NCBI GenBank assembly: GCA_964035545.1
Contig: OZ037772.1
Coordinates: 2,542,001 to 2,606,000 of the forward strand
Origin: Bugula neritina
Lineage: Eukaryota; Animalia; Bryozoa
DNA length: 64,000 nucleotides
Reading direction: 5' to 3'
Positions 1 to 64,000 of the stretch are shown here, in pieces. Each line of letters begins with the position of its first letter. Within the stretch, counting starts at the first letter, position 1. Below the pieces are notes generated by a model, which was not told the origin of the DNA, made no database searches, and was given only the letters and a program-made list of their open reading frames with translations. Both the position numbers and the translations under genes were made by a program.

Positions 1-453
1 CAACTCACTTAGCAGTGTGGAGTCCCTATCCTCTACTCTACCAGGTGAACCCTTGGAAAGGAAGACTGAATAGAGAGTTTACTAAGAGCTCACTGCACAC
101 TACACAGAGTACACCTTAAACCTATACAGTATATTATACACTTTTACCTGTGCTTACATCCTGCATGTTACTGCAGCTGGAAATAAACTTATTGCAGGGA
201 GGCAGTATTATTCACTAATATTATTATTAGCTACAAGTCATGTGATGAAGATTATAACATCTACTATCAGCATGTTACAGTCTTTACTACATAACTTTTA
301 GCTAAAAATAACATCAGTGACTTGATAAAAACTAACAATATCATAATATATCTTATGAGTAGAAGTTGTTTACTGTTTATTAAAATATATTATTTACTAC
401 AACATAATTATATATAAAGTAACTAAACTTACTATAATAAACAGAGTATTTAC

Positions 454-3400
454 CTTCAAGTGAGAGGATGAGGAGAGGTCCATATGCTGTACAGATGTGA
501 ATCAGTTCAGATGTTGGATCAAACGAAATACCAGATGGTACTGAGATGTGAGGGAACTCCCACATTAGAGTGAGAGTTCTGTTCTCCACTTTATATCTTC
601 CCACTTTACCATCTTCAGTGAGGTCTCCTATGAGGAGAGTTGAGTCTGGGAGGATGCATACAGGTAGAGGGTTCTTTATCTCAGGAAGTGGGAACTTCTG
701 TATTTTATTGTCAACTAGGTTATAGACAACCAGCTGTTTCTCACTCCTGTCTACAATATAGAGCAGTGAGTCGTGCTGAGCTATTCTATAGTAAGTGAGT
801 ACATCTACTGACTGCTTGTAGAGGGAGCGAGTCTTCTCAAAGGAGTTCGGATCAAGAAGTGAGACTTCAGCTGTTTTCTCCTCTCTGTTATACGAGCAGC
901 CAACCATCACCCCTTCAGGTTGGATTATCTCCCCCCACACTGTAGTGTTGGTGTGTTTCACTGAGCTGATAGTATGCAGAGTCTCTCTATTTATTACTTC
1001 TACACCTTCTCCTGTCCCACACACCAGATGTCCATCAGCTGAGATGTTTACTGTCCAATACCAGTCACGTACAGGAAGTCCATCAGACTGGAGAGAAGAT
1101 GGTGGCTGCAGCAGCTTCAGTCCCAGACTGTCTTCACTGTCTGCAACAACAAAATAACAATTCTATAACTTGAGAATCTCATCACCTGAGGAGGTGGGAA
1201 CAGATTTTCAAACTTAAAACTAAAAGATGTTTTAATACAAGCAGTCTGTAGTTACTACAAGTTGCTACGTGATGCACAGGTCTAAGTGAGAATATCTTGT
1301 TAATACTGACAGCAGGTAGTCAGCATAACACAGTTTAGCAGCTCACTTATACATCATAAACTCTGAAACACTGCAGGAATGTCTCATAATGTGAGAGTAG
1401 AACAAAACTCAATTCTCTAATAAATAAACTCTATCTACTTATTCTACTATTAAAATATTCAATGAAAACAATTTAACTGATTACAAGCAGAAAGTTATTT
1501 ATAGTTGGTGTTACTATTTATAGACTCCACCTACACGTTGGTACCAAGATGCTGTCTGGAAGTACACACTTCTCTATTACACCAATATCTGTAGCCTTTT
1601 CCATCTTCTCACTCATCTCTTTGTAGTCTCTCACAATCCCTGCATCATTGAACTTATCAACTGCATGTTGTACTGTGTCCAGCAGAGACTGTCTGCCCAT
1701 CGTCTTACTCAAGGCCAGCTCTATTCTATAATTATCCACTATCTGTGTGCAGCTCTTCAAATATCCATATATTTCTAGCCTCAGGTTTGTAGCTCTCTTT
1801 CTAATCTTTTCTATCTAATAAATAGTAACACAGTGTAACCACATCTGCACCTCACAACCTCTGCACTCGAAATGAAAGTGACAGATCACCCACTGAGTGG
1901 ACAATGACTCAGTCACGTGACACTCTATACACAGCAGAGAGCTAGTACATCACGTGACTAGTCTCCTCCTCCTGACACCTGTCAATCACTCAGACAGCCA
2001 ACCTCCCTGTGTGAGTGATTGACAGTTGCAGAAGGATGAGTGAGTCATCTGTATTAACAGGTTCCTCTGCACTGAGTAACATGTGATGAATGACTACTGC
2101 TACTTTTACACAGAATGATAATACTTTAATGGCCAGTTAATTCTAGTGGCAAATAAAATTCATTTCTGATTACAACTCAAAGACCAAATGCAAATTCCAA
2201 TTTCAGACGAACAGAAATAATATTACATGGCATCACCATGTCAGCATACCTGAGCGTCAGCTACAGCGTTTACTCTGGCAACCATCTTCTTCACTTCATC
2301 TTCTATTTTACTCAGTTCTTTCCAGGCATCCTTTGAGATGTCATTCAACTCTGCAACTTTCTCAGACAGAGTCTCTATTCCACCAGTCAGACTTTCTCGT
2401 AACTCACAAGACAAATCACTCAAAGATGCCAAGTCATGGGATGCTACTGTCTCCTCTGTATACATAAAATCACACTATTTATAAAAGCATTATTATAGAT
2501 ATGATATTGTACTTATTCTACACCTACTACCTGTACCTACAGGTAGATGATGTATCACTATACACATACTATGTGATAACTAGACAGTTGGTTGGACTAG
2601 AAAGATGTCAGAGGTTAGCTCATTAATCACTGCACTTGGAATGAAATAGTTGAAAAAATTAAAGCAGTGGCTCTCAACCTTGGGGAATTTCCCCTTCACA
2701 GGAAATTTGAGCTTTTTTAGGGGTTTTCATTTCTAAAATTTCACAGAGTTTGTTATCAGCTTTTTGAGCTCTTGCCTTGTGTTCCAGGTTACATGAATAT
2801 GTATAATTATAACTCTTTCATTTTATGTAGTTCATTTATTTATCCACATTACACTCTACAATCTAAGTTTACTTCTACATCCATGTGTCTAATATTCACT
2901 CTACTCTAGCTGCTACCCCTCCTACTACGAATGGAGGCTAAAAGATTTATTGAAAGTAAACAGGAAGTTTTTGTAGTCAGTAGAACTGATCGCCATAAAC
3001 TATTTACTGCATACCTAGTAGATATATTTGCTGTACTAAAAACTCTGAACCTAAAATGAATGAGTATAATCATCAACTCACTGCTTTTAATACCAGCATC
3101 ACTGCTTTCAAAGCTGAACTGAAGCTGTGGCAGACACTAATTCATGTCAAACACAAAGTGCTTTTTTCTACACTCAATGAATTATTATGAAAACAACCTG
3201 TCCAAGATTTTCTTTATAAATGAAATTACAATTTTATCAAAAAGGCGAAAACTTAATAGAAAACATTTATAAAAAGGAGGATGGTATGAAAAAGGTGAGA
3301 CACCACTGAGTTAAAGCTATGCCTATACCATCTTATCAAGGAAACAGACACTTGAAGGATGAAATATACTAAATATTCAACATAACAGTGAGAATATCAA

Positions 3401-6400
3401 CTCCTGCACTATCCACTTCTGTCTCACACAAACCTTAATGCTGACAAACTGACTTCCTCTTTTACTGTTGCATAACTCATTTTAATAATAAAATAATAAA
3501 CAGGTTCTTGTAATATTTCTCAGTTTCTTTCTACAGAAATAGAAACAGCAAGTAAATACCTGTCTTATCCTTACAGCCAGTCCTCATATCACATCTCATA
3601 CAGAATATCTGGTGACACTTGGAACACACTTCTGTCAGCTGTTCCTGTTTATGATGTTCACATTCAGTTATAGTATATCTTTGGGGAGAAGCTCTGTAGA
3701 CCTCAATGTCAATAAACTGATGTCTATCTCCCATCAGCTCTCTGTGATTCTGTATAATAAAGGTAAACAGTTTAGTTGGTTGTATTTTCACCAACAAGTC
3801 TGTCATAGTTGACTCACTGCACTGTGAAACTGTGCGTTTAGTATAAAAAGTCACACAGACTCAACATTTCTTTTCAATAATATTCTACATACAAACCAGA
3901 ACTGGTTTAGTAACTAATCTTGAGAAATGATATAAGAAAGACTCACTTCTTGATGCTGCTGACACAATTTCTTTTGGCTCTCAACACAGAACACAGCAGC
4001 TTCAGTTCCACCTTTACACACATCGCAGGGAATGGGTGCAGGTTTGGGTGGAGACTTGTATTCTAACGGGTCTCCATGCTGAGCTACTGGTAGTGTTGTG
4101 GGATCTGTTATGTCATAGTGATCTTTCCTACAATATATAGCAATCAGTATGTTACCTGTGTTAGCTGTGTTTAGTATATCTCAAGTAATGAAATACTGTA
4201 GTAATTTGTGCAATTACTGAGCGTGAGTTATTTACTTGCGTATAGTTAGCTGGTTATTCTGCTAGCAATTACTAGGGTAGCTGTCGAGTAATTATATTTA
4301 TTATCCACAATAAAGCATAAAACAAACATCACATCAAATTATCCTATACATCAGTCAACTACTAACACATGTTACTACTTCAAGCCTCCGCTTACAACAA
4401 CGTGATATAATCTTAATAACCCGGGAAGTGTCACGTGACTCGGAAGCATATCTTCCGGAGCTGCTAATTGGTTGCTACATAAGAGTCTAAGTATTCCAAG
4501 AGTAGGGAGAGGGCGATTCCTGTATTTGTACTTGCACTACTCACTACAATACTCCATCCACACACACAGCTATGTCCTTGACAAATACTCAAATAAATAC
4601 TCATCACTCATCAACACACATTCATTATATAGACCACAGGCTATCACACAAACACACTTGACTATATTATGTACCTAATATGCTGGAAAATAGTCACTCA
4701 TGACAAAGAACTGCTACTCAACAAATAGACTCAACTGTAACTTGTATTGTAAAATGACAAGACAAATTACTAGTTAACTACTGAGTGGAGGCCACATTGT
4801 CAATAATTATTCACTTCTGTTGCAAGTTTGTGCAATGCAACTAATTACTGAGGAGTGAATTCTGAGGAGCCAATACTACAACATACTACAACTATTCCCT
4901 GCCACTGCTAGGAGTGGCGCGAAACTGTCATTTCATCATCCTTGGCAATGTGTCAAGAGCTAGTGCACCGTGAGTGCGTGTCACGTGTGAGTGTTGCCTA
5001 TCTCGTGCAGCTATCATAAGAAGAGTGAGTCATACACTGCGTTTCCATTATCGCGTTATGCGAATGGATTGTCTCATTCGCTCTATGGAAACAGTTGCAT
5101 CGAAGCAAAACCGCAGCCGGAAATTACACCGAACGGCTCCTTCGATGAAAATTTTCCTTCGCATTATGCCCATCATGGAAATGGTTCCTTCGGTTAAATC
5201 GAATGAAACTTTTTGTGCCGGAGGCAGAGATCAGCATTTGTGGCGGCTAGTTACATAGTTACGCGATGCTAACAATAATTATAGGTTACAACCTACGCTA
5301 AAGTGTACTTCGACTTTTAAAAATTTAAATTATTTTATTTATCCTAGCTGCTATTATTTAAAATAATTACTAATCATCTTAAATTTATAAAACTATTCTG
5401 CAAGCCAAAGCTTTCTCAAGCTAAAAATAAGTTGACAGCTAATTTCATTGTGAAAATTTAAATTACTTTTAAGTTGCGTTTATACCTCTGCTGAAAAAAG
5501 TACCGAGTTTAAGTTAATAATGCTTGTGCGGGTACCCCTTTATAGTCAAACTGAAACTCGTTGAAACCATATTGATGCGGTTGCTCACTTTCTGAAATTG
5601 AAATTTGACTCGCATAATAGCTATTTGATGCCTTTTGTAAACGTCGTGAATTAGTGAAGTGGAAACCATAAAAGCGATAATTGAGAAGGCGTAGGCTATA
5701 TAATTATAACCGTATAAGTACGTTGTCTAATCGCCAAAGTAATAACTAAATAATGATGTTTACATGTTTACAACTCCTATTCCAAAATTGGCCGATTAAG
5801 TTATCACAGTACAAAAATTTCAACGAGTGGCTTTTACAATGCAATGCAACTAGGAGAAATTTCAACCCGGCCAAATTGAAATTTTGACCGAAAATCGTGA
5901 AGGTATAAACGCAACTTTAAGCTTTTGTTTATCGATCAAGAAATACGTTATGCTTTCATTGGTTTATATTTTAAATAAACTGACTCAAAGTTTGTGTATT
6001 TAGTTGATTTAATCTATCAAAAATGGGGACAGAATTAAAAAATTGTCGTTGTGCATGAACTCAAACTCAAAGTTGGCCATATTAATTATCATTTTAGTTC
6101 GGCCGTCACAGTTGCAAAGAGAAGATAACTTCGTACGGATTGCATAGGAACGTGTGGTTTTTCCTTCGATGTAATCCGTACGCATTCATTCGCCTTCATG
6201 GAAACGCAGTGATAGGATAAGTTGTAGTTAGTAATCCATTTAACTATCTTCAGTGTAGTACTACTATGTATGTGCAGCAGGTTGGATCACAGTCTAAGTC
6301 AGAGGGGGGGGGGTTGGCATAATATAGGCCCAAATCCTCAACACTATTCATGACTCAGTACAAAGCAACACTTAATACAACTGACTGATGGTAGAAGAAG

Positions 6401-7298
6401 TACCAACTCATCAAAGCTAAAGGAAACACTCAATTCACAGATTATATTAGACACTGATTGGCACCCCATAATATTACATTGTACCAAATACAATTGTGAT
6501 GGCTATCTAATATTCTATCAAAATTTCAGCATTGAATTTAACTAAATAGGTCACAGAATCACTGTTTCCCGTCTTAGGGACTGACTACTAATTGTCATAA
6601 GACCTGCTCTTCAGTCAAATAATTTCCCAGTGACTGCTTGGCCTTGTCAATGGCTATTATGCTTTGGCAGCCCGGATGTTGGCAGAACTTTGAACAGCTA
6701 GTGGTAATAGTAGCAGCTGCTAGACTCTAGAGCAGGGCTGTCCAACAGGCGGCCCTAGGGCCGGATGTGGCCCCCAGCCTACATTTATGTGGCCCTCGAA
6801 GGCATAAAGCTAAAATAATTTTTCACTGTTTACATGAATTAAAGTGAAAAGCCACCTTTTAAATGCCTTATTTATACAAATAACACAAAAAATGCAGCTG
6901 GCAGTAACTATTGAGACTTAATTGTGTAATGATTCATAAAGTTTTGGAATAAAGTAGTTTGAAAAATACTGATGCTGTGGCCCCCAGCACAAGCTGAAGC
7001 TTACAATGTGGCCCGCACTATGAAATATTTCATTTCTGTGGCCCTCGGTTTGAAAAGGTTAGACACCCCTATACAAGCCTATAACATGATATATTGTGTT
7101 ATGTACTGTAACTCACCTACAATAAGCACATCTGATATGATCCTTCCTACCACCGATGTCAGTCTTCAAACATCTCATGCAGTACACATGCAGACAGGGC
7201 AGAGTTCTGGGATCTTCAAGTTTGTTGAAGTACTGCGAGCAGTACCCACAGCGATACGAATTGTTGAGTCTTTTTTTGACGACTCTGGATTCTGCCAT
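454..7298 (-). CDS. TRIM (RBCC) E3 ligase-like gene with C-terminal NHL-like beta-propeller; coding exons 7298-7117, 4127-3947, 3749-3560, 2455-2250, 1814-1535, 1140-454; continues toward or beyond the window start
   Basis: C3HC4 RING (CGYC...PCLHVYCMRC...CAYC), B-box1 (CDVC...CVES...CQQH...H), B-box2 (CEHH...CSKC...CMRC), coiled coil, then propeller-like repeats (LYIVD, LLIGD, PSGISFD). All six exons have GT-AG boundaries with matching phases. Confidence 0.85.
2665..3308. mobile_element. hAT (Charlie-like) non-autonomous DNA transposon in TRIM intron
   Basis: Termini CAGTGGCTCTCAACCTT and AAGGTGAGACACCACTG; 8-bp flanks AATTAAAG / AGTTAAAG (7 of 8 match). Confidence 0.6.
4197..4548 (-). mobile_element. 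Solo LTR (352 bp) of the element-A Gypsy family, in TRIM intron
   Basis: TG...CA ends, near-identical to LTRs at 39430-39781 and 44336-44687; 4-bp TSD ATAC on both sides. Confidence 0.95.
5035..6211. mobile_element. Non-autonomous TIR DNA transposon
   Basis: TIR CACTGCGTTTCCAT / ATGGAAACGCAGTG with further imperfect subterminal symmetry; ATA on both flanks. Confidence 0.65.
5472..5916. mobile_element. Kolobok-like MITE nested in the 5035-6211 element
   Basis: TIR AGTTGCGTTTATACCT / AGGTATAAACGCAACT; flanks TTTA / TTAA. Confidence 0.6.
6733..7071. mobile_element. hAT-like MITE
   Basis: Imperfect TIR CAGGGCTGTCCAAC / GTTAGACACCCCT with repeated subterminal TGTGGCCC motifs; no clean TSD seen. 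Confidence 0.55.
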
Positions 7299-8803
7299 CT
7301 TGGTTATATGATAAGGAAATCCTGTAAAAGATACACATACTCTTAGCATAATATTTCACACTACATCTGTGAAGGTTTCCAAATCAAAGACTTAACCATT
7401 AACAATAAACCATACAAAATAAAGTGAAAAATAATGTTAAACAAATGCAGTTAATAACACTGGTATACATGAGAGTCAGCTACAACATGCTGAGCTCACA
7501 GCTTTAACTGTCTAACAAAGGCTGTATTGTTTCCATTGTAATCACTGAATAGGTTTTTGCTGGTGACTCAAACTCCTTATACAATAAATATGAAGCAATG
7601 TTGTGTGCTTCAGTGAACACTTTTATTCTACTTCTATTGAACATCACTAATCAAGTGTTTCTAATATATAGAGGAGAAGTGAAACATGAATACCAGTGAG
7701 TTATGTATTACTTCTATGAACAAACAGCACAATTGGACTCAGCTGCTTATCCCCTCATTCAAAGATATCAGCCAGTTTTACAATGTTACCTGCCCATTTT
7801 TGGGCTAGATACATTGCGTGGGCTCACGCTAAGACACAAAATAAGGGGAAACATAGCAGTGGGAGAAAACATAGTTTCATGAAATATTTTGTGCTGGGTG
7901 TTGAAAATACTTTGTTTTCTTCATAATCTGAATGACAAAATTTATTTTAACATTTCTGCAGTGTTGGTGACGCATGATTTAATATGTTACTTAGAGTCAC
8001 TCTTCCACCAGCCAGAGAAAAAGCCATCAACTGCTAGTTTGCTATTCTAATCATCTAATAGAAACTATGGTGGTGTGAAACATACTAATTTAACATGTTT
8101 GTGCTTCTGTTAGGTCAGATGTAGTTGTTTCATGAGTTGGCAGCTTCTACACTCATCTCTAGTCAATTATTTATTCTACACTCTTACCTAGCAAATGATT
8201 TATTAACACTAACCTCATATTTTATGTTTACAACAATGGTAGATCATATAAATGTGGCTAACCTAGTCATATGGGTCAATATTGGGTGATAATCACCAAG
8301 ATTATCATTATAAATAAATTTAATGATGGTAGGGGACCTGGCAGTAAAACCAACTGCAACACTAAATCTAATACTGATAGTTATAGTAGAGCAATAATAG
8401 TAACTTACACTTTATAGTTATACTTATAGTAAATGTAATGCAATGAGTAAAAATTACCAATACTAATTAGTAATTACTCATACAACAATACTAATAGTAA
8501 TAGCAGTAATCCTAATAGGAGATGCAATATCAATACTAATTGTAATTACTAATACTAATAGTAATACTTAAAGTTAATACAAATATTTATATAAATAAAA
8601 TAGTGCGAAACTGAAATACTTAGTCTCAATTTTTATATAGTTATACCAACAGTAAATCGAATAGCAATACTAAGAGTAATCTAATAGTACATGTATTACT
8701 AATAGACTAATACTTATAGTACGTAATAGTAATCTGTAATCGTAAGCTACTACCACTACTGCTACTGTAGACGTAGTAGTACTAGTAGTAGTACTAGTAC
8801 TAC

Positions 8804-9442
8804 TGTTATAACGGGAACTTGTGGTATCCCGCTACAACTTACTGTACAGCTGTTACTAATATGGCTAAGCCTTAGTGATTTACTATAACAGTATTATATG
8901 CATATACTTTATGGTAATTACCTTGTAGATTGTTGGTGACTCCTCTCGTTCCTGGTACGTCTACCTGAAGCTGGGTCTTACAGAGAAGTGACTTCAGATA
9001 GCTGTTGGGTGTAGCAAGATACTTCTTGCCGGTTAGCTCCACGTCAGCTGCTTCAGGATAGGTTGGAGTATTACAAGGGTGGCTGTAATACTTAGGTTTC
9101 CTGCCGGTTGGTCCACGTCAGCTGCTTCAGGATAGGCTATTGCATTTACAAGGGTGGCTGCATTTCCATATAAGGATAGAGCCAAGAAGCTGCAGGATCA
9201 GGGTGTTTGACGTATAGGAACTGACTTCAAAGCGAAAATGTAATTATAATTGTAGCGAAATTAGTACATGTTATAGACAGTAGGAAACAGATGGGCTATT
9301 GTGATGGCATTAGTTCTCTCTAATCCGTATAACAATGGAAAGTTAATATCAATGTGGGGTTTAGCTGGGCGTTAGGAAATGAGAATGTAGAATGACTCAG
9401 TGGGAATTGAATAAATCTAAAGTTCATAATTCCACTACAACA
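8804..9442. mobile_element. Probable solo LTR (639 bp) of a different family
   Basis: TGTT...AACA ends, CTAC on both flanks, internal ~65-bp direct repeat (about 9025-9160); inserted in a TAC/TAG simple repeat. Confidence 0.55.
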
Positions 9443-11006
9443 CTACTACTAGTATTACTACTAGTAGATCAATTTTTCAGTATTAAAACTTGAACCTAAA
9501 CTTGAAGTCGATTAATTTTTTTATAATAATAATAAATTTAATATCATTAATAATAATACGATATTCATATTTAATTTTATATTATTCGATAAATCATTTG
9601 ATTAATTAATTATTGATCATATGCCTATGGGCTATGGTATTACTATGTCTATTGTAAATTTCAAATCAAAGACTCAAAGAGAAACAATTATATTTAATTA
9701 ATATTATAACATCAACTGTAAGAATTTCAATTTATATAACTTATAAATTAAATATAACTTAGTCTTAAGCTTAATCTTATATTGGTATTATATAAGTTAT
9801 AAGCCTAGACTTAAACCTAAAGCCTAAAGGCTAAAAGTAAAAGTAAAAGTAAAAGTAAATCTAGAACTAAAATAGTAAAATACTAAATAGTAAATACTAA
9901 AATAGTAAATCTAACTGCAAGTATTAAAGTGCGGGTACCTGATTAATTTGAGAAATGATGAAATGACTCAAACTGTTCTCACCTCACGAGAGTCAATAGT
10001 GTCAGTCTGTAAACTGGTAAGAAACTTGGTAACTAGTATTTATTACTAGTAAGTAGTAACTAAGATGAGGCGCAATAAAACCAAAATAACGAGGAAGTTC
10101 TGCGCGCAGAAGGATTATTACACGTCACTCAACTACAAAGGTCGGCTCTATAATAATCACGTGAAAGAAATGTTGCATTCATTGAGCGGAGCGCTATATT
10201 TTAGCGTCGAAGAGAGACAACTCTTAGGTTGAAATCTGAAAAAATTATCCAGGGCACCCAGGTGTGCGCGTTTTTCAATTGAGCTATTTTAGAATATCCA
10301 ATTCCGGTCCTGTATATTTTCAAATTACAAAAACACCGATAACATCCATGTCCTTTTTAGTAGCAAAATCTTTACAAGGACTTTGTCTCTTATTAGTAGT
10401 ATTGAGTGTCAGCTAGCACTTGCATCTTTTTGTTTGTACTTTCATTATGTAAAATATCTTTATTATGTTTAAGTTGAGCTGTTTAGTACTAGCATATTCA
10501 GCGACATCACTGAACATCTGATTAATCCTGAATTTTCTTAACTGGCAGGCTGCAATCAAGATGGCAGAGGGATGTGATGCTATGGTAGAGGTATGGTGGT
10601 TCCTTTAGCTCAGTGGTTCCAAACCTTCTTCATACCACCATCTCCCCTTCCATAACTATTTACTATTAAGTTCCCCTCTTTCTAAAAGTGCAATTTATGA
10701 ATGATAGGCATAATATACTATAGAAGTCTATATTTGTTCTAGTATATTTGATTATAATATAAGATTATGATTGTTATATTATGCATGTAAAAAGCACAGA
10801 GCAGTTCAATTATTAATACTATGGCTGCAGCTGGTGAATTTGTGCTGCAGCTTGCTTAAGTTTGACTTGGGTTTTGACAAGCTGTACATTGTAGGTCACT
10901 TTGCAGGTCAAGGCAGTTTATTTGCTGATTCCTAACCATTAGCATATTAATTGAAGGAATCCTATCTTAAATAAAAAGGTAGTGCTGAATGGCACTAAAA
11001 CTGTTA

Positions 11007-11350
11007 GCCTAGGGCCACACGGCGCGTATTTTCGGATGCGAAAATTGAAACCACAAGTAGCAAAGGCGTCCACTGTAGCGTCAGTGATGCGTGATAAATA
11101 AAGCTTTCATTTTTAAATCGCACTCGCTTTCAATAAAACGCAGTTTACTGGAATTTAGTACTAAAATAAAGAAATTGGGCTCGCTTAATAACTACCAGCC
11201 AATTAGGTGACGACGACAGAGACGATTCGCACTTGCGTTGAAAATGCAGAGCGACAAGTGCGAACGTTTTCTCAACGCGCACAGTGGACACCTTTGCTAC
11301 TTGTGATTTCAATTTTCGAATGCGAAAATACGCACCGTGTGGCCCTAGGC
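11007..11350. mobile_element. PIF/Harbinger-like MITE
   Basis: About 70-bp imperfect TIR starting GCCTAGGGCCACACGG; TTA TSD on both sides. Confidence 0.8.
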
Positions 11351-12150
11351 TTAGTGTATTGTCAGCAATGTGTGGGTAGAGTTTGCTTGTGGAAACACAG
11401 AATTCATCAAATCATCCTTCACTGTAAACCAGCTCAATGACACTCTCATGTAACTCTCTTATGAAGGTAGCTCAGAGAAATACTGTCAAATAATGTTAAA
11501 AGTTCAAATATATTCGCAGAAATGCTTTTTGAAAGATATCTCTGGAACAGGTTCTTTTTCTAATAATTTATTGAGTGTGAGGATAGTCGTATCATAGAAT
11601 TGTGTCAAGGTCACAACTTGAGTTCAGCTTTGAAAGGATTGATGCTGCTATAATGAAGAGCGATGATGTGATGATTGCACTGGAACACAGGAAATATATC
11701 CACTGTATGTATGCAGTGTGTATAGTTTATAGAAATGAGCTTGCATTGCTGCTTAAACTTCCTGTTGGTTTTGCTTCCAATTCAAACTTCTGAACCTTCA
11801 TTCGTAGTAGGAGGGGTAGCAGCTAGGGTAGAGTGAATAATAGACACATGGATGTAAAAGTAAACTTAGATTGTAGAGTGTAGTGTGGATAAATATATGA
11901 ACTACATAATATGAAGGAGTTATAGTTATACATATGCAGTACATGTAATCTTGAAAACAAGGCAAGAGCTCAAAGAGCTGGTAACAAACTATGAAATTTT
12001 TAGAAAAAAAATCTTCCCTAAAAAAGCCCAAATTCATCACTTGGGAAGATCTGGTCTATAGCTGAGCTGCAGTGAGGGGAGGTGAGAGAGTAACCCAGTT
12101 CCAGTGTATAATAATAGAAGCTGACAAGAGATCTCATTTGTATGTTGATT

Positions 12151-14363
12151 AATATAACATGATATACTGTATAACGTAGTATACTGTATAACATAGTACA
12201 CTGTGTAACATATTATACTGTATAACATAGTATACCGTATAACATAGTGTACCGTATAACATAGTATACCGTATAACATAGTATACCGTATAACATAGTA
12301 TACCGTATAACATAGTATACCGTATAACATAGTATACCGTATAACATAGTATACCGTATAACATAGTATACCGTATAACATAGTATACCGTATAACATAG
12401 TATACTGTATAACATTATATACTGTATAACATAATATACTGTATAACATAGTATACTGTATAACATAATATACTGTATAACATAATATACTGTATAACAT
12501 AGTATACTGTATAACATAATATACTGTATAACATAGTATACTGTATAACATAGTATACTGTATAACATAATATACTGTATAACATAGTATATACTGTATA
12601 ACATAATATACTGTATAACATAGTATACTGTATAACATAATATACTGTATAACATAGTATACTGTATAACATAATATACTGTATAACATAGTATACTGTA
12701 TAACAAAGTATACTGTATAACATAGTATACTGTATAGCATAGTATACTGTATAACATAATATACTGTATAACATAATATACTGTATAACATAGTATACTG
12801 TATAACATAGTATACTGTATAACATAATATACTGTATAACATAGTATACTGTATAACAAAGTATACTGTATAACATAATATACTGTATAACATAATATAC
12901 TGTATAACATAGTATACTGTATGAAATAGTATACTGTATAACATAATATATTGTATAACATAATATACTGTATAACATAGTATACTGTATAACATAGTAT
13001 ACTGTATAACATAATATACTGTATAACATAGTATACTGTATAACAAAGTATACTGTATAACATAATATACTGTATAACATAGTATACTGTATAACATAGT
13101 ATACTGTATAACATAATATACTGTATAATATAGTATACTGTATAACATAGTATACTGTATAACATAATATACTGTATAACATAATATACTGTATAACATA
13201 ATATACTGTATAATATAGTATACTGTATAACATAATATACTGTATAACATAGTATACTGTATAACAAAGTATACTGTATAACATAGTATACTGTATAGCA
13301 TAGTATACTGTATAACATAATATACTGTATAACATAATATACTGTATAACATAGTATACTGTATAACATAGTATACTGTATAACATAATATACTGTATAA
13401 CATAGTATACTGTATAACATAATATACTGTATAACATAGTATACTGTATAACATAATATACTGTATAACAAAGTATACTGTATAACAAAGTATACTGTAT
13501 AACATAGTATACTGTATAGCATAGTATACTGTATAACATAGTATACTGTATAACATAGTATACTGTATAACATAATATACTGTATAACATAGTATACTGT
13601 ATGAAATAGTATACTGTATAACATAATATACTGTATAACATAGTATACTGTATAACATAGTATACTGTATAACATAATATACTGTATAACATAGTATACT
13701 GTATAACAAAGTATACTGTATAACATAATATACTGTATAACATAGTATACTGTATAACATAGTATACTGTATAACATAATATACTGTATAACATAGTATA
13801 CTGTATAACATAGTATACTGTATAACATAATATACTGTATAACATAATATACTGTATAACATAATATGCTGTATAACATAATGTACTGTATAACATAATA
13901 TACTGTATAACATAGTATACTGTATAACAAAGTATACTGTATAACATAGTATACTGTATAGCATAGTATACTGTATAACATAATATACTGTATAACATAA
14001 TATACTGTATAACATAGTATACTGTATAACATAGTATACTGTATAACATAATATACTGTATAACAAAGTATACTGTATAACATAGTATACTGTATAGCAT
14101 AGTATACTGTATAGCATAGTATACTGTATAACATAGTATACTGTATAACATAGTATACTGTATGACATAATATACTGTATAACATAGTGTACTGTATAAC
14201 ATAATATACTGTATAACATAGTGTACTGTATAACATAATATACTGTATGACATAATATACTGTATAACATAGTGTACTGTATAACATAATATACTGTATA
14301 ACATAGTATACTGTATAACATAGTATACTGTATAACATAATATACTGTGTGACATAATATACT
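12151..14363 (+). repeat. 17-bp satellite array, unit TATACTGTATAACATAG (variants ...CATAA, ...CAAAG, TATACCGT...)
   Basis: About 2.2 kb of directly visible tandem 17-mers. Confidence 0.98.
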
Positions 14364-15814
14364 GAGCTGAATTAAAAAAGTTTTATATATTTTACATTTC
14401 CGCTTTTATAATATCCAAATTACTTTGCCCAGTGACGCTGTTTAAAAACAAACGTCTGCTAGGCAAGCAGTAAAGTTTAACGCTAACATCATTTGCTAAT
14501 AATATTTTGCACTCGCAACACACGCACTGTGTGTGGCAGGTCACTAGCATGGAATTCTCACACTTCGCTCTTTGCGTTTGTTGAGAGTGGATAACTCCGG
14601 TTGTTTCAAAATTACATATTTCTCATAGCTTTATAAGTTACATCTGTTGATTAGGTTTGAGTATGATTTACAAGTTTTTAAAATGATCCATTTTAGGCTA
14701 TGTATGATGTATGTATGATATGTATGATTGGATGGAGTTATTGTCATGTCTTGTCACAGTTGCTTGGTATGTTAAGTCTTTGCAAACCTTATTATATATT
14801 AATAACTTAATGCCATTTGCTTATATACTTCATAGCAGCCAAAGTAAAATTTAACATGTTGATATGGTCAACACAGTTGGAACTAAGTAACTAAAATATA
14901 TGTAAAATTCCATTTCAAACTAACAATGTCTCATTTCAGGATGAATAGGTTAAATAATCAGATCTGAAAACTGCAGCTTATCAGAAATCTGTGACCAAAT
15001 TTAGTACTATAATAATTTTGATGATGAAATTTACAAGCTGAGAAATAAGTTGTGTAGTGCTGTATGGTAAAATATATTTTGCAATATTAGAGAAATGATT
15101 GGATTAAATAAATTCAAAAATGTAGCACCAACAGAATTACTAAATTAACAACGGTTTCTAAATATATAGTCACAGGGAGAGGCATAACACCCTCCCTATC
15201 TCATTCTAGAATTACTACTCACAATCTCAGGTTATGGTGGAATAATTAAAAGACAGCATAAACCCTATAGCTAAACTTCTTCAAAGTTATATGTACAAAA
15301 ATCACCATCACTGCCTTGGAAGTCTCGGATAAATTTATTTAGAGTAATCAAATCTTTCATTTACAATTAGGTTATATAAAAATCAGACTGCTGGTCTCAG
15401 CCAACTAACATCGATTGCATTCTCTGATTGGCCACTACTTATCTAATCAGGAACAGTCTTACAAATCAACCAAATGAAACTGTTGTTAGATATGAGTCTA
15501 TGAAAAGCAGACTTCTCCAAGCTGAACCCCAAACTCTTTGTGGGTGGTCCTGATGTCACCAGCAGCAATGTCAATAATAGGCAAGTGGGTGGCGGTCTTG
15601 GTGTCAATCTCAATCACTGTCGGAGCTTCTGATGGTATTTGGAATTCTACAAAATGGCAGAGGGCAAACTCAAAATTCTAAACTCGCACAGAAATCAAAG
15701 TGGCTTTTGGGTTGAACTCATTAGTAGTCGTTAAAAAGCCTCAAAGGCAAGCTATATTGTATCTTAATAGAAAAAAAGATGCAACTATCGCAATCATGTT
15801 CAAGTGCAGGTCGA

Positions 15815-16000
15815 ATTTACACTATATAAGTTATATTTACACTTTATAGGTCAGATTTACACTATATAGGTCAGATTTACACTATATAGGTCAGATTTAC
15901 ACCATATAGGTCAGATTTACACCATATAGGTCAGGTTTACAGTATATAGGTCAGATTTACAGTATATACAGGTCAGATTCACATTATATAGGTCAGATTT
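15815..16000 (+). repeat. 20-bp minisatellite (GGTCAGATTTACACTATATA)
   Basis: About 9 tandem copies in a COLFI intron; the inverted paralog at about 58915-58990 has fewer copies. Confidence 0.85.
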
Positions 16001-18724
16001 AGATACCTTGCAATCATCCTGCAGCACTGAATATTGGAACCTGCTGACTGTTACTGTGTATTCTTTATCACCAGCTGTATATAAAATGACTGACTTATTC
16101 TTCCTACCGAATGCGTCTTCTACCGCCACTGAGTTTATACATCTACAATCAGCAAAAGGAATAGTCATGCCAACAACTTGCTCAGGTTAAGAAGAAGCCA
16201 GAGATTGTTCAGATTATCAAGTGACTAGCAACATAGTAGAGGACTAGTATCTGGTAACTAGCAACATCCATACAGGAAACCAACACGTTACTATAGCGAC
16301 ACCTATCAACATAAAACTTTTGAATATTCTTGACTATTACTAAGACAGTCATAGTTGATACAAGATAAACACTTACAAGTGCTGTTCCCATGTGTTTAGC
16401 AACGAATGGCTGATTATCTAGCTGCTGGGTGACGTACGATTTGGTGGCAAACTCAGAGGTCTTGGCATTGATGCAAGTGCTCTTCATTTCCTTGCGACAG
16501 TAAGCCTGGATAGCATTAGCTGTGAAACCACCATCTGGATCCACCTGACAACAAACAATAGAGAATACAATTTCTCTAGTTCACAATATAACAAACAGTA
16601 TATAATACACAGTATAAATTGAACCATCCCTTACCTATGTTTCTAGAGAAATAAGGTGGAAGTAGTTATGTAAGCTAACAGCAATGAAACCAACATTATA
16701 TAATCTGTCAGAATGTAGCAACATTTAACTGGAGAAATGAACTAAATAGGTGACTCATCAAACAAGAATGTCACTCATCAATGCTAGGAGGAGAAACACA
16801 TTATAACAGCTGTCTATATTTTTATTACAATAGTTTCTAGCAGTTAATTATAAAATTGTTTGTCTGCAAAAACATAAACAATTTGAAACGAGTCTTTCAT
16901 TTGAGTTCCAAAACAGCATTTAAAAGATCTTTTCCACTACAAATCAGGCAACATCAAAGCACATCATGGCCATTACTCACTGAGGTACATATTATAGAGC
17001 TCATTGTTGGCGCCTGCATCATCTGCTTGTACACCTTTACCGTTGGACATCATTGCACTCATCATCATAGGGGGCGCACCTAACATAACCCATGGTAGAA
17101 TAAAATAAAAGCTTCAATCACAGGCTATGGATGAAATTCCCAAAATATTACCAATACACAGTTGGAAGAGAATGAAAAAGATACAAGTAATGGACAATAA
17201 CTTGGTTTTGCTGATAACTAACCAAATACTGGGCTTTACCAGGAGGTCCAGGACTGCCAGGACTACCCATTTCCCCATCTCTCTCTTGTTCACCCTAGAA
17301 ATACAGACTATTGGTTTATTACAACTAAACTAACAAAATGAATAACAATAACCTGCTAACAGTGTAAGTGCATGCGTGTGTGAGCGTGAGTGTAAGGGTT
17401 TACCTTAGCACCATAAGGTCCAGGTGGACCTATAGCACCCATAGCACCAGGAGAACCAGTTATTCCTTGTTTGCCATCAGCACCCAGTAGCCCGGGTGGT
17501 CCAGCAATACCAAGTGATCCGACATCTCCCCTTGCATCATAAATACCGGGAGATCTGGGAAATCCCTGAGGTCCCTGGAAACCAGTGGGTCTTACAACAG
17601 CAGCACCATTCATATTATCATGAGTTAGGAGTTGCCTTATCTTCTTACCAGGTAGGAAAACTCTTAGAGCCATGATTCTGTTGATGGCCAATAACTAAGG
17701 ACAAAGATTGGTTCAACTTAATTCATACCTTTAGGTCCTTGTTCGCCGGGAATTCACAGAAGCTCCGTGGGGTCTCTGAGGACCAGTTGGTCCGGACAAT
17801 CCAGTTGGTCCAGAAGCACCCTGTGGCCCAGCTGGCCCCTATAGTAATGAATATATTTAGGAGACACACCTTAGCTGTGAGATATTAGTGAATTATATTT
17901 TCTGTAACAATATTGTATTGTATAACATATTATATTATGGTGTATTATACTGTACTGTTATGTAATATATTACATGATGTGAGGTCACTGAAGCAACTCT
18001 AGTATTAACATGAATAAACTAAAACAAATAAACAACTACAGGATTGACTAGTGGAAAACCAGAGAACTGAAATAAATAGAAAACTGAATAAAGAATGTTC
18101 CTGCCTTATCACCGTTGTCTCCTTGAGCACCTTCAGGTCCCTGGTTACCGGGGATTCCCACTGGACCCATAGAGCCAGGAGATCTTCGAACGCCCTGCTC
18201 CCCATGTTTACCATCAGCACCCAGTACTCCAGGTAAACCGTCCCAGAAAAAATTGACAGCAAATTTTAAAAACCCAATTGGATAAAAAGTTCTAAGAAGG
18301 TGAATAGGGTAGAGTAAAGCACAAAAAATACCTTCCATCAGATCCGGGTTCTCCAGTGACCTCCTTGAGCCGGTTGGACCAGGCATACCAGTTCGTGCAG
18401 TTTCTCCTGTCTTTCCATTTCTACCATCCAGACCGGGTTCTCCAGCTTGTCCGACAGGTTCTATGAACCAAGCAGCACCAGTATGCATTACAAGTGGTCA
18501 TTTATTAATTCTGGAACACAAAATTTCTCAACATTTCTGGTATATTTCTTCGTTTTCTTGTTTTTACTCAGACAATGCATCATGTGGCAAACAGTATGGT
18601 AAAAATGATCCATGAAAACCAGTCAGAGCAACTATCATACATAGTAATCCTGTCAGTTGAAGTAACAAGCACTGCTAGGATTCAATATGATTACTTAGCC
18701 TACACCCTGCCTTAGTGCAGACTA

Positions 18725-18823
18725 ACCCCAGCATATAGCATGTCTGTGAGGGAAACCCCAGCATATAGCATAGGTGTGAGGGAAACCCCAGCATATAGCA
18801 TAAGTGTGAAGGAAACCCCAGCA
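18725..18823 (+). repeat. 30-bp minisatellite (TGTGAGGGAAACCCCAGCATATAGCAT...); sister array at about 23190-23300
   Basis: Tandem copies visible in both duplication units. Confidence 0.8.
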
Positions 18824-19167
18824 TATTATAGAATACCTAAAAAGAACAGAAATACACAAGCAAGGGTGAGTAACTCCTCATTCTTACCTGCAGGACCTTG
18901 ATCTCCTTGTTTACCCTGATAACCGATCTCAACAGGTCCAGGTACTCCGTCTCTACCTGTAAGCACCCATTGATAGCATCACAACAGATGCAACTAGTTT
19001 TCAACTTGATTTCTATGTTGCTATAATAAACAGTGTGACTGGTCACTATAGAATAGCCTACTAGAAATCTGCTCGCTAGATAAAAGTCAAATTATGGGAG
19101 AGAATAGAGACGTCATGACGCAAGGTAATTGTAAGTTCGTAGGAGGTTTAGTCCATCTAGACCACTG

Positions 19168-19458
19168 GTTAGTCTAGTCTGTCTACAGCCCTGTGTAGTT
19201 TGGTCTGTGTACACCCCTGTCTAGTTTAGTCTGTCTACACCCCTGTGTTGTTTAGTCTGTCTACACCCCTGTGTAGTTTAGTCTGTCTGCACCCCTGTGT
19301 TGTTTAGTCTGTCTACGCCCCTGTCAAGCTTAGTCTGTCTACACCCCTGTGTAGTTTAGTCTGTTTACACCCCTGTGTATTTTATTCTGTCTACACCCCT
19401 GTCTAGTTTAGTTTGTCTACACCCCTGTCTAGTTTAGTCTGTCTACACCCCTGTGTAG
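19168..19458 (+). repeat. Minisatellite of about 26 bp (CTACACCCCTGTGTAGTTTAGTCTGT)
   Basis: About 11 tandem copies. Confidence 0.9.
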
Positions 19459-20073
19459 ACCATAATCAAATAATCCAAAGCTCTCTGAAGAAACAAAAAT
19501 GCTCCGAGACAGAGTTTTCCCCTTTTTCCACGTAACAAACATAAAATAACGAAAACGAAAAAGATCCCAACATAACTTGACAGATTAAAATCAATTGAGC
19601 ATAAACATTACCTGGTTCTCCAAAAAGTCCGGTATCTCCTGGGAAACAAGGTGGTCTTCTTTCTCCTGCATCTCCAGGATTGCCGGATATACCAGGCAGG
19701 CCATCAACATCGGGTGAACCCTTCCTCTCCATCAGTTCTGTAAGATCCCGGGTGTCTTTTGGGACCCATTCTCCCTTTCTGTTCACTGCAAAACAAGATT
19801 AACCTATAATACAAGCAGGCATGGCCCTGCAGAACAGAACAGAGTAGCCAATCACATCACTACTCTGATACTGTCAAGCCAATCACATCGCTGCACTGAT
19901 ATTGTAAAGCCAGTCAATACTCTCATAACAATATTCAGGCAATAATAAACTGTACAATGCCAAACAACAATTTATTTTAAACTTATTACTGAATTAAAGT
20001 TTACTTCTAGTAAAAACATGGTGGAGAATACATCTAGACCTTGAACAATAAAAGTATGAGTTCCATAATAAAC

Positions 20074-20417
20074 CAGGGTTGGAGTCAATTACATACAATT
20101 TCACTTCTAGGGTCCAACTAACAGGGGCAATTTTGACAGGGGGGAACCTCCTTTGTTCTCAACACTGATACTATACTACATTGACTTAATCTAAACTTGT
20201 TATTTAACAGTAGGCATGTTAAAAAAGAATGAATTTCTTAAGATTTAAAAGGTTGAAGTAATTGAGATGTAATTGTAAAGTTATTGTAAAAATCAATTAC
20301 ATTAGATATGTAATTAATTACAATTACAATTACATTTTTATACATCAATCACAAATTACATTCAATTACTTGAAAAAATGTAATTAAATACAACCAATTA
20401 CAATTACCCCAACCCTG
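20074..20417. mobile_element. hAT-like MITE rich in CAATTA; partial copies at about 23330-23484 and 57815-58245
   Basis: TIR CAGGGTTGG / CCAACCCTG; 8-bp flanks TAATAAAC / TAATGAAC. Confidence 0.7.
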
Positions 20418-23295
20418 TAATGAACTGTGAAACACCTGGACGGGGCTAACTGATAATACAGGGCAAGGAACTCAAGCGATATTTCCAAATATTTCAGAGG
20501 AGACAACTCCCACACAAGCAGTGAGCCCCACAAAGATACTATTCACCAACCTCGGTTCTTGCAGGTCAGGATAACCAGGAGCACCGACTGGTCCGAGGAA
20601 TCTCTAGAGCCCAGTCGACCGGCTCTCTCCTATTGGACATTGAGGTCCGGGTTTTCCAGCGTCTCCTACAGCACAGGGCAATCCCGTTTCCCCTCGTCTC
20701 CTCTGAAGCCCTGCAGAACAGAACAGAGTAGCCAATCACATCGCTGCACTGATATTGTCAAGCCAGTCAATACTCTCATAACAATATTCAAGCAATAATA
20801 AATAGCAAAATATGAAAAAATAACTTATTTTAAACCTATTACTGAATTAAAGTTTACTTCTAGTAAAAACATAGTGAAGAATACATCTAGACCTTGAACA
20901 ATAAAAGTATGAGTTTCAGAATAGTTTGTGAAATACCTGTAAACCAGAAGCTCCATTTTCTCCGTCTCGTCCGCTGGGTCCCTGTGGTCCAATTAAACCA
21001 GGTTCTCCTACAAACCGGAACTTCACACTGACACCCATATAAATAAATAACATGTGGCAGACATAGTCTAGGGGTTTTCGAGGGTTTGCCTAGTAAACAC
21101 GAAATAATAGGTTCGAGCCACGAAAAAAGCTATGGGCGATGTTAGGAAAAACATCCAGTCAGTAAATAATATCTATACTTATACAGGCTACTGTCAGAGT
21201 AGACCTGATGTGTAATAGAAAGTTTGCTCAATAGATATTATATCATGAACAAAGAGATAGTTTACTACTAAATACAGTCATGAAGAAATATACAGCTATA
21301 AGGTCATAGAAATGCATACATTCATCAACTGTTATTCACATTGCTGTTATATAATATGGTCACAAAACGCATACAGCTACATGCATCATAGAAACAGTTT
21401 GTCATAAAATATGTTCATACCATATATGGTCACGGATATATATCAATATTATTTCAATAGTTCACTGGCAGCTTTTGCCAAGTGTCTGCATGTGTCTGAG
21501 CTGTAGGCAGCGTGTCTGCAAAGGCTCTGGATGTAACGTTGGACATCATTGCACTCATCATCATAGGGGGCGCACCTAACATAACCCATGGTAGAATAAA
21601 ATAAAGCTTTAATCACAGGCTATGGATGAAATTCCCAAAATATTACCACTACACAGTTGAAAGAGAATGAAAAAGATACAAGTAATGGACAATAACTTGG
21701 TTTTGCTAATAACTAACCAGATACTGGGGCTTCACCAGGAAGTCCAGGAGGTCCAGGTCTGCCAGGACTACCCATTTCCCCATCTCTCCCTTGTTCACCC
21801 TAGAAATACAGACTATTGGTTTATTACCACTAAACTAACAAGATGAGTAACAATAACCTGTTAGCAGTGTAAGTGTTTACCTTAGCACCATCAGGTACAG
21901 GTGGTCCCATAGCACCCATAGCACCAGGAGAACCAGTTATTCCTTGTTTGCCGTCTGCACCCCGTAGCCTGGGTGGTCCAGCAATGCCAACTGATCCAAC
22001 ATCTCCCCTTTCACCATCAATACCGGGAGCTCCGGGGAATCCCTGAGGTCCCTGGAAACCAGTGGGTCTTACAGATGATATTCATATTATCATGAGTTAG
22101 GAGTTGCCTTACCTTCTTACCAAGTAGGATAACTCTTAGAGTCAAGATTCTGTTGATGGCTAATAACTAAGGACAAAGATTGGTTCAACTTCATTCATAC
22201 CTTTAGGTCCTTGTTCGCCGGGAATTCCCAGAAGCTCCGTGGGGTCCCTGAGGACCAGTTGGCCCGGACAATCCAGTTGGTCCAGAAGCACCCTGTGGCC
22301 CAGCTGGCCCCTATAGTAATGAATATATTTAGGAGACACACCTTAGCTGTGAGATATTAGTGAATTATATTTTCTGTAACAATATTGTATTGTATAACAT
22401 ATTATATTATGGTGTATTATACTGCACTGTTATGTAATATATTACATGATGTGATGTCACTGAACCAACTCTAGTATTAACATAAATAAACTAAAACAAA
22501 TAAACAACTAAAGGATTGACTAGTGGAAAACCAGAGAACTGAAATAAATAGAAAACTGAATAAAGAATGTTCCTGCCTTATCAACCTTGAGCACCTTCAG
22601 GTCCCTGGTTACCGGGGATTCCGACTGAACCCATGGGGCCAGGAGGTCCTTGATCACCCTGCTCCCCAGGTCTACCATCAGCACCCGGTACTCCAGGTAA
22701 ACCGTCTCTGAGAAAATTGACAACAAATTATAAAAACAAAAGAGATAAAAAGTTCCAAGAAGCTGAATAGGGCAAAGTGAAACACAAATATTACCTTCCA
22801 TCAGATCCGGGTTCTCCTGTGAATCCCCTTGAGCCAGTTGGACCAGGCATACCAGTTTGTCCAGTTTCTCCTGTCTTTCCATTTCTGCCATGCAGACCAG
22901 GTTCTCCAGCTTGTCCGGCTTGTCCTATGAGCCAAGCAGCACCAGTATGCACTACAAGTGGTCATTTATTAATTCTGGAACACAAAATTTCTCAACATTT
23001 CTGGTATATTTCTTTGTTTCCTTGTTTTTACTCCGACAATGCATCATGTGGTAAACAGTATGGTAAAAATGATCCATGGAAACCAGTCAGAGTAACTATC
23101 ATACATAGTAATCCTGTCAGTTGAAGTAACAAGCACTCCTGGGATTCAATATGATTACTTAGCCTACACCCTGTCTCAGTGCAGACTAGCTGTGAGGGAA
23201 ACCCAGAATATAGGATATCTGTGAGGGAAACCCCAGCATATAGAATAGCTGTGAGGGGAATTCCAGCATATAGCATATCTGTGAGGGGAATCCCA

Positions 23296-23330
<35 letters not shown>

Positions 23331-24936
23331 AAAGTAATTGTTAAAATCAATTACATTAGATAAGTAATTAATTACAATTACAATTACATTTTCATACATC
23401 AATCACAAATTACATTCAATTACTTGAAAAAATGTAATTAAATACAACCAATTACAATTACAAATTACAATTACCCCAACCCTGTAATAAACTGTGAAAC
23501 ACCTAGGCGTGGCTAACTGAGAATACAGGGCAAGGAACTCAAGCTACACTTCCAAATATTTCAGAGGAGACAACTCCCACACAAGCAGTGAGCCACACAA
23601 AGATACTATTCACCAACCTCGGTTCTTGCAGGTCAGGATAACCAGGAGCACCGACTGGTCCGAAGAATCTCTTGAGCCCAGTCGACCGGCTCTCTCCCAT
23701 TGGACATTGAGGTCCGAGTTTTCCAGCATCCCCTACAGCACAGGGCAATCCCGTTTCCCCTCGTCTCCTCTGAAGCCCTGCAGAACAGAACAGAGTAGCC
23801 AATCCCATCGCTGCACTGATATTGTAAAACTAATCAATATTCTTATTACAATATTCAGGCAATAATAAACTGTACAATGCGAAACAACAATTTATTTAAA
23901 CTTATTACTGAATTAAAGTTTACTTCTAGTAAAAATATGGTGGAGAATACATAGACAATGAACCATAGAAGTATGAGTTTCAGAATAGTTTGTGAAATAC
24001 CTGTAAACCAGGAGCTCCATCTTCTCCATCTCATCCACTGGGTCCCTGTGGTCCAATTAAACCAGGTTCTCCTACAAACCGGAACTTCACACTGACACCC
24101 ATATAAATATATAATATACAACAGACATGGTCTAGGGGTTCAAGGGTTTGCCTAGTAAACACGAAATAATAGGTTCGAGCCACGAAAAAGGCTATGGGCG
24201 ATGTTAGGAAAAACATCCAGTCAGTAAATGATATCTATATGTATACAGGCTACTGTCAGAGTAGACCTGATGTGTAATAGAAAGTTTGCTTAATAGATAT
24301 TATATCATGAACAAAGAGATAGTTTACTACTAAATACAGTCATGAAGAAATATACAGCTATATGGTCATAGAAATGCATACATTCATCATTTGTTATTCA
24401 CATTGCTGTTATATAATATGATCATAAAAACGCATACAGATACATGCATCATAGAAACAGTTTGTCATAAAAAATGTTCATACCATATATGGTCACGGAT
24501 ATACATATTGCCAAATATGTACATGCACAAGGACATTCGCTACCATATATGGCCACAGAGATAAATACTCCCATATTTGGACATACAATTGCATACTTCC
24601 ATATATTATGGTCGTGCAATTAGCTGCTAGGATAGAGACATGTACGCAGTATCTAACCTGGTTAGATGCACACTCAGAGTCACTTTTACACGTCAGTGTG
24701 CACACCTCGTTAACACAGATCTGATTGGGTAGACATTCTTGATGAGTCTTACACATAAGTAGAGTGAGTCCATCCGATGGAACAATACTTTGTAGAGTAA
24801 ACTCTGCAGATGGACTGTAAACACATTGTAGAAAGATATCATATACCAGTATATGCTAAATCAAAAGACATTCTGGGTCTCAGTTGGTAGCTTCGCTATA
24901 TAATGTGATCGATATATACCTATCTGTTTACCTGCC

Positions 24937-25088
24937 TGTCAGTCAGTCAGTCAGTCAGTCAGTCAGTCAGTCAGTCAGTCAGTCAGTCAGTCAGTCAGTC
25001 AGTCAGTCAGTCAGTCAGTCAGTCAGTCAGTCAGTCAGTCAGTCAGTCTGTCAGTTTGTCAGTCAATCAGCCAGTCAGCCAGTCAGTC

Positions 25089-25120
<32 letters not shown>

Positions 25121-25191
25121 AGTCAGTCAGTCAGTCAGTCAGTCAGTCAGCCAGCCAGTCAGTCAGTCAGTCAGTCAGTCAGTCAGTCAGT
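24937..25191 (+). repeat. (AGTC)n microsatellite
   Basis: Directly visible. Confidence 0.97.
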
Positions 25192-26339
25192 TCATCTGTC
25201 ACTCTGCTTGTCTGTAGATACACACTTACTAGTCATGTCGGGTACACAAGCTTGGTTGTAGTAGTGAGTACCCCCTGTACACCAACAACCTCCTTCCTCT
25301 CCACCACTGATGGTAATACACTCGGAACTTGGATGTCACATGCTCACTCTGAGTTCTACAGAGCAATGTCTAAAAGAGCATTATTTAACTTTCCAGAATG
25401 ATTTCATTGGGCTGCACTGCTACATCATGTACATTTCTGATAAACATAATATCTCTATGTTATACCAATTCAGTGATTCTACTGTGTTCCTGTATTATAC
25501 AAACTGATGAGAGTCAGAAAGCACTTATACACTAAAAACCCACATTTTTTTCAGCACACTAGGTAGTTGATAAGCATACTTCAAGGAATATTCTTTTTGC
25601 TACACGCCCACTAATAAACTGTACGCTGTGAGAAGACAACTCACTAAGGTGGCAGGTGGACCCTGGAATCCCTTGACATTGAACCTCAGAGTTACGGAAC
25701 TTGTAACACTGCTAAAAGTCACCGCCCGCATCTGTGTTTGGGACTCTCAGTCAGACGTATTCCACTCCATAGATAAACATGTTAGCATGGCATTGGACAG
25801 AAAATCCCAGTGGTTGACAAAAACTTTTCAAAATAAATATCTATAATCAGTACAAAAATAAAATTAAAAATAGAAAATTAAACCTCTTTCACCTCCAATA
25901 TCGCATGTCTTATATAACTTTGTAGCCTGTAGCTTGTAACTTTGTATTCTAGAAGAATGCATTGAGAGTGTTTTGTATAAACTAAATCAACTGTTTCCAG
26001 GAAACTGAAAATTCACCTCTCTGCACTTATGAGGGGGTAAAACAAACCACTTCCCAGCAAATAAAACTCTACACTCGTTTACAATCAGCTTCAAGTTGAT
26101 GACTTTCAAACTCCGCTGTCACATTGATCGTTACTCTCAAGGCTGTCCCGGCCAAAACCTGCTCTGTCTCCAAGACTGGCACAAAATCAGCTCCCTCAGC
26201 CCGCTCTATAATCAGCTTCTTGAGAACTGGCTCTCTCCACCCCAGGTACTCACTTTTTACTAAAGCAGATTATCAATATAAATAGAGTTTCAGTTAGTTA
26301 AAGTCTTCTTCTGTCAATATTTGTAATTAGACAGGTAAT

Positions 26340-26468
26340 GAGACCAATCAGTGGTTGTGTGAGATTCACGAGAACCAATCAGAGGTTGTGTGAGATTCAC
26401 AAGAACCAATCAGAGGTTGTGTGAAATTCACAAGAACCAATCAGAGGTTGTGTGAGACTCATGAGAAC
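26340..26468 (+). repeat. Minisatellite of about 31 bp (AGAACCAATCAGAGGTTGTGTGAGATTCACA) x4
   Basis: Directly visible. Confidence 0.85.
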
Positions 26469-27339
26469 GTGGTACTTTTTTATTCTATGACTTCATATCT
26501 AATGCAATAAACTATGAATGCTGTAGGCTATAATGTAGAGGTTTAAAGAAATAGCCAAGCAATGTTGTGCAATGTAAAGAATGTAGAGAAATAGACAGCA
26601 AAGGCATTATTGTAAACTAGGCTGACCAGTAATTTTAATCATCACTGATGTAACCTCATTATACCAATAATCTAACATGACACATGGATGACACTATCAA
26701 TATTATTTCACTAGTGAATCAGTTCACTGGCAGCTATTGCCAAGTGTCTGCATGTGTCTGAGCTGTAGGCAGCGTGTCTGCAAAGGCTCTGGATGTAACG
26801 TAGCCTGGAAGAAATCTAACATAAATTTTAGTATAGTATAAGCTTTATACCATCATGGCTTATTTATTTATGTTTCAAAATCTGACAGCATCAACTATCC
26901 AGTCTACTGATGTAAGATTTAACCTTTCATTTTTATGACACACAAAAATCTCATATATTGAAGCTACAAGACATCTCATATATTAAAGCTATTCATTTTT
27001 CCACCACCTAATATTTATCAAGGTCAAAATACCGACAGCGAAAGCTGCCAAAAACTCACATTATCCTGTAAACACTGAAAGTTGAAAAGGAATTTGCAGC
27101 TGCAATTGAATTTAGAAACCTGATGTGACCTTAAAATAGACTTAGTACCTGTCCGTCATTGGCCGCCATGCTAGGGTGTATCTTGGAGCAGTACCTCCCC
27201 TGATAGAGCAACATACTCGGGTCATCATTCTCTCCGTAGGTAGATCTGATGGCAACACACTTCTGGTAGTCACCAGCCCAGTTGAGTATTCCAGTGGAAA
27301 ATCCGGTCGGTGGATTTCCCCAAGCATCCAACACTTCAA

Positions 27340-27625
27340 TAGAATATGGTGTAAGAATAAGGTAGAATATAGTGTAAGAAAGAGGTGAAATAATATAAAA
27401 TATAGTGCAAGAATAAGGTAAAATAATGTAGAATATGATGCAAGAATAAGGTAGAATAATGTAGAATATGATGCAAGAATAAGGTAGAATAATGTAGAAT
27501 ATGGTGCAAGAATAAGGTGAAATAAGGTAGAATGTGGTGTAAGAGTAGGTAAGAAATAAGAATGTAATGTAATGTAAAAATTGGTGTGCAAGAATAAGGT
27601 AAAATAGTGTAGAATATGGTGAAAG
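27340..27625 (+). repeat. 33-bp minisatellite (GTAGAATATGATGCAAGAATAAGGTAGAATAAT)
   Basis: Degenerate tandem copies in the NRF intron. Confidence 0.8.
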
Positions 27626-29167
27626 AATAGCAGAGAGCAAAGTAAAAAAAGATTGACTTTTTGATCATAGCTCACACCTCTAAAAATGTCTCATATATCC
27701 AAAAATTAGCAGACGGTGCATAACATGCTAAGTTGAATTAACTATAAAACACTATAATCTAAGGAACTGAGCCTAAAAAATTATACTGAGCTAATATAAT
27801 CCAGGGTTATAGAGAAAGTTAATATTGCAATTGGTGACAAGCAGAGAACAGTTTTAATGAACATATTGTGTAGATTTTAGCTTACAATCTCAAAGTTATA
27901 GTTACTCTAAGTTGCAACATGGCGACCAAATCATACTGCAAATAGCTTCACTAGATATCAAATGAATAAAAATAAATATCAAATAAATTAGCTAACTCAC
28001 TTTGAAGACCCACATGGATCTATTGGACACTTCATTGAGTAGGTGCAAGGTTTGGTTACCACACTTGTTTGAAAAATTCAAATCGTTTCGCAACGACTTG
28101 TTTGATTCGAGACGATTTTCCATCTGCCTTGAGGGTGCATCTGCCAGGAGAATTTCCTCAAGTGGTTTCGTGCCGCAGCTAACAGTTCCTTCACAGCTAA
28201 ACAGCATATCAGACTCCGTGTGAAAATCAAATCCATCTTTGTCATTGTGAATGTGGGAGAAAATCCAAACCTATCAACAGTAGTGTAGTCGTAATTACAA
28301 ATCTAAAAAAATATGAATACAAAAAATTGAAAGCAATAGAAAGATAGTGTCAAATATTCCTGTAATAAACAAAAGAGAAAAGTTAGTACTGCATGCCTTC
28401 TACAAGTTGGGAATTACATGACCGTAGAAACTTTCTTAGCAAAAAAAGTGATATGTCATGTCAGAAAATATCACCAAGGTATTAGTATAACAGATGTAGC
28501 TTTACTTTGCTCAAAGTTGCAATGAAGTTGGTTTAGTGCATGGTATGCAAATTCTCACTAAGTAGCTGAAGTTACTATTAATATAGCATTATTAACTAAA
28601 GGATGAATTTTGAAAAATAGAGCAAAATGCAAATAGTTATAATAAACATTCATAACTAGAATCAGGCCTTCAGCTATTAATATAGTTTAATAACAACACA
28701 AGTATGAAAATGAACATTTGTTTTAGAATAAGAGTAAGTAATATCGAGTAATCATGCTCTATAAAGTACAAAGATCATTATAATCATAATCATGAGGGTA
28801 TCACAACTTGAACTTGATATTGATTTAATTACATCACAAACTCAAGACGTGCCTAGACGTTAACTTAAACTTATACTTATGCTACAACTATTACTATTGA
28901 GATTTTATTATTTAAAATACACCAACAAGAACATTATCATTATGTTAATAATATAATTTATTATCAACTTATCGATGTATTAATTGATCAAATGACAAAT
29001 CAAATGTCAAATTCAATGATATATGACAATCATTATAGTTATATTGTTATTAAAGTATAACTCAAAAATATAAACATAAAATTATAATATCAATATTAAT
29101 AATAATTTATAAATATAAATAATAATCATTATGATTATGATTATCATTGGTGATTGACATTATCATT

Positions 29168-29620
29168 AACGAGGCCGCCCTCGATGAAAGAAGAAGAACT
29201 CAACGACTAAGACTCCTTATGAGGATACTCCAAAAGGAAGAATATCACCCAGCACTCTCTGCAGCGTATGATGAACTAATAAATACCCCGGAAAGTTTTA
29301 TCCAAACTAGGGCCCAAACACTAGGACAGCCAAGATCAGTCAGCACCAATAATAACTGCTATTATAACAGCTTCTTGCCACGGGCAATCCGTGACTTTAA
29401 AGGGAACAATCCTTGCAAGACTAATTTACACACAGAATAATCTAAACATTGACAGGTTAACTTACCTGTACTAATAAACAATATTGCAACACACACTGCA
29501 ACCAATTTATGGTCTATTGTATGCATTTTACTTTCTGACCAACCGTAAACATATGAGGCATGCCGCTTCTGTTACCTAGTGGTCTAGCATGATCGTAATC
29601 TGGAGGTAACTGGAGGTAAC
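29168..29620 (+). mobile_element. 3' fragment of a CR1-like LINE related to the 31601-35870 element
   Basis: ORF2 C-terminus (ERRRTQRLRLL...YYNSFLPRAIRD) parallels ERRQKCRIKLL...FHNSFVPRTIRD; ends in (TGGAGGTAAC)2. Confidence 0.85.
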
Positions 29621-29625
29621 TATCT

Positions 29626-30803
29626 TCAGAACCGTCTTCTTTCAGTCTGTGTCAACAACGTCAAATCGGCAACTAGACATGTGACCTCAGGAGTGCCCCA
29701 AGGCAGTGTATTAGGATCATTGTTATTTAATGTGTACATAAATGACATGCACTCTGCGGTAGCCAACAGCAAGCTTAAACTATATGCAGATGATTCCTTG
29801 TTGTACAAACCAATCACAACACCTGCTGATTCTAGTTTATTTCAGAATGACTTAGACCATCTTATAACTTGGGCAGACAGTTCTCAGATGAAGTTCAATA
29901 TAAATAAATGTGAGCATATGACAATTCAACGCTCCACTGTAAATCCTCTAGTGTCTCAATACAGCATGAATAATGACCCCTTACAATGTGTTGACAAAGT
30001 ATTATACCTTGGTGTCACGATTGATAATAAACTGTCATTCGATCAACATATAATAAACATTTGCTCAAAAGCTAATAAATTATTACACATGCTGATGCGC
30101 TGTCTAAAAAAGGCTAAAAGTAAAACCAGAGCCATAGCTTATAAAACAGTCTGTCGCCCTATACTAGAATTTGCGACCCACACCTGGTCTCCATTCAAAT
30201 TGAAAAACATCAACATCATAGAAGGTATAAATAGAAAAGCCTTCAGGTGGACATTCTGTAAGAGAAAACGAAATCATATAACTGAGCTCATGACAAATTC
30301 TAATTGGGATAGCCTTGCACAAAGACGTGACAATGCAGACCAAAAAATGTACTTTCGTATGCTTTCTGGTAGTGCCGCTATAGACCAAGACCGGTTCTCC
30401 CTTCATTTTGCAGAGTCTCACAATACCAGACATGGTGCTATTAAGGGCAATATCAATACCAAAACTGCCAAACATTCATATAAACATCGCATCCATAAAC
30501 TTTTCTAATGATTCTAGCTGCTTTGCCTAACTGATTATAAGCACTTAACACCGACTCTGCTTTATATCATCTGAAGCTGTGCGGTGTATATCTATTTATT
30601 TATTTACTTTTTTTTTTCTTTCTCTCCTGGCAGTAGCTAGCTATTAAGCTTTGAATCGAAGCATAATTAACTATATTCTTATCTCGTAGACAAAATAGTT
30701 TTCTTCCTTACTACTGATAATCTAAACAATTGTTCATACACCACTGCATCTCGATAAAGGAGCCAAAGCGCTCCGAGTGAGATTAATTAGATGAGATGAG
30801 ATG
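29626..30803 (+). mobile_element. 5'-truncated LINE (RT C-terminal half, ORF 29681-30508) with 3' UTR and (AGATG)n tail
   Basis: SGVPQGSVLG, LYADD, YLGV motifs; terminal GGAGC/GCTCC stem-loop followed by AGATG repeats. Confidence 0.9.
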
Positions 30804-31805
30804 ATATTATCATTATGATTATGATTATCATTATAATTGATATTATGGTAATTATATGGATATAATAATAAATAGATATAATCATATCATTATGAGTATA
30901 AAATTCAAGAGAATAATAATAATAATTAATATTATCAATAATTAATATCATTAATAATAATATTAATGATAAACTACACAAATGCAACTTCTGTTTCACA
31001 ACAATCCTCTTCATTTTTGCTGCAGATCCGCGGGAGAAACCTTGGCCTTGCCCATGGTCATAAAAACAAATTGAGAAGCTCGGTGGAAAAGATTATAATA
31101 CATAACACAAAAAACAAGCCCCCTAGTCTGAAAAACGTTATGTAGGCCGTTCGGATTTTTGGTTCCCTAGCTAACAATAAAGACGCAGCGGATGTTATGA
31201 ATTGTTAGGCAACATTGAGTAAGCTACAAGCCCAAGGCATTAGTTGAATTGAAATGGATAGGTTTTCTTTTTGTTTTTAAGCATCGATATTAGATAATTT
31301 TTGCTTGCACTGTAGTTCCTTAAACGTGAGCTTTGAAAATAAAATTAGTTGAATTTTCATCCCAGCGCGGAAGTTGAAAATGTGCTTAACCCAAGAAGAC
31401 GAATACTGATACTGATAGTCATAGTTATACTCATACTGATAGTGATAGTGATAGTCGTAGTGATACTGATAGTGATAGTAGTATAACTCACAGTATGAGT
31501 ATAACTATAAGTAACTAATTAAGTATTGTAGTGATAGTGATACTCACTATCACCACCACTCATAGTGGTGGTGATACTCTCACAGTCAGTCATACTGATA
31601 CTTACATCAACTTACATCAACGGTGACATCGCGCTAGACCGCCTAGTGGCAAAAGGGGCGCGCCTCAGTTTTTGGTTGTAATTGAGCAGTAGAGTAATAT
31701 TTTTAACAGTGTATCAGAATTCATAGTTAGGCATATTGCTTCAGGGAGGGTGTATCAACCCATCCAGAATTTGTCATGAGCTTTACTTGTTTTTTTTTTT
31801 TTGCA

Positions 31806-34508
31806 TTATTTTTTTAGATCACGAATTGTGCGTGGGACAAAACTGTTGTGAAAGGAGTTGCCAGTTGCGGAGATAGATCTAGGTTCATTTCTGGACTGTG
31901 ATCTGGTATGAATTGCTCCTTCAGTCTGTTTTATAACTTCGTCATAGGCAGCGCAGAGTACGGGATGGGCATCTTCCTTCGCTATAATATTAAGCAGCAG
32001 TTTAATTCTGCATTTTTGGCGTCTTTCACTAAGCAGTTCCAGTCGGAGCTCCTCTCTGGCTTCGGTAACGCCTCTTCTGCCTTTCAAGTCACTAATCATC
32101 CTAATTGCCTGGCTTTGCACCATCTCCAGTTGGTCTATTTCTTTTTTTGTCCAGGGATCCCATGCGCAGGAAGCATACTCCAGATGTGGGAGACACAGAG
32201 ACTTATATGCTATCAGCCTGGCTCTCGCTGGTGCCCAGTATAGAGCTCTCCTAATCATACCAATTTGCTGTCTGGCCTTGCATGTTTTATGTGCTATGTG
32301 GTTGTTAAACCTCAAGTTAGATTGCAGAGTCACTCCTAGGTATTTGCAGTGGTCAGTGTGTTCTAAGGCTATATTGTTCATGATGTATTCAGGGACTGGT
32401 CTGCGGGCTTGAAAGGCAATGATTTTACATTTACTAACATTAAAGTTCATTTCCCATCTGCCAGCCCACCCAGTTAGTGAATTTAGATTTGCCTGAAATC
32501 GCCTTTCATCCTCTGTGTTGTTTACGACTTGGTACATAAGGGTATCATCAGCAAACAGCCCAACAGAGCAATTAACTTGGCTAGGAAGGTCGTTTATGTA
32601 CACAAGAAATAGCACGGGGCCTAACACCGATCCCTGTGGAACACCTGATGTCACAGGAAGAGAGCTAGATTTGGTACCATTGAGAATTACTGATTGTGAT
32701 CTGTTACATAAAAAGTCATGGATCCAGTCAAGTAGATAACTATCAACTTCTGGAATGGCTGTCAGTTTTTCCATCAACAGTGAATGCGGAACACGATCAA
32801 AAGCCTTTGATAGGTCGAGAACAGCGGCATGAACACTTGATTTTTTATCAGTAGCTGATATAATCTCATGAAGGGTGGAGCATATTTGAGTTTCGCAAGA
32901 CAGTCCTTGTCTGAATCCATGCTGCCTTTTGTGCAGCCAGCCATCAATCTTACCTAGGAGGTTTCTGAGAACAATATGCTCAAGCAGCTTACAGGGAATG
33001 CTTGTTAGGGAGATAGGTCGATAGTTATTTGCGTCATGTTTACTTTCATTTTAAAAAACCGGTGTAACATGAGCAGTCTTCCATTCAGATGGCAGTTTGC
33101 CATGTTTGAGGGATTTGTTGAAGATGTGAGTCAAACAACCTGCGGTCTGTTCGATGTCTAGAGTTAGGTCTTCCTTCTTTAATCCATCGGGACCTGGGGC
33201 TTTTCCTGGCTTCAGGTTGTGTAGCAGCTTAATTACTCCGTGTGCACCTATCTCTCTACAGCTTGGGTTGTGCGTAGATGGACTTTGACTATTGAGAATG
33301 TGGGTTTTATTGAACTGATTGTGGAAGTGGGAATTCAGTATTTGGGAACACGTAATAGGGTCGTCAGTGATGTTGCCGTCTGGAGTAAGTAGCGAGATTT
33401 GTTGTTTTTGTTTGGAGCCATTGAGGTGTCTGTAGAACGGCCTGCTGTTGCCCTGTAGCAACGGATTGCACAGGCGGTTTTCGACATATCTTTTCTTGGT
33501 TACGGTGAAGTATTTCTTAGCTTCTCTTCTTTTGCTTCTGTATAGTTTCTCATTGGTTGAGTCATTTTTATTCTTCCTCCATCTGTTGTACAGCTGTCGT
33601 TCCTTAGCAGCTATCTTACGGCAATGCCTGTCAAACCAAATCGGTTCAGAAACGGGTTTTGACCTTACTATAGCAGTTGGCACACACTCATTAATGGATG
33701 TTTTGAGGCCTTGAGAGAATCGATGCCACATCTCTTCAACACCATCCATGGCAGACAAGTCGTGTTTAAGTTTCCACATAGATTCACTAAATTTATCAGC
33801 ATCAGCATTATGATATACTCTTATCATGCGGGTTGCTTTGGTTGACGTCTGCAGATTAATGCCCAAAGTTGCTTGGATTATAGAGTGGTCACTAAGTCCA
33901 GGGTAGATGACTTCTATATTATGAATTTTCTCTGGACGGTTAGTGCACAGCAGGTCTAGAATATTTCCATGGATGTGGGTTGGTTCCTTGATTAATTGCG
34001 TAAAATCCAGCAGGTTGAGAAGGGCTAGGAAGCTTTGGTTTAATTTGCGTTCTTGGGCAAATGATTTGACGGAGACATTTTGCCAGTCGATGCCTGGCAG
34101 GTTCATATCACCTACAAGAACTATATGATCAAGCGGATATTTTCTACAGATCTCTTCAAGGGCATATGTGAGAGTGTTGAAACATCTGTTGTGCTGGGGT
34201 CTGTAGTAGCAGCCAACAATCACCTTTTGACTAACTCGCACAAAGATGAGCTCGGTGTTATCTGGATTGTTGAAGGCAACCTCAATTGTTGGGAACTTAT
34301 GATCTACTGCTATGAGAACTCCGCCCCCAGAGATGTTTCTGTCTTTTCGGTAAATTAGTTTGGTGTTGTAGTCAAAGATCTGATGGTTCTTAATAGTGTC
34401 ATCAATGTGGGTCTCTGTAATACAGACAATGTCTGCATTAGAGGTTACTGATGACAATTCAATAGTTTTACCCTTTAAGGATCTGGTGTTCATGTGTTGA
34501 AGGGTCAA
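31806..34508 (-). pseudogene. LINE ORF2 (APE endonuclease + reverse transcriptase) with one in-frame TAA at 33051-33053
   Basis: EN motifs NTRS, ITETH, GDMN, SDH; RT motifs NYRPISLT, GVPQGSVLGP, FADD. Both ORF pieces are in one frame (PVF*NESKHDANNYRPIS). Confidence 0.9.
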
Positions 34509-34519
34509 TATTTGTTTAG

Positions 34520-35617
34520 TTAATGAGCGCTGGGCTGCGGGATGGTTGTCCTGCCAGTTGGCAGGTGCTCCCAGTCCCCCGTCGACTTAGCTTGGATTTT
34601 CATATTTCTTATGCGGTACTGAGTATCAGACTCGTCATGCTCTTTCATTTCTTTAATTTGCTGTCGCAGTCTGTACTGTTGGTTCCGTAGTGCCTTACTC
34701 TCATCAAGCTTGCAGTATATGTTCTTTGGTCTGAGTGTAGCATTAGCCCGTTTCAAGAATGTCCATTTGCTTCCCTCATCAGTGAACTCTAATTTGATGG
34801 GCCCAGGTTTAATTCCTACACTAGACTGACTTGTTTGCAACCTTTTGGCAGTCAGTGGTTTCGCAGCTGTAGGGAAGCCTGCGTATTCCATAAGTTCCTG
34901 AATTTTTTCCATGGTAGTTTTGTCTGCTTCAGGCTCAACACCGTAAATAATAGCATTTTTCTTCCTGTACTCAGCCTGCTGATGTTCTAGGATTTGACTG
35001 AATTGGGCTTTAGCATCACTGTTGAGCTGCTGAGCGGTCTTTACACCATCCAAGTTGCTAGTAACTGCTTGCGCATAACTAACCTCCAATTTTTGCATCC
35101 GGTCTTCAATCTTGGCCTGGTTGGAGCTCAGGGCATCTGCTAGTTTCATGACCATGTCTTCAATCTTACCAAGTTTCCCATTCATCACACCATTGTTGGC
35201 TGCTGAGGTCAAACCACATTTTCCGTTTCCTTTCATAGTCATTTCAATCTCAAGAGTACATGAGCTACAAAACCACTTAACACCTGGTTTATCTTTGAGC
35301 TTATGGAGATTGGCCACATCCTTGTCACTCATGTCCTGACACATACCATGATACCACAGCATACATGAATCACAATAGACCCAGCTAGGGTTCGTGATTT
35401 TTTGTTTAAGGCCCTTAACAGTGGTCACATGACATTCTTTTTCTTTACATGTGAAGCAGGTTTCTGTGGTCTCGTGATCATCAGCCCTTTTCCCAGATTG
35501 GGATTGTGCAGGGTGAGAGTTAGAGTAAGATGCTGGCTGGGATTTTTTTGTTTTATCACCAGGGGCCATTTCTGATAAAGAGTAGATTACAATTTCAGTG
35601 AATGTGGGCTGGGGCAA
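34520..35617 (-). CDS. LINE ORF1 protein with PHD finger and coiled coil (likely ATG at MAPGDK)
   Basis: CFTC...WVYCDSCMLWYHGMC...WFCSSC PHD motif; RKKNAIIYGV motif typical of CR1-type ORF1. Confidence 0.85.
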   Translation of the reverse strand: MPQPTFTEIVIYSLSEMAPGDKTKKSQPASYSNSHPAQSQSGKRADDHETTETCFTCKEKECHVTTVKGLKQKITNPSWVYCDSCMLWYHGMCQDMSDKDVANLHKLKDKPGVKWFCSSCTLEIEMTMKGNGKCGLTSAANNGVMNGKLGKIEDMVMKLADALSSNQAKIEDRMQKLEVSYAQAVTSNLDGVKTAQQLNSDAKAQFSQILEHQQAEYRKKNAIIYGVEPEADKTTMEKIQELMEYAGFPTAAKPLTAKRLQTSQSSVGIKPGPIKLEFTDEGSKWTFLKRANATLRPKNIYCKLDESKALRNQQYRLRQQIKEMKEHDESDTQYRIRNMKIQAKSTGDWEHLPTGRTTIPQPSAH

Positions 35618-38600
35618 TCGTTAACAGTGAATGAGCTTACGAGCGAAGGAACCGGAATTTAAGGTTATATTTTTGATTTTAGTTATCTAATATTTATATC
35701 ACTATGTATGAAGAAATTAGGCACGCCCCTAAAATGTAGGTAGATGGTCTAGCTACAGTTAATTTTGGACCAAAATTGGCATAGAAACTCAAATCTTACA
35801 GCAACAATTATACTTTTTAATTTTGAAAATACGTTAAATTGTTTGAAAGTTTAACTTTTGGCGTCCTCCATATTTAATTTTATATTAATAATGAATAAAA
35901 AATTATATCAACACTACAACTTACTACATCAAGATTGACGCATAGTATAATACACACTGGCACTGGTACTACAATAATAATAATAATATTCAGAAATACT
36001 TGAAGCATACAGAAAATGATAAAGCTGACGCAAGAGCCAAGACACACATACAATTAGAAAAGCAACCGCGTCGCTTTGATTAAAGCGATTTTCTATACTT
36101 TCATATAAGAGAGAAGTGAATGTATAGCGACTTAAAGAATCGCTAGAAGTTGTACCAAGTTTGGAGTCAGTGAGTGCAGCGTCATGAAGATGCAATAAAC
36201 CACTGAACCTAGTGGCTACCAACTTTGTGCTATTTCAAGTTGAATGCAACAAAAAGAACCCTAAATTATTACTCTGCGGGTTGATACGATAAGACTGACG
36301 ATCGAGTTTAGCAGATATATGTATATATATATATATATATATAAGGTGACAAATCACAGTCTTAAAAAATTAAGCGATTCGCAGTACTTTGCTTTTAAAA
36401 GTTTCAGTTTGCACACTGTGGTTAATACAATATATCTTTATTATTATATATCCCACTGAATTTGCAAATCACTACTAGTACTAAAATTGAAAAATAGTGT
36501 TGTATGTTATTAGGATACTGTCAGATCAGAAAATGCATAGTGTTTTGTGTTTTTGCAGAGTAGATACTGTACAATAATGTAATACATTTACAGAGAATAA
36601 TATGCTGGTAGTGATTATAGTTTAGTCAACAATTTGAGTAGGCTATGAGTGGTAAACAATTTACCAAGTAAATGTAACCTGATAAAGTGGTGGTAAACTA
36701 TAATTTAGTTCCTAGAAAGTCAGTTCTTGGAAAATATGCTATTCTTGAAACAGTAAATAATTGTAGATGTATGGGCTTTCTTCCTTTTTTTTATATGCTT
36801 AACTCTTACTTCTGTATTTCACAAGTTATACCTTTAAGATATTCCAACTTGCTGAATTATGGTTGCCGTTGGTACTGAGGCTTGCCTGCTTCCTTGAAAC
36901 TTCCAGTGAGATGACTGCTGTGACAGGTTGAAGTAACTATAAATTATTATATCTATTCCGTCACGGTATGTAGACTACACTGTATATCTACAAAATTCAA
37001 AAAAGAATGTGGAATACATATTCTGAAAGCAATGGACTTGAAACTTGAGTACTGCTGAAATTGAAATATGCAAATGAGCTAAGCGTCATGACACTACATG
37101 GAAATTGCTTCAAACATTAATATACTAAACGTATGATTTACAGCGCTTTGAATAATGCAAATGTAATATGCTTAGTAATATGGTATTATACAAGTAGTTG
37201 TGGTATAGGGACAATTTCATATACATGTTTTGTTCACGTGTTGGGATTTGTAAAATTTTAACCCCGTCTTACATGAACATTAATTGGTAAACAAACATGA
37301 ATAAAACCGGGACGTATATGATTATTCAATCATATTAACATATAGATGACATTTAACGTTTATTATATACTTGATGAATTATACAAATTTGATATAACCT
37401 GGTGTTTTACTTCACTTGTAGAATCTAATAACTACAAAATCAACACGTGAACAACTAATACGTATTAATATATTTTCTTGCTATAAAACATATATTTTAG
37501 GCTATGAGTTATGGCAGAAATAATGCTGGTATAACTTATTAGTCTTAGAGATCCTGATATGGTCAATACCGGGATGGTGTCACCAACAATTCCTCATGTA
37601 GCAGTTAGCACATTGTTGGACTTGAACCTGCGGACCAACCAGCAACTTACCTGGTTAGACTCATCGCCCAAACCTCAGAAATCCAAAACAACCCCACTAT
37701 AAAAGGCAGCTCAGAAGCCGCAATAGATTATCGACGATAAGAAGAGCAATTAATAATCAGAAGAGCCATAGTATATTTTTGTGCGAAATTATTTAGAAAT
37801 TCAATTACATTTAAACCTAATTAATTTTTGGACTGAGAAGTTTCATTGTAAGTAACTTGATTTATTTTCTTGTGATGTACTAATTTTATCTATTGTTTGT
37901 TTTATTACTATATAACTTGTACTTGTGAATTGAAAATCTACTTTGAAGTTGCATAAATTACACTTGAAGGAATATTTTTAAATTAAGAATTTGATTGAGT
38001 TACGTAGGTTGTTTGAGGAACTGTCTTAGAATTGTTTGATCTATTAAGTTACGCCAAATTTATGTTTAACAGGCTTATCAATTTTTGTTGCCATTATATT
38101 ATACACAGCGGGATTTCAAAGGGTCGCTAGGATATACATATATATTTGTTTCATTTCTTTTGGGTTTGGTTATTATAATAATTTTTCTTGTCTTATAATT
38201 TTGTTTCCATATTATTATCAAATAGATATTTTAAAACGCATGCAAAATCCATAGTTTTGTTCATTTCCGGAGAGGCAGGTCCTAAATTTGTCTCACGAAA
38301 TTTATAACCTGAGTGCTACCATTACACAATAACACATAGAACCACATATATTGTTTATACATAAATAATATTGCCAGACCAAACCATTAATAAACATTTG
38401 TCGAGCGGAGATAACTTTATATTTTTATTCTGCAGTTATTGGATTGCAGACACTAATTTCAAAGCAAAATTATTCAAGTAATATCTAATTGTTAATTGTC
38501 TCCCTTTGAATCAACCATCTAGTGAAAGGTTATTTGCATTCAAGTAATAAATAAATATACACATATTCCAACAAGTTTATAAATTATCAAATATTATTAA

Positions 38601-38714
38601 AGCTATTGTTATAAAGGTATTATAAAGTTATTGTAAATAACAGTAATTATATATTATTTTATTTTATTTTATTTTCGTTCGACAATACTATGCAATAGCC
38701 ATAAACATAATATC

Positions 38715-38717
<3 letters not shown>

Positions 38718-38795
<78 letters not shown>

Positions 38796-38802
38796 ATATA
38801 TT
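38718..38802. repeat. (TA)n microsatellite (others at about 23299-23326, 36315-36342, 61017-61062)
   Basis: Directly visible. Confidence 0.95.
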
Positions 38803-40072
38803 AATATATTAATATATTTATATATTTATATATTTATACTTATAGCGTATGTAGAATTGAAATATTATGTGGCAATGATGATAGCTATCATTATCATAAT
38901 CATTTCGTTTTGCCTTTTTAAGACTAGTCTTAACTAAAAACAAAAAAGTAAGAGCTCAGACTTACTACAGTTTCAGTTTGAGTTTTACTTTCAGTTTACA
39001 ACTTACTCTTAGAATAAGAGTTAGAGTTAGTGAGTAAACTTAGTTTTATCATATTGATTTTCACTTTAAATTGAACAGTTATCTAGTTGATATTCATATT
39101 GATATTGGTATTGGTTATGACATTCTGATAGTGATTCACTTCAAGTCAATAACTGACTCTAAGATAATCATAATGATTATCATTATGATAAACTTAGTCT
39201 TAGAGTTAGAGTTCATCACTTCTTGAGCACCAATTGATACTAATACTAGTAATAATACTAATAGTAATTAGTAATGCTGTGATAGTAATAGTAGTACTCA
39301 CTAATCTATTACCATCAGTACCAACCTTATCTATTAAGTTTAAGAATTATGATTATCTACTTCTAGTTCTAGTCTTTAAAAGTTGAATTATTATTGTTAT
39401 TATTACTAGTTTATATTACCAAGTTATATTGTAGTAATTTGTGCAATTACTGAGCGTGAGTTATTTACTTGCGTATAGTTAGCTGGTTATTCTGTTATCA
39501 ATTACTAAGGTAGCTGTCGAGTAATTATATTTATTATCCACAATAACGCATAAACCAAACATCACATCAAATTATCCTATACAAGAGTCAACTACTAACA
39601 CATGTTACTACTACAAGCCTCCGCTTACAACAACGTGATATAATCTTAATAACCCGGGAAGTGTCACGTGACTCGGAAGCATACCTTCCAGAGCTGCTAA
39701 TTGGTTGCTACATAAGAGTCTAAGTATTCCAGGAATAGGGAGAGGGCGATTCCTGTATTTGTACTTGCACTACTCACTACACCGTCCCCCCCAGCAGAAA
39801 GCCCTACTTTCTGATAACACAATAAAAAAAACATAATGAAAAACCATACAATAATCCAAAAAGGAAAATATACATAAGTAAACCCACAAGGAGTAAGAAA
39901 AGAAATAGTTAAACACGACAACGTTTACATTAGAAGACAACAGGGTGATCGATCACACACATCTAGTCAGCTATTAAGAGAGAGGGTGCTTACCAGCACG
40001 CGGGCCAATGTCGGAGCGCTCGTCACATTCCAAACGAGTATCGCTCAACGAAGGTGCCTACCCCAGGCATTC

Positions 40073-41119
40073 TCATTGGTTAGGCTCTGATTCTTGTAGC
40101 GACCGTGCTCGGTGTCGAGCCTGTCGGGCACGTAGCCGCCTCTTCAATCGCCCCACTGAGTCCTTCAACTGGTATAGACCTGTCGTCGTATCCAGCAGGT
40201 CAGGGGCAAGTTGTGTGAACTCGGCTTGCAGTCTTAGAAGCCGCTCTTCTACGTTAGCCAGCTGGCTAGGCCTTGGAGGGGTTGTAGGGGTCTCCGTTAG
40301 ACGGGATATGGTTGTTTCTTCTACTTCTGGGGTGTTGCTAGGGTTGACCGGGGTAGGAGGTGGGCCCTGAACCATAGGGGACTTATGGCGGGCAGATAGT
40401 AACAGTACGTGAAACCCTGACGTTAGTGCGGCCAGGGTAATAGCCTTCCTGATGACTGGTTTGATGGCATCCAGGTATAGGGGGAAACTGTCTTCATCAA
40501 CAGTGTGGTTCTCTCCGGCGAAGCAGCTTAGCTAATGTACTGTCACGGGATACGGGTAGACGTCATGGAACCCGCAGGGACAGAAGTGGAGTAGGAAATG
40601 GGCATCTACATGTAAACGCAAGGAGCGGTGCGACGGGCACTCCTCAAAGCAGACCTGGCAGGTTCGGTGTGGTCCCTTGGGCCCCAGGCTTCTTCAATTC
40701 TCCTCTCTGTCGTGGGTGACACCCAACGGTGTCGTCGGCGGAGTACTACTGGTATGCCATTCTCCATTACAGGCTCTTCTTCCATAGACAGAGAGGTTGG
40801 CTGGTCCCGTGACCGGGAGGTGGTCACTCGAGTATGATCTGAAAGAGTAGCAGTGTTAAAGGTTATACACTGAGACACCGTCGGCGTGTACAGCCTGACC
40901 GGTACTCTGTTCAGTTACACTCGTGAGATTCAGGCTAATGAATAGTTGATGGAAAACACACTCGCTATGATAGATTATTTAAAATCAAAGTCGACGTGTA
41001 TTCCCACCACTGTTTATCATTATCGAATCTCCAGCTAGCTAGTGTAGCTGACTGATGCAGTCTAGTTATCGTACCAAAAACATAATTAACTCACCCTTCG
41101 ATCCAGAATAGTAAGACAT
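40073..41119 (-). pseudogene. Element A ORF3 (two exons: 41119-41095, 40838-40073), inactivated
   Basis: Homologous to B ORF3 (CQVCFEECPSHRSLRLHVDAH, FCPCGFHDVYPYPV, VEERLLRLQAEFTQLAPDLL); frameshift near 40665 and TAG near 40533. Confidence 0.8.
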
Positions 41120-41142
41120 TTTGGAATGAAAGTGGTAACTGA

Positions 41143-43401
41143 TTACTGTTTACTGGCACGTCTACTCTCGACTGCATCAACATAGGAAAAGACCGGACAG
41201 CGTGGTTGTGAAACGTGACTAGGGCTTTTCACTTCCAGCGGATGAATCTCGTGTGAGATTCCGCCGAGGCAAAAGTTGAGATTCTCGTGGTGATCACAAC
41301 TCCCACGGCTCTTTGCCTGCTTTCCCATGCGAGGCCTCTCTAGACTTTTGTTACTGCCGCTTATACCGCGGTCACGTACACAGTCTCTGAGACACGCTGG
41401 AAGTTGCCTAGTGTGTGGTGTTGGTCCTATGTTGGCATCTCCTTGCGGAGCCCCTCCCACGGGGGGTTTTTGCACTTCCGGACCTGTTTCTGGTTCCGGA
41501 AGTGGTGATGATGGCAGGCTTGACGTTGGGGGCGGTGGGCGCACTTTCAAGGACGGAAGTGGCCTTTCTCGCCTCGCCAAGTCTTCCTGACGTGTCATGG
41601 AGGTGTTTCCGGCCAGGTTGACAGTCTCCGCCCGCCGAGACCTTCTCGCACAATGCGTCTGCCGCCCCGCTTCACCAGGGAGACGGCTATGCTTGTTGGT
41701 CTGGCAGACTTTGCACCGTCTCACTCTGCGTCGGATATCCCGTTCCATGTTAGGCCAGTACCACCGGAGTTGTAGCTTGGTGACCACCCCTTGGACTCCT
41801 CCGTGAGTCTCCTCGTGAGTGTCTTGTATCAACTTCCGGCGGATGGCAACTGGGCAGACAACCCTCTTCCTGGCTGGCTGTCTGCTGTTGGTGGCCAAGG
41901 TCATGGTTAGCAGACCATCTGGCCCGACCCGCAGAGAGCTCCAACGTTGACAGTACAGTCGTAACTCGGCGCATCCCTGTCGCCGTTGTGTACTACTGGG
42001 TCGTCGCCCCTCCTGTTTCGCTCGGTACACGTCGGCTACCACCCCAGGAAGGCATTCCTGGAGCTTCGGCAGCTCCCTAACGTTACCAGCCCATACAGGT
42101 TTGGCGCGGAAGCTCTGGGCAGCCTCCGGGGGCGTGTCAGCCCTCTGTTGAAGTGGCTGAGCAGGGGCAGTCCTCGCCGCCCGTGGTACCTCACGGCAGC
42201 CTGCTCTATTTAGGCGGGCTCCGTGGTTTGTGTGGCCGAACGCCTCACTGTACCCATGTGGCAACCTAGCCATAGCCTGGCGCTTTCCGTTGCCTGTGCA
42301 GCCACGCGTCCCTGGAGGAGGGGAGGCGTGGGTTGGGACGGTCCTCCGCCCTCGAGACGGGCTCTGCTGAGGACCTTCCGTCGTAGCTCCCGACGACGGC
42401 CCAATGGCTTCCTCCTGGACAGGATGGAAGCGACCCAGCATGGATCTGGGTGGTAGGTCTACTGTCTCTGAGAAGGGGTTGACACACTGCACTGAGATCT
42501 CTCCTTGTCCCGTGAGCCGGCTAAAACTACGGGCAAGTTGGACTCTCGAGTGCGTACTTTCGACAACTCCCAACTTAGAGGTTTGGCCACCGTCTACCTT
42601 GCAGTGGACGGTAGCCCGGGAGTGGCCTGGTATAGTACAGCTCCGTACTACCTGCACTGCTCCCGCTAGAGGACGACCAAACTTATCGACACAAGCGAGC
42701 TCCTTGTCGCCCATGATTATCGCAGATTTACTGAAATCGATGCGACAACCGTGTCGTTGTAAGAATGGCATCCCGAGGATAGCATCCTCGTTGAGCTGCC
42801 CGACGATAAACGTCTCTTGGATGGCCTGGTTACGGACGTAACCAGTTAGCTCAATAATGCCGTAGAAGGGAATGCACGACCCGTCTGCCAAGGTGCCATG
42901 ATCCCCCTCGTACGGTGCCAACCTGTCCTTGACCTTAGCGCTGAGGGTGTCAAAGAACTGACGGCTAAGGAGGTTGGTGGTGCAGCCGGAGTCCAGGAGG
43001 AAGTTGGCAGGCTTGCCGGCTAACTTCCCTGGCAGGAAGTAGCTACTTCCGTGCGGCTGCAATTGAGTGTGCCGTGGTTGCACCTCCCTCGCTGTGGGTC
43101 GAGGGGTCCACGGTTGGCGGCGACTATTGACCAGCTGCCGAGGTTGGGGCGGTACGCCTTGCGGCGCTTGTACCGTTTCCCTCGCAGGCTCTGTGGTCAA
43201 CCGTCTGCCGGCTCCGTGTTGGTGCCGGAGTGGCGTAGAGGACCCAGGCGGCGAGTGGCTTGAGCCTACTCGCCGCGGGGGTCGCCACTTCACAGCATCT
43301 CCGCGCGGCGCCCAGCGGGGCGACAGATGCGCGGGCCTCCCTGGGTGATTCACAGACGGCCCGCAGGAGGTGGGAACATCTGCGGGCCGGGGTAGTTTAA
43401 C
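41143..43401 (-). CDS. pol: Element A truncated Pol (protease + integrase HHCC region; RT, RNase H and IN core deleted in frame), -1 frame to gag
   Basis: LLDSGCT protease motif and HEETH...CKVC present; no YxDD or DDE; colinear with B Pol except two large deletions. Confidence 0.88.
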   Translation of the reverse strand, partial: VKLPRPADVPTSCGPSVNHPGRPAHLSPRWAPRGDAVKWRPPRRVGSSHSPPGSSTPLRHQHGAGRRLTTEPARETVQAPQGVPPQPRQLVNSRRQPWTPRPTAREVQPRHTQLQPHGSSYFLPGKLAGKPANFLLDSGCTTNLLSRQFFDTLSAKVKDRLAPYEGDHGTLADGSCIPFYGIIELTGYVRNQAIQETFIVGQLNEDAILGMPFLQRHGCRIDFSKSAIIMGDKELACVDKFGRPLAGAVQVVRSCTIPGHSRATVHCKVDGGQTSKLGVVESTHSRVQLARSFSRLTGQGEISVQCVNPFSETVDLPPRSMLGRFHPVQEEAIGPSSGATTEGPQQSPSRGRRTVPTHASPPPGTRGCTGNGKRQAMARLPHGYSEAFGHTNHGARLNRAGCREVPRAARTAPAQPLQQRADTPPEAAQSFRAKPVWAGNVRELPKLQECLPGVVADVYRAKQEGRRPSSTQRRQGCAELRLYCQRWSSLRVGPDGLLTMTLATNSRQPARKRVVCPVAIRRKLIQDTHEETHGGVQGVVTKLQLRWYWPNMERDIRRRVRRCKVCQTNKHSRLPGEAGRQTHCARRSRRAETVNLAGNTSMTRQEDLARRERPLPSLKVRPPPPTSSLPSSPLPEPETGPEVQKPPVGGAPQGDANIGPTPHTRQLPACLRDCVRDRGISGSNKSLERPRMGKQAKSRGSCDHHENLNFCLGGISHEIHPLEVKSPSHVSQPRCPVFSYVDAVESRRASKQ

Positions 43402-44300
43402 CCTGGTGGGAGTTGAGGGCAGTTTCTCTGGAAATGTCCTGGCCTTCCGCATTCCCAGCAGAAGTGGTGCCCCATGCCTGGTGATTGTACCTGCGGCCCG
43501 CAAGGCTCACGGGCAGTATCTACCTGGCTTGGGGAGGCTAATGTGGTGACCAGTTTATCTAGCATGTCAGTCATCTGTGAGATTTTTGACGCTAGTGACA
43601 TCTGGTTCACACTAGCCACCGCGGAGGGTTCCGCATTTAATTCGGTGTGAGCAGTAGAGTGCTCCGTGGTCACCTGGCGGGAGGCCACGCGGTTGCGGTG
43701 CATATGAGTCGCCAAGAGATAGGCTTCTCCCACCGCAAGTGCATCTTCGACTGTGGTGACTCCCCTCGCTTGGAGTTGATGGTGGAGCCCCAAGTCGTTG
43801 ATGGACTGCACGAAGGCATCATAGGTATACCTCTCACAGTGTACCGGAGGCAGATCGCGGAATGCAATCTGCGCTAATGGGTACACCGTGGCAGCGTGCT
43901 CTTCTAGTGACGTGTGAGGATCACGCCGCATCCTCTGTAGACGGGCCCGCGCATCTATGGGAGAGATGCCAAAACGGGCCCGCAGGGAAGCAAAGATTCC
44001 GTCTATGTCAGGTCCAGCTCCGTACGGCTTAGCTTTGCCCGTCAACGCCATCCTGAGCTTTAGCAACGCCACCCTTGGCGGCCATTCTGTAATCTCCATC
44101 ACATCCTGGAATTTTTGGATGAACTGCTCCACTGCTTCTTCGCCAGTGAAGTTGGGCGCCTTCAGCCGGTATCTATCTTCACCATGCTCTCTAAGAATTC
44201 TCACTTCTTCATCTAACACCACTGGTTCCACAGGTATATCAACATTATCTCTCTCACCTTCATTCAGTGGAATGGGTAGCTCCGTGCCGTCTTCTGCCAT
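43350..44300 (-). CDS. gag: Element A Gag (ATG at 44300, MAEDG...)
   Basis: Zinc knuckle CWECGRPGHFQRNC; homologous to element B Gag. Confidence 0.92.
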   Translation of the reverse strand: MAEDGTELPIPLNEGERDNVDIPVEPVVLDEEVRILREHGEDRYRLKAPNFTGEEAVEQFIQKFQDVMEITEWPPRVALLKLRMALTGKAKPYGAGPDIDGIFASLRARFGISPIDARARLQRMRRDPHTSLEEHAATVYPLAQIAFRDLPPVHCERYTYDAFVQSINDLGLHHQLQARGVTTVEDALAVGEAYLLATHMHRNRVASRQVTTEHSTAHTELNAEPSAVASVNQMSLASKISQMTDMLDKLVTTLASPSQVDTAREPCGPQVQSPGMGHHFCWECGRPGHFQRNCPQLPPGLNYPGPQMFPPPAGRL

Positions 44301-45315
44301 GACTGCTATACGCAAGATCCCACCGCTGCCACCACTGTAGTAATTTGTGCAATTACTGAGCGTGAGTTATTTACTTGCGTATAGTTAGCTGGTTATTCTG
44401 TTATCAATTACTAAGGTAGCTGTCGAGTAATTATATTTATTATCCACAATAACGCATAAACCAAACATCACATCAAATTATCCTATACAAGAGTCAACTA
44501 CTAACACATGTTACTACTACAAGCCTCCGCTTACAACAACGTGATATAATCTTAAAAACCCGGGAAGTGTCACGTGACTCGGAAGCATACCTTCCGGAGC
44601 TGCTAATTGGTTGCTACATAAGAGTCTAAGTATTCCAGGAATAGGGAGAGGGCGATTCCTGTATTTGTACTTGCACTACTCACTACACCATTACTAGTGT
44701 TAGATTACCACAATGTAATAGTGTTATAATTTTCAGATTTAGGGTTGATATGCTATCCAGAGAGTCTATTTATCTCGTATAGAACTGCACCAGGCTAAGT
44801 CGAGTGAACGAGTATATTTTATACACAACTATACATTATAAAAACACGATACATTATTTCTAACAAGTTACACATCTAATCTATTTCACACTCTAGCTTC
44901 GACTGGGTTAGCAGCGGGAAACTACAATTGCTGCTAACTATCAACTACGCTAATTGGCTATCCACTGTTCCGGGTCAATTACGCGACCCTACATGTTGTG
45001 CTGCTGGTAGTTCCACGAACCACCACACCGCCCCCACCAGCAGAAAGCCATCTTTCTGATATATATATAAAAAACACATTCAATAGTAATTGCATACATC
45101 AGTGGACAAAAATAATACATAATATACAGGAAGAGACATAATAATAGACAGAGTCGTTATAACGATCCGTTGCATACAATTGGCCAGCTGTAGATAGACG
45201 AGGAATACTAGCTAGCTGTGGTATTAGACAAGGAATAACCTGTCTAGCAGTTAAGCATTTGCACAATTTTGGTTCCTCACCAAATGTGGAGTTGTGGAGT
45301 ATTCTGGGTAGCATA

Positions 45316-46392
45316 CTAGAGTCCTTGTTGGGCACGCTGGTGCTTGGCTTGGCATGTATGCAGTTTCCGTTTCATACGGCATACGGATCCCTTCAGCTGG
45401 AAGAGTCCTGTGGTAGTGTTAAGTAGATCCGGTGCCAGCTGGGTGAACTCTTCTTGTAATCGTAGGAGGCGTTCTTCTACTGTAGCTAGTCGTACTGGGT
45501 CTGGGGACGGTGTCCGTCTGCGGCGTAAGGGTGGACTGGGGGACCTGGTCCGTCTCTTCGCCGGGGTAGGGGAGATCTCTCCTTCTTCTGGATATGTAGT
45601 TTCCTCGGGGGTGTATGTAACTGGAGGGCGGTCAGACACCAGCGGGGATTGTTGGCGGGCGTTGTCTAACACACGTTGGAACCCCGAGGATAGAACGGCT
45701 AATAGCATGGCCTTCTTTACCAGAGGTCGTATATACGTGAGGAACTCCGGGTACAGCTTAGCGTCGACCACATAGTTTTCTCCAGGGAAACAGCCCGCCG
45801 CTCTGTGTCTGGTGACGGGGTAGGGATACACATCATTGTACCCGCAGGGGCAGAAGGTCAGTAGGAGATGAGCATTGACGTGTAGTTTAAGGGAGCGGTG
45901 AGAGGCGCAATCTTCACCACAGATCTGGCATCTCGTCCGTCCTCTGGACCCCCAGGCTGTTTCTATTTCTTCTTCGGTTTGTGGAGACACCCACCGCCAA
46001 CGGCGGCGTAGTGGCTCAGGCCGGTCACCACTAGCATAGTCCTCCGGATACGGAGCGGGAAGTGTTCTATCCCGTACCCTGGTTGTAGCGGGTCGAGTGT
46101 AATCTGAAAAAGTTTCAACAGTGTTAGTATAGTACACTGCTGTGTTGTCAGCTTGAACAGCTTGGCAACTCCTAATTCAGTTACCTCGTAGAGATTAATG
46201 ATAGTGAATAGTCAGATAGAACCGTATTGCAATGAGATTATAAAAATCTCTAAGTCAAACTGAGTTCTTACTACGGTATTTCACTAACCTATCTCCAGCT
46301 CGATTGACTCAGTGAGTCAGAGCTGAGCGATGCAATCTAGTTTCGTATTAAGATATAGTTAACTCACCCCACGATCTGTTGTCGTAAGACAT
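45316..46392 (-). CDS. Element B ORF3: spliced accessory protein of 270 aa (exon 1 46392-46368, intron 46367-46104, exon 2 46103-45316) with zinc fingers, Arg/Ser-Pro tract and coiled coil
   Basis: ATG TCT TAC GAC AAC AGA TCG TGG G|GTGAGT ... TACTAAC ... TTTTTCAG|AT TAC gives an in-frame product; the same exon structure is present in element A. Confidence 0.8.
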
Positions 46393-46416
46393 ACTGAATA
46401 TGTGAAATGGTTTGAA

Positions 46417-49400
46417 CTACTGCTTAGAAACACGTCTACTCTTGACTGCATCAGCGTATGAAAAGATCGAGCAACGTGGTTGGGGTGCGTGATTAAGACT
46501 TTGTGCACCCAGCGGATGAATTTTGTTTCTATTTCTGCCGATACAAAAGTTGATATTTCCGTGGTGTTGACAACTCCCACATTTGCTCGATTCTTTTCTC
46601 GTACGGTTTTCCCCTAGACTTTCATGTGTGCCGCTTTTAACGCAGTCACATACGAAGTCTTTCAAGTATGCGGGGGGTTGCCTCGTACGCTGTCCCCTTT
46701 CTAGGGGGGGTGACACGCTTGCCGGTTCGTTAGTAGGGGCCTCTAATGGCGTCTCTACTTCACCGTCCCCGGTCACCTCTTCTTGTTCTCCGGATGGAGC
46801 CCCTCCCTCCGTGGGGGTTTGCACTTCCGGAACCGGCTCGGTTTCTGGAAGTGATGGAATTAGACTTGGCGGTGGCGGACACGCTTCTGTTGACAAAAGC
46901 TGCCGCTCCTCTCTCACCAAGTTTTCTTCCCGCGGTATGACCACTTCGTATTCAGGTCCATGCCGCCGTCGCCCGCGCGTTGTTGTCTGCCTCCTGGGCT
47001 CTAACAACGGGGGGGCTTCTCCCACTCCGCCGGGGCTAGCCCAATACGGTTTCAAGCGAGACTCATTCTGGATAGACACCTGTCCTGAGCGCTCAATCTT
47101 GTACGTATGATTGGGCATAGCCTCGACGACCACGTAGGGGCCTACGAACTTAGGCTTCAGCTTATCAGCCTGTCCGCGGCGCCTACGGTAATTGACCATC
47201 CACACCTTATCTCCCCTTTGATAGAGGGGTGGTTCATCGGAATCTTCGTGCCGCACCTTCCACTGCTGTTGACGCAGTATCTCGTGTGCGGCCTTCATCC
47301 GTTCCACTAGTTCACTGGCATACTCATGGACTGAGTTATCCTGCTCTGGAACGTGATAGGTGAGATGGTCAGGGACACGAGTCTCCCTCCCGAGCATCAA
47401 GAGGTTTGGGGTCTCACCAGTACTGGTGTGTGGGGTGCTACGGTATGCACGCATGACTTGCGGCAACACCGTATCCCATTCCTCTTGACCTCGTCCAAGG
47501 AGGAGACTCCGGAGTGCATCACCTAGCATCCGGTTGTTGCGCTCCACCACCCCGTTACCTTGAGGGTGGTAGGGGGTGGTCCTGCTCTGATTTACTCCCC
47601 AGAGGTGGCAAAGGTCGCTCATCAGTTGAGACTGGAATTGAGCGCCTTGATCAGAGTGTATCTGTTCGGGGAGCCCAAAATAACAGAATACATGTTGGTC
47701 TAGTGCCCTGGCCACTGTTGGGGCTGATGCATCTGGGATAGCCAGAGCATCCGCCCACCTAGTAAAGTGGTCGGTTAGTACTAGGATCCAATTATTGCCT
47801 CTGGGGGTCAGGGGCATGGGTCCGACCAGGTCTACAGCGACTACTTGCCAGGGCCTGCCAGCATATAGCCTCCGCCGTCCTGCTTCACCAGGGGGGCGGC
47901 TATGCTTACTGGCCTGGCAGATCTCACACTGTTTGACTCTGAGCCGGACGTCACGCTCCATCTGCGGCCAATACCACCGGAGTCGTAATTTGGACATCAC
48001 TCGCTTGACCCCTGCGTGGGCCTGCTTGTGAGTATCCCAAATCAACTCACGGCGGATGGCTGTGGGGCAGACTACCCTCTTCCTTTCCGGGTGTCTGCCG
48101 CTGGCAGCTAGAGAGATGGTCAGTAACCCATCCTGCCCGATCCGCAGCGAGTCCCAACGCTGACAGTATAGCCGGAACTCGGCGCATCCCTGTCTTATGC
48201 GTTCCTCGCTGGGTCGTCGCCCTTCCCGTTTGGCCCGGTATATGTCTGCCACGACTCCAGGCAGCTCTTCTTGGAGCTTCTTCAGCTCTCGAACATTACT
48301 GGCCAGTACAGGGTTGGCGCGGAGGTTTTGCACATCCTCCGGGGACTCATCAACTCTTTGCCTGAGTTGACCTTGGTCCCAGTCAAACGGTGCTCCGTGA
48401 TGAGCCAGCGCTTCCAACTCGCATCGTGGGGGACCTCCATCCCTCCTCTCGATGTTGAGACACTGTTTGCAACCTCCGTCAGGTCGGCGACTCAACCCAA
48501 CCGCATTGCTGTGTCTCTTGCCCGGTCGATGTTCGATCCGGTATGAGAATTCAGCTAGGATTTCGAGCCACCGGGCGACCTGACTAGAGGGCTCTGCTCT
48601 CCTGCACAACCAGATCAGCGAGGCATGATCCGTACGCAGCCGGAACTTCCTGCCATATAGGTATGGTCTGAAGTGCTTCACTGACTTGATTACTGCCAGC
48701 AGCTCCTTGCGGGTAGTGCAGTAATTTCGTTCAGCGGGAGAGAGAGACTTGCTGTAGTAGGCTACTACTACCTCTCGGCCTTCCTGCACTTGTGACAACA
48801 CAGCGCCAACATTCTGGTCACTGGCGTCCGTGTCTAGGATGTACTCCAGAGTGGGGTCTGGGTAGGCCAAGATGGGCGCCGTTAGTAGGCAGCCCTTGAG
48901 GCGGTCGAATGCTTCTTGTTCGACTGGAGTCCACTGCCACGTCACTCCCTTTGCGGTAAGCCGGTTTAACGGCTGGGCTATGCCCGCAAAGTCTGGTATG
49001 TATTGCCTGTAATACCCTACCAGCCCCAAGAAAGCCCGGAGTTCGGTCAAGTCTTGGGGGGTGACCCAGTCTTCTACTGCCCGTACCTTTTCGGGATCCG
49101 TCGCCACGCCGTTTCGACCGACAACGTGCCCCAGGTACTTGACCTCCGGCTGCAACAGAGCGCACTTGGAAGGTTTGAGCTTAAGACCGGCACCTCGGAG
49201 TCTCTCGAAAACCTCCTGCAGACGACTGACATGTGTCTCGAAGTCTGGAGAGATTACGATGACATCATCGAGGTAGACCAGCAGTGTCTTCCAATGGAGT
49301 CCGCTAAGGACTTGTTCCATCAGCCTCTGGAAGGTGGCTGGGGCGGAGGTTAACCCGAAGGGCAGCACCTTCCACTTCCACAAACCGTCCCGTGTGATAA

Positions 49401-50985
49401 ACGCCGCTTTCTCTTGGGCGTCGGGACTCAGAGGAACCTGCCAATAGCCGCTTAGCAAGTCTAACGTACTGAAGTACTTGCTGCCGGCTAGGGCGTCCAA
49501 TGACTCGTCAATACGAGGTAGAGGGTAGGCGTCCTGTATGGTTACGCTATTGAGTTTGCGGTAGTCTACACAGAACCGCCAACTGCCGTCTTTCTTCCGG
49601 ACCAGTACGACTGGCGAGCTCCACGCACTATGGGCGGGCTCTATCAGTCCCCGGTCCAGAAGATCCCGTACTTGTCGGCTAACCTCCTTCTCTTTCTCCG
49701 GCCCCAGCCTGCGTGTGGGCTGCCGGACAGGGACTGTCCCTGCAGTCAGCGGTATTTCGTGTCTGACAATTCCAGTCAGTCCCACGTCATGCTCTCCGCT
49801 GCTGAACACATCACCGTAATCGCGTAGTAACTTAGCCATAGCTTGGCGTTCTCTGTTACTCGCGCAGCCGCCACTGGCTGTTTCGTATAACTCCCGGAGA
49901 TGTGTTGGGACTGCCCCTCGTCCCTGAATAGGGTGTCGAGGGAGTGCCTCTGTCGCATCACCCAGTGACGGGCCTACGTCTCCCTCCTGAACAGAGTGAA
50001 AACGGCCCAGCATCGACCCAGCTGGGAGCTTGATAGGCTCGGTAAAGGGGTTGACGCACTGCACTAAGATCTCCCCTTGCTCAGTCAGCTGATTCAGACT
50101 GCTGGCAAGTTGGATCTTTTCGTGCGCGCCTTCAACCACCCCGAGTCCAGAGATCCGGCTACTATTCACCCTGCAGTGAATGGTAGCTCGGGAGCGGCCT
50201 GGTATGGTACGGTTGCGTACCACTTGCACACCTCCCACTAAAGGGCAGCCGAACTTGTCGACGCAGGCGAGTTCCCGCCTGGACATCATCATTGCAGATC
50301 TGCTAAAATCTATGTGACATCCGTGCCGTTTAAGGAACGGCATCCCGAGGATAGCATCCTCCTTGAGCTGACTGACGATGAACGTCTCTTGGATCGTTTG
50401 ATCGCGGACTCGTCCCGTCAGCTCAATTATACCATAGAAGGGAAGGCACGACCCGTCAGCTAGGGTGCCGTATTCCCCTTCGTATGCTTCCATCTCGCCC
50501 CTGACCCTAGCACTGAGGGTGTCGAAGAGTTGGCGGCTTAAGAGGTTTGTGGTACAGCCCGAATCAATGAGAAAAGTAACAGCTTTGCCTTCCAGTTTAC
50601 CGGGCAAGAAATAGCTGTTCCAATGGGGCTGCACCTGAACTCTCCCTTCAGGCCTTACTCTCGCAGGGAGTACCTCCCTCGCTTTGGGTCGCGAAGGAGG
50701 TCTCTTGGGGCGGTGATAGGTAGGCCTCGGGGGTGCCGAGACTAGATTCTCAGCTACCTTTGTGTGCTCCCATCCAGATTCTTGGACTTGTAGCCCTGTG
50801 AATCTGTTGTGAAGGGGCATAGAAAAGGCAGCCGCGGGGCGAAGCCCCTTGCTGGTCCGTCGTGGCTGTTGCCACTGTTGGTTGCCAGTACGCGGTACCC
50901 GTCTGGGTGACCTGCGTTTCTTCTTCCCTAGAGGTTTCGTCGGCCCGCGGAAGGTGGGAACATCTGCGGGCCGCGGTAGTTTAAC
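46417..50985 (-). CDS. pol: Element B Pol polyprotein PR-RT-RNaseH-IN, probably expressed by -1 frameshift
   Basis: IDSGCT, RFCVDYRKLN, LPFGL, YLDD, TDAS/TDH, HKQAH...CEIC, D-D-E (VDL, SDQG, VER), GPY motif; Gypsy domain order. Confidence 0.97.
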   Translation of the reverse strand, partial: VKLPRPADVPTFRGPTKPLGKKKRRSPRRVPRTGNQQWQQPRRTSKGLRPAAAFSMPLHNRFTGLQVQESGWEHTKVAENLVSAPPRPTYHRPKRPPSRPKAREVLPARVRPEGRVQVQPHWNSYFLPGKLEGKAVTFLIDSGCTTNLLSRQLFDTLSARVRGEMEAYEGEYGTLADGSCLPFYGIIELTGRVRDQTIQETFIVSQLKEDAILGMPFLKRHGCHIDFSRSAMMMSRRELACVDKFGCPLVGGVQVVRNRTIPGRSRATIHCRVNSSRISGLGVVEGAHEKIQLASSLNQLTEQGEILVQCVNPFTEPIKLPAGSMLGRFHSVQEGDVGPSLGDATEALPRHPIQGRGAVPTHLRELYETASGGCASNRERQAMAKLLRDYGDVFSSGEHDVGLTGIVRHEIPLTAGTVPVRQPTRRLGPEKEKEVSRQVRDLLDRGLIEPAHSAWSSPVVLVRKKDGSWRFCVDYRKLNSVTIQDAYPLPRIDESLDALAGSKYFSTLDLLSGYWQVPLSPDAQEKAAFITRDGLWKWKVLPFGLTSAPATFQRLMEQVLSGLHWKTLLVYLDDVIVISPDFETHVSRLQEVFERLRGAGLKLKPSKCALLQPEVKYLGHVVGRNGVATDPEKVRAVEDWVTPQDLTELRAFLGLVGYYRQYIPDFAGIAQPLNRLTAKGVTWQWTPVEQEAFDRLKGCLLTAPILAYPDPTLEYILDTDASDQNVGAVLSQVQEGREVVVAYYSKSLSPAERNYCTTRKELLAVIKSVKHFRPYLYGRKFRLRTDHASLIWLCRRAEPSSQVARWLEILAEFSYRIEHRPGKRHSNAVGLSRRPDGGCKQCLNIERRDGGPPRCELEALAHHGAPFDWDQGQLRQRVDESPEDVQNLRANPVLASNVRELKKLQEELPGVVADIYRAKREGRRPSEERIRQGCAEFRLYCQRWDSLRIGQDGLLTISLAASGRHPERKRVVCPTAIRRELIWDTHKQAHAGVKRVMSKLRLRWYWPQMERDVRLRVKQCEICQASKHSRPPGEAGRRRLYAGRPWQVVAVDLVGPMPLTPRGNNWILVLTDHFTRWADALAIPDASAPTVARALDQHVFCYFGLPEQIHSDQGAQFQSQLMSDLCHLWGVNQSRTTPYHPQGNGVVERNNRMLGDALRSLLLGRGQEEWDTVLPQVMRAYRSTPHTSTGETPNLLMLGRETRVPDHLTYHVPEQDNSVHEYASELVERMKAAHEILRQQQWKVRHEDSDEPPLYQRGDKVWMVNYRRRRGQADKLKPKFVGPYVVVEAMPNHTYKIERSGQVSIQNESRLKPYWASPGGVGEAPPLLEPRRQTTTRGRRRHGPEYEVVIPREENLVREERQLLSTEACPPPPSLIPSLPETEPVPEVQTPTEGGAPSGEQEEVTGDGEVETPLEAPTNEPASVSPPLERGQRTRQPPAYLKDFVCDCVKSGTHESLGENRTRKESSKCGSCQHHGNINFCIGRNRNKIHPLGAQSLNHAPQPRCSIFSYADAVKSRRVSKQ

Positions 50986-51887
50986 CCCTGATTTAGGAAG
51001 GGACAATATCGGCGGAAATGTCCTTGATTTCCGCACTCCCAGCAAAAACTGACTGTTTCTCCCTGTGGCGGCGCCGATGGCCGCATGGGCTCAGGGGCGG
51101 TACTCACTGGGTTTTGTGGTGTCAGTGTTGCTATCAGCTTGGCTAGCATGTCCGTCAGTTGAGTGACTTTTGATGCTGTCGCCAACTGGGACACGGCAGC
51201 CGCGGCGGGGGTTTCCTCCCCTTGTCCCGCGGCCGTGTCTGCGCGGTCTATCTCCACTTGGCGGGAGCTTCCGCTACTTTTATGCATTTGGTTAGCTAGG
51301 AGGTAAGCTTCCCCCTCAGTCAGAGCATCTTCAACGGTGGTGACTCCCCTAGCTAGAAACTGGTGGTGGAGACCCAGATCGTCGACAGATGCTATGAAAG
51401 CGTCGAGGGTGTACTTCTCGCGGTTGACTGGGGGCAAGTCGCTGTACGCGATCTGTGCCAGCTTCATGACCGCGGCGGCATGCTCCCGCAGCGGGGTGCG
51501 GGGATCACGCCGCAACCTCTGCAATCGGGCCCTGGCATCTGTAGCAGAGAGGCCAAAGCGGGCCCGCAGAGAAGCAAAGATATTATCAATGTCTACGCCC
51601 AGCCCATAGGGCTTGGCTTTGTCCATCAATGCCATTCTAAGCTTCAACAGGGCCACCCTAGGGGGCCACTGAGCGACGTCCATTACGTCGCTAAACTCTT
51701 GGATAAATTGTTCCACCTCCTCTTCACCCGTGAAGGTGGGCGCCTTTAACCTGTAGCGGTCTTCAGCTAGTTCTCGCGGAACCCTTCGCTCTTCTACTAC
51801 ATGGTTAACAGGCATTGTCTCTACAGCATTGTCTCTACGCTCACCTTCGATTTCCGGTGGTTGAGTTCCAGCATTTTCAGTCTCCAT
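50928..51887 (-). CDS. gag: Element B Gag (319 aa)
   Basis: CCHC knuckle CWECGNQGHFRRYC; directly follows the PBS. Confidence 0.95.
   Translation of the reverse strand: METENAGTQPPEIEGERRDNAVETMPVNHVVEERRVPRELAEDRYRLKAPTFTGEEEVEQFIQEFSDVMDVAQWPPRVALLKLRMALMDKAKPYGLGVDIDNIFASLRARFGLSATDARARLQRLRRDPRTPLREHAAAVMKLAQIAYSDLPPVNREKYTLDAFIASVDDLGLHHQFLARGVTTVEDALTEGEAYLLANQMHKSSGSSRQVEIDRADTAAGQGEETPAAAAVSQLATASKVTQLTDMLAKLIATLTPQNPVSTAPEPMRPSAPPQGETVSFCWECGNQGHFRRYCPFLNQGLNYRGPQMFPPSAGRRNL
50941..50985 (-). promoter_or_regulatory. Putative -1 ribosomal frameshift signal (G_TTA_AAC + GC-rich hairpin); equivalent site at 43357-43401 in element A
   Basis: Lies in the gag/pol overlap; heptamer and CGGCCCGC/GCGGGCCG stem are conserved in both elements. 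Confidence 0.75.
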
Positions 51888-52754
51888 CTTGGATGCACTA
51901 TCCCACCGCTGCCACCACTGTTATAATTTTCAGATTTAGGGTTGATATGCTATCCAGAGAGTCTATTTATCTCGTATAGAACTGCACCAGGCTAAGTCGA
52001 GTGAACGAGTATATTTTATACACAACTATACATTATAAAAACACGATACATTATTTCTAACAAGTTACACATCTAATCTATTTCACACTCTAGCTTCGAC
52101 TGGGTTAGCAGCGGGAAACTACAATTGCTGCTAACTATCAACTACGCTAATTGGCTATCCACTGTTCCGGGTCAATTACGCGACCCTACATGTTGTGCTG
52201 CTGGTAGTTCCACGAACCACCACAATAGTATGTCTTACCAGTGATAAAGCTGCTAGATGAAAGAGACCGTTCACTCTGTTTGTCTGGGTTTTATCTGCCT
52301 TAGCTTGTAGCTATCTCAGCTATACGGTGGCTGGTAGGGCAACTCTTAGTAACACGATAGCTCAAGTATCTGATAGGCTATTGTCATTAGCTAAACTCTC
52401 AGCGTACCACTATAACATGCCCCCTTCCAATAAAGGCTGGTGACCACCTGCTAAAACTAAGCATTTCAATTACATACTATTTCTAAAAGCTATAAGCTGA
52501 TGAGTACCACATGTCTGTGGGTAAACTTACTCACCTCTATATGCCAGAAACTGTAAACACAAGCTTTAACTATTTGTAATTTAGTAGTTTGCGAGTCAGT
52601 GTGTCGTTGAGTGTGTGAGTAAATAAGTAGGTGAGTAAGTTAGGTGAGTAGGTTGTTTAGTGTGTCGGTAAGTGTGTAAGTAAGTGAGTTGGGATCGGAG
52701 GATGTTCCCACCCTCTTCTCCCTCAGTCTCAGTTGCCTGAGACTGACCAGAACC

Positions 52755-53760
52755 TCAATGCAGTGCTTCGGGATTAGAAGATGTTTCCATCTTCACCTCC
52801 CCAGTCTCAGTTGCCTGAGGCTGACTAGGACTGTAGGTCGGTCTCAGACCAAGGTCTGAACCACCATGTACACCGGGGGTCTGGGGCTCTACGGCCATTG
52901 ACTCCTCCCAAGTGTCGTCCCGAGGGCGACCTGGGGTCGGCGACTCCTCTACGGCCTTTGACTCCTCCTGGTTACCACTGGGACCTTCCGCAACTGTGGT
53001 TGCAGGGTTTAGTATTGTGCTACCCAACCCTCTGGAATGCACGTTGGCCACGCTGGCCCAGTTTTCGATTGCTACTTTAATAGCCATTGAGCACTGATAC
53101 TCCTCACTGATCTCTTCCATTTGCCTGTTGAACTTTCGTTGAAGTTCTTGCTTTTCTCTATTTAATTCCTCTTTCCTTAGTGCATAAGCCTCCCCATCCA
53201 GGAAGTCGCACCCCGTCAAGCCATTCAGGAACCCTGAAACTTCACTGACAATAACATTTTTAGGCTTTAATGCATGAACATAGCTTGATGATGTAGCTAC
53301 ACCACCAGAGGCAACACTTGCATAGTTTGATTTCTGACTACCTGAAACCTTGGCTAATTTTGGTGCTGGATCTTGAAAGTCAACACCATCAACAGCCTTC
53401 CGCTTGAAGCTAGAAGGTGCGTGACTACAGTCTGAGGTTTTGTGTTCGGCTGCGACACAACACCAACTGCAATAGACTTCTCTGCAGTCCTCCACCCAAT
53501 GACCCTTCTGCCCACGCCTGTAACACTTATTATTGGGACAGTCTTGGGCAGAGTGATCCCTGAAGCATCTACAGATGGCACACCTAATTGTGCCCTTGTT
53601 GCCACATACCTCATGTGGCTTCTTAAGCTTAGCCTTATCTTCTGTATTCTTGGGCTTACCCTTTTACCGTTTCTTTATGTCTTCCTGAGGGTCCGGCTTT
53701 AGACCAAGAGTCCATGTCGGGTTCCCCTATACCTTCCTTCTCTTTCTCACTATTGCTCAT
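52755..53760 (-). pseudogene. Element C second ORF: triple zinc-knuckle + coiled-coil protein, one frameshift near 53663
   Basis: CAICRCFRDHSAQDC, CYRRGQKGHWVEDC, CSWCCVAAEHKTSDC in one frame; the ATG at 53760 joins this frame if one A in GTAAAAGGG is removed. Confidence 0.65.
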
Positions 53761-53949
53761 TGTTTGTCTCTTTCTCTATCTATATATTGTTTTTCTCAAG
53801 TTTTCTAAAACGGTATCTATAAAAACACATTATTATTTATACCTCTGCATGTTTAGTCTATTAGGAGGTTTGCTTAGTCTCCCCCGTCTAGTATGCGTAA
53901 TTTCTCCTTGTTCAGGAGGAAATAACTTGCTGTCATTGCCATCATATAG

Positions 53950-55158
53950 TCAGCTTGCAAATCTGACTTTCCTATAACCCTTATTCCTATCACTACTCCC
54001 ACTACTTGACCTATAAGGTTTGGTCTCCCTTTCGGGGCAATCTTTAGTGGTGTGCCCTCGACAGTTACATACGAAGCACCTTACATCAGGGCAGTCCCTA
54101 ATTCTATGATCATGTTTTTTACAATGATAGCAAAGATTTCCTTCTCTTCTAGGGGAGCTAAACTTTTTAGACCTAGAATGATAGTAACCCGAATTCAGTC
54201 TATCTACGAGAGGTTTTTCATCCCTCCTCCTTCGTTGGCTTGAACAGAATTTATCCCTACTATTGTAATGTCGTTTACTATGATCATCAGAGCTATTACT
54301 AGATCCACTCGAGCTTCTACTTCTATAGTGGTCACTATTCCTAAGGCTACTTCTCAAATAAGGTCTCCACTTTATTCTAGATCTCGAAACCCTATTAACA
54401 GAATAACTGTCACAGGTGTCACTGCTACTGTTTCTAGTCTGCTTAAGAGAACTTACAGCCCCGACTTCTTGTTTGACGTCCACTATTGTCCTAGCTTCAT
54501 TTAAAAGTAGGTCTGAGTCTCTAGCTAGCTTTTTTGCTTTAAGCTTGGTATTTAAGTCGTCCCAGGATAAATCGGGTTCTTGCAATAATTGTCTCCTAGC
54601 ATTAGTATCGCGCAAGCCATTTACTGCTAAGGCAACACTAAGTCTCCTTCTAACATCCTCGGTCCCAGCACCTAAACCTAATTCTCTACTAAGTTTTTCT
54701 ACTCTCAGCAAGTATTCTCTTTCATCCTCATCAATGGCCTGTGACACTGTCACAAACCTCATTGTTTTAACATAAAAGCTATCTGACCTATCATAGTGGC
54801 CCCTAAGTAGACCTAATGCTTGCTCATAGCCTTCATTCCCATTGTTTCTCAAATCAAAGCCAAGAGATTGTAACGTGGCTCTACCATCATTGCCTATTGC
54901 GCTCAACAATGCTAACAACTTAGTCCTACCTCTAAATTTATTTACTTCTACACCCTCCACTGTCTTTTTTCCCAGATTCAAAGTAGTTAACTCTACTGTT
55001 ATCTCAAATTGAGCTAGCCAATCATTCCATGATCCTGTCACATCATTACAATTCAATTGAAGTCTTGGAAATAAATTTAAATCCATGACTTTGTTGTTAC
55101 AATTCCCTGTGCTACAAAGGTTACTACTTGTACTAGCTTGGAGCCTTGATTTACTCAT
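53950..55158 (-). CDS. gag: Element C Gag (402 aa, Mag-like) with two CCHC knuckles
   Basis: W..W..QFE N-terminal motif; CYHCKKHDHRIRDC and CFVCNCRGHTTKDC. Confidence 0.88.
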   Translation of the reverse strand: MSKSRLQASTSSNLCSTGNCNNKVMDLNLFPRLQLNCNDVTGSWNDWLAQFEITVELTTLNLGKKTVEGVEVNKFRGRTKLLALLSAIGNDGRATLQSLGFDLRNNGNEGYEQALGLLRGHYDRSDSFYVKTMRFVTVSQAIDEDEREYLLRVEKLSRELGLGAGTEDVRRRLSVALAVNGLRDTNARRQLLQEPDLSWDDLNTKLKAKKLARDSDLLLNEARTIVDVKQEVGAVSSLKQTRNSSSDTCDSYSVNRVSRSRIKWRPYLRSSLRNSDHYRSRSSSGSSNSSDDHSKRHYNSRDKFCSSQRRRRDEKPLVDRLNSGYYHSRSKKFSSPRREGNLCYHCKKHDHRIRDCPDVRCFVCNCRGHTTKDCPERETKPYRSSSGSSDRNKGYRKVRFAS

Positions 55159-55294
55159 GTGTTATGTCAAGATGCCAATCACAAAATATCTTAAACACTG
55201 AGTATCACTGTTTCGGTCACTTGTTGTAAATGACTGTAGTATCACAGTTGCCAGCTGTGAATCACGATATCAAATTACGATTATCACTCATTAG

Positions 55295-55558
55295 ACTACA
55301 CTAACGATAACACTACACTAACAATAACACTACACTAACAGTAACACTGCACCAACAGTAACACTGCACCAACAGTAACACTGCACCAACAGTAACACTG
55401 CACTACACTACACTACACTACACTACACTACACTACACTATACTACACTACACTACACTACACTACACTACACTACACTACACTACACTACACTACACTA
55501 CACTACACTACACTACACTACACTACACTACACTACACTACACTACACTACACCACAC
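55295..55558 (+). repeat. (CACTA)n microsatellite and 17-bp ACACTGCACCAACAGTA repeats in element C leader
   Basis: Directly visible. Confidence 0.95.
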
Positions 55559-55906
55559 TTATATTATTATATTATATTCAAAACACTTGCAACTGATAAT
55601 GATTAATTGAAGAAAGTACTTATCTATCATCTATAGTTGTAAGGACAGAAAAAGTTTCTCACTGGCAGGTTCGTTAAAATGCTGACTGCGCCATGTTAGA
55701 TTACCACAATGTAATAGTATGTCTTACCAGTGATAAAGCTGCTAGATGAAAGAGACCGTTCACTCTGTTTGTCTGGGTTTTATCTGCCTTAGCTTGTAGC
55801 TATCTCAGCTATACGGTGGCTGGTAGGGCAACTCTTAGTAACACGATAGCTCAAGTATCTGATAGGCTATTGTCATTAGCTAAACTCTCAGCGTGCCACT
55901 ATAACA

Positions 55907-56203
55907 ACTAGGTTATGTTACCAAGTTATATTACTAGTTTATGTTACCAAATTATATTACCAGGTTATTTTACCAAGTTATATTACTAGTTTATGTTATC
56001 AAGTTATATTACTAGTTTATGTTACCAAGTTATATTACTAGTTTATATCACCAAGTTATATTACTAGTTTATATTACCAAGTTATATTACTAGTTTATAT
56101 TACCAAGTTATATTACTAGTTTATGTTACCAAGTTATATTACTAGTTTATATCACCAAGTTATATTACTAGTTTATATCACCAAGTTATATTACTAGTTT
56201 ATA
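55907..56203 (+). repeat. Minisatellite of about 27 bp (ACCAAGTTATATTACTAGTTTATATT); its first unit lies at about 39400-39429, left of the LTR nest
   Basis: Tandem copies; the same unit flanks element A on the left. Confidence 0.9.
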
Positions 56204-56302
56204 CTGCTAGTATTCAACAACTACCCTCCAGCACATCTCAACTCTGACGCAACTAAACTGACTAATCATCCGTATAGTTTATAGTTTTTGTTGAATTCTT
56301 CA

Positions 56303-59295
56303 GACGCCGAGAACTGTGCATGTGGCTTCACCTGCGAGTGTGGTGCCTGTGTTGGGGTATGTGACCTTGACAGAGACTGTGGGAAGCTGCTGATCTGTTT
56401 GGAGAAAATATGTTATCAGCAGGCCTCACCAGATGACAGAACTGTTGTCTGGGATCTTTATCACTCTGAACTAGTAGAATGTTCTTCAGGTTTGAATGCG
56501 AAATCTTTGTTCTAAACTCTATTAGAGTTTAAAAGTGTTGCTTTCTGTTGTACTTATATCTGTGCTGGCCAGGATTTTTGAATGATTTCTGTTATGTATT
56601 TACATAACAGAGTGTAAACTTAAAGCTGAATTTGCTTTATTTTCTACATATTTTGGTTTGCGATTTTTCAGTAGAAACGAGGCATCACACTTGGTGTGAT
56701 TATCAGCATTTTTTGCAGGTGCTTCTATCCGTGTACTGACAACACAGCCTGTCCTAGTGATGGACAAATCTGTCACCATGGTGTCTGTAAAGAGGGCTGT
56801 CAGGTGAGTAGTCGCTATGACCTACACTGCGAGTTATTGATGACTTTCATACTATGAGTTATGACTACCTACTATAATTTATACTGCGAGTCCAAGTAGC
56901 TGCTGTAACTTATGCTGTGAGTCATGACTAACTGAAATCACTTATACTGTGAGTCATGACTAACTGATATCACTTATACTGTGAGTCAATTATCAAAAAT
57001 AGCAAAGAAGTAGAGATATGTTGTGTATGTGAGATATGTGAGGTTATTTAGTGACTAGTTCGCTATTTATAGAGTTTTGTTTCTATTAATAGACTGTACT
57101 GAAGATGAACAATGTGGATCTGAGTTTACTGAATGCATATCCAACATATGCTATCAGCTTTATCCTCTCAACAATCCAGATCTTTCTTATGCTGAGCAGG
57201 ACAGACTCTTTGATGATCCGCTGGATCTACAGAATGATGGTAAGTTACTCTGTTAGTACACTTACTCTGTTAGTATAGTTACTCTGTTAGTATAGTTACT
57301 CTGTTAGTACAATTACTCTGTTAGTTTAGTTACTCTGTTAGTATAGTTACTCTGTTAGTACAGTTACTCTGTTAGTACAGTTACTCTGTTAGTACAGTTA
57401 CTATGTTAGTATAGTTACTCTGTTAGTATAGTTACTCTGTTAGTACAGTTACTATGTTAGTATAGTTACTCTGTTAGTATAGTTACTCTGTTAGTATAGT
57501 TACTCTGTTAGTATAGTTACTCTGTTAGTACAGTTACTATGTTAGTATAGTTACTCTGTTAGTATAGTTACTTTGTTAGTACAGCTACTCTGTTAGTATA
57601 GTTACTCTGTTAGTACAGTTACTCTGTTAGTATAGTTACTCTGTTAGTATAGTTACTCTGTTAGTATAGTTACTCTGTTAGTATAGTTACAGTAAAAGTT
57701 TGCTAGTCATAATAACTTGCACTGTTAGTTGCTCGACAAGTTATTCTACATCTCTTGTAGCCACAACCAAAGTGGTGTCTATATCTCCTGCTAGTGACTC
57801 GAGTAATGACTCATATGTAATTGTAATTAATTACATATCTAATGTAATTGATTTTTGCAATTACTTTACAATTACATCTCAATTACTTTAAACTTTTAAA
57901 TCTTAAAATCTTAAGAAATTTATTCTTTTTTAGCATGACTACTGTTAAATAACAAGTACAGATTAAGTCAATGTAGTATAGTATCACTTTTGCGAACAAA
58001 GCACGTTCACCCCTGTCAAAATTGCCCCTGCTAGGTGGACCCTAGAGGTGAAATTGCATAACTTCCATTTGTCCTTTGTGAGAACAAAAGTAATTGTAAT
58101 TGTAATTAATTGCTTTACAATGTAGTTTTGTACTGTAATTAATTACATTTATTTCAACTGTAATTATAATTGTAATTGTAATTGACAAATTCTCATGTAA
58201 TTGTAATTAGTTACATTCACATGTAATTGACCCCAACAACCCTGGTTTATTATGGAGCTCATACTTTTATTGTTCAAGGTCTAGATGTATTCTCCACCAT
58301 GTTTTTACTAGAAGTAAACGTCACCCAGCAGCTAGATAATCAGCCATTTGTTGCTTTAAACACATGGGAACAGCACTCGTAAGTGTTTATCTTGTATCAA
58401 CCATGACTTTCTCAGTATTATTTTAGAATATCCAAAAGTTTTTTTGTTGAGAATTGTCGCTATAGTAACATATTGGTTTCCTGTATGGATGTTGATAAGT
58501 GTTGCTATAGTAACATGTTGGTTTCCTGTATGGATTGTAGTTTGAGTATCTGGCAGAGTTTTCCTAACTCAACTTTCTTCAAATTCACTCTGAGAGAGCA
58601 AACCCAGACTGACAGGCAATAGTCACTGCCAACAGTTTATCAAATAGTCACTAGTTGCTAGTCACCAGATACTAGTCCTCTACTATGTTGCTAGTCACTT
58701 GATAATCTGAACAATCACAGGCCTTTTTAAAGCTGAGCAAGTTGTTGGTATGACTATTCCATTTGCTGATTGTAGATGTATAAACTCAGTGGCAGTAGAA
58801 GACGCATATGGTAGGAAGAATAAGTCAGTCATTTTATATACAGCTGGTGATAAAGAATACACAGCAACAGATAGCAGGTTCCAATATTCTGTGCTGCAGG
58901 ATGATTGCAAGGTATGTAAATCTGACCTATATACTGCAAATCTGACCTATAAAGTGTAAATCTAATTTATATGGTGTAATTTCGATCTGCACTTGAACAT
59001 GATTGCGATAGTTGCATCTTTTTTCTGTTAATATGCAATATAGCTTGCCTTTGAGTCTTTTTAATAACTACTTATGACTTCAACCCAAAAGCCACTTTGA
59101 GTGCTGTACGAGTTTAGAGTTTTGAGTTTGCCTTCTGCCATTTTGTAGTATGCCAAATCATCAGAAGCTCAGACAGAGATTGACACCAAGACCGCCACCC
59201 ACTTGCCTATTATTGACATTGCTCCTGGTGACATCGGGACCACCCACAAAGAGTTTGGGGTTCAGCTAGGGAGGGTGTTATGCCCCTCCCTGTGA
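56303..59295 (+). pseudogene. Inverted paralog of the Cys-rich/collagen/COLFI gene with the triple-helix exons deleted
   Basis: Cys-rich exons at about 56303-56490, 56719-56803 and 57093-57239; COLFI exons at 58733-58911 and 59149-59295. Sequence is the reverse complement of 15.1-16.4 kb and 20.0-20.3 kb. Confidence 0.7.
57243..57690 (+). repeat. 17-bp minisatellite (AGTTACTCTGTTAGTAT)
   Basis: About 26 tandem copies starting at a splice donor. Confidence 0.95.
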
Positions 59296-59692
59296 CTTTA
59301 TATATTTAGAAACTGTTGTTAATTTAGTAATTCTGTTGGTGCATTTAACAGACGCTAGTTAGACATTCCAGCATAGCAATACATAAATAATGTAAATTTC
59401 ATAACAAAATCACTCAGCCATACGCAACTATCTGATGCGCGTAGCTTGCACTACGTGAAACAATATTGTAGTCAATAAAATGAATATATAAGTTTATTAT
59501 TATATCCGAAATTGTATCAGTACCAAATATAAATACTCTACTTTTCAAAATATTGAGTCCTTTTGATTAATTTTTTAATCGTAGAAACTAAACATATATA
59601 TATAATAAATATATATATATATATATAATGTATGCTGATTGTCAATCTAGTTGGAGTTCCAGCAAAGTAAAGTGCTCGATATCACAGAGCTA

Positions 59693-61014
59693 ATATAATG
59701 TAGTGTGTTCAGATTGTTAATGATACATATATATTTTATTTAAAAAATCTTACACGACTATATAGTTTCGTGCAGTAAACTGCACTCCTCAGGTGTTAGA
59801 CTAAAAATAAATAAAATCTATGAAGCATACCGATTATTCAAATTTTTACATAAAGAAAATTATCATGCTAAACACAACGTAAAACGAAATGCAAACATAG
59901 TAGTGGATTTGGTGTTATCTATTAATTAATTAAATTAATTAACTTGCTCTTTTTCTAAAGGATTAAACTATAAAAGCTAGATGTTTGATGGAAAGGCTAA
60001 TTTATAATAGGTAGTACTATGGTTGAGAGTTGTTAGTATTGTTATGTGATGTTGCCCAGGTAGTGCTTACGTGCATGTCTGCATGTGGATAGAATTTCAT
60101 TTCTGTTAAGGGAAGATTTGCTGGGCTGGTATATTATGAAATATTTTTCCCATAGGCAGAGGTTGCATCTTTTAGTGACTTTGTTGTATGAGTTGGTCTT
60201 TTTCATAATTTTCCATGTTATGTCAAAATGGGTGTTCTTGTCTTTTAGTTTCCAGATATATTTGCTCAATTCAGTATGGTTCTTTTTGTTTTGTTGTTAA
60301 AAGTTGATTTGTGGTTATAAAATCTGGTTTTGAATTCTGTTTCTGATGTTCCCACGTAAGTCTGGGGTTGGCTGCCATCTTTGGTTGTAACTGTAGCTTG
60401 GTATATGATGCACTTTGTGAGGCATTTTCCATCTAGTGGGCACACTGTGCTGTTTCTGCAGTTACATTCTCGAGGAGGTTGGTTTGCTGGGTTGAGTAAT
60501 CTTTTATTGTGGCTGTTGATTATGTTGTTTAAATTTCTGCAGCAGCTGTAACTGAGTTTTATGTTGTTTTTGTTGAAAATTTTGTAGAGTTTGTGGTCTT
60601 TGGGTATTTCTTCCTCCAGAATTTAAAAAAATTGTTTTCCCAGGTTGCTTGATACACTTTTGGAGAATGGGGGGTTATACCATGTGATGTTTCTTCGTCT
60701 TTCTCTTTTTGGTCTGCTAGTGGTGTGTGTTGGCTGGAATGTTAGGTTATGTGTGTATCCACTTTTACTTAGAGCTTCTTGGTGTATTTTTGTTGTTTGA
60801 CTGAAGACTTCTTCGTTAGATGAGAGATTGGAGAGCCTGTTGTTTATGGCTTGTGGGATGTTTCTTGTGATATGGGGTGGATGGTTGGATTTGAAGTTTA
60901 CATATAGGATTTCGCTGTTAGGTTTTACATGGGGTTTACTGCACGAAACTATATAGTCGTGTAAGATTTTTTAAATAAAATATATATGTATCATTAACAA
61001 TCTGAACACACTAC

Positions 61015-61021
<7 letters not shown>
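59693..61021 (-). mobile_element. Penelope-like element, 5'-truncated (RT thumb end, Cys linker, GIY-YIG endonuclease; frameshifted) with inverted pLTR ends
   Basis: KPNSEILYVNFKSNHPP, CNCRNSTVCPLDGKC, IIYQAT...YVGTSETEFKTRFYNH, LSKYIWKLK...CNLCLWEK; ~88-bp inverted repeat at 59693-59780 / 60934-61021. Confidence 0.88.
59748..59800 (-). ncRNA. Minimal type I hammerhead ribozyme in the Penelope pLTR
   Basis: Minus strand: ACAC-CUGAGGA-GUGCAG(UUUA)CUGCAC-GAAA-CUAUAUAG-UC-GUGU; intact core with palindromic stem III. Confidence 0.85.
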
Positions 61022-61066
<45 letters not shown>

Positions 61067-61331
61067 TTATCCTTATGCAGCCCAGAGAGAAACTCAGTCA
61101 TCATGAACTTCAATGTAAATAATTTTAATATAAAATAATACATATTATGATATAATATAATATTATATTACTCTTTCGGGATAATTATTCTATTTATACT
61201 AACACCTGTTTATTTGAAGTACTTTAATAAGTTTTACTTTAAATTTATTTCTCAAACTAGCATGTCAGTTAAATATAAAAGTACAATCACACATACAACA
61301 TGTAGACATGCAGTGATATACATTATAAAGC

Positions 61332-63105
61332 ATATTATGTTGGTGAAACGTTATACAGTATATTATGCTATACAGTATATTATGCTATACAGTATAGTAT
61401 GTTATACAGTATATTATGTTATACAGTATATTATGTTATACAGTATTTTATTTTATACAGTATACTATGTTATACAGTATACTATGTTATACAGTATATT
61501 ATGTTATACAGTATACTATGTTATACAGTATATTATGTTATACAGTATAATATGTTATACAGTGTATTATGTTATACAGTATACTATGTTATACAGTATA
61601 TTATGTCATACAGTATATTATGTTATACAGTATACTCTGTTATACAGTCAACTATGTTATACAGTATACTATGTTATACAGTATATTATGTTATACAGTA
61701 TACTATGTCATACAGTATACTATGTTTTACAGTATATTATGTTATACAGTATATTGTGTTATACAGTATACTATGTTATACAGTATATTATGTTATACAG
61801 TATATTATGCTATACAGTATATTATGTTATACAGTATACTATATTATACAGTATACTATGTTATACAGTATATTATGTTATACAGTATACTATGTTATAC
61901 AGTATATTATGTTATACAGTATATTGTGTTATACAGTATACTATGTTATACAGTATACTATGTTATACAGTATATTATGTTATACAGTATATTGTGTTAT
62001 ACAGTATATTATGTCATACAGTATATGCTATGTTATACGGTATATTATGTTATACAGTATATTATGTTATACAGTATACTACGTTATACAGTATATTATG
62101 TTATACAGTATACTATGTTATACAGTATACTATGTTATACAGTATACTATGTTATACAGTATATTATGTTATACAGTATATTGTGTTATACAGTATATTA
62201 TGTCATACAGTATATGCTATGTTATACGGTATATTATGTTATACGGTATATTATGTTATACAGTATATTATGTTATACAGTATACTATGTTATACAGTAT
62301 ACTATGTTATACAGTATACTATGTTATACAGTATACTATGTTATACAGTATATTATGTTATACAGTATATTGTGTTATACAATATATTATGTTATACAGT
62401 ATACTATGTTATACAGTATACTATGTTATACAGTATATTATGTTATACAGTATATTATGCTATACAGTATACTATGTTATACAGTATATTATGTTATACA
62501 GTATACTATGTTATACAGTATACTATGTCATACAGTATACTATGTTATACAGTATACTATGTTATACAGTATATTATGTTATACAGTATACTATGTTATA
62601 CAGTATACTATGTTATACAGTATACTATGTTATACAGTATATTATGTTATGCAGTATACTATGTTATACAGTATATTATGTTATGCAGTATATATTATGT
62701 TATACAGTATACTATGTTATACAGTATACTATGTTATACAGTATACTATGTTATACAGTATACTATGTTATACAGTATACTATGTTATACAGTATATTAT
62801 GTTATGCAGTATATTATGTTATACAGTATATTATGTTATACAGTATATTATGTTATACATTATATTGTGTTATACAGTATACTATGTTATACAGTATATT
62901 ATGTTATACAGTATACTATGTTATACAGTATATTATGTCATACAGTATACTATGTTATACAGTATATTATGTTATACAGTATACTATGCTATACAATATA
63001 TTATGTCATACAGTATATGCTATGTTATACAGTATATTATGTTATACAGTATATTATGTTATACAGTATACTATGTTTTACAGTATATTTTGTCATACAG
63101 TATAC
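61332..63105 (-). repeat. 17-bp satellite array, reverse complement of the 12151-14363 array
   Basis: Unit CTATGTTATACAGTATA in tandem over about 1.8 kb. Confidence 0.98.
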
Positions 63106-64000
63106 AATCATTCACCACCATGTCAGTCAAATAATATAATATAAAGTATATTATGTAGCAACAGCTGGGCTGTGGTGAAACTCTACCAGTCTAAATGCTT
63201 ACATGCAGACATGCATATTTAATTAATTCAAACATTTTAAAAATGAACTTAAAACTCAAGAATTTAAAATATGAAACAAAATAATGTGTCCTATAAAAAT
63301 AGCACTAGATTTTAGAAGCAAGTATTTTACACTTGAACATGCAGAATTTGTACAGCTTATAATGATGACATTGTTGAATTGATACACACCTCTGATTGGA
63401 TGGGTTTTACATAATAAAACAATCGTTCATCACTTTTATTATTAGTCTAAGGTTGACAATAATTTACACTGTTATAGTTATTGGTTGTAAACTGATTAAT
63501 TCATCATTAAGTACTTGTTTGCTGCTGCCTGGTTTATCACTGCTCATCATGATTTTAATAACAAGGAAATTATCTTCTCCTGTTGTCTCCAGGTGCTACT
63601 GTATTTGACAGGTTTCCCTGTTAATAAAGTAATTTTATACTGTTACTGATGACATCAACAAATACTTGTGTAGGGAAACAATTGACCTTTTTCTACAACA
63701 GGAAAAGAATTGGTAAGACACGTACTAATAATATTACATACTTTATTTCATCAATTCACTTATCCTTAATCTAATTGATCAAAAGCTATTTGCATGTAGG
63801 CTATTTTATAAATTGTTCTTAAAACTAATTTGAGTGTACCTATACAATACTAGGTTTATATGACTGTAGTATATTGCTGAGTGCACATAGGCAGTGTCAA
63901 TAATTATAGTTACTGTAGACTTTGCTCTTAGTGATCTGGTTGGAATAATTTACAGTCCAGTTCTTCGTGATGGAAAATTTTTATCTGCGGAGCAACTCTA

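Follow-up and report, generated by a model that had tools for sequence, protein, structure and literature searches.

The introns of the plant LTR elements Ogre and EVADE lie within gag-pol. Among LTR retrotransposons, sense introns and conserved extra ORFs can be maintained (PMC12786077; PMC7264820); the sense extra ORFs described there after pol are env-like, and none of those described carries the domain analysed here (PMC7264820). Sense introns and spliced third genes have been published for Gypsy/LTR elements (PMC10309623; PMC12992720; PMC12786077; PMC7264820). Cer1, a Ty3/Gypsy element of C. elegans, encodes CERV, a protein of 517 aa that is assembled from five exons, comprises H, M and G domains and acts on the unspliced RNA of its element; no homologues outside nematodes are reported (PMC10309623). 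A review singles out CERV as the one spliced export protein known for a retrotransposon (PMC12786077). In Drosophila errantiviruses, env-F is described as a third ORF spliced to a short upstream exon, which lies inside gag in the idefix subclade (PMC12992720). Access to the donor of MLV is reported to be limited by an upstream stem-loop, so that unspliced RNA persists (PMC2794156). How LTR elements keep intron-bearing genomic RNA while making spliced accessory mRNAs has been worked out for few of them.

The window analysed here, a stretch of 64,000 nt of Bugula neritina DNA (contig OZ037772.1, positions 2,542,001 to 2,606,000), contains two related elements, A and B, with a third gene, ORF3, after pol (Table 1). 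Like CERV (PMC10309623), ORF3 is a non-envelope gene that follows pol and is probably joined to the Gag N-terminus, by a donor termed D1 in A and B and in the single protein record P0024; this likeness is one of layout. Unlike CERV, ORF3 has 270-276 aa, two exons and a C2H2 plus C2HC-type domain that is fused to Pol in relatives, and A and B possess a second, AUG-bearing micro-exon just past the pol stop, with a donor termed D2. ORF3 resembles env-F in being a third ORF spliced to a short upstream exon (PMC12992720), but it has zinc fingers and no transmembrane segment, and one donor lies after pol instead of in leader or gag only. The A/B family is a compact case: two donors share one acceptor, and the predicted structure spans 365 nt. 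Our searches of the openly available literature, with look-ups in PMC8556966, PMC6238403 and PMC13524379, returned no description of the ORF3 domain, its fused and split states, a post-pol micro-exon or the structure. Within that literature the zinc domain, its two states, the micro-exon and the conserved structure are new; spliced third genes are known. At a probability of roughly 0.42, we favour a reading in which ORF3 is a selected non-envelope accessory gene, likely spliced by two first-exon routes, that arose as a split Pol tail and acts on unspliced RNA.

Table 1. Features of the window, with positions counted from its first nucleotide
Feature	Position	Strand	Remarks
Element B	52224-44722	-	young, intact Ty3/Gypsy element; LTR pair identical
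B 5' LTR	51919..52224	-	306 nt, TG...CA, identical to 3' LTR; CTAT target duplication
Primer-binding site of B	51900..51917	-	same in A and B
B gag	50928..51887	-	319 aa counted from AUG; CCHC knuckle motif
B first exon, route 1 (gag codons 1-14 plus G, 43 nt)	51839..51887	-	phase-1 donor D1; intron from 51844
B pol frame	46417..51090	-	protease, RT, RNase H, integrase (H2C2, core, SH3); Gypsy order
B pol amber stop	46419-46417	-	
Conserved predicted RNA structure	46095..46460	-	stop, AUG and D2 enclosed by long hairpin 46452-46329
Further predicted stems in B	46325-46296; 46295-46191; 46184-46099	-	last stem pairs the acceptor
B first exon, route 2 (AUG micro-exon)	46368..46392	-	25 nt
B intron	46104..46367	-	264 nt; donor D2 GTGAGT; TACTAAC 46129-46123; acceptor TTTTTCAG
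B ORF3 exon 2	45316..46103	-	261 aa downstream of split codon
ORF3 zinc domain	45637..46044	-	C2H2 finger, then C84 C86 H99 C104
ORF3 C-terminal long helix (predicted coiled coil)	45322..45498	-	pattern of purifying selection
B 3' LTR	44722..45027	-	purine-rich tract directly upstream
Element A	39430..44689	-	non-autonomous relative of B; LTRs 99.4% identical; gag present
A gag codons 1-14 plus G, with donor D1	44252..44300	-	intron starts 44257
A micro-exon	41095..41119	-	
A intron	40839..41094	-	256 nt; acceptor at 40839
A ORF3 exon 2	40073..40838	-	frameshift near 40660 in the window's copy
Element C	52224-55906 and 44698-44721	-	LTR element distinct from A/B; CTAGT duplication; no pol
C gag-like ORF	53950-55161	-	
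C second Cys/His-knuckle ORF	52755-53663	-	
LINE	31806-35620	-	endonuclease and RT split by a stop; Cys-rich ORF1 upstream
Further RT fragment	29588-30508	+	
17-nt satellite, two long arrays	12153-14364 and 61350-63104		arrays in opposite orientation

Layout and splice sites of elements A and B

Element B has the hallmarks of Ty3/Gypsy elements: TG...CA LTRs, a target duplication, a primer-binding site, a polypurine tract and the order protease-RT-RNase H-integrase. Its primer-binding site presumably matches tRNA-Leu. No Pfam match above cut-off was obtained for its gag. A and B share the motif GTTAAAC at the gag-pol overlap (50979-50985 in B; near 43400 in A), which we take to be of the -1 frameshift type, and the most stable folding window of B (z -8.1) lies directly after it. 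Motif and downstream fold are likely a frameshift signal. Gag identity between A and B is 64%, and their LTRs are unrelated (alignment score 108, no higher than the best shuffled score of 108). The pol frame of A has 787 aa; two large deletions (41143-43506) have removed its RT, its RNase H and the core of its integrase. Both deletions preserve the frame to the natural stop, for which the chance is about 1 in 9, and this may be a sign that it is important to translate as far as the micro-exon.

A preliminary description of this DNA had proposed for B a micro-exon with a GTGAGT donor, a 264-nt intron with TACTAAC and a 270-aa spliced frame, and every coordinate proved right. The spliced frame comprises 270 codons with one stop, and the intron contains stops in all frames and is more conserved between A and B than are synonymous sites. 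The same layout, exon and 256-nt intron alike, was confirmed in A, but ORF3 of this copy is frameshifted. Other details needed revision. The pol stop and the micro-exon AUG, given as about 25 nt apart, are separated by 24 nt in B and by 23 nt in A, and the AUG is in frame with pol in B only. The B intron does contain a perfect TACTAAC, but B has four copies of this motif, and no perfect branch point is present in A. That no AUG precedes the zinc fingers is correct for B, in which 45316-46176 has no in-frame AUG before 45708, but not for A, whose exon 2 has in-frame AUGs at 40785 and 40767, nor for many homologues. The hexamer GGTGAG occurs just twice in A, both times at a site homologous to a B donor. 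A possible acceptor just upstream of the micro-exon is not conserved (CAG in B, CAA in A), which weakens the idea of a splice at that point.

In the public run X2, one contig skips exactly 40839-41094, the intron of A. Among the 15 joints listed of 85 in this run, the A joint is the best supported and alone has canonical ends. Its short side, 29 nt, is at the tool's caution limit, and it matches the prior prediction exactly. The micro-exon intron of A is spliced out. The corresponding B junction, 46368-46103, was not among the 15 joints listed of 85, so that the predicted removal of the intron is borne out by reads for A and not for B. The RNA run X1 gave no joint; its share is small (0.15, 25 contigs) and uninformative either way.

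The intron-less form of A has a depth of 843 in X2, compared with 4,576-16,013 at points within the A intron. How these depths are to be read depends on whether X2 is DNA or RNA. A longest contig of 59 kb, coverage of all 30 bins and depths of 118-128 at 8 of the 14 other listed joints suggest genomic DNA, the depth being a weak point since the joints listed reach down to that depth only. If X2 is DNA, intron-less retrocopies of A exist as a minority and most copies keep the intron, which would favour unspliced RNA; on that condition the earlier proposal of its selective use stands. If X2 is RNA, the A joint is a spliced transcript.

The micro-exon retains its AUG, 25-nt length, phase and GTGAGTTAA between A and B, although four-fold sites are merely 30-54% identical. 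Splice-site conservation at the DNA level is that of two sequences, A and B, and it is supplemented by proteins that read through the acceptor. Such read-through, as S/D, L/D or S/G, accounts for 27 of 30 pattern hits among homologous proteins, the other three being P0024 and two chance matches. The residues are compatible with a kept YAG, as judged from the proteins. Locus scans of metagenome contigs confirmed 0 of 180 pattern matches, and those of viral contigs found nothing. None of the 193 proteins examined begins with the micro-exon peptide.

A second first exon had been overlooked. In both elements gag codon 14 is followed by D1, AAG/GTGAG, and in A as in B the phase of D1 is the same as that of D2, phase 1. 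Splicing from D1 to the ORF3 acceptor in B would remove a 5,741-nt intron and yield a predicted 276-aa Gag14-ORF3 product. The homologue P0024, a single record known from protein alone, matches the Gag start of A at 12 of its first 14 residues and then continues directly into exon 2. Two other JGI calls, P0025 and P0029, read through intron sequence, indicating that the JGI caller models no introns and that the join in P0024 is likely present in the contig itself. As this contig is 5,320 nt long, against about 1,840 nt for D1-spliced A, it is likely a retrocopy with flanks. ORF3 is therefore likely made by splicing two alternative first exons onto one acceptor. The intron of the preliminary description is real and its ORF3 is a gene under selection, but its micro-exon is only one of two first exons, and D1, the Pol-fused domain of relatives and the common A/B intron fold were absent from it. 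A gag-5' donor joined to the ORF3 acceptor is the ordinary env/CERV subgenomic layout, already published (PMC10309623; PMC12992720), so there is no paradox in a Gypsy element having a sense intron.

Predicted RNA structure between the gag donor and the ORF3 acceptor

Within the intron, A and B agree at 64-71% of interior positions, with an alignment score of 164 where shuffled sequences reached 75 at most. This exceeds their identity at four-fold sites in gag, protease, integrase and ORF3. Folding of the pol tail together with the intron gave z values of -6.4 and -5.3 in the two elements. Folded independently, A and B have 58 pairs in common, 7 of them compensatory, in a comparison of two sequences. 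Neither value was reached in block shuffles (0/299 and 0/302, together 0/601), whose maxima were 25 pairs and 4 compensatory. In each element the D2 GU and the acceptor CAG lie in predicted pairs, with p>=0.97. The conserved stems are thus predicted to pair both the donor and the acceptor of the micro-exon intron. This pairing is not exceptional locally, as 13-46% of 9-mers are equally buried. No Rfam family matched the structure of the intron region.

Structured windows (z<=-2) made up 41/56 and 19/32 inside the D1-spliced stretch, compared with 1/14 and 1/15 outside. Coding segments of gag-pol share 23-49 pairs between A and B and exon 2 shares 0-4; the antisense strand shares 46. Ordered RNA structure spans gag-pol (46104-51844 in B; 40839-44257 in A) and is absent from the LTRs and ORF3 exon 2. 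The idea that a short transcript from an internal start would free the donor was weakened, its unpaired probability rising only from 0.12 to 0.32 in B and remaining within 0.17-0.29 in A. The arrangement differs from that of MLV (PMC2794156) in that masking in A and B is predicted only, extends to an internal donor and to the acceptor too, and is found in a retrotransposon.

The ORF3 protein and its Pol-fused relatives

Searches with ORF3 gave 72 close homologues and 104 representatives at E<=0.001. When A and B are compared, codon positions 1/2/3 have identities of 0.67/0.75/0.40 over the zinc domain and of 0.78/0.82/0.32 over the terminal helix, and 14 of 47 four-fold sites are identical. 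By this codon pattern, ORF3 is a gene under purifying selection. The first finger, C-x2-C-x12-H-x3-H (C58, C61, H74, H78), is the only one of classical C2H2 form; C84, C86, H99 and C104 follow, and W37, V112 and D113 are conserved. PF00096 was matched in 6/74 and PF13894 in 8/74 members at E<=0.01, with SALL/ZBTB matches, and the domain has no Pfam family of its own. AlphaFold modelled the N-terminal zinc domain with a pLDDT of 93 and a pTM of 0.86 from a 74-sequence alignment. The full-length model was poor (pLDDT 59), with a long C-terminal helix predicted. No Foldseek hit to the zinc domain was obtained at E<=0.001 (best Z 3.7), viral structures gave no clear match, and the Atlas search returned generic C2H2 leads only; the weak sequence and fold matches are to tandem DNA-binding C2H2 fingers. 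This absence of a clear fold match does not establish a new fold. A crude export-signal pattern hit ORF3 only within the zinc domain. The stretch RRRWR, which we take to resemble the basic motif of Rev, is not kept across homologues, which weakens the comparison with Rev.

Named homologues come from the bryozoans Watersipora subatra and Bugula neritina and cluster with the B domain at a support of 0.96. The gene models of these species that carry the domain are P0079/P0168, P0126 and P0170; it occurs twice in P0079/P0168 and in P0108. These four entries may be domesticated genes or mis-annotated element genes. In P0163/P0174 a single ORF combines protease with the ORF3 domain, and Pfam detects neither RT nor integrase; by this predicted content they are a second kind of non-autonomous element. 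The locus adds a confidently modelled zinc domain without a Pfam family that is present also in bryozoan gene models.

A profile search located the zinc domain in frame at the Pol C-terminus in at least 30 of the 120 Pol relatives ranked best; this count is a minimum, as the domain is also present in members of three clusters that had been labelled unfused. The domain lies 391-1078 aa behind the RT-integrase core in these fused relatives, which are known as predicted proteins, not DNA, and the fused tails examined mostly end in a helix-like stretch. An alignment-based search for the domain in longer proteins gave 0 of 3,736 candidates and was insensitive, since the profile search found fusions. 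In B the domain is not in frame behind integrase, a stop and an intron lying in between. B nests among the fused forms in a 120-row FastTree phylogeny (P0239 left out) and in an IQ-TREE phylogeny of 40 of the 120 rows. Pol and domain distances correlate across 30 fused elements and B (rho 0.69, 0/2000 permutations). Fusion in relatives together with this co-divergence indicates that ORF3 is likely an old Pol-tail module, of zinc-finger and coiled-coil type, that was separated from Pol in the lineage of B. Such fission of a Pol tail is a plausible route to an accessory gene, and both states can be compared. Chromoviral chromodomains are integrase C-terminal targeting modules and offer a parallel, since there too a whole clade has an accessory domain at the end of Pol. 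The ORF3 domain differs from them in its fold, its far longer linker and its separation from Pol.

Possible roles of ORF3 and the remaining features of the window

A CERV- or Rev-like action of ORF3 on the unspliced RNA of its element is our tentative preference by analogy, favoured by the CERV-type layout, the structured intron and the retention of ORF3 in integrase-less elements. The full-length RNA, structured from the gag donor to the acceptor, would likely stay mostly unspliced, with the stems over D2 and the acceptor holding it in this state so that most new copies retain the intron. A spliced fraction, from D1 (276 aa) or D2 (270 aa), would make ORF3. Translation of the D2 message might use an internal start, re-initiation 24 nt past the pol stop or, in B, read-through of the amber codon. 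ORF3 could then oligomerise via its helix and bind the structured, intron-retaining RNA; as a nucleic-acid-binding protein of the nucleus, it would protect or export the unspliced RNA of its own element. The Pol-fused form is hard to accommodate as a Rev-like factor because Pol is made from unspliced RNA, unless relatives express the domain separately. That the weak resemblances of ORF3 are all to DNA-binding C2H2 fingers speaks against an RNA role. In a bolder version, which we regard as unlikely, a wide, undescribed invertebrate Gypsy clade carries the zinc domain on its Pol tail, and one lineage turned it into a Rev-like spliced gene with an RRE-like RNA that buries the splice sites and is recognised by the ORF3 protein. 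Regulation of the complex-retrovirus type would then have arisen independently, through gene fission, and the fused and the split state would both survive today.

It is somewhat unlikely that ORF3 is instead an integration tether, a DNA- or chromatin-binding module carried on the integrase tail in relatives and made as a separate protein here, or in B supplied by amber read-through on D2-spliced RNA. Such a role accounts for the Pol fusion better than does a CERV/Rev-like one, and the co-divergence with Pol and the matches to tandem DNA-binding fingers agree with it. So do the B micro-exon AUG, in frame with pol and separated from it by a single TAG, and the insertion of A and B about 32 nt apart at the end of element C. 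However, A and P0163 retain ORF3 although they lack RT and the integrase core, so that a function dependent on the element's own integrase is less likely; the linker to integrase amounts to hundreds of residues, and the A spacer is out of frame.

The preliminary description proposed splice regulation as in a complex retrovirus, with ORF3 as a regulatory gene; splice control could instead, by analogy with the simple retrovirus MLV, be purely structural. We consider it quite unlikely that intron retention is left to RNA structure alone in this way while ORF3 binds DNA and serves its own LTR as a transcription factor or an anti-silencing factor. The C2H2 finger, basic patch and coiled coil would suit such a factor, and related stand-alone domains occur in bryozoan gene models. 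The LTRs of A and B are unrelated, so each might need its own factor, and structure-based attenuation of a 5' splice site is described for MLV (PMC2794156). The Pol-fused state is left unexplained by this proposal.

Very unlikely is a minor or cryptic micro-exon donor, with ORF3 produced from the gag donor or the exon-2 AUGs only and the intron serving as a packaging, promoter or stability element. The exon-2 AUGs of many homologues, the lack of a micro-exon-peptide start among the 193 proteins and an intron interior conserved beyond the needs of splicing are in its favour, but they are outweighed by the preserved micro-exon in diverged elements and by the D2 junction of A, the best supported of the 15 listed joints. 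An envelope or fusogen is highly improbable: ORF3 lies where env would be expected and, as with env of the idefix type, its splicing starts in gag (PMC12992720), but, as the preliminary description held, it is non-env, having no membrane segment (maximum 19-residue hydropathy 1.24; only 4/72 homologues exceed 1.8), a zinc-finger fold and no viral glycoprotein match at E<=0.001.

The surroundings of the two elements are rich in other insertions. B is nested inside the 3' LTR of element C. Three insertions fall within about 32 nt (44689-44722), adjoining a 26-nt tandem array (55907-56203). The 5' end of A has two extra G and a duplication of 2 nt only, which looks like imperfect integration. Element C itself has an intron-like stretch just before its 3' LTR, running from GTGAGT at 52534 to TTTTAG near 52451.
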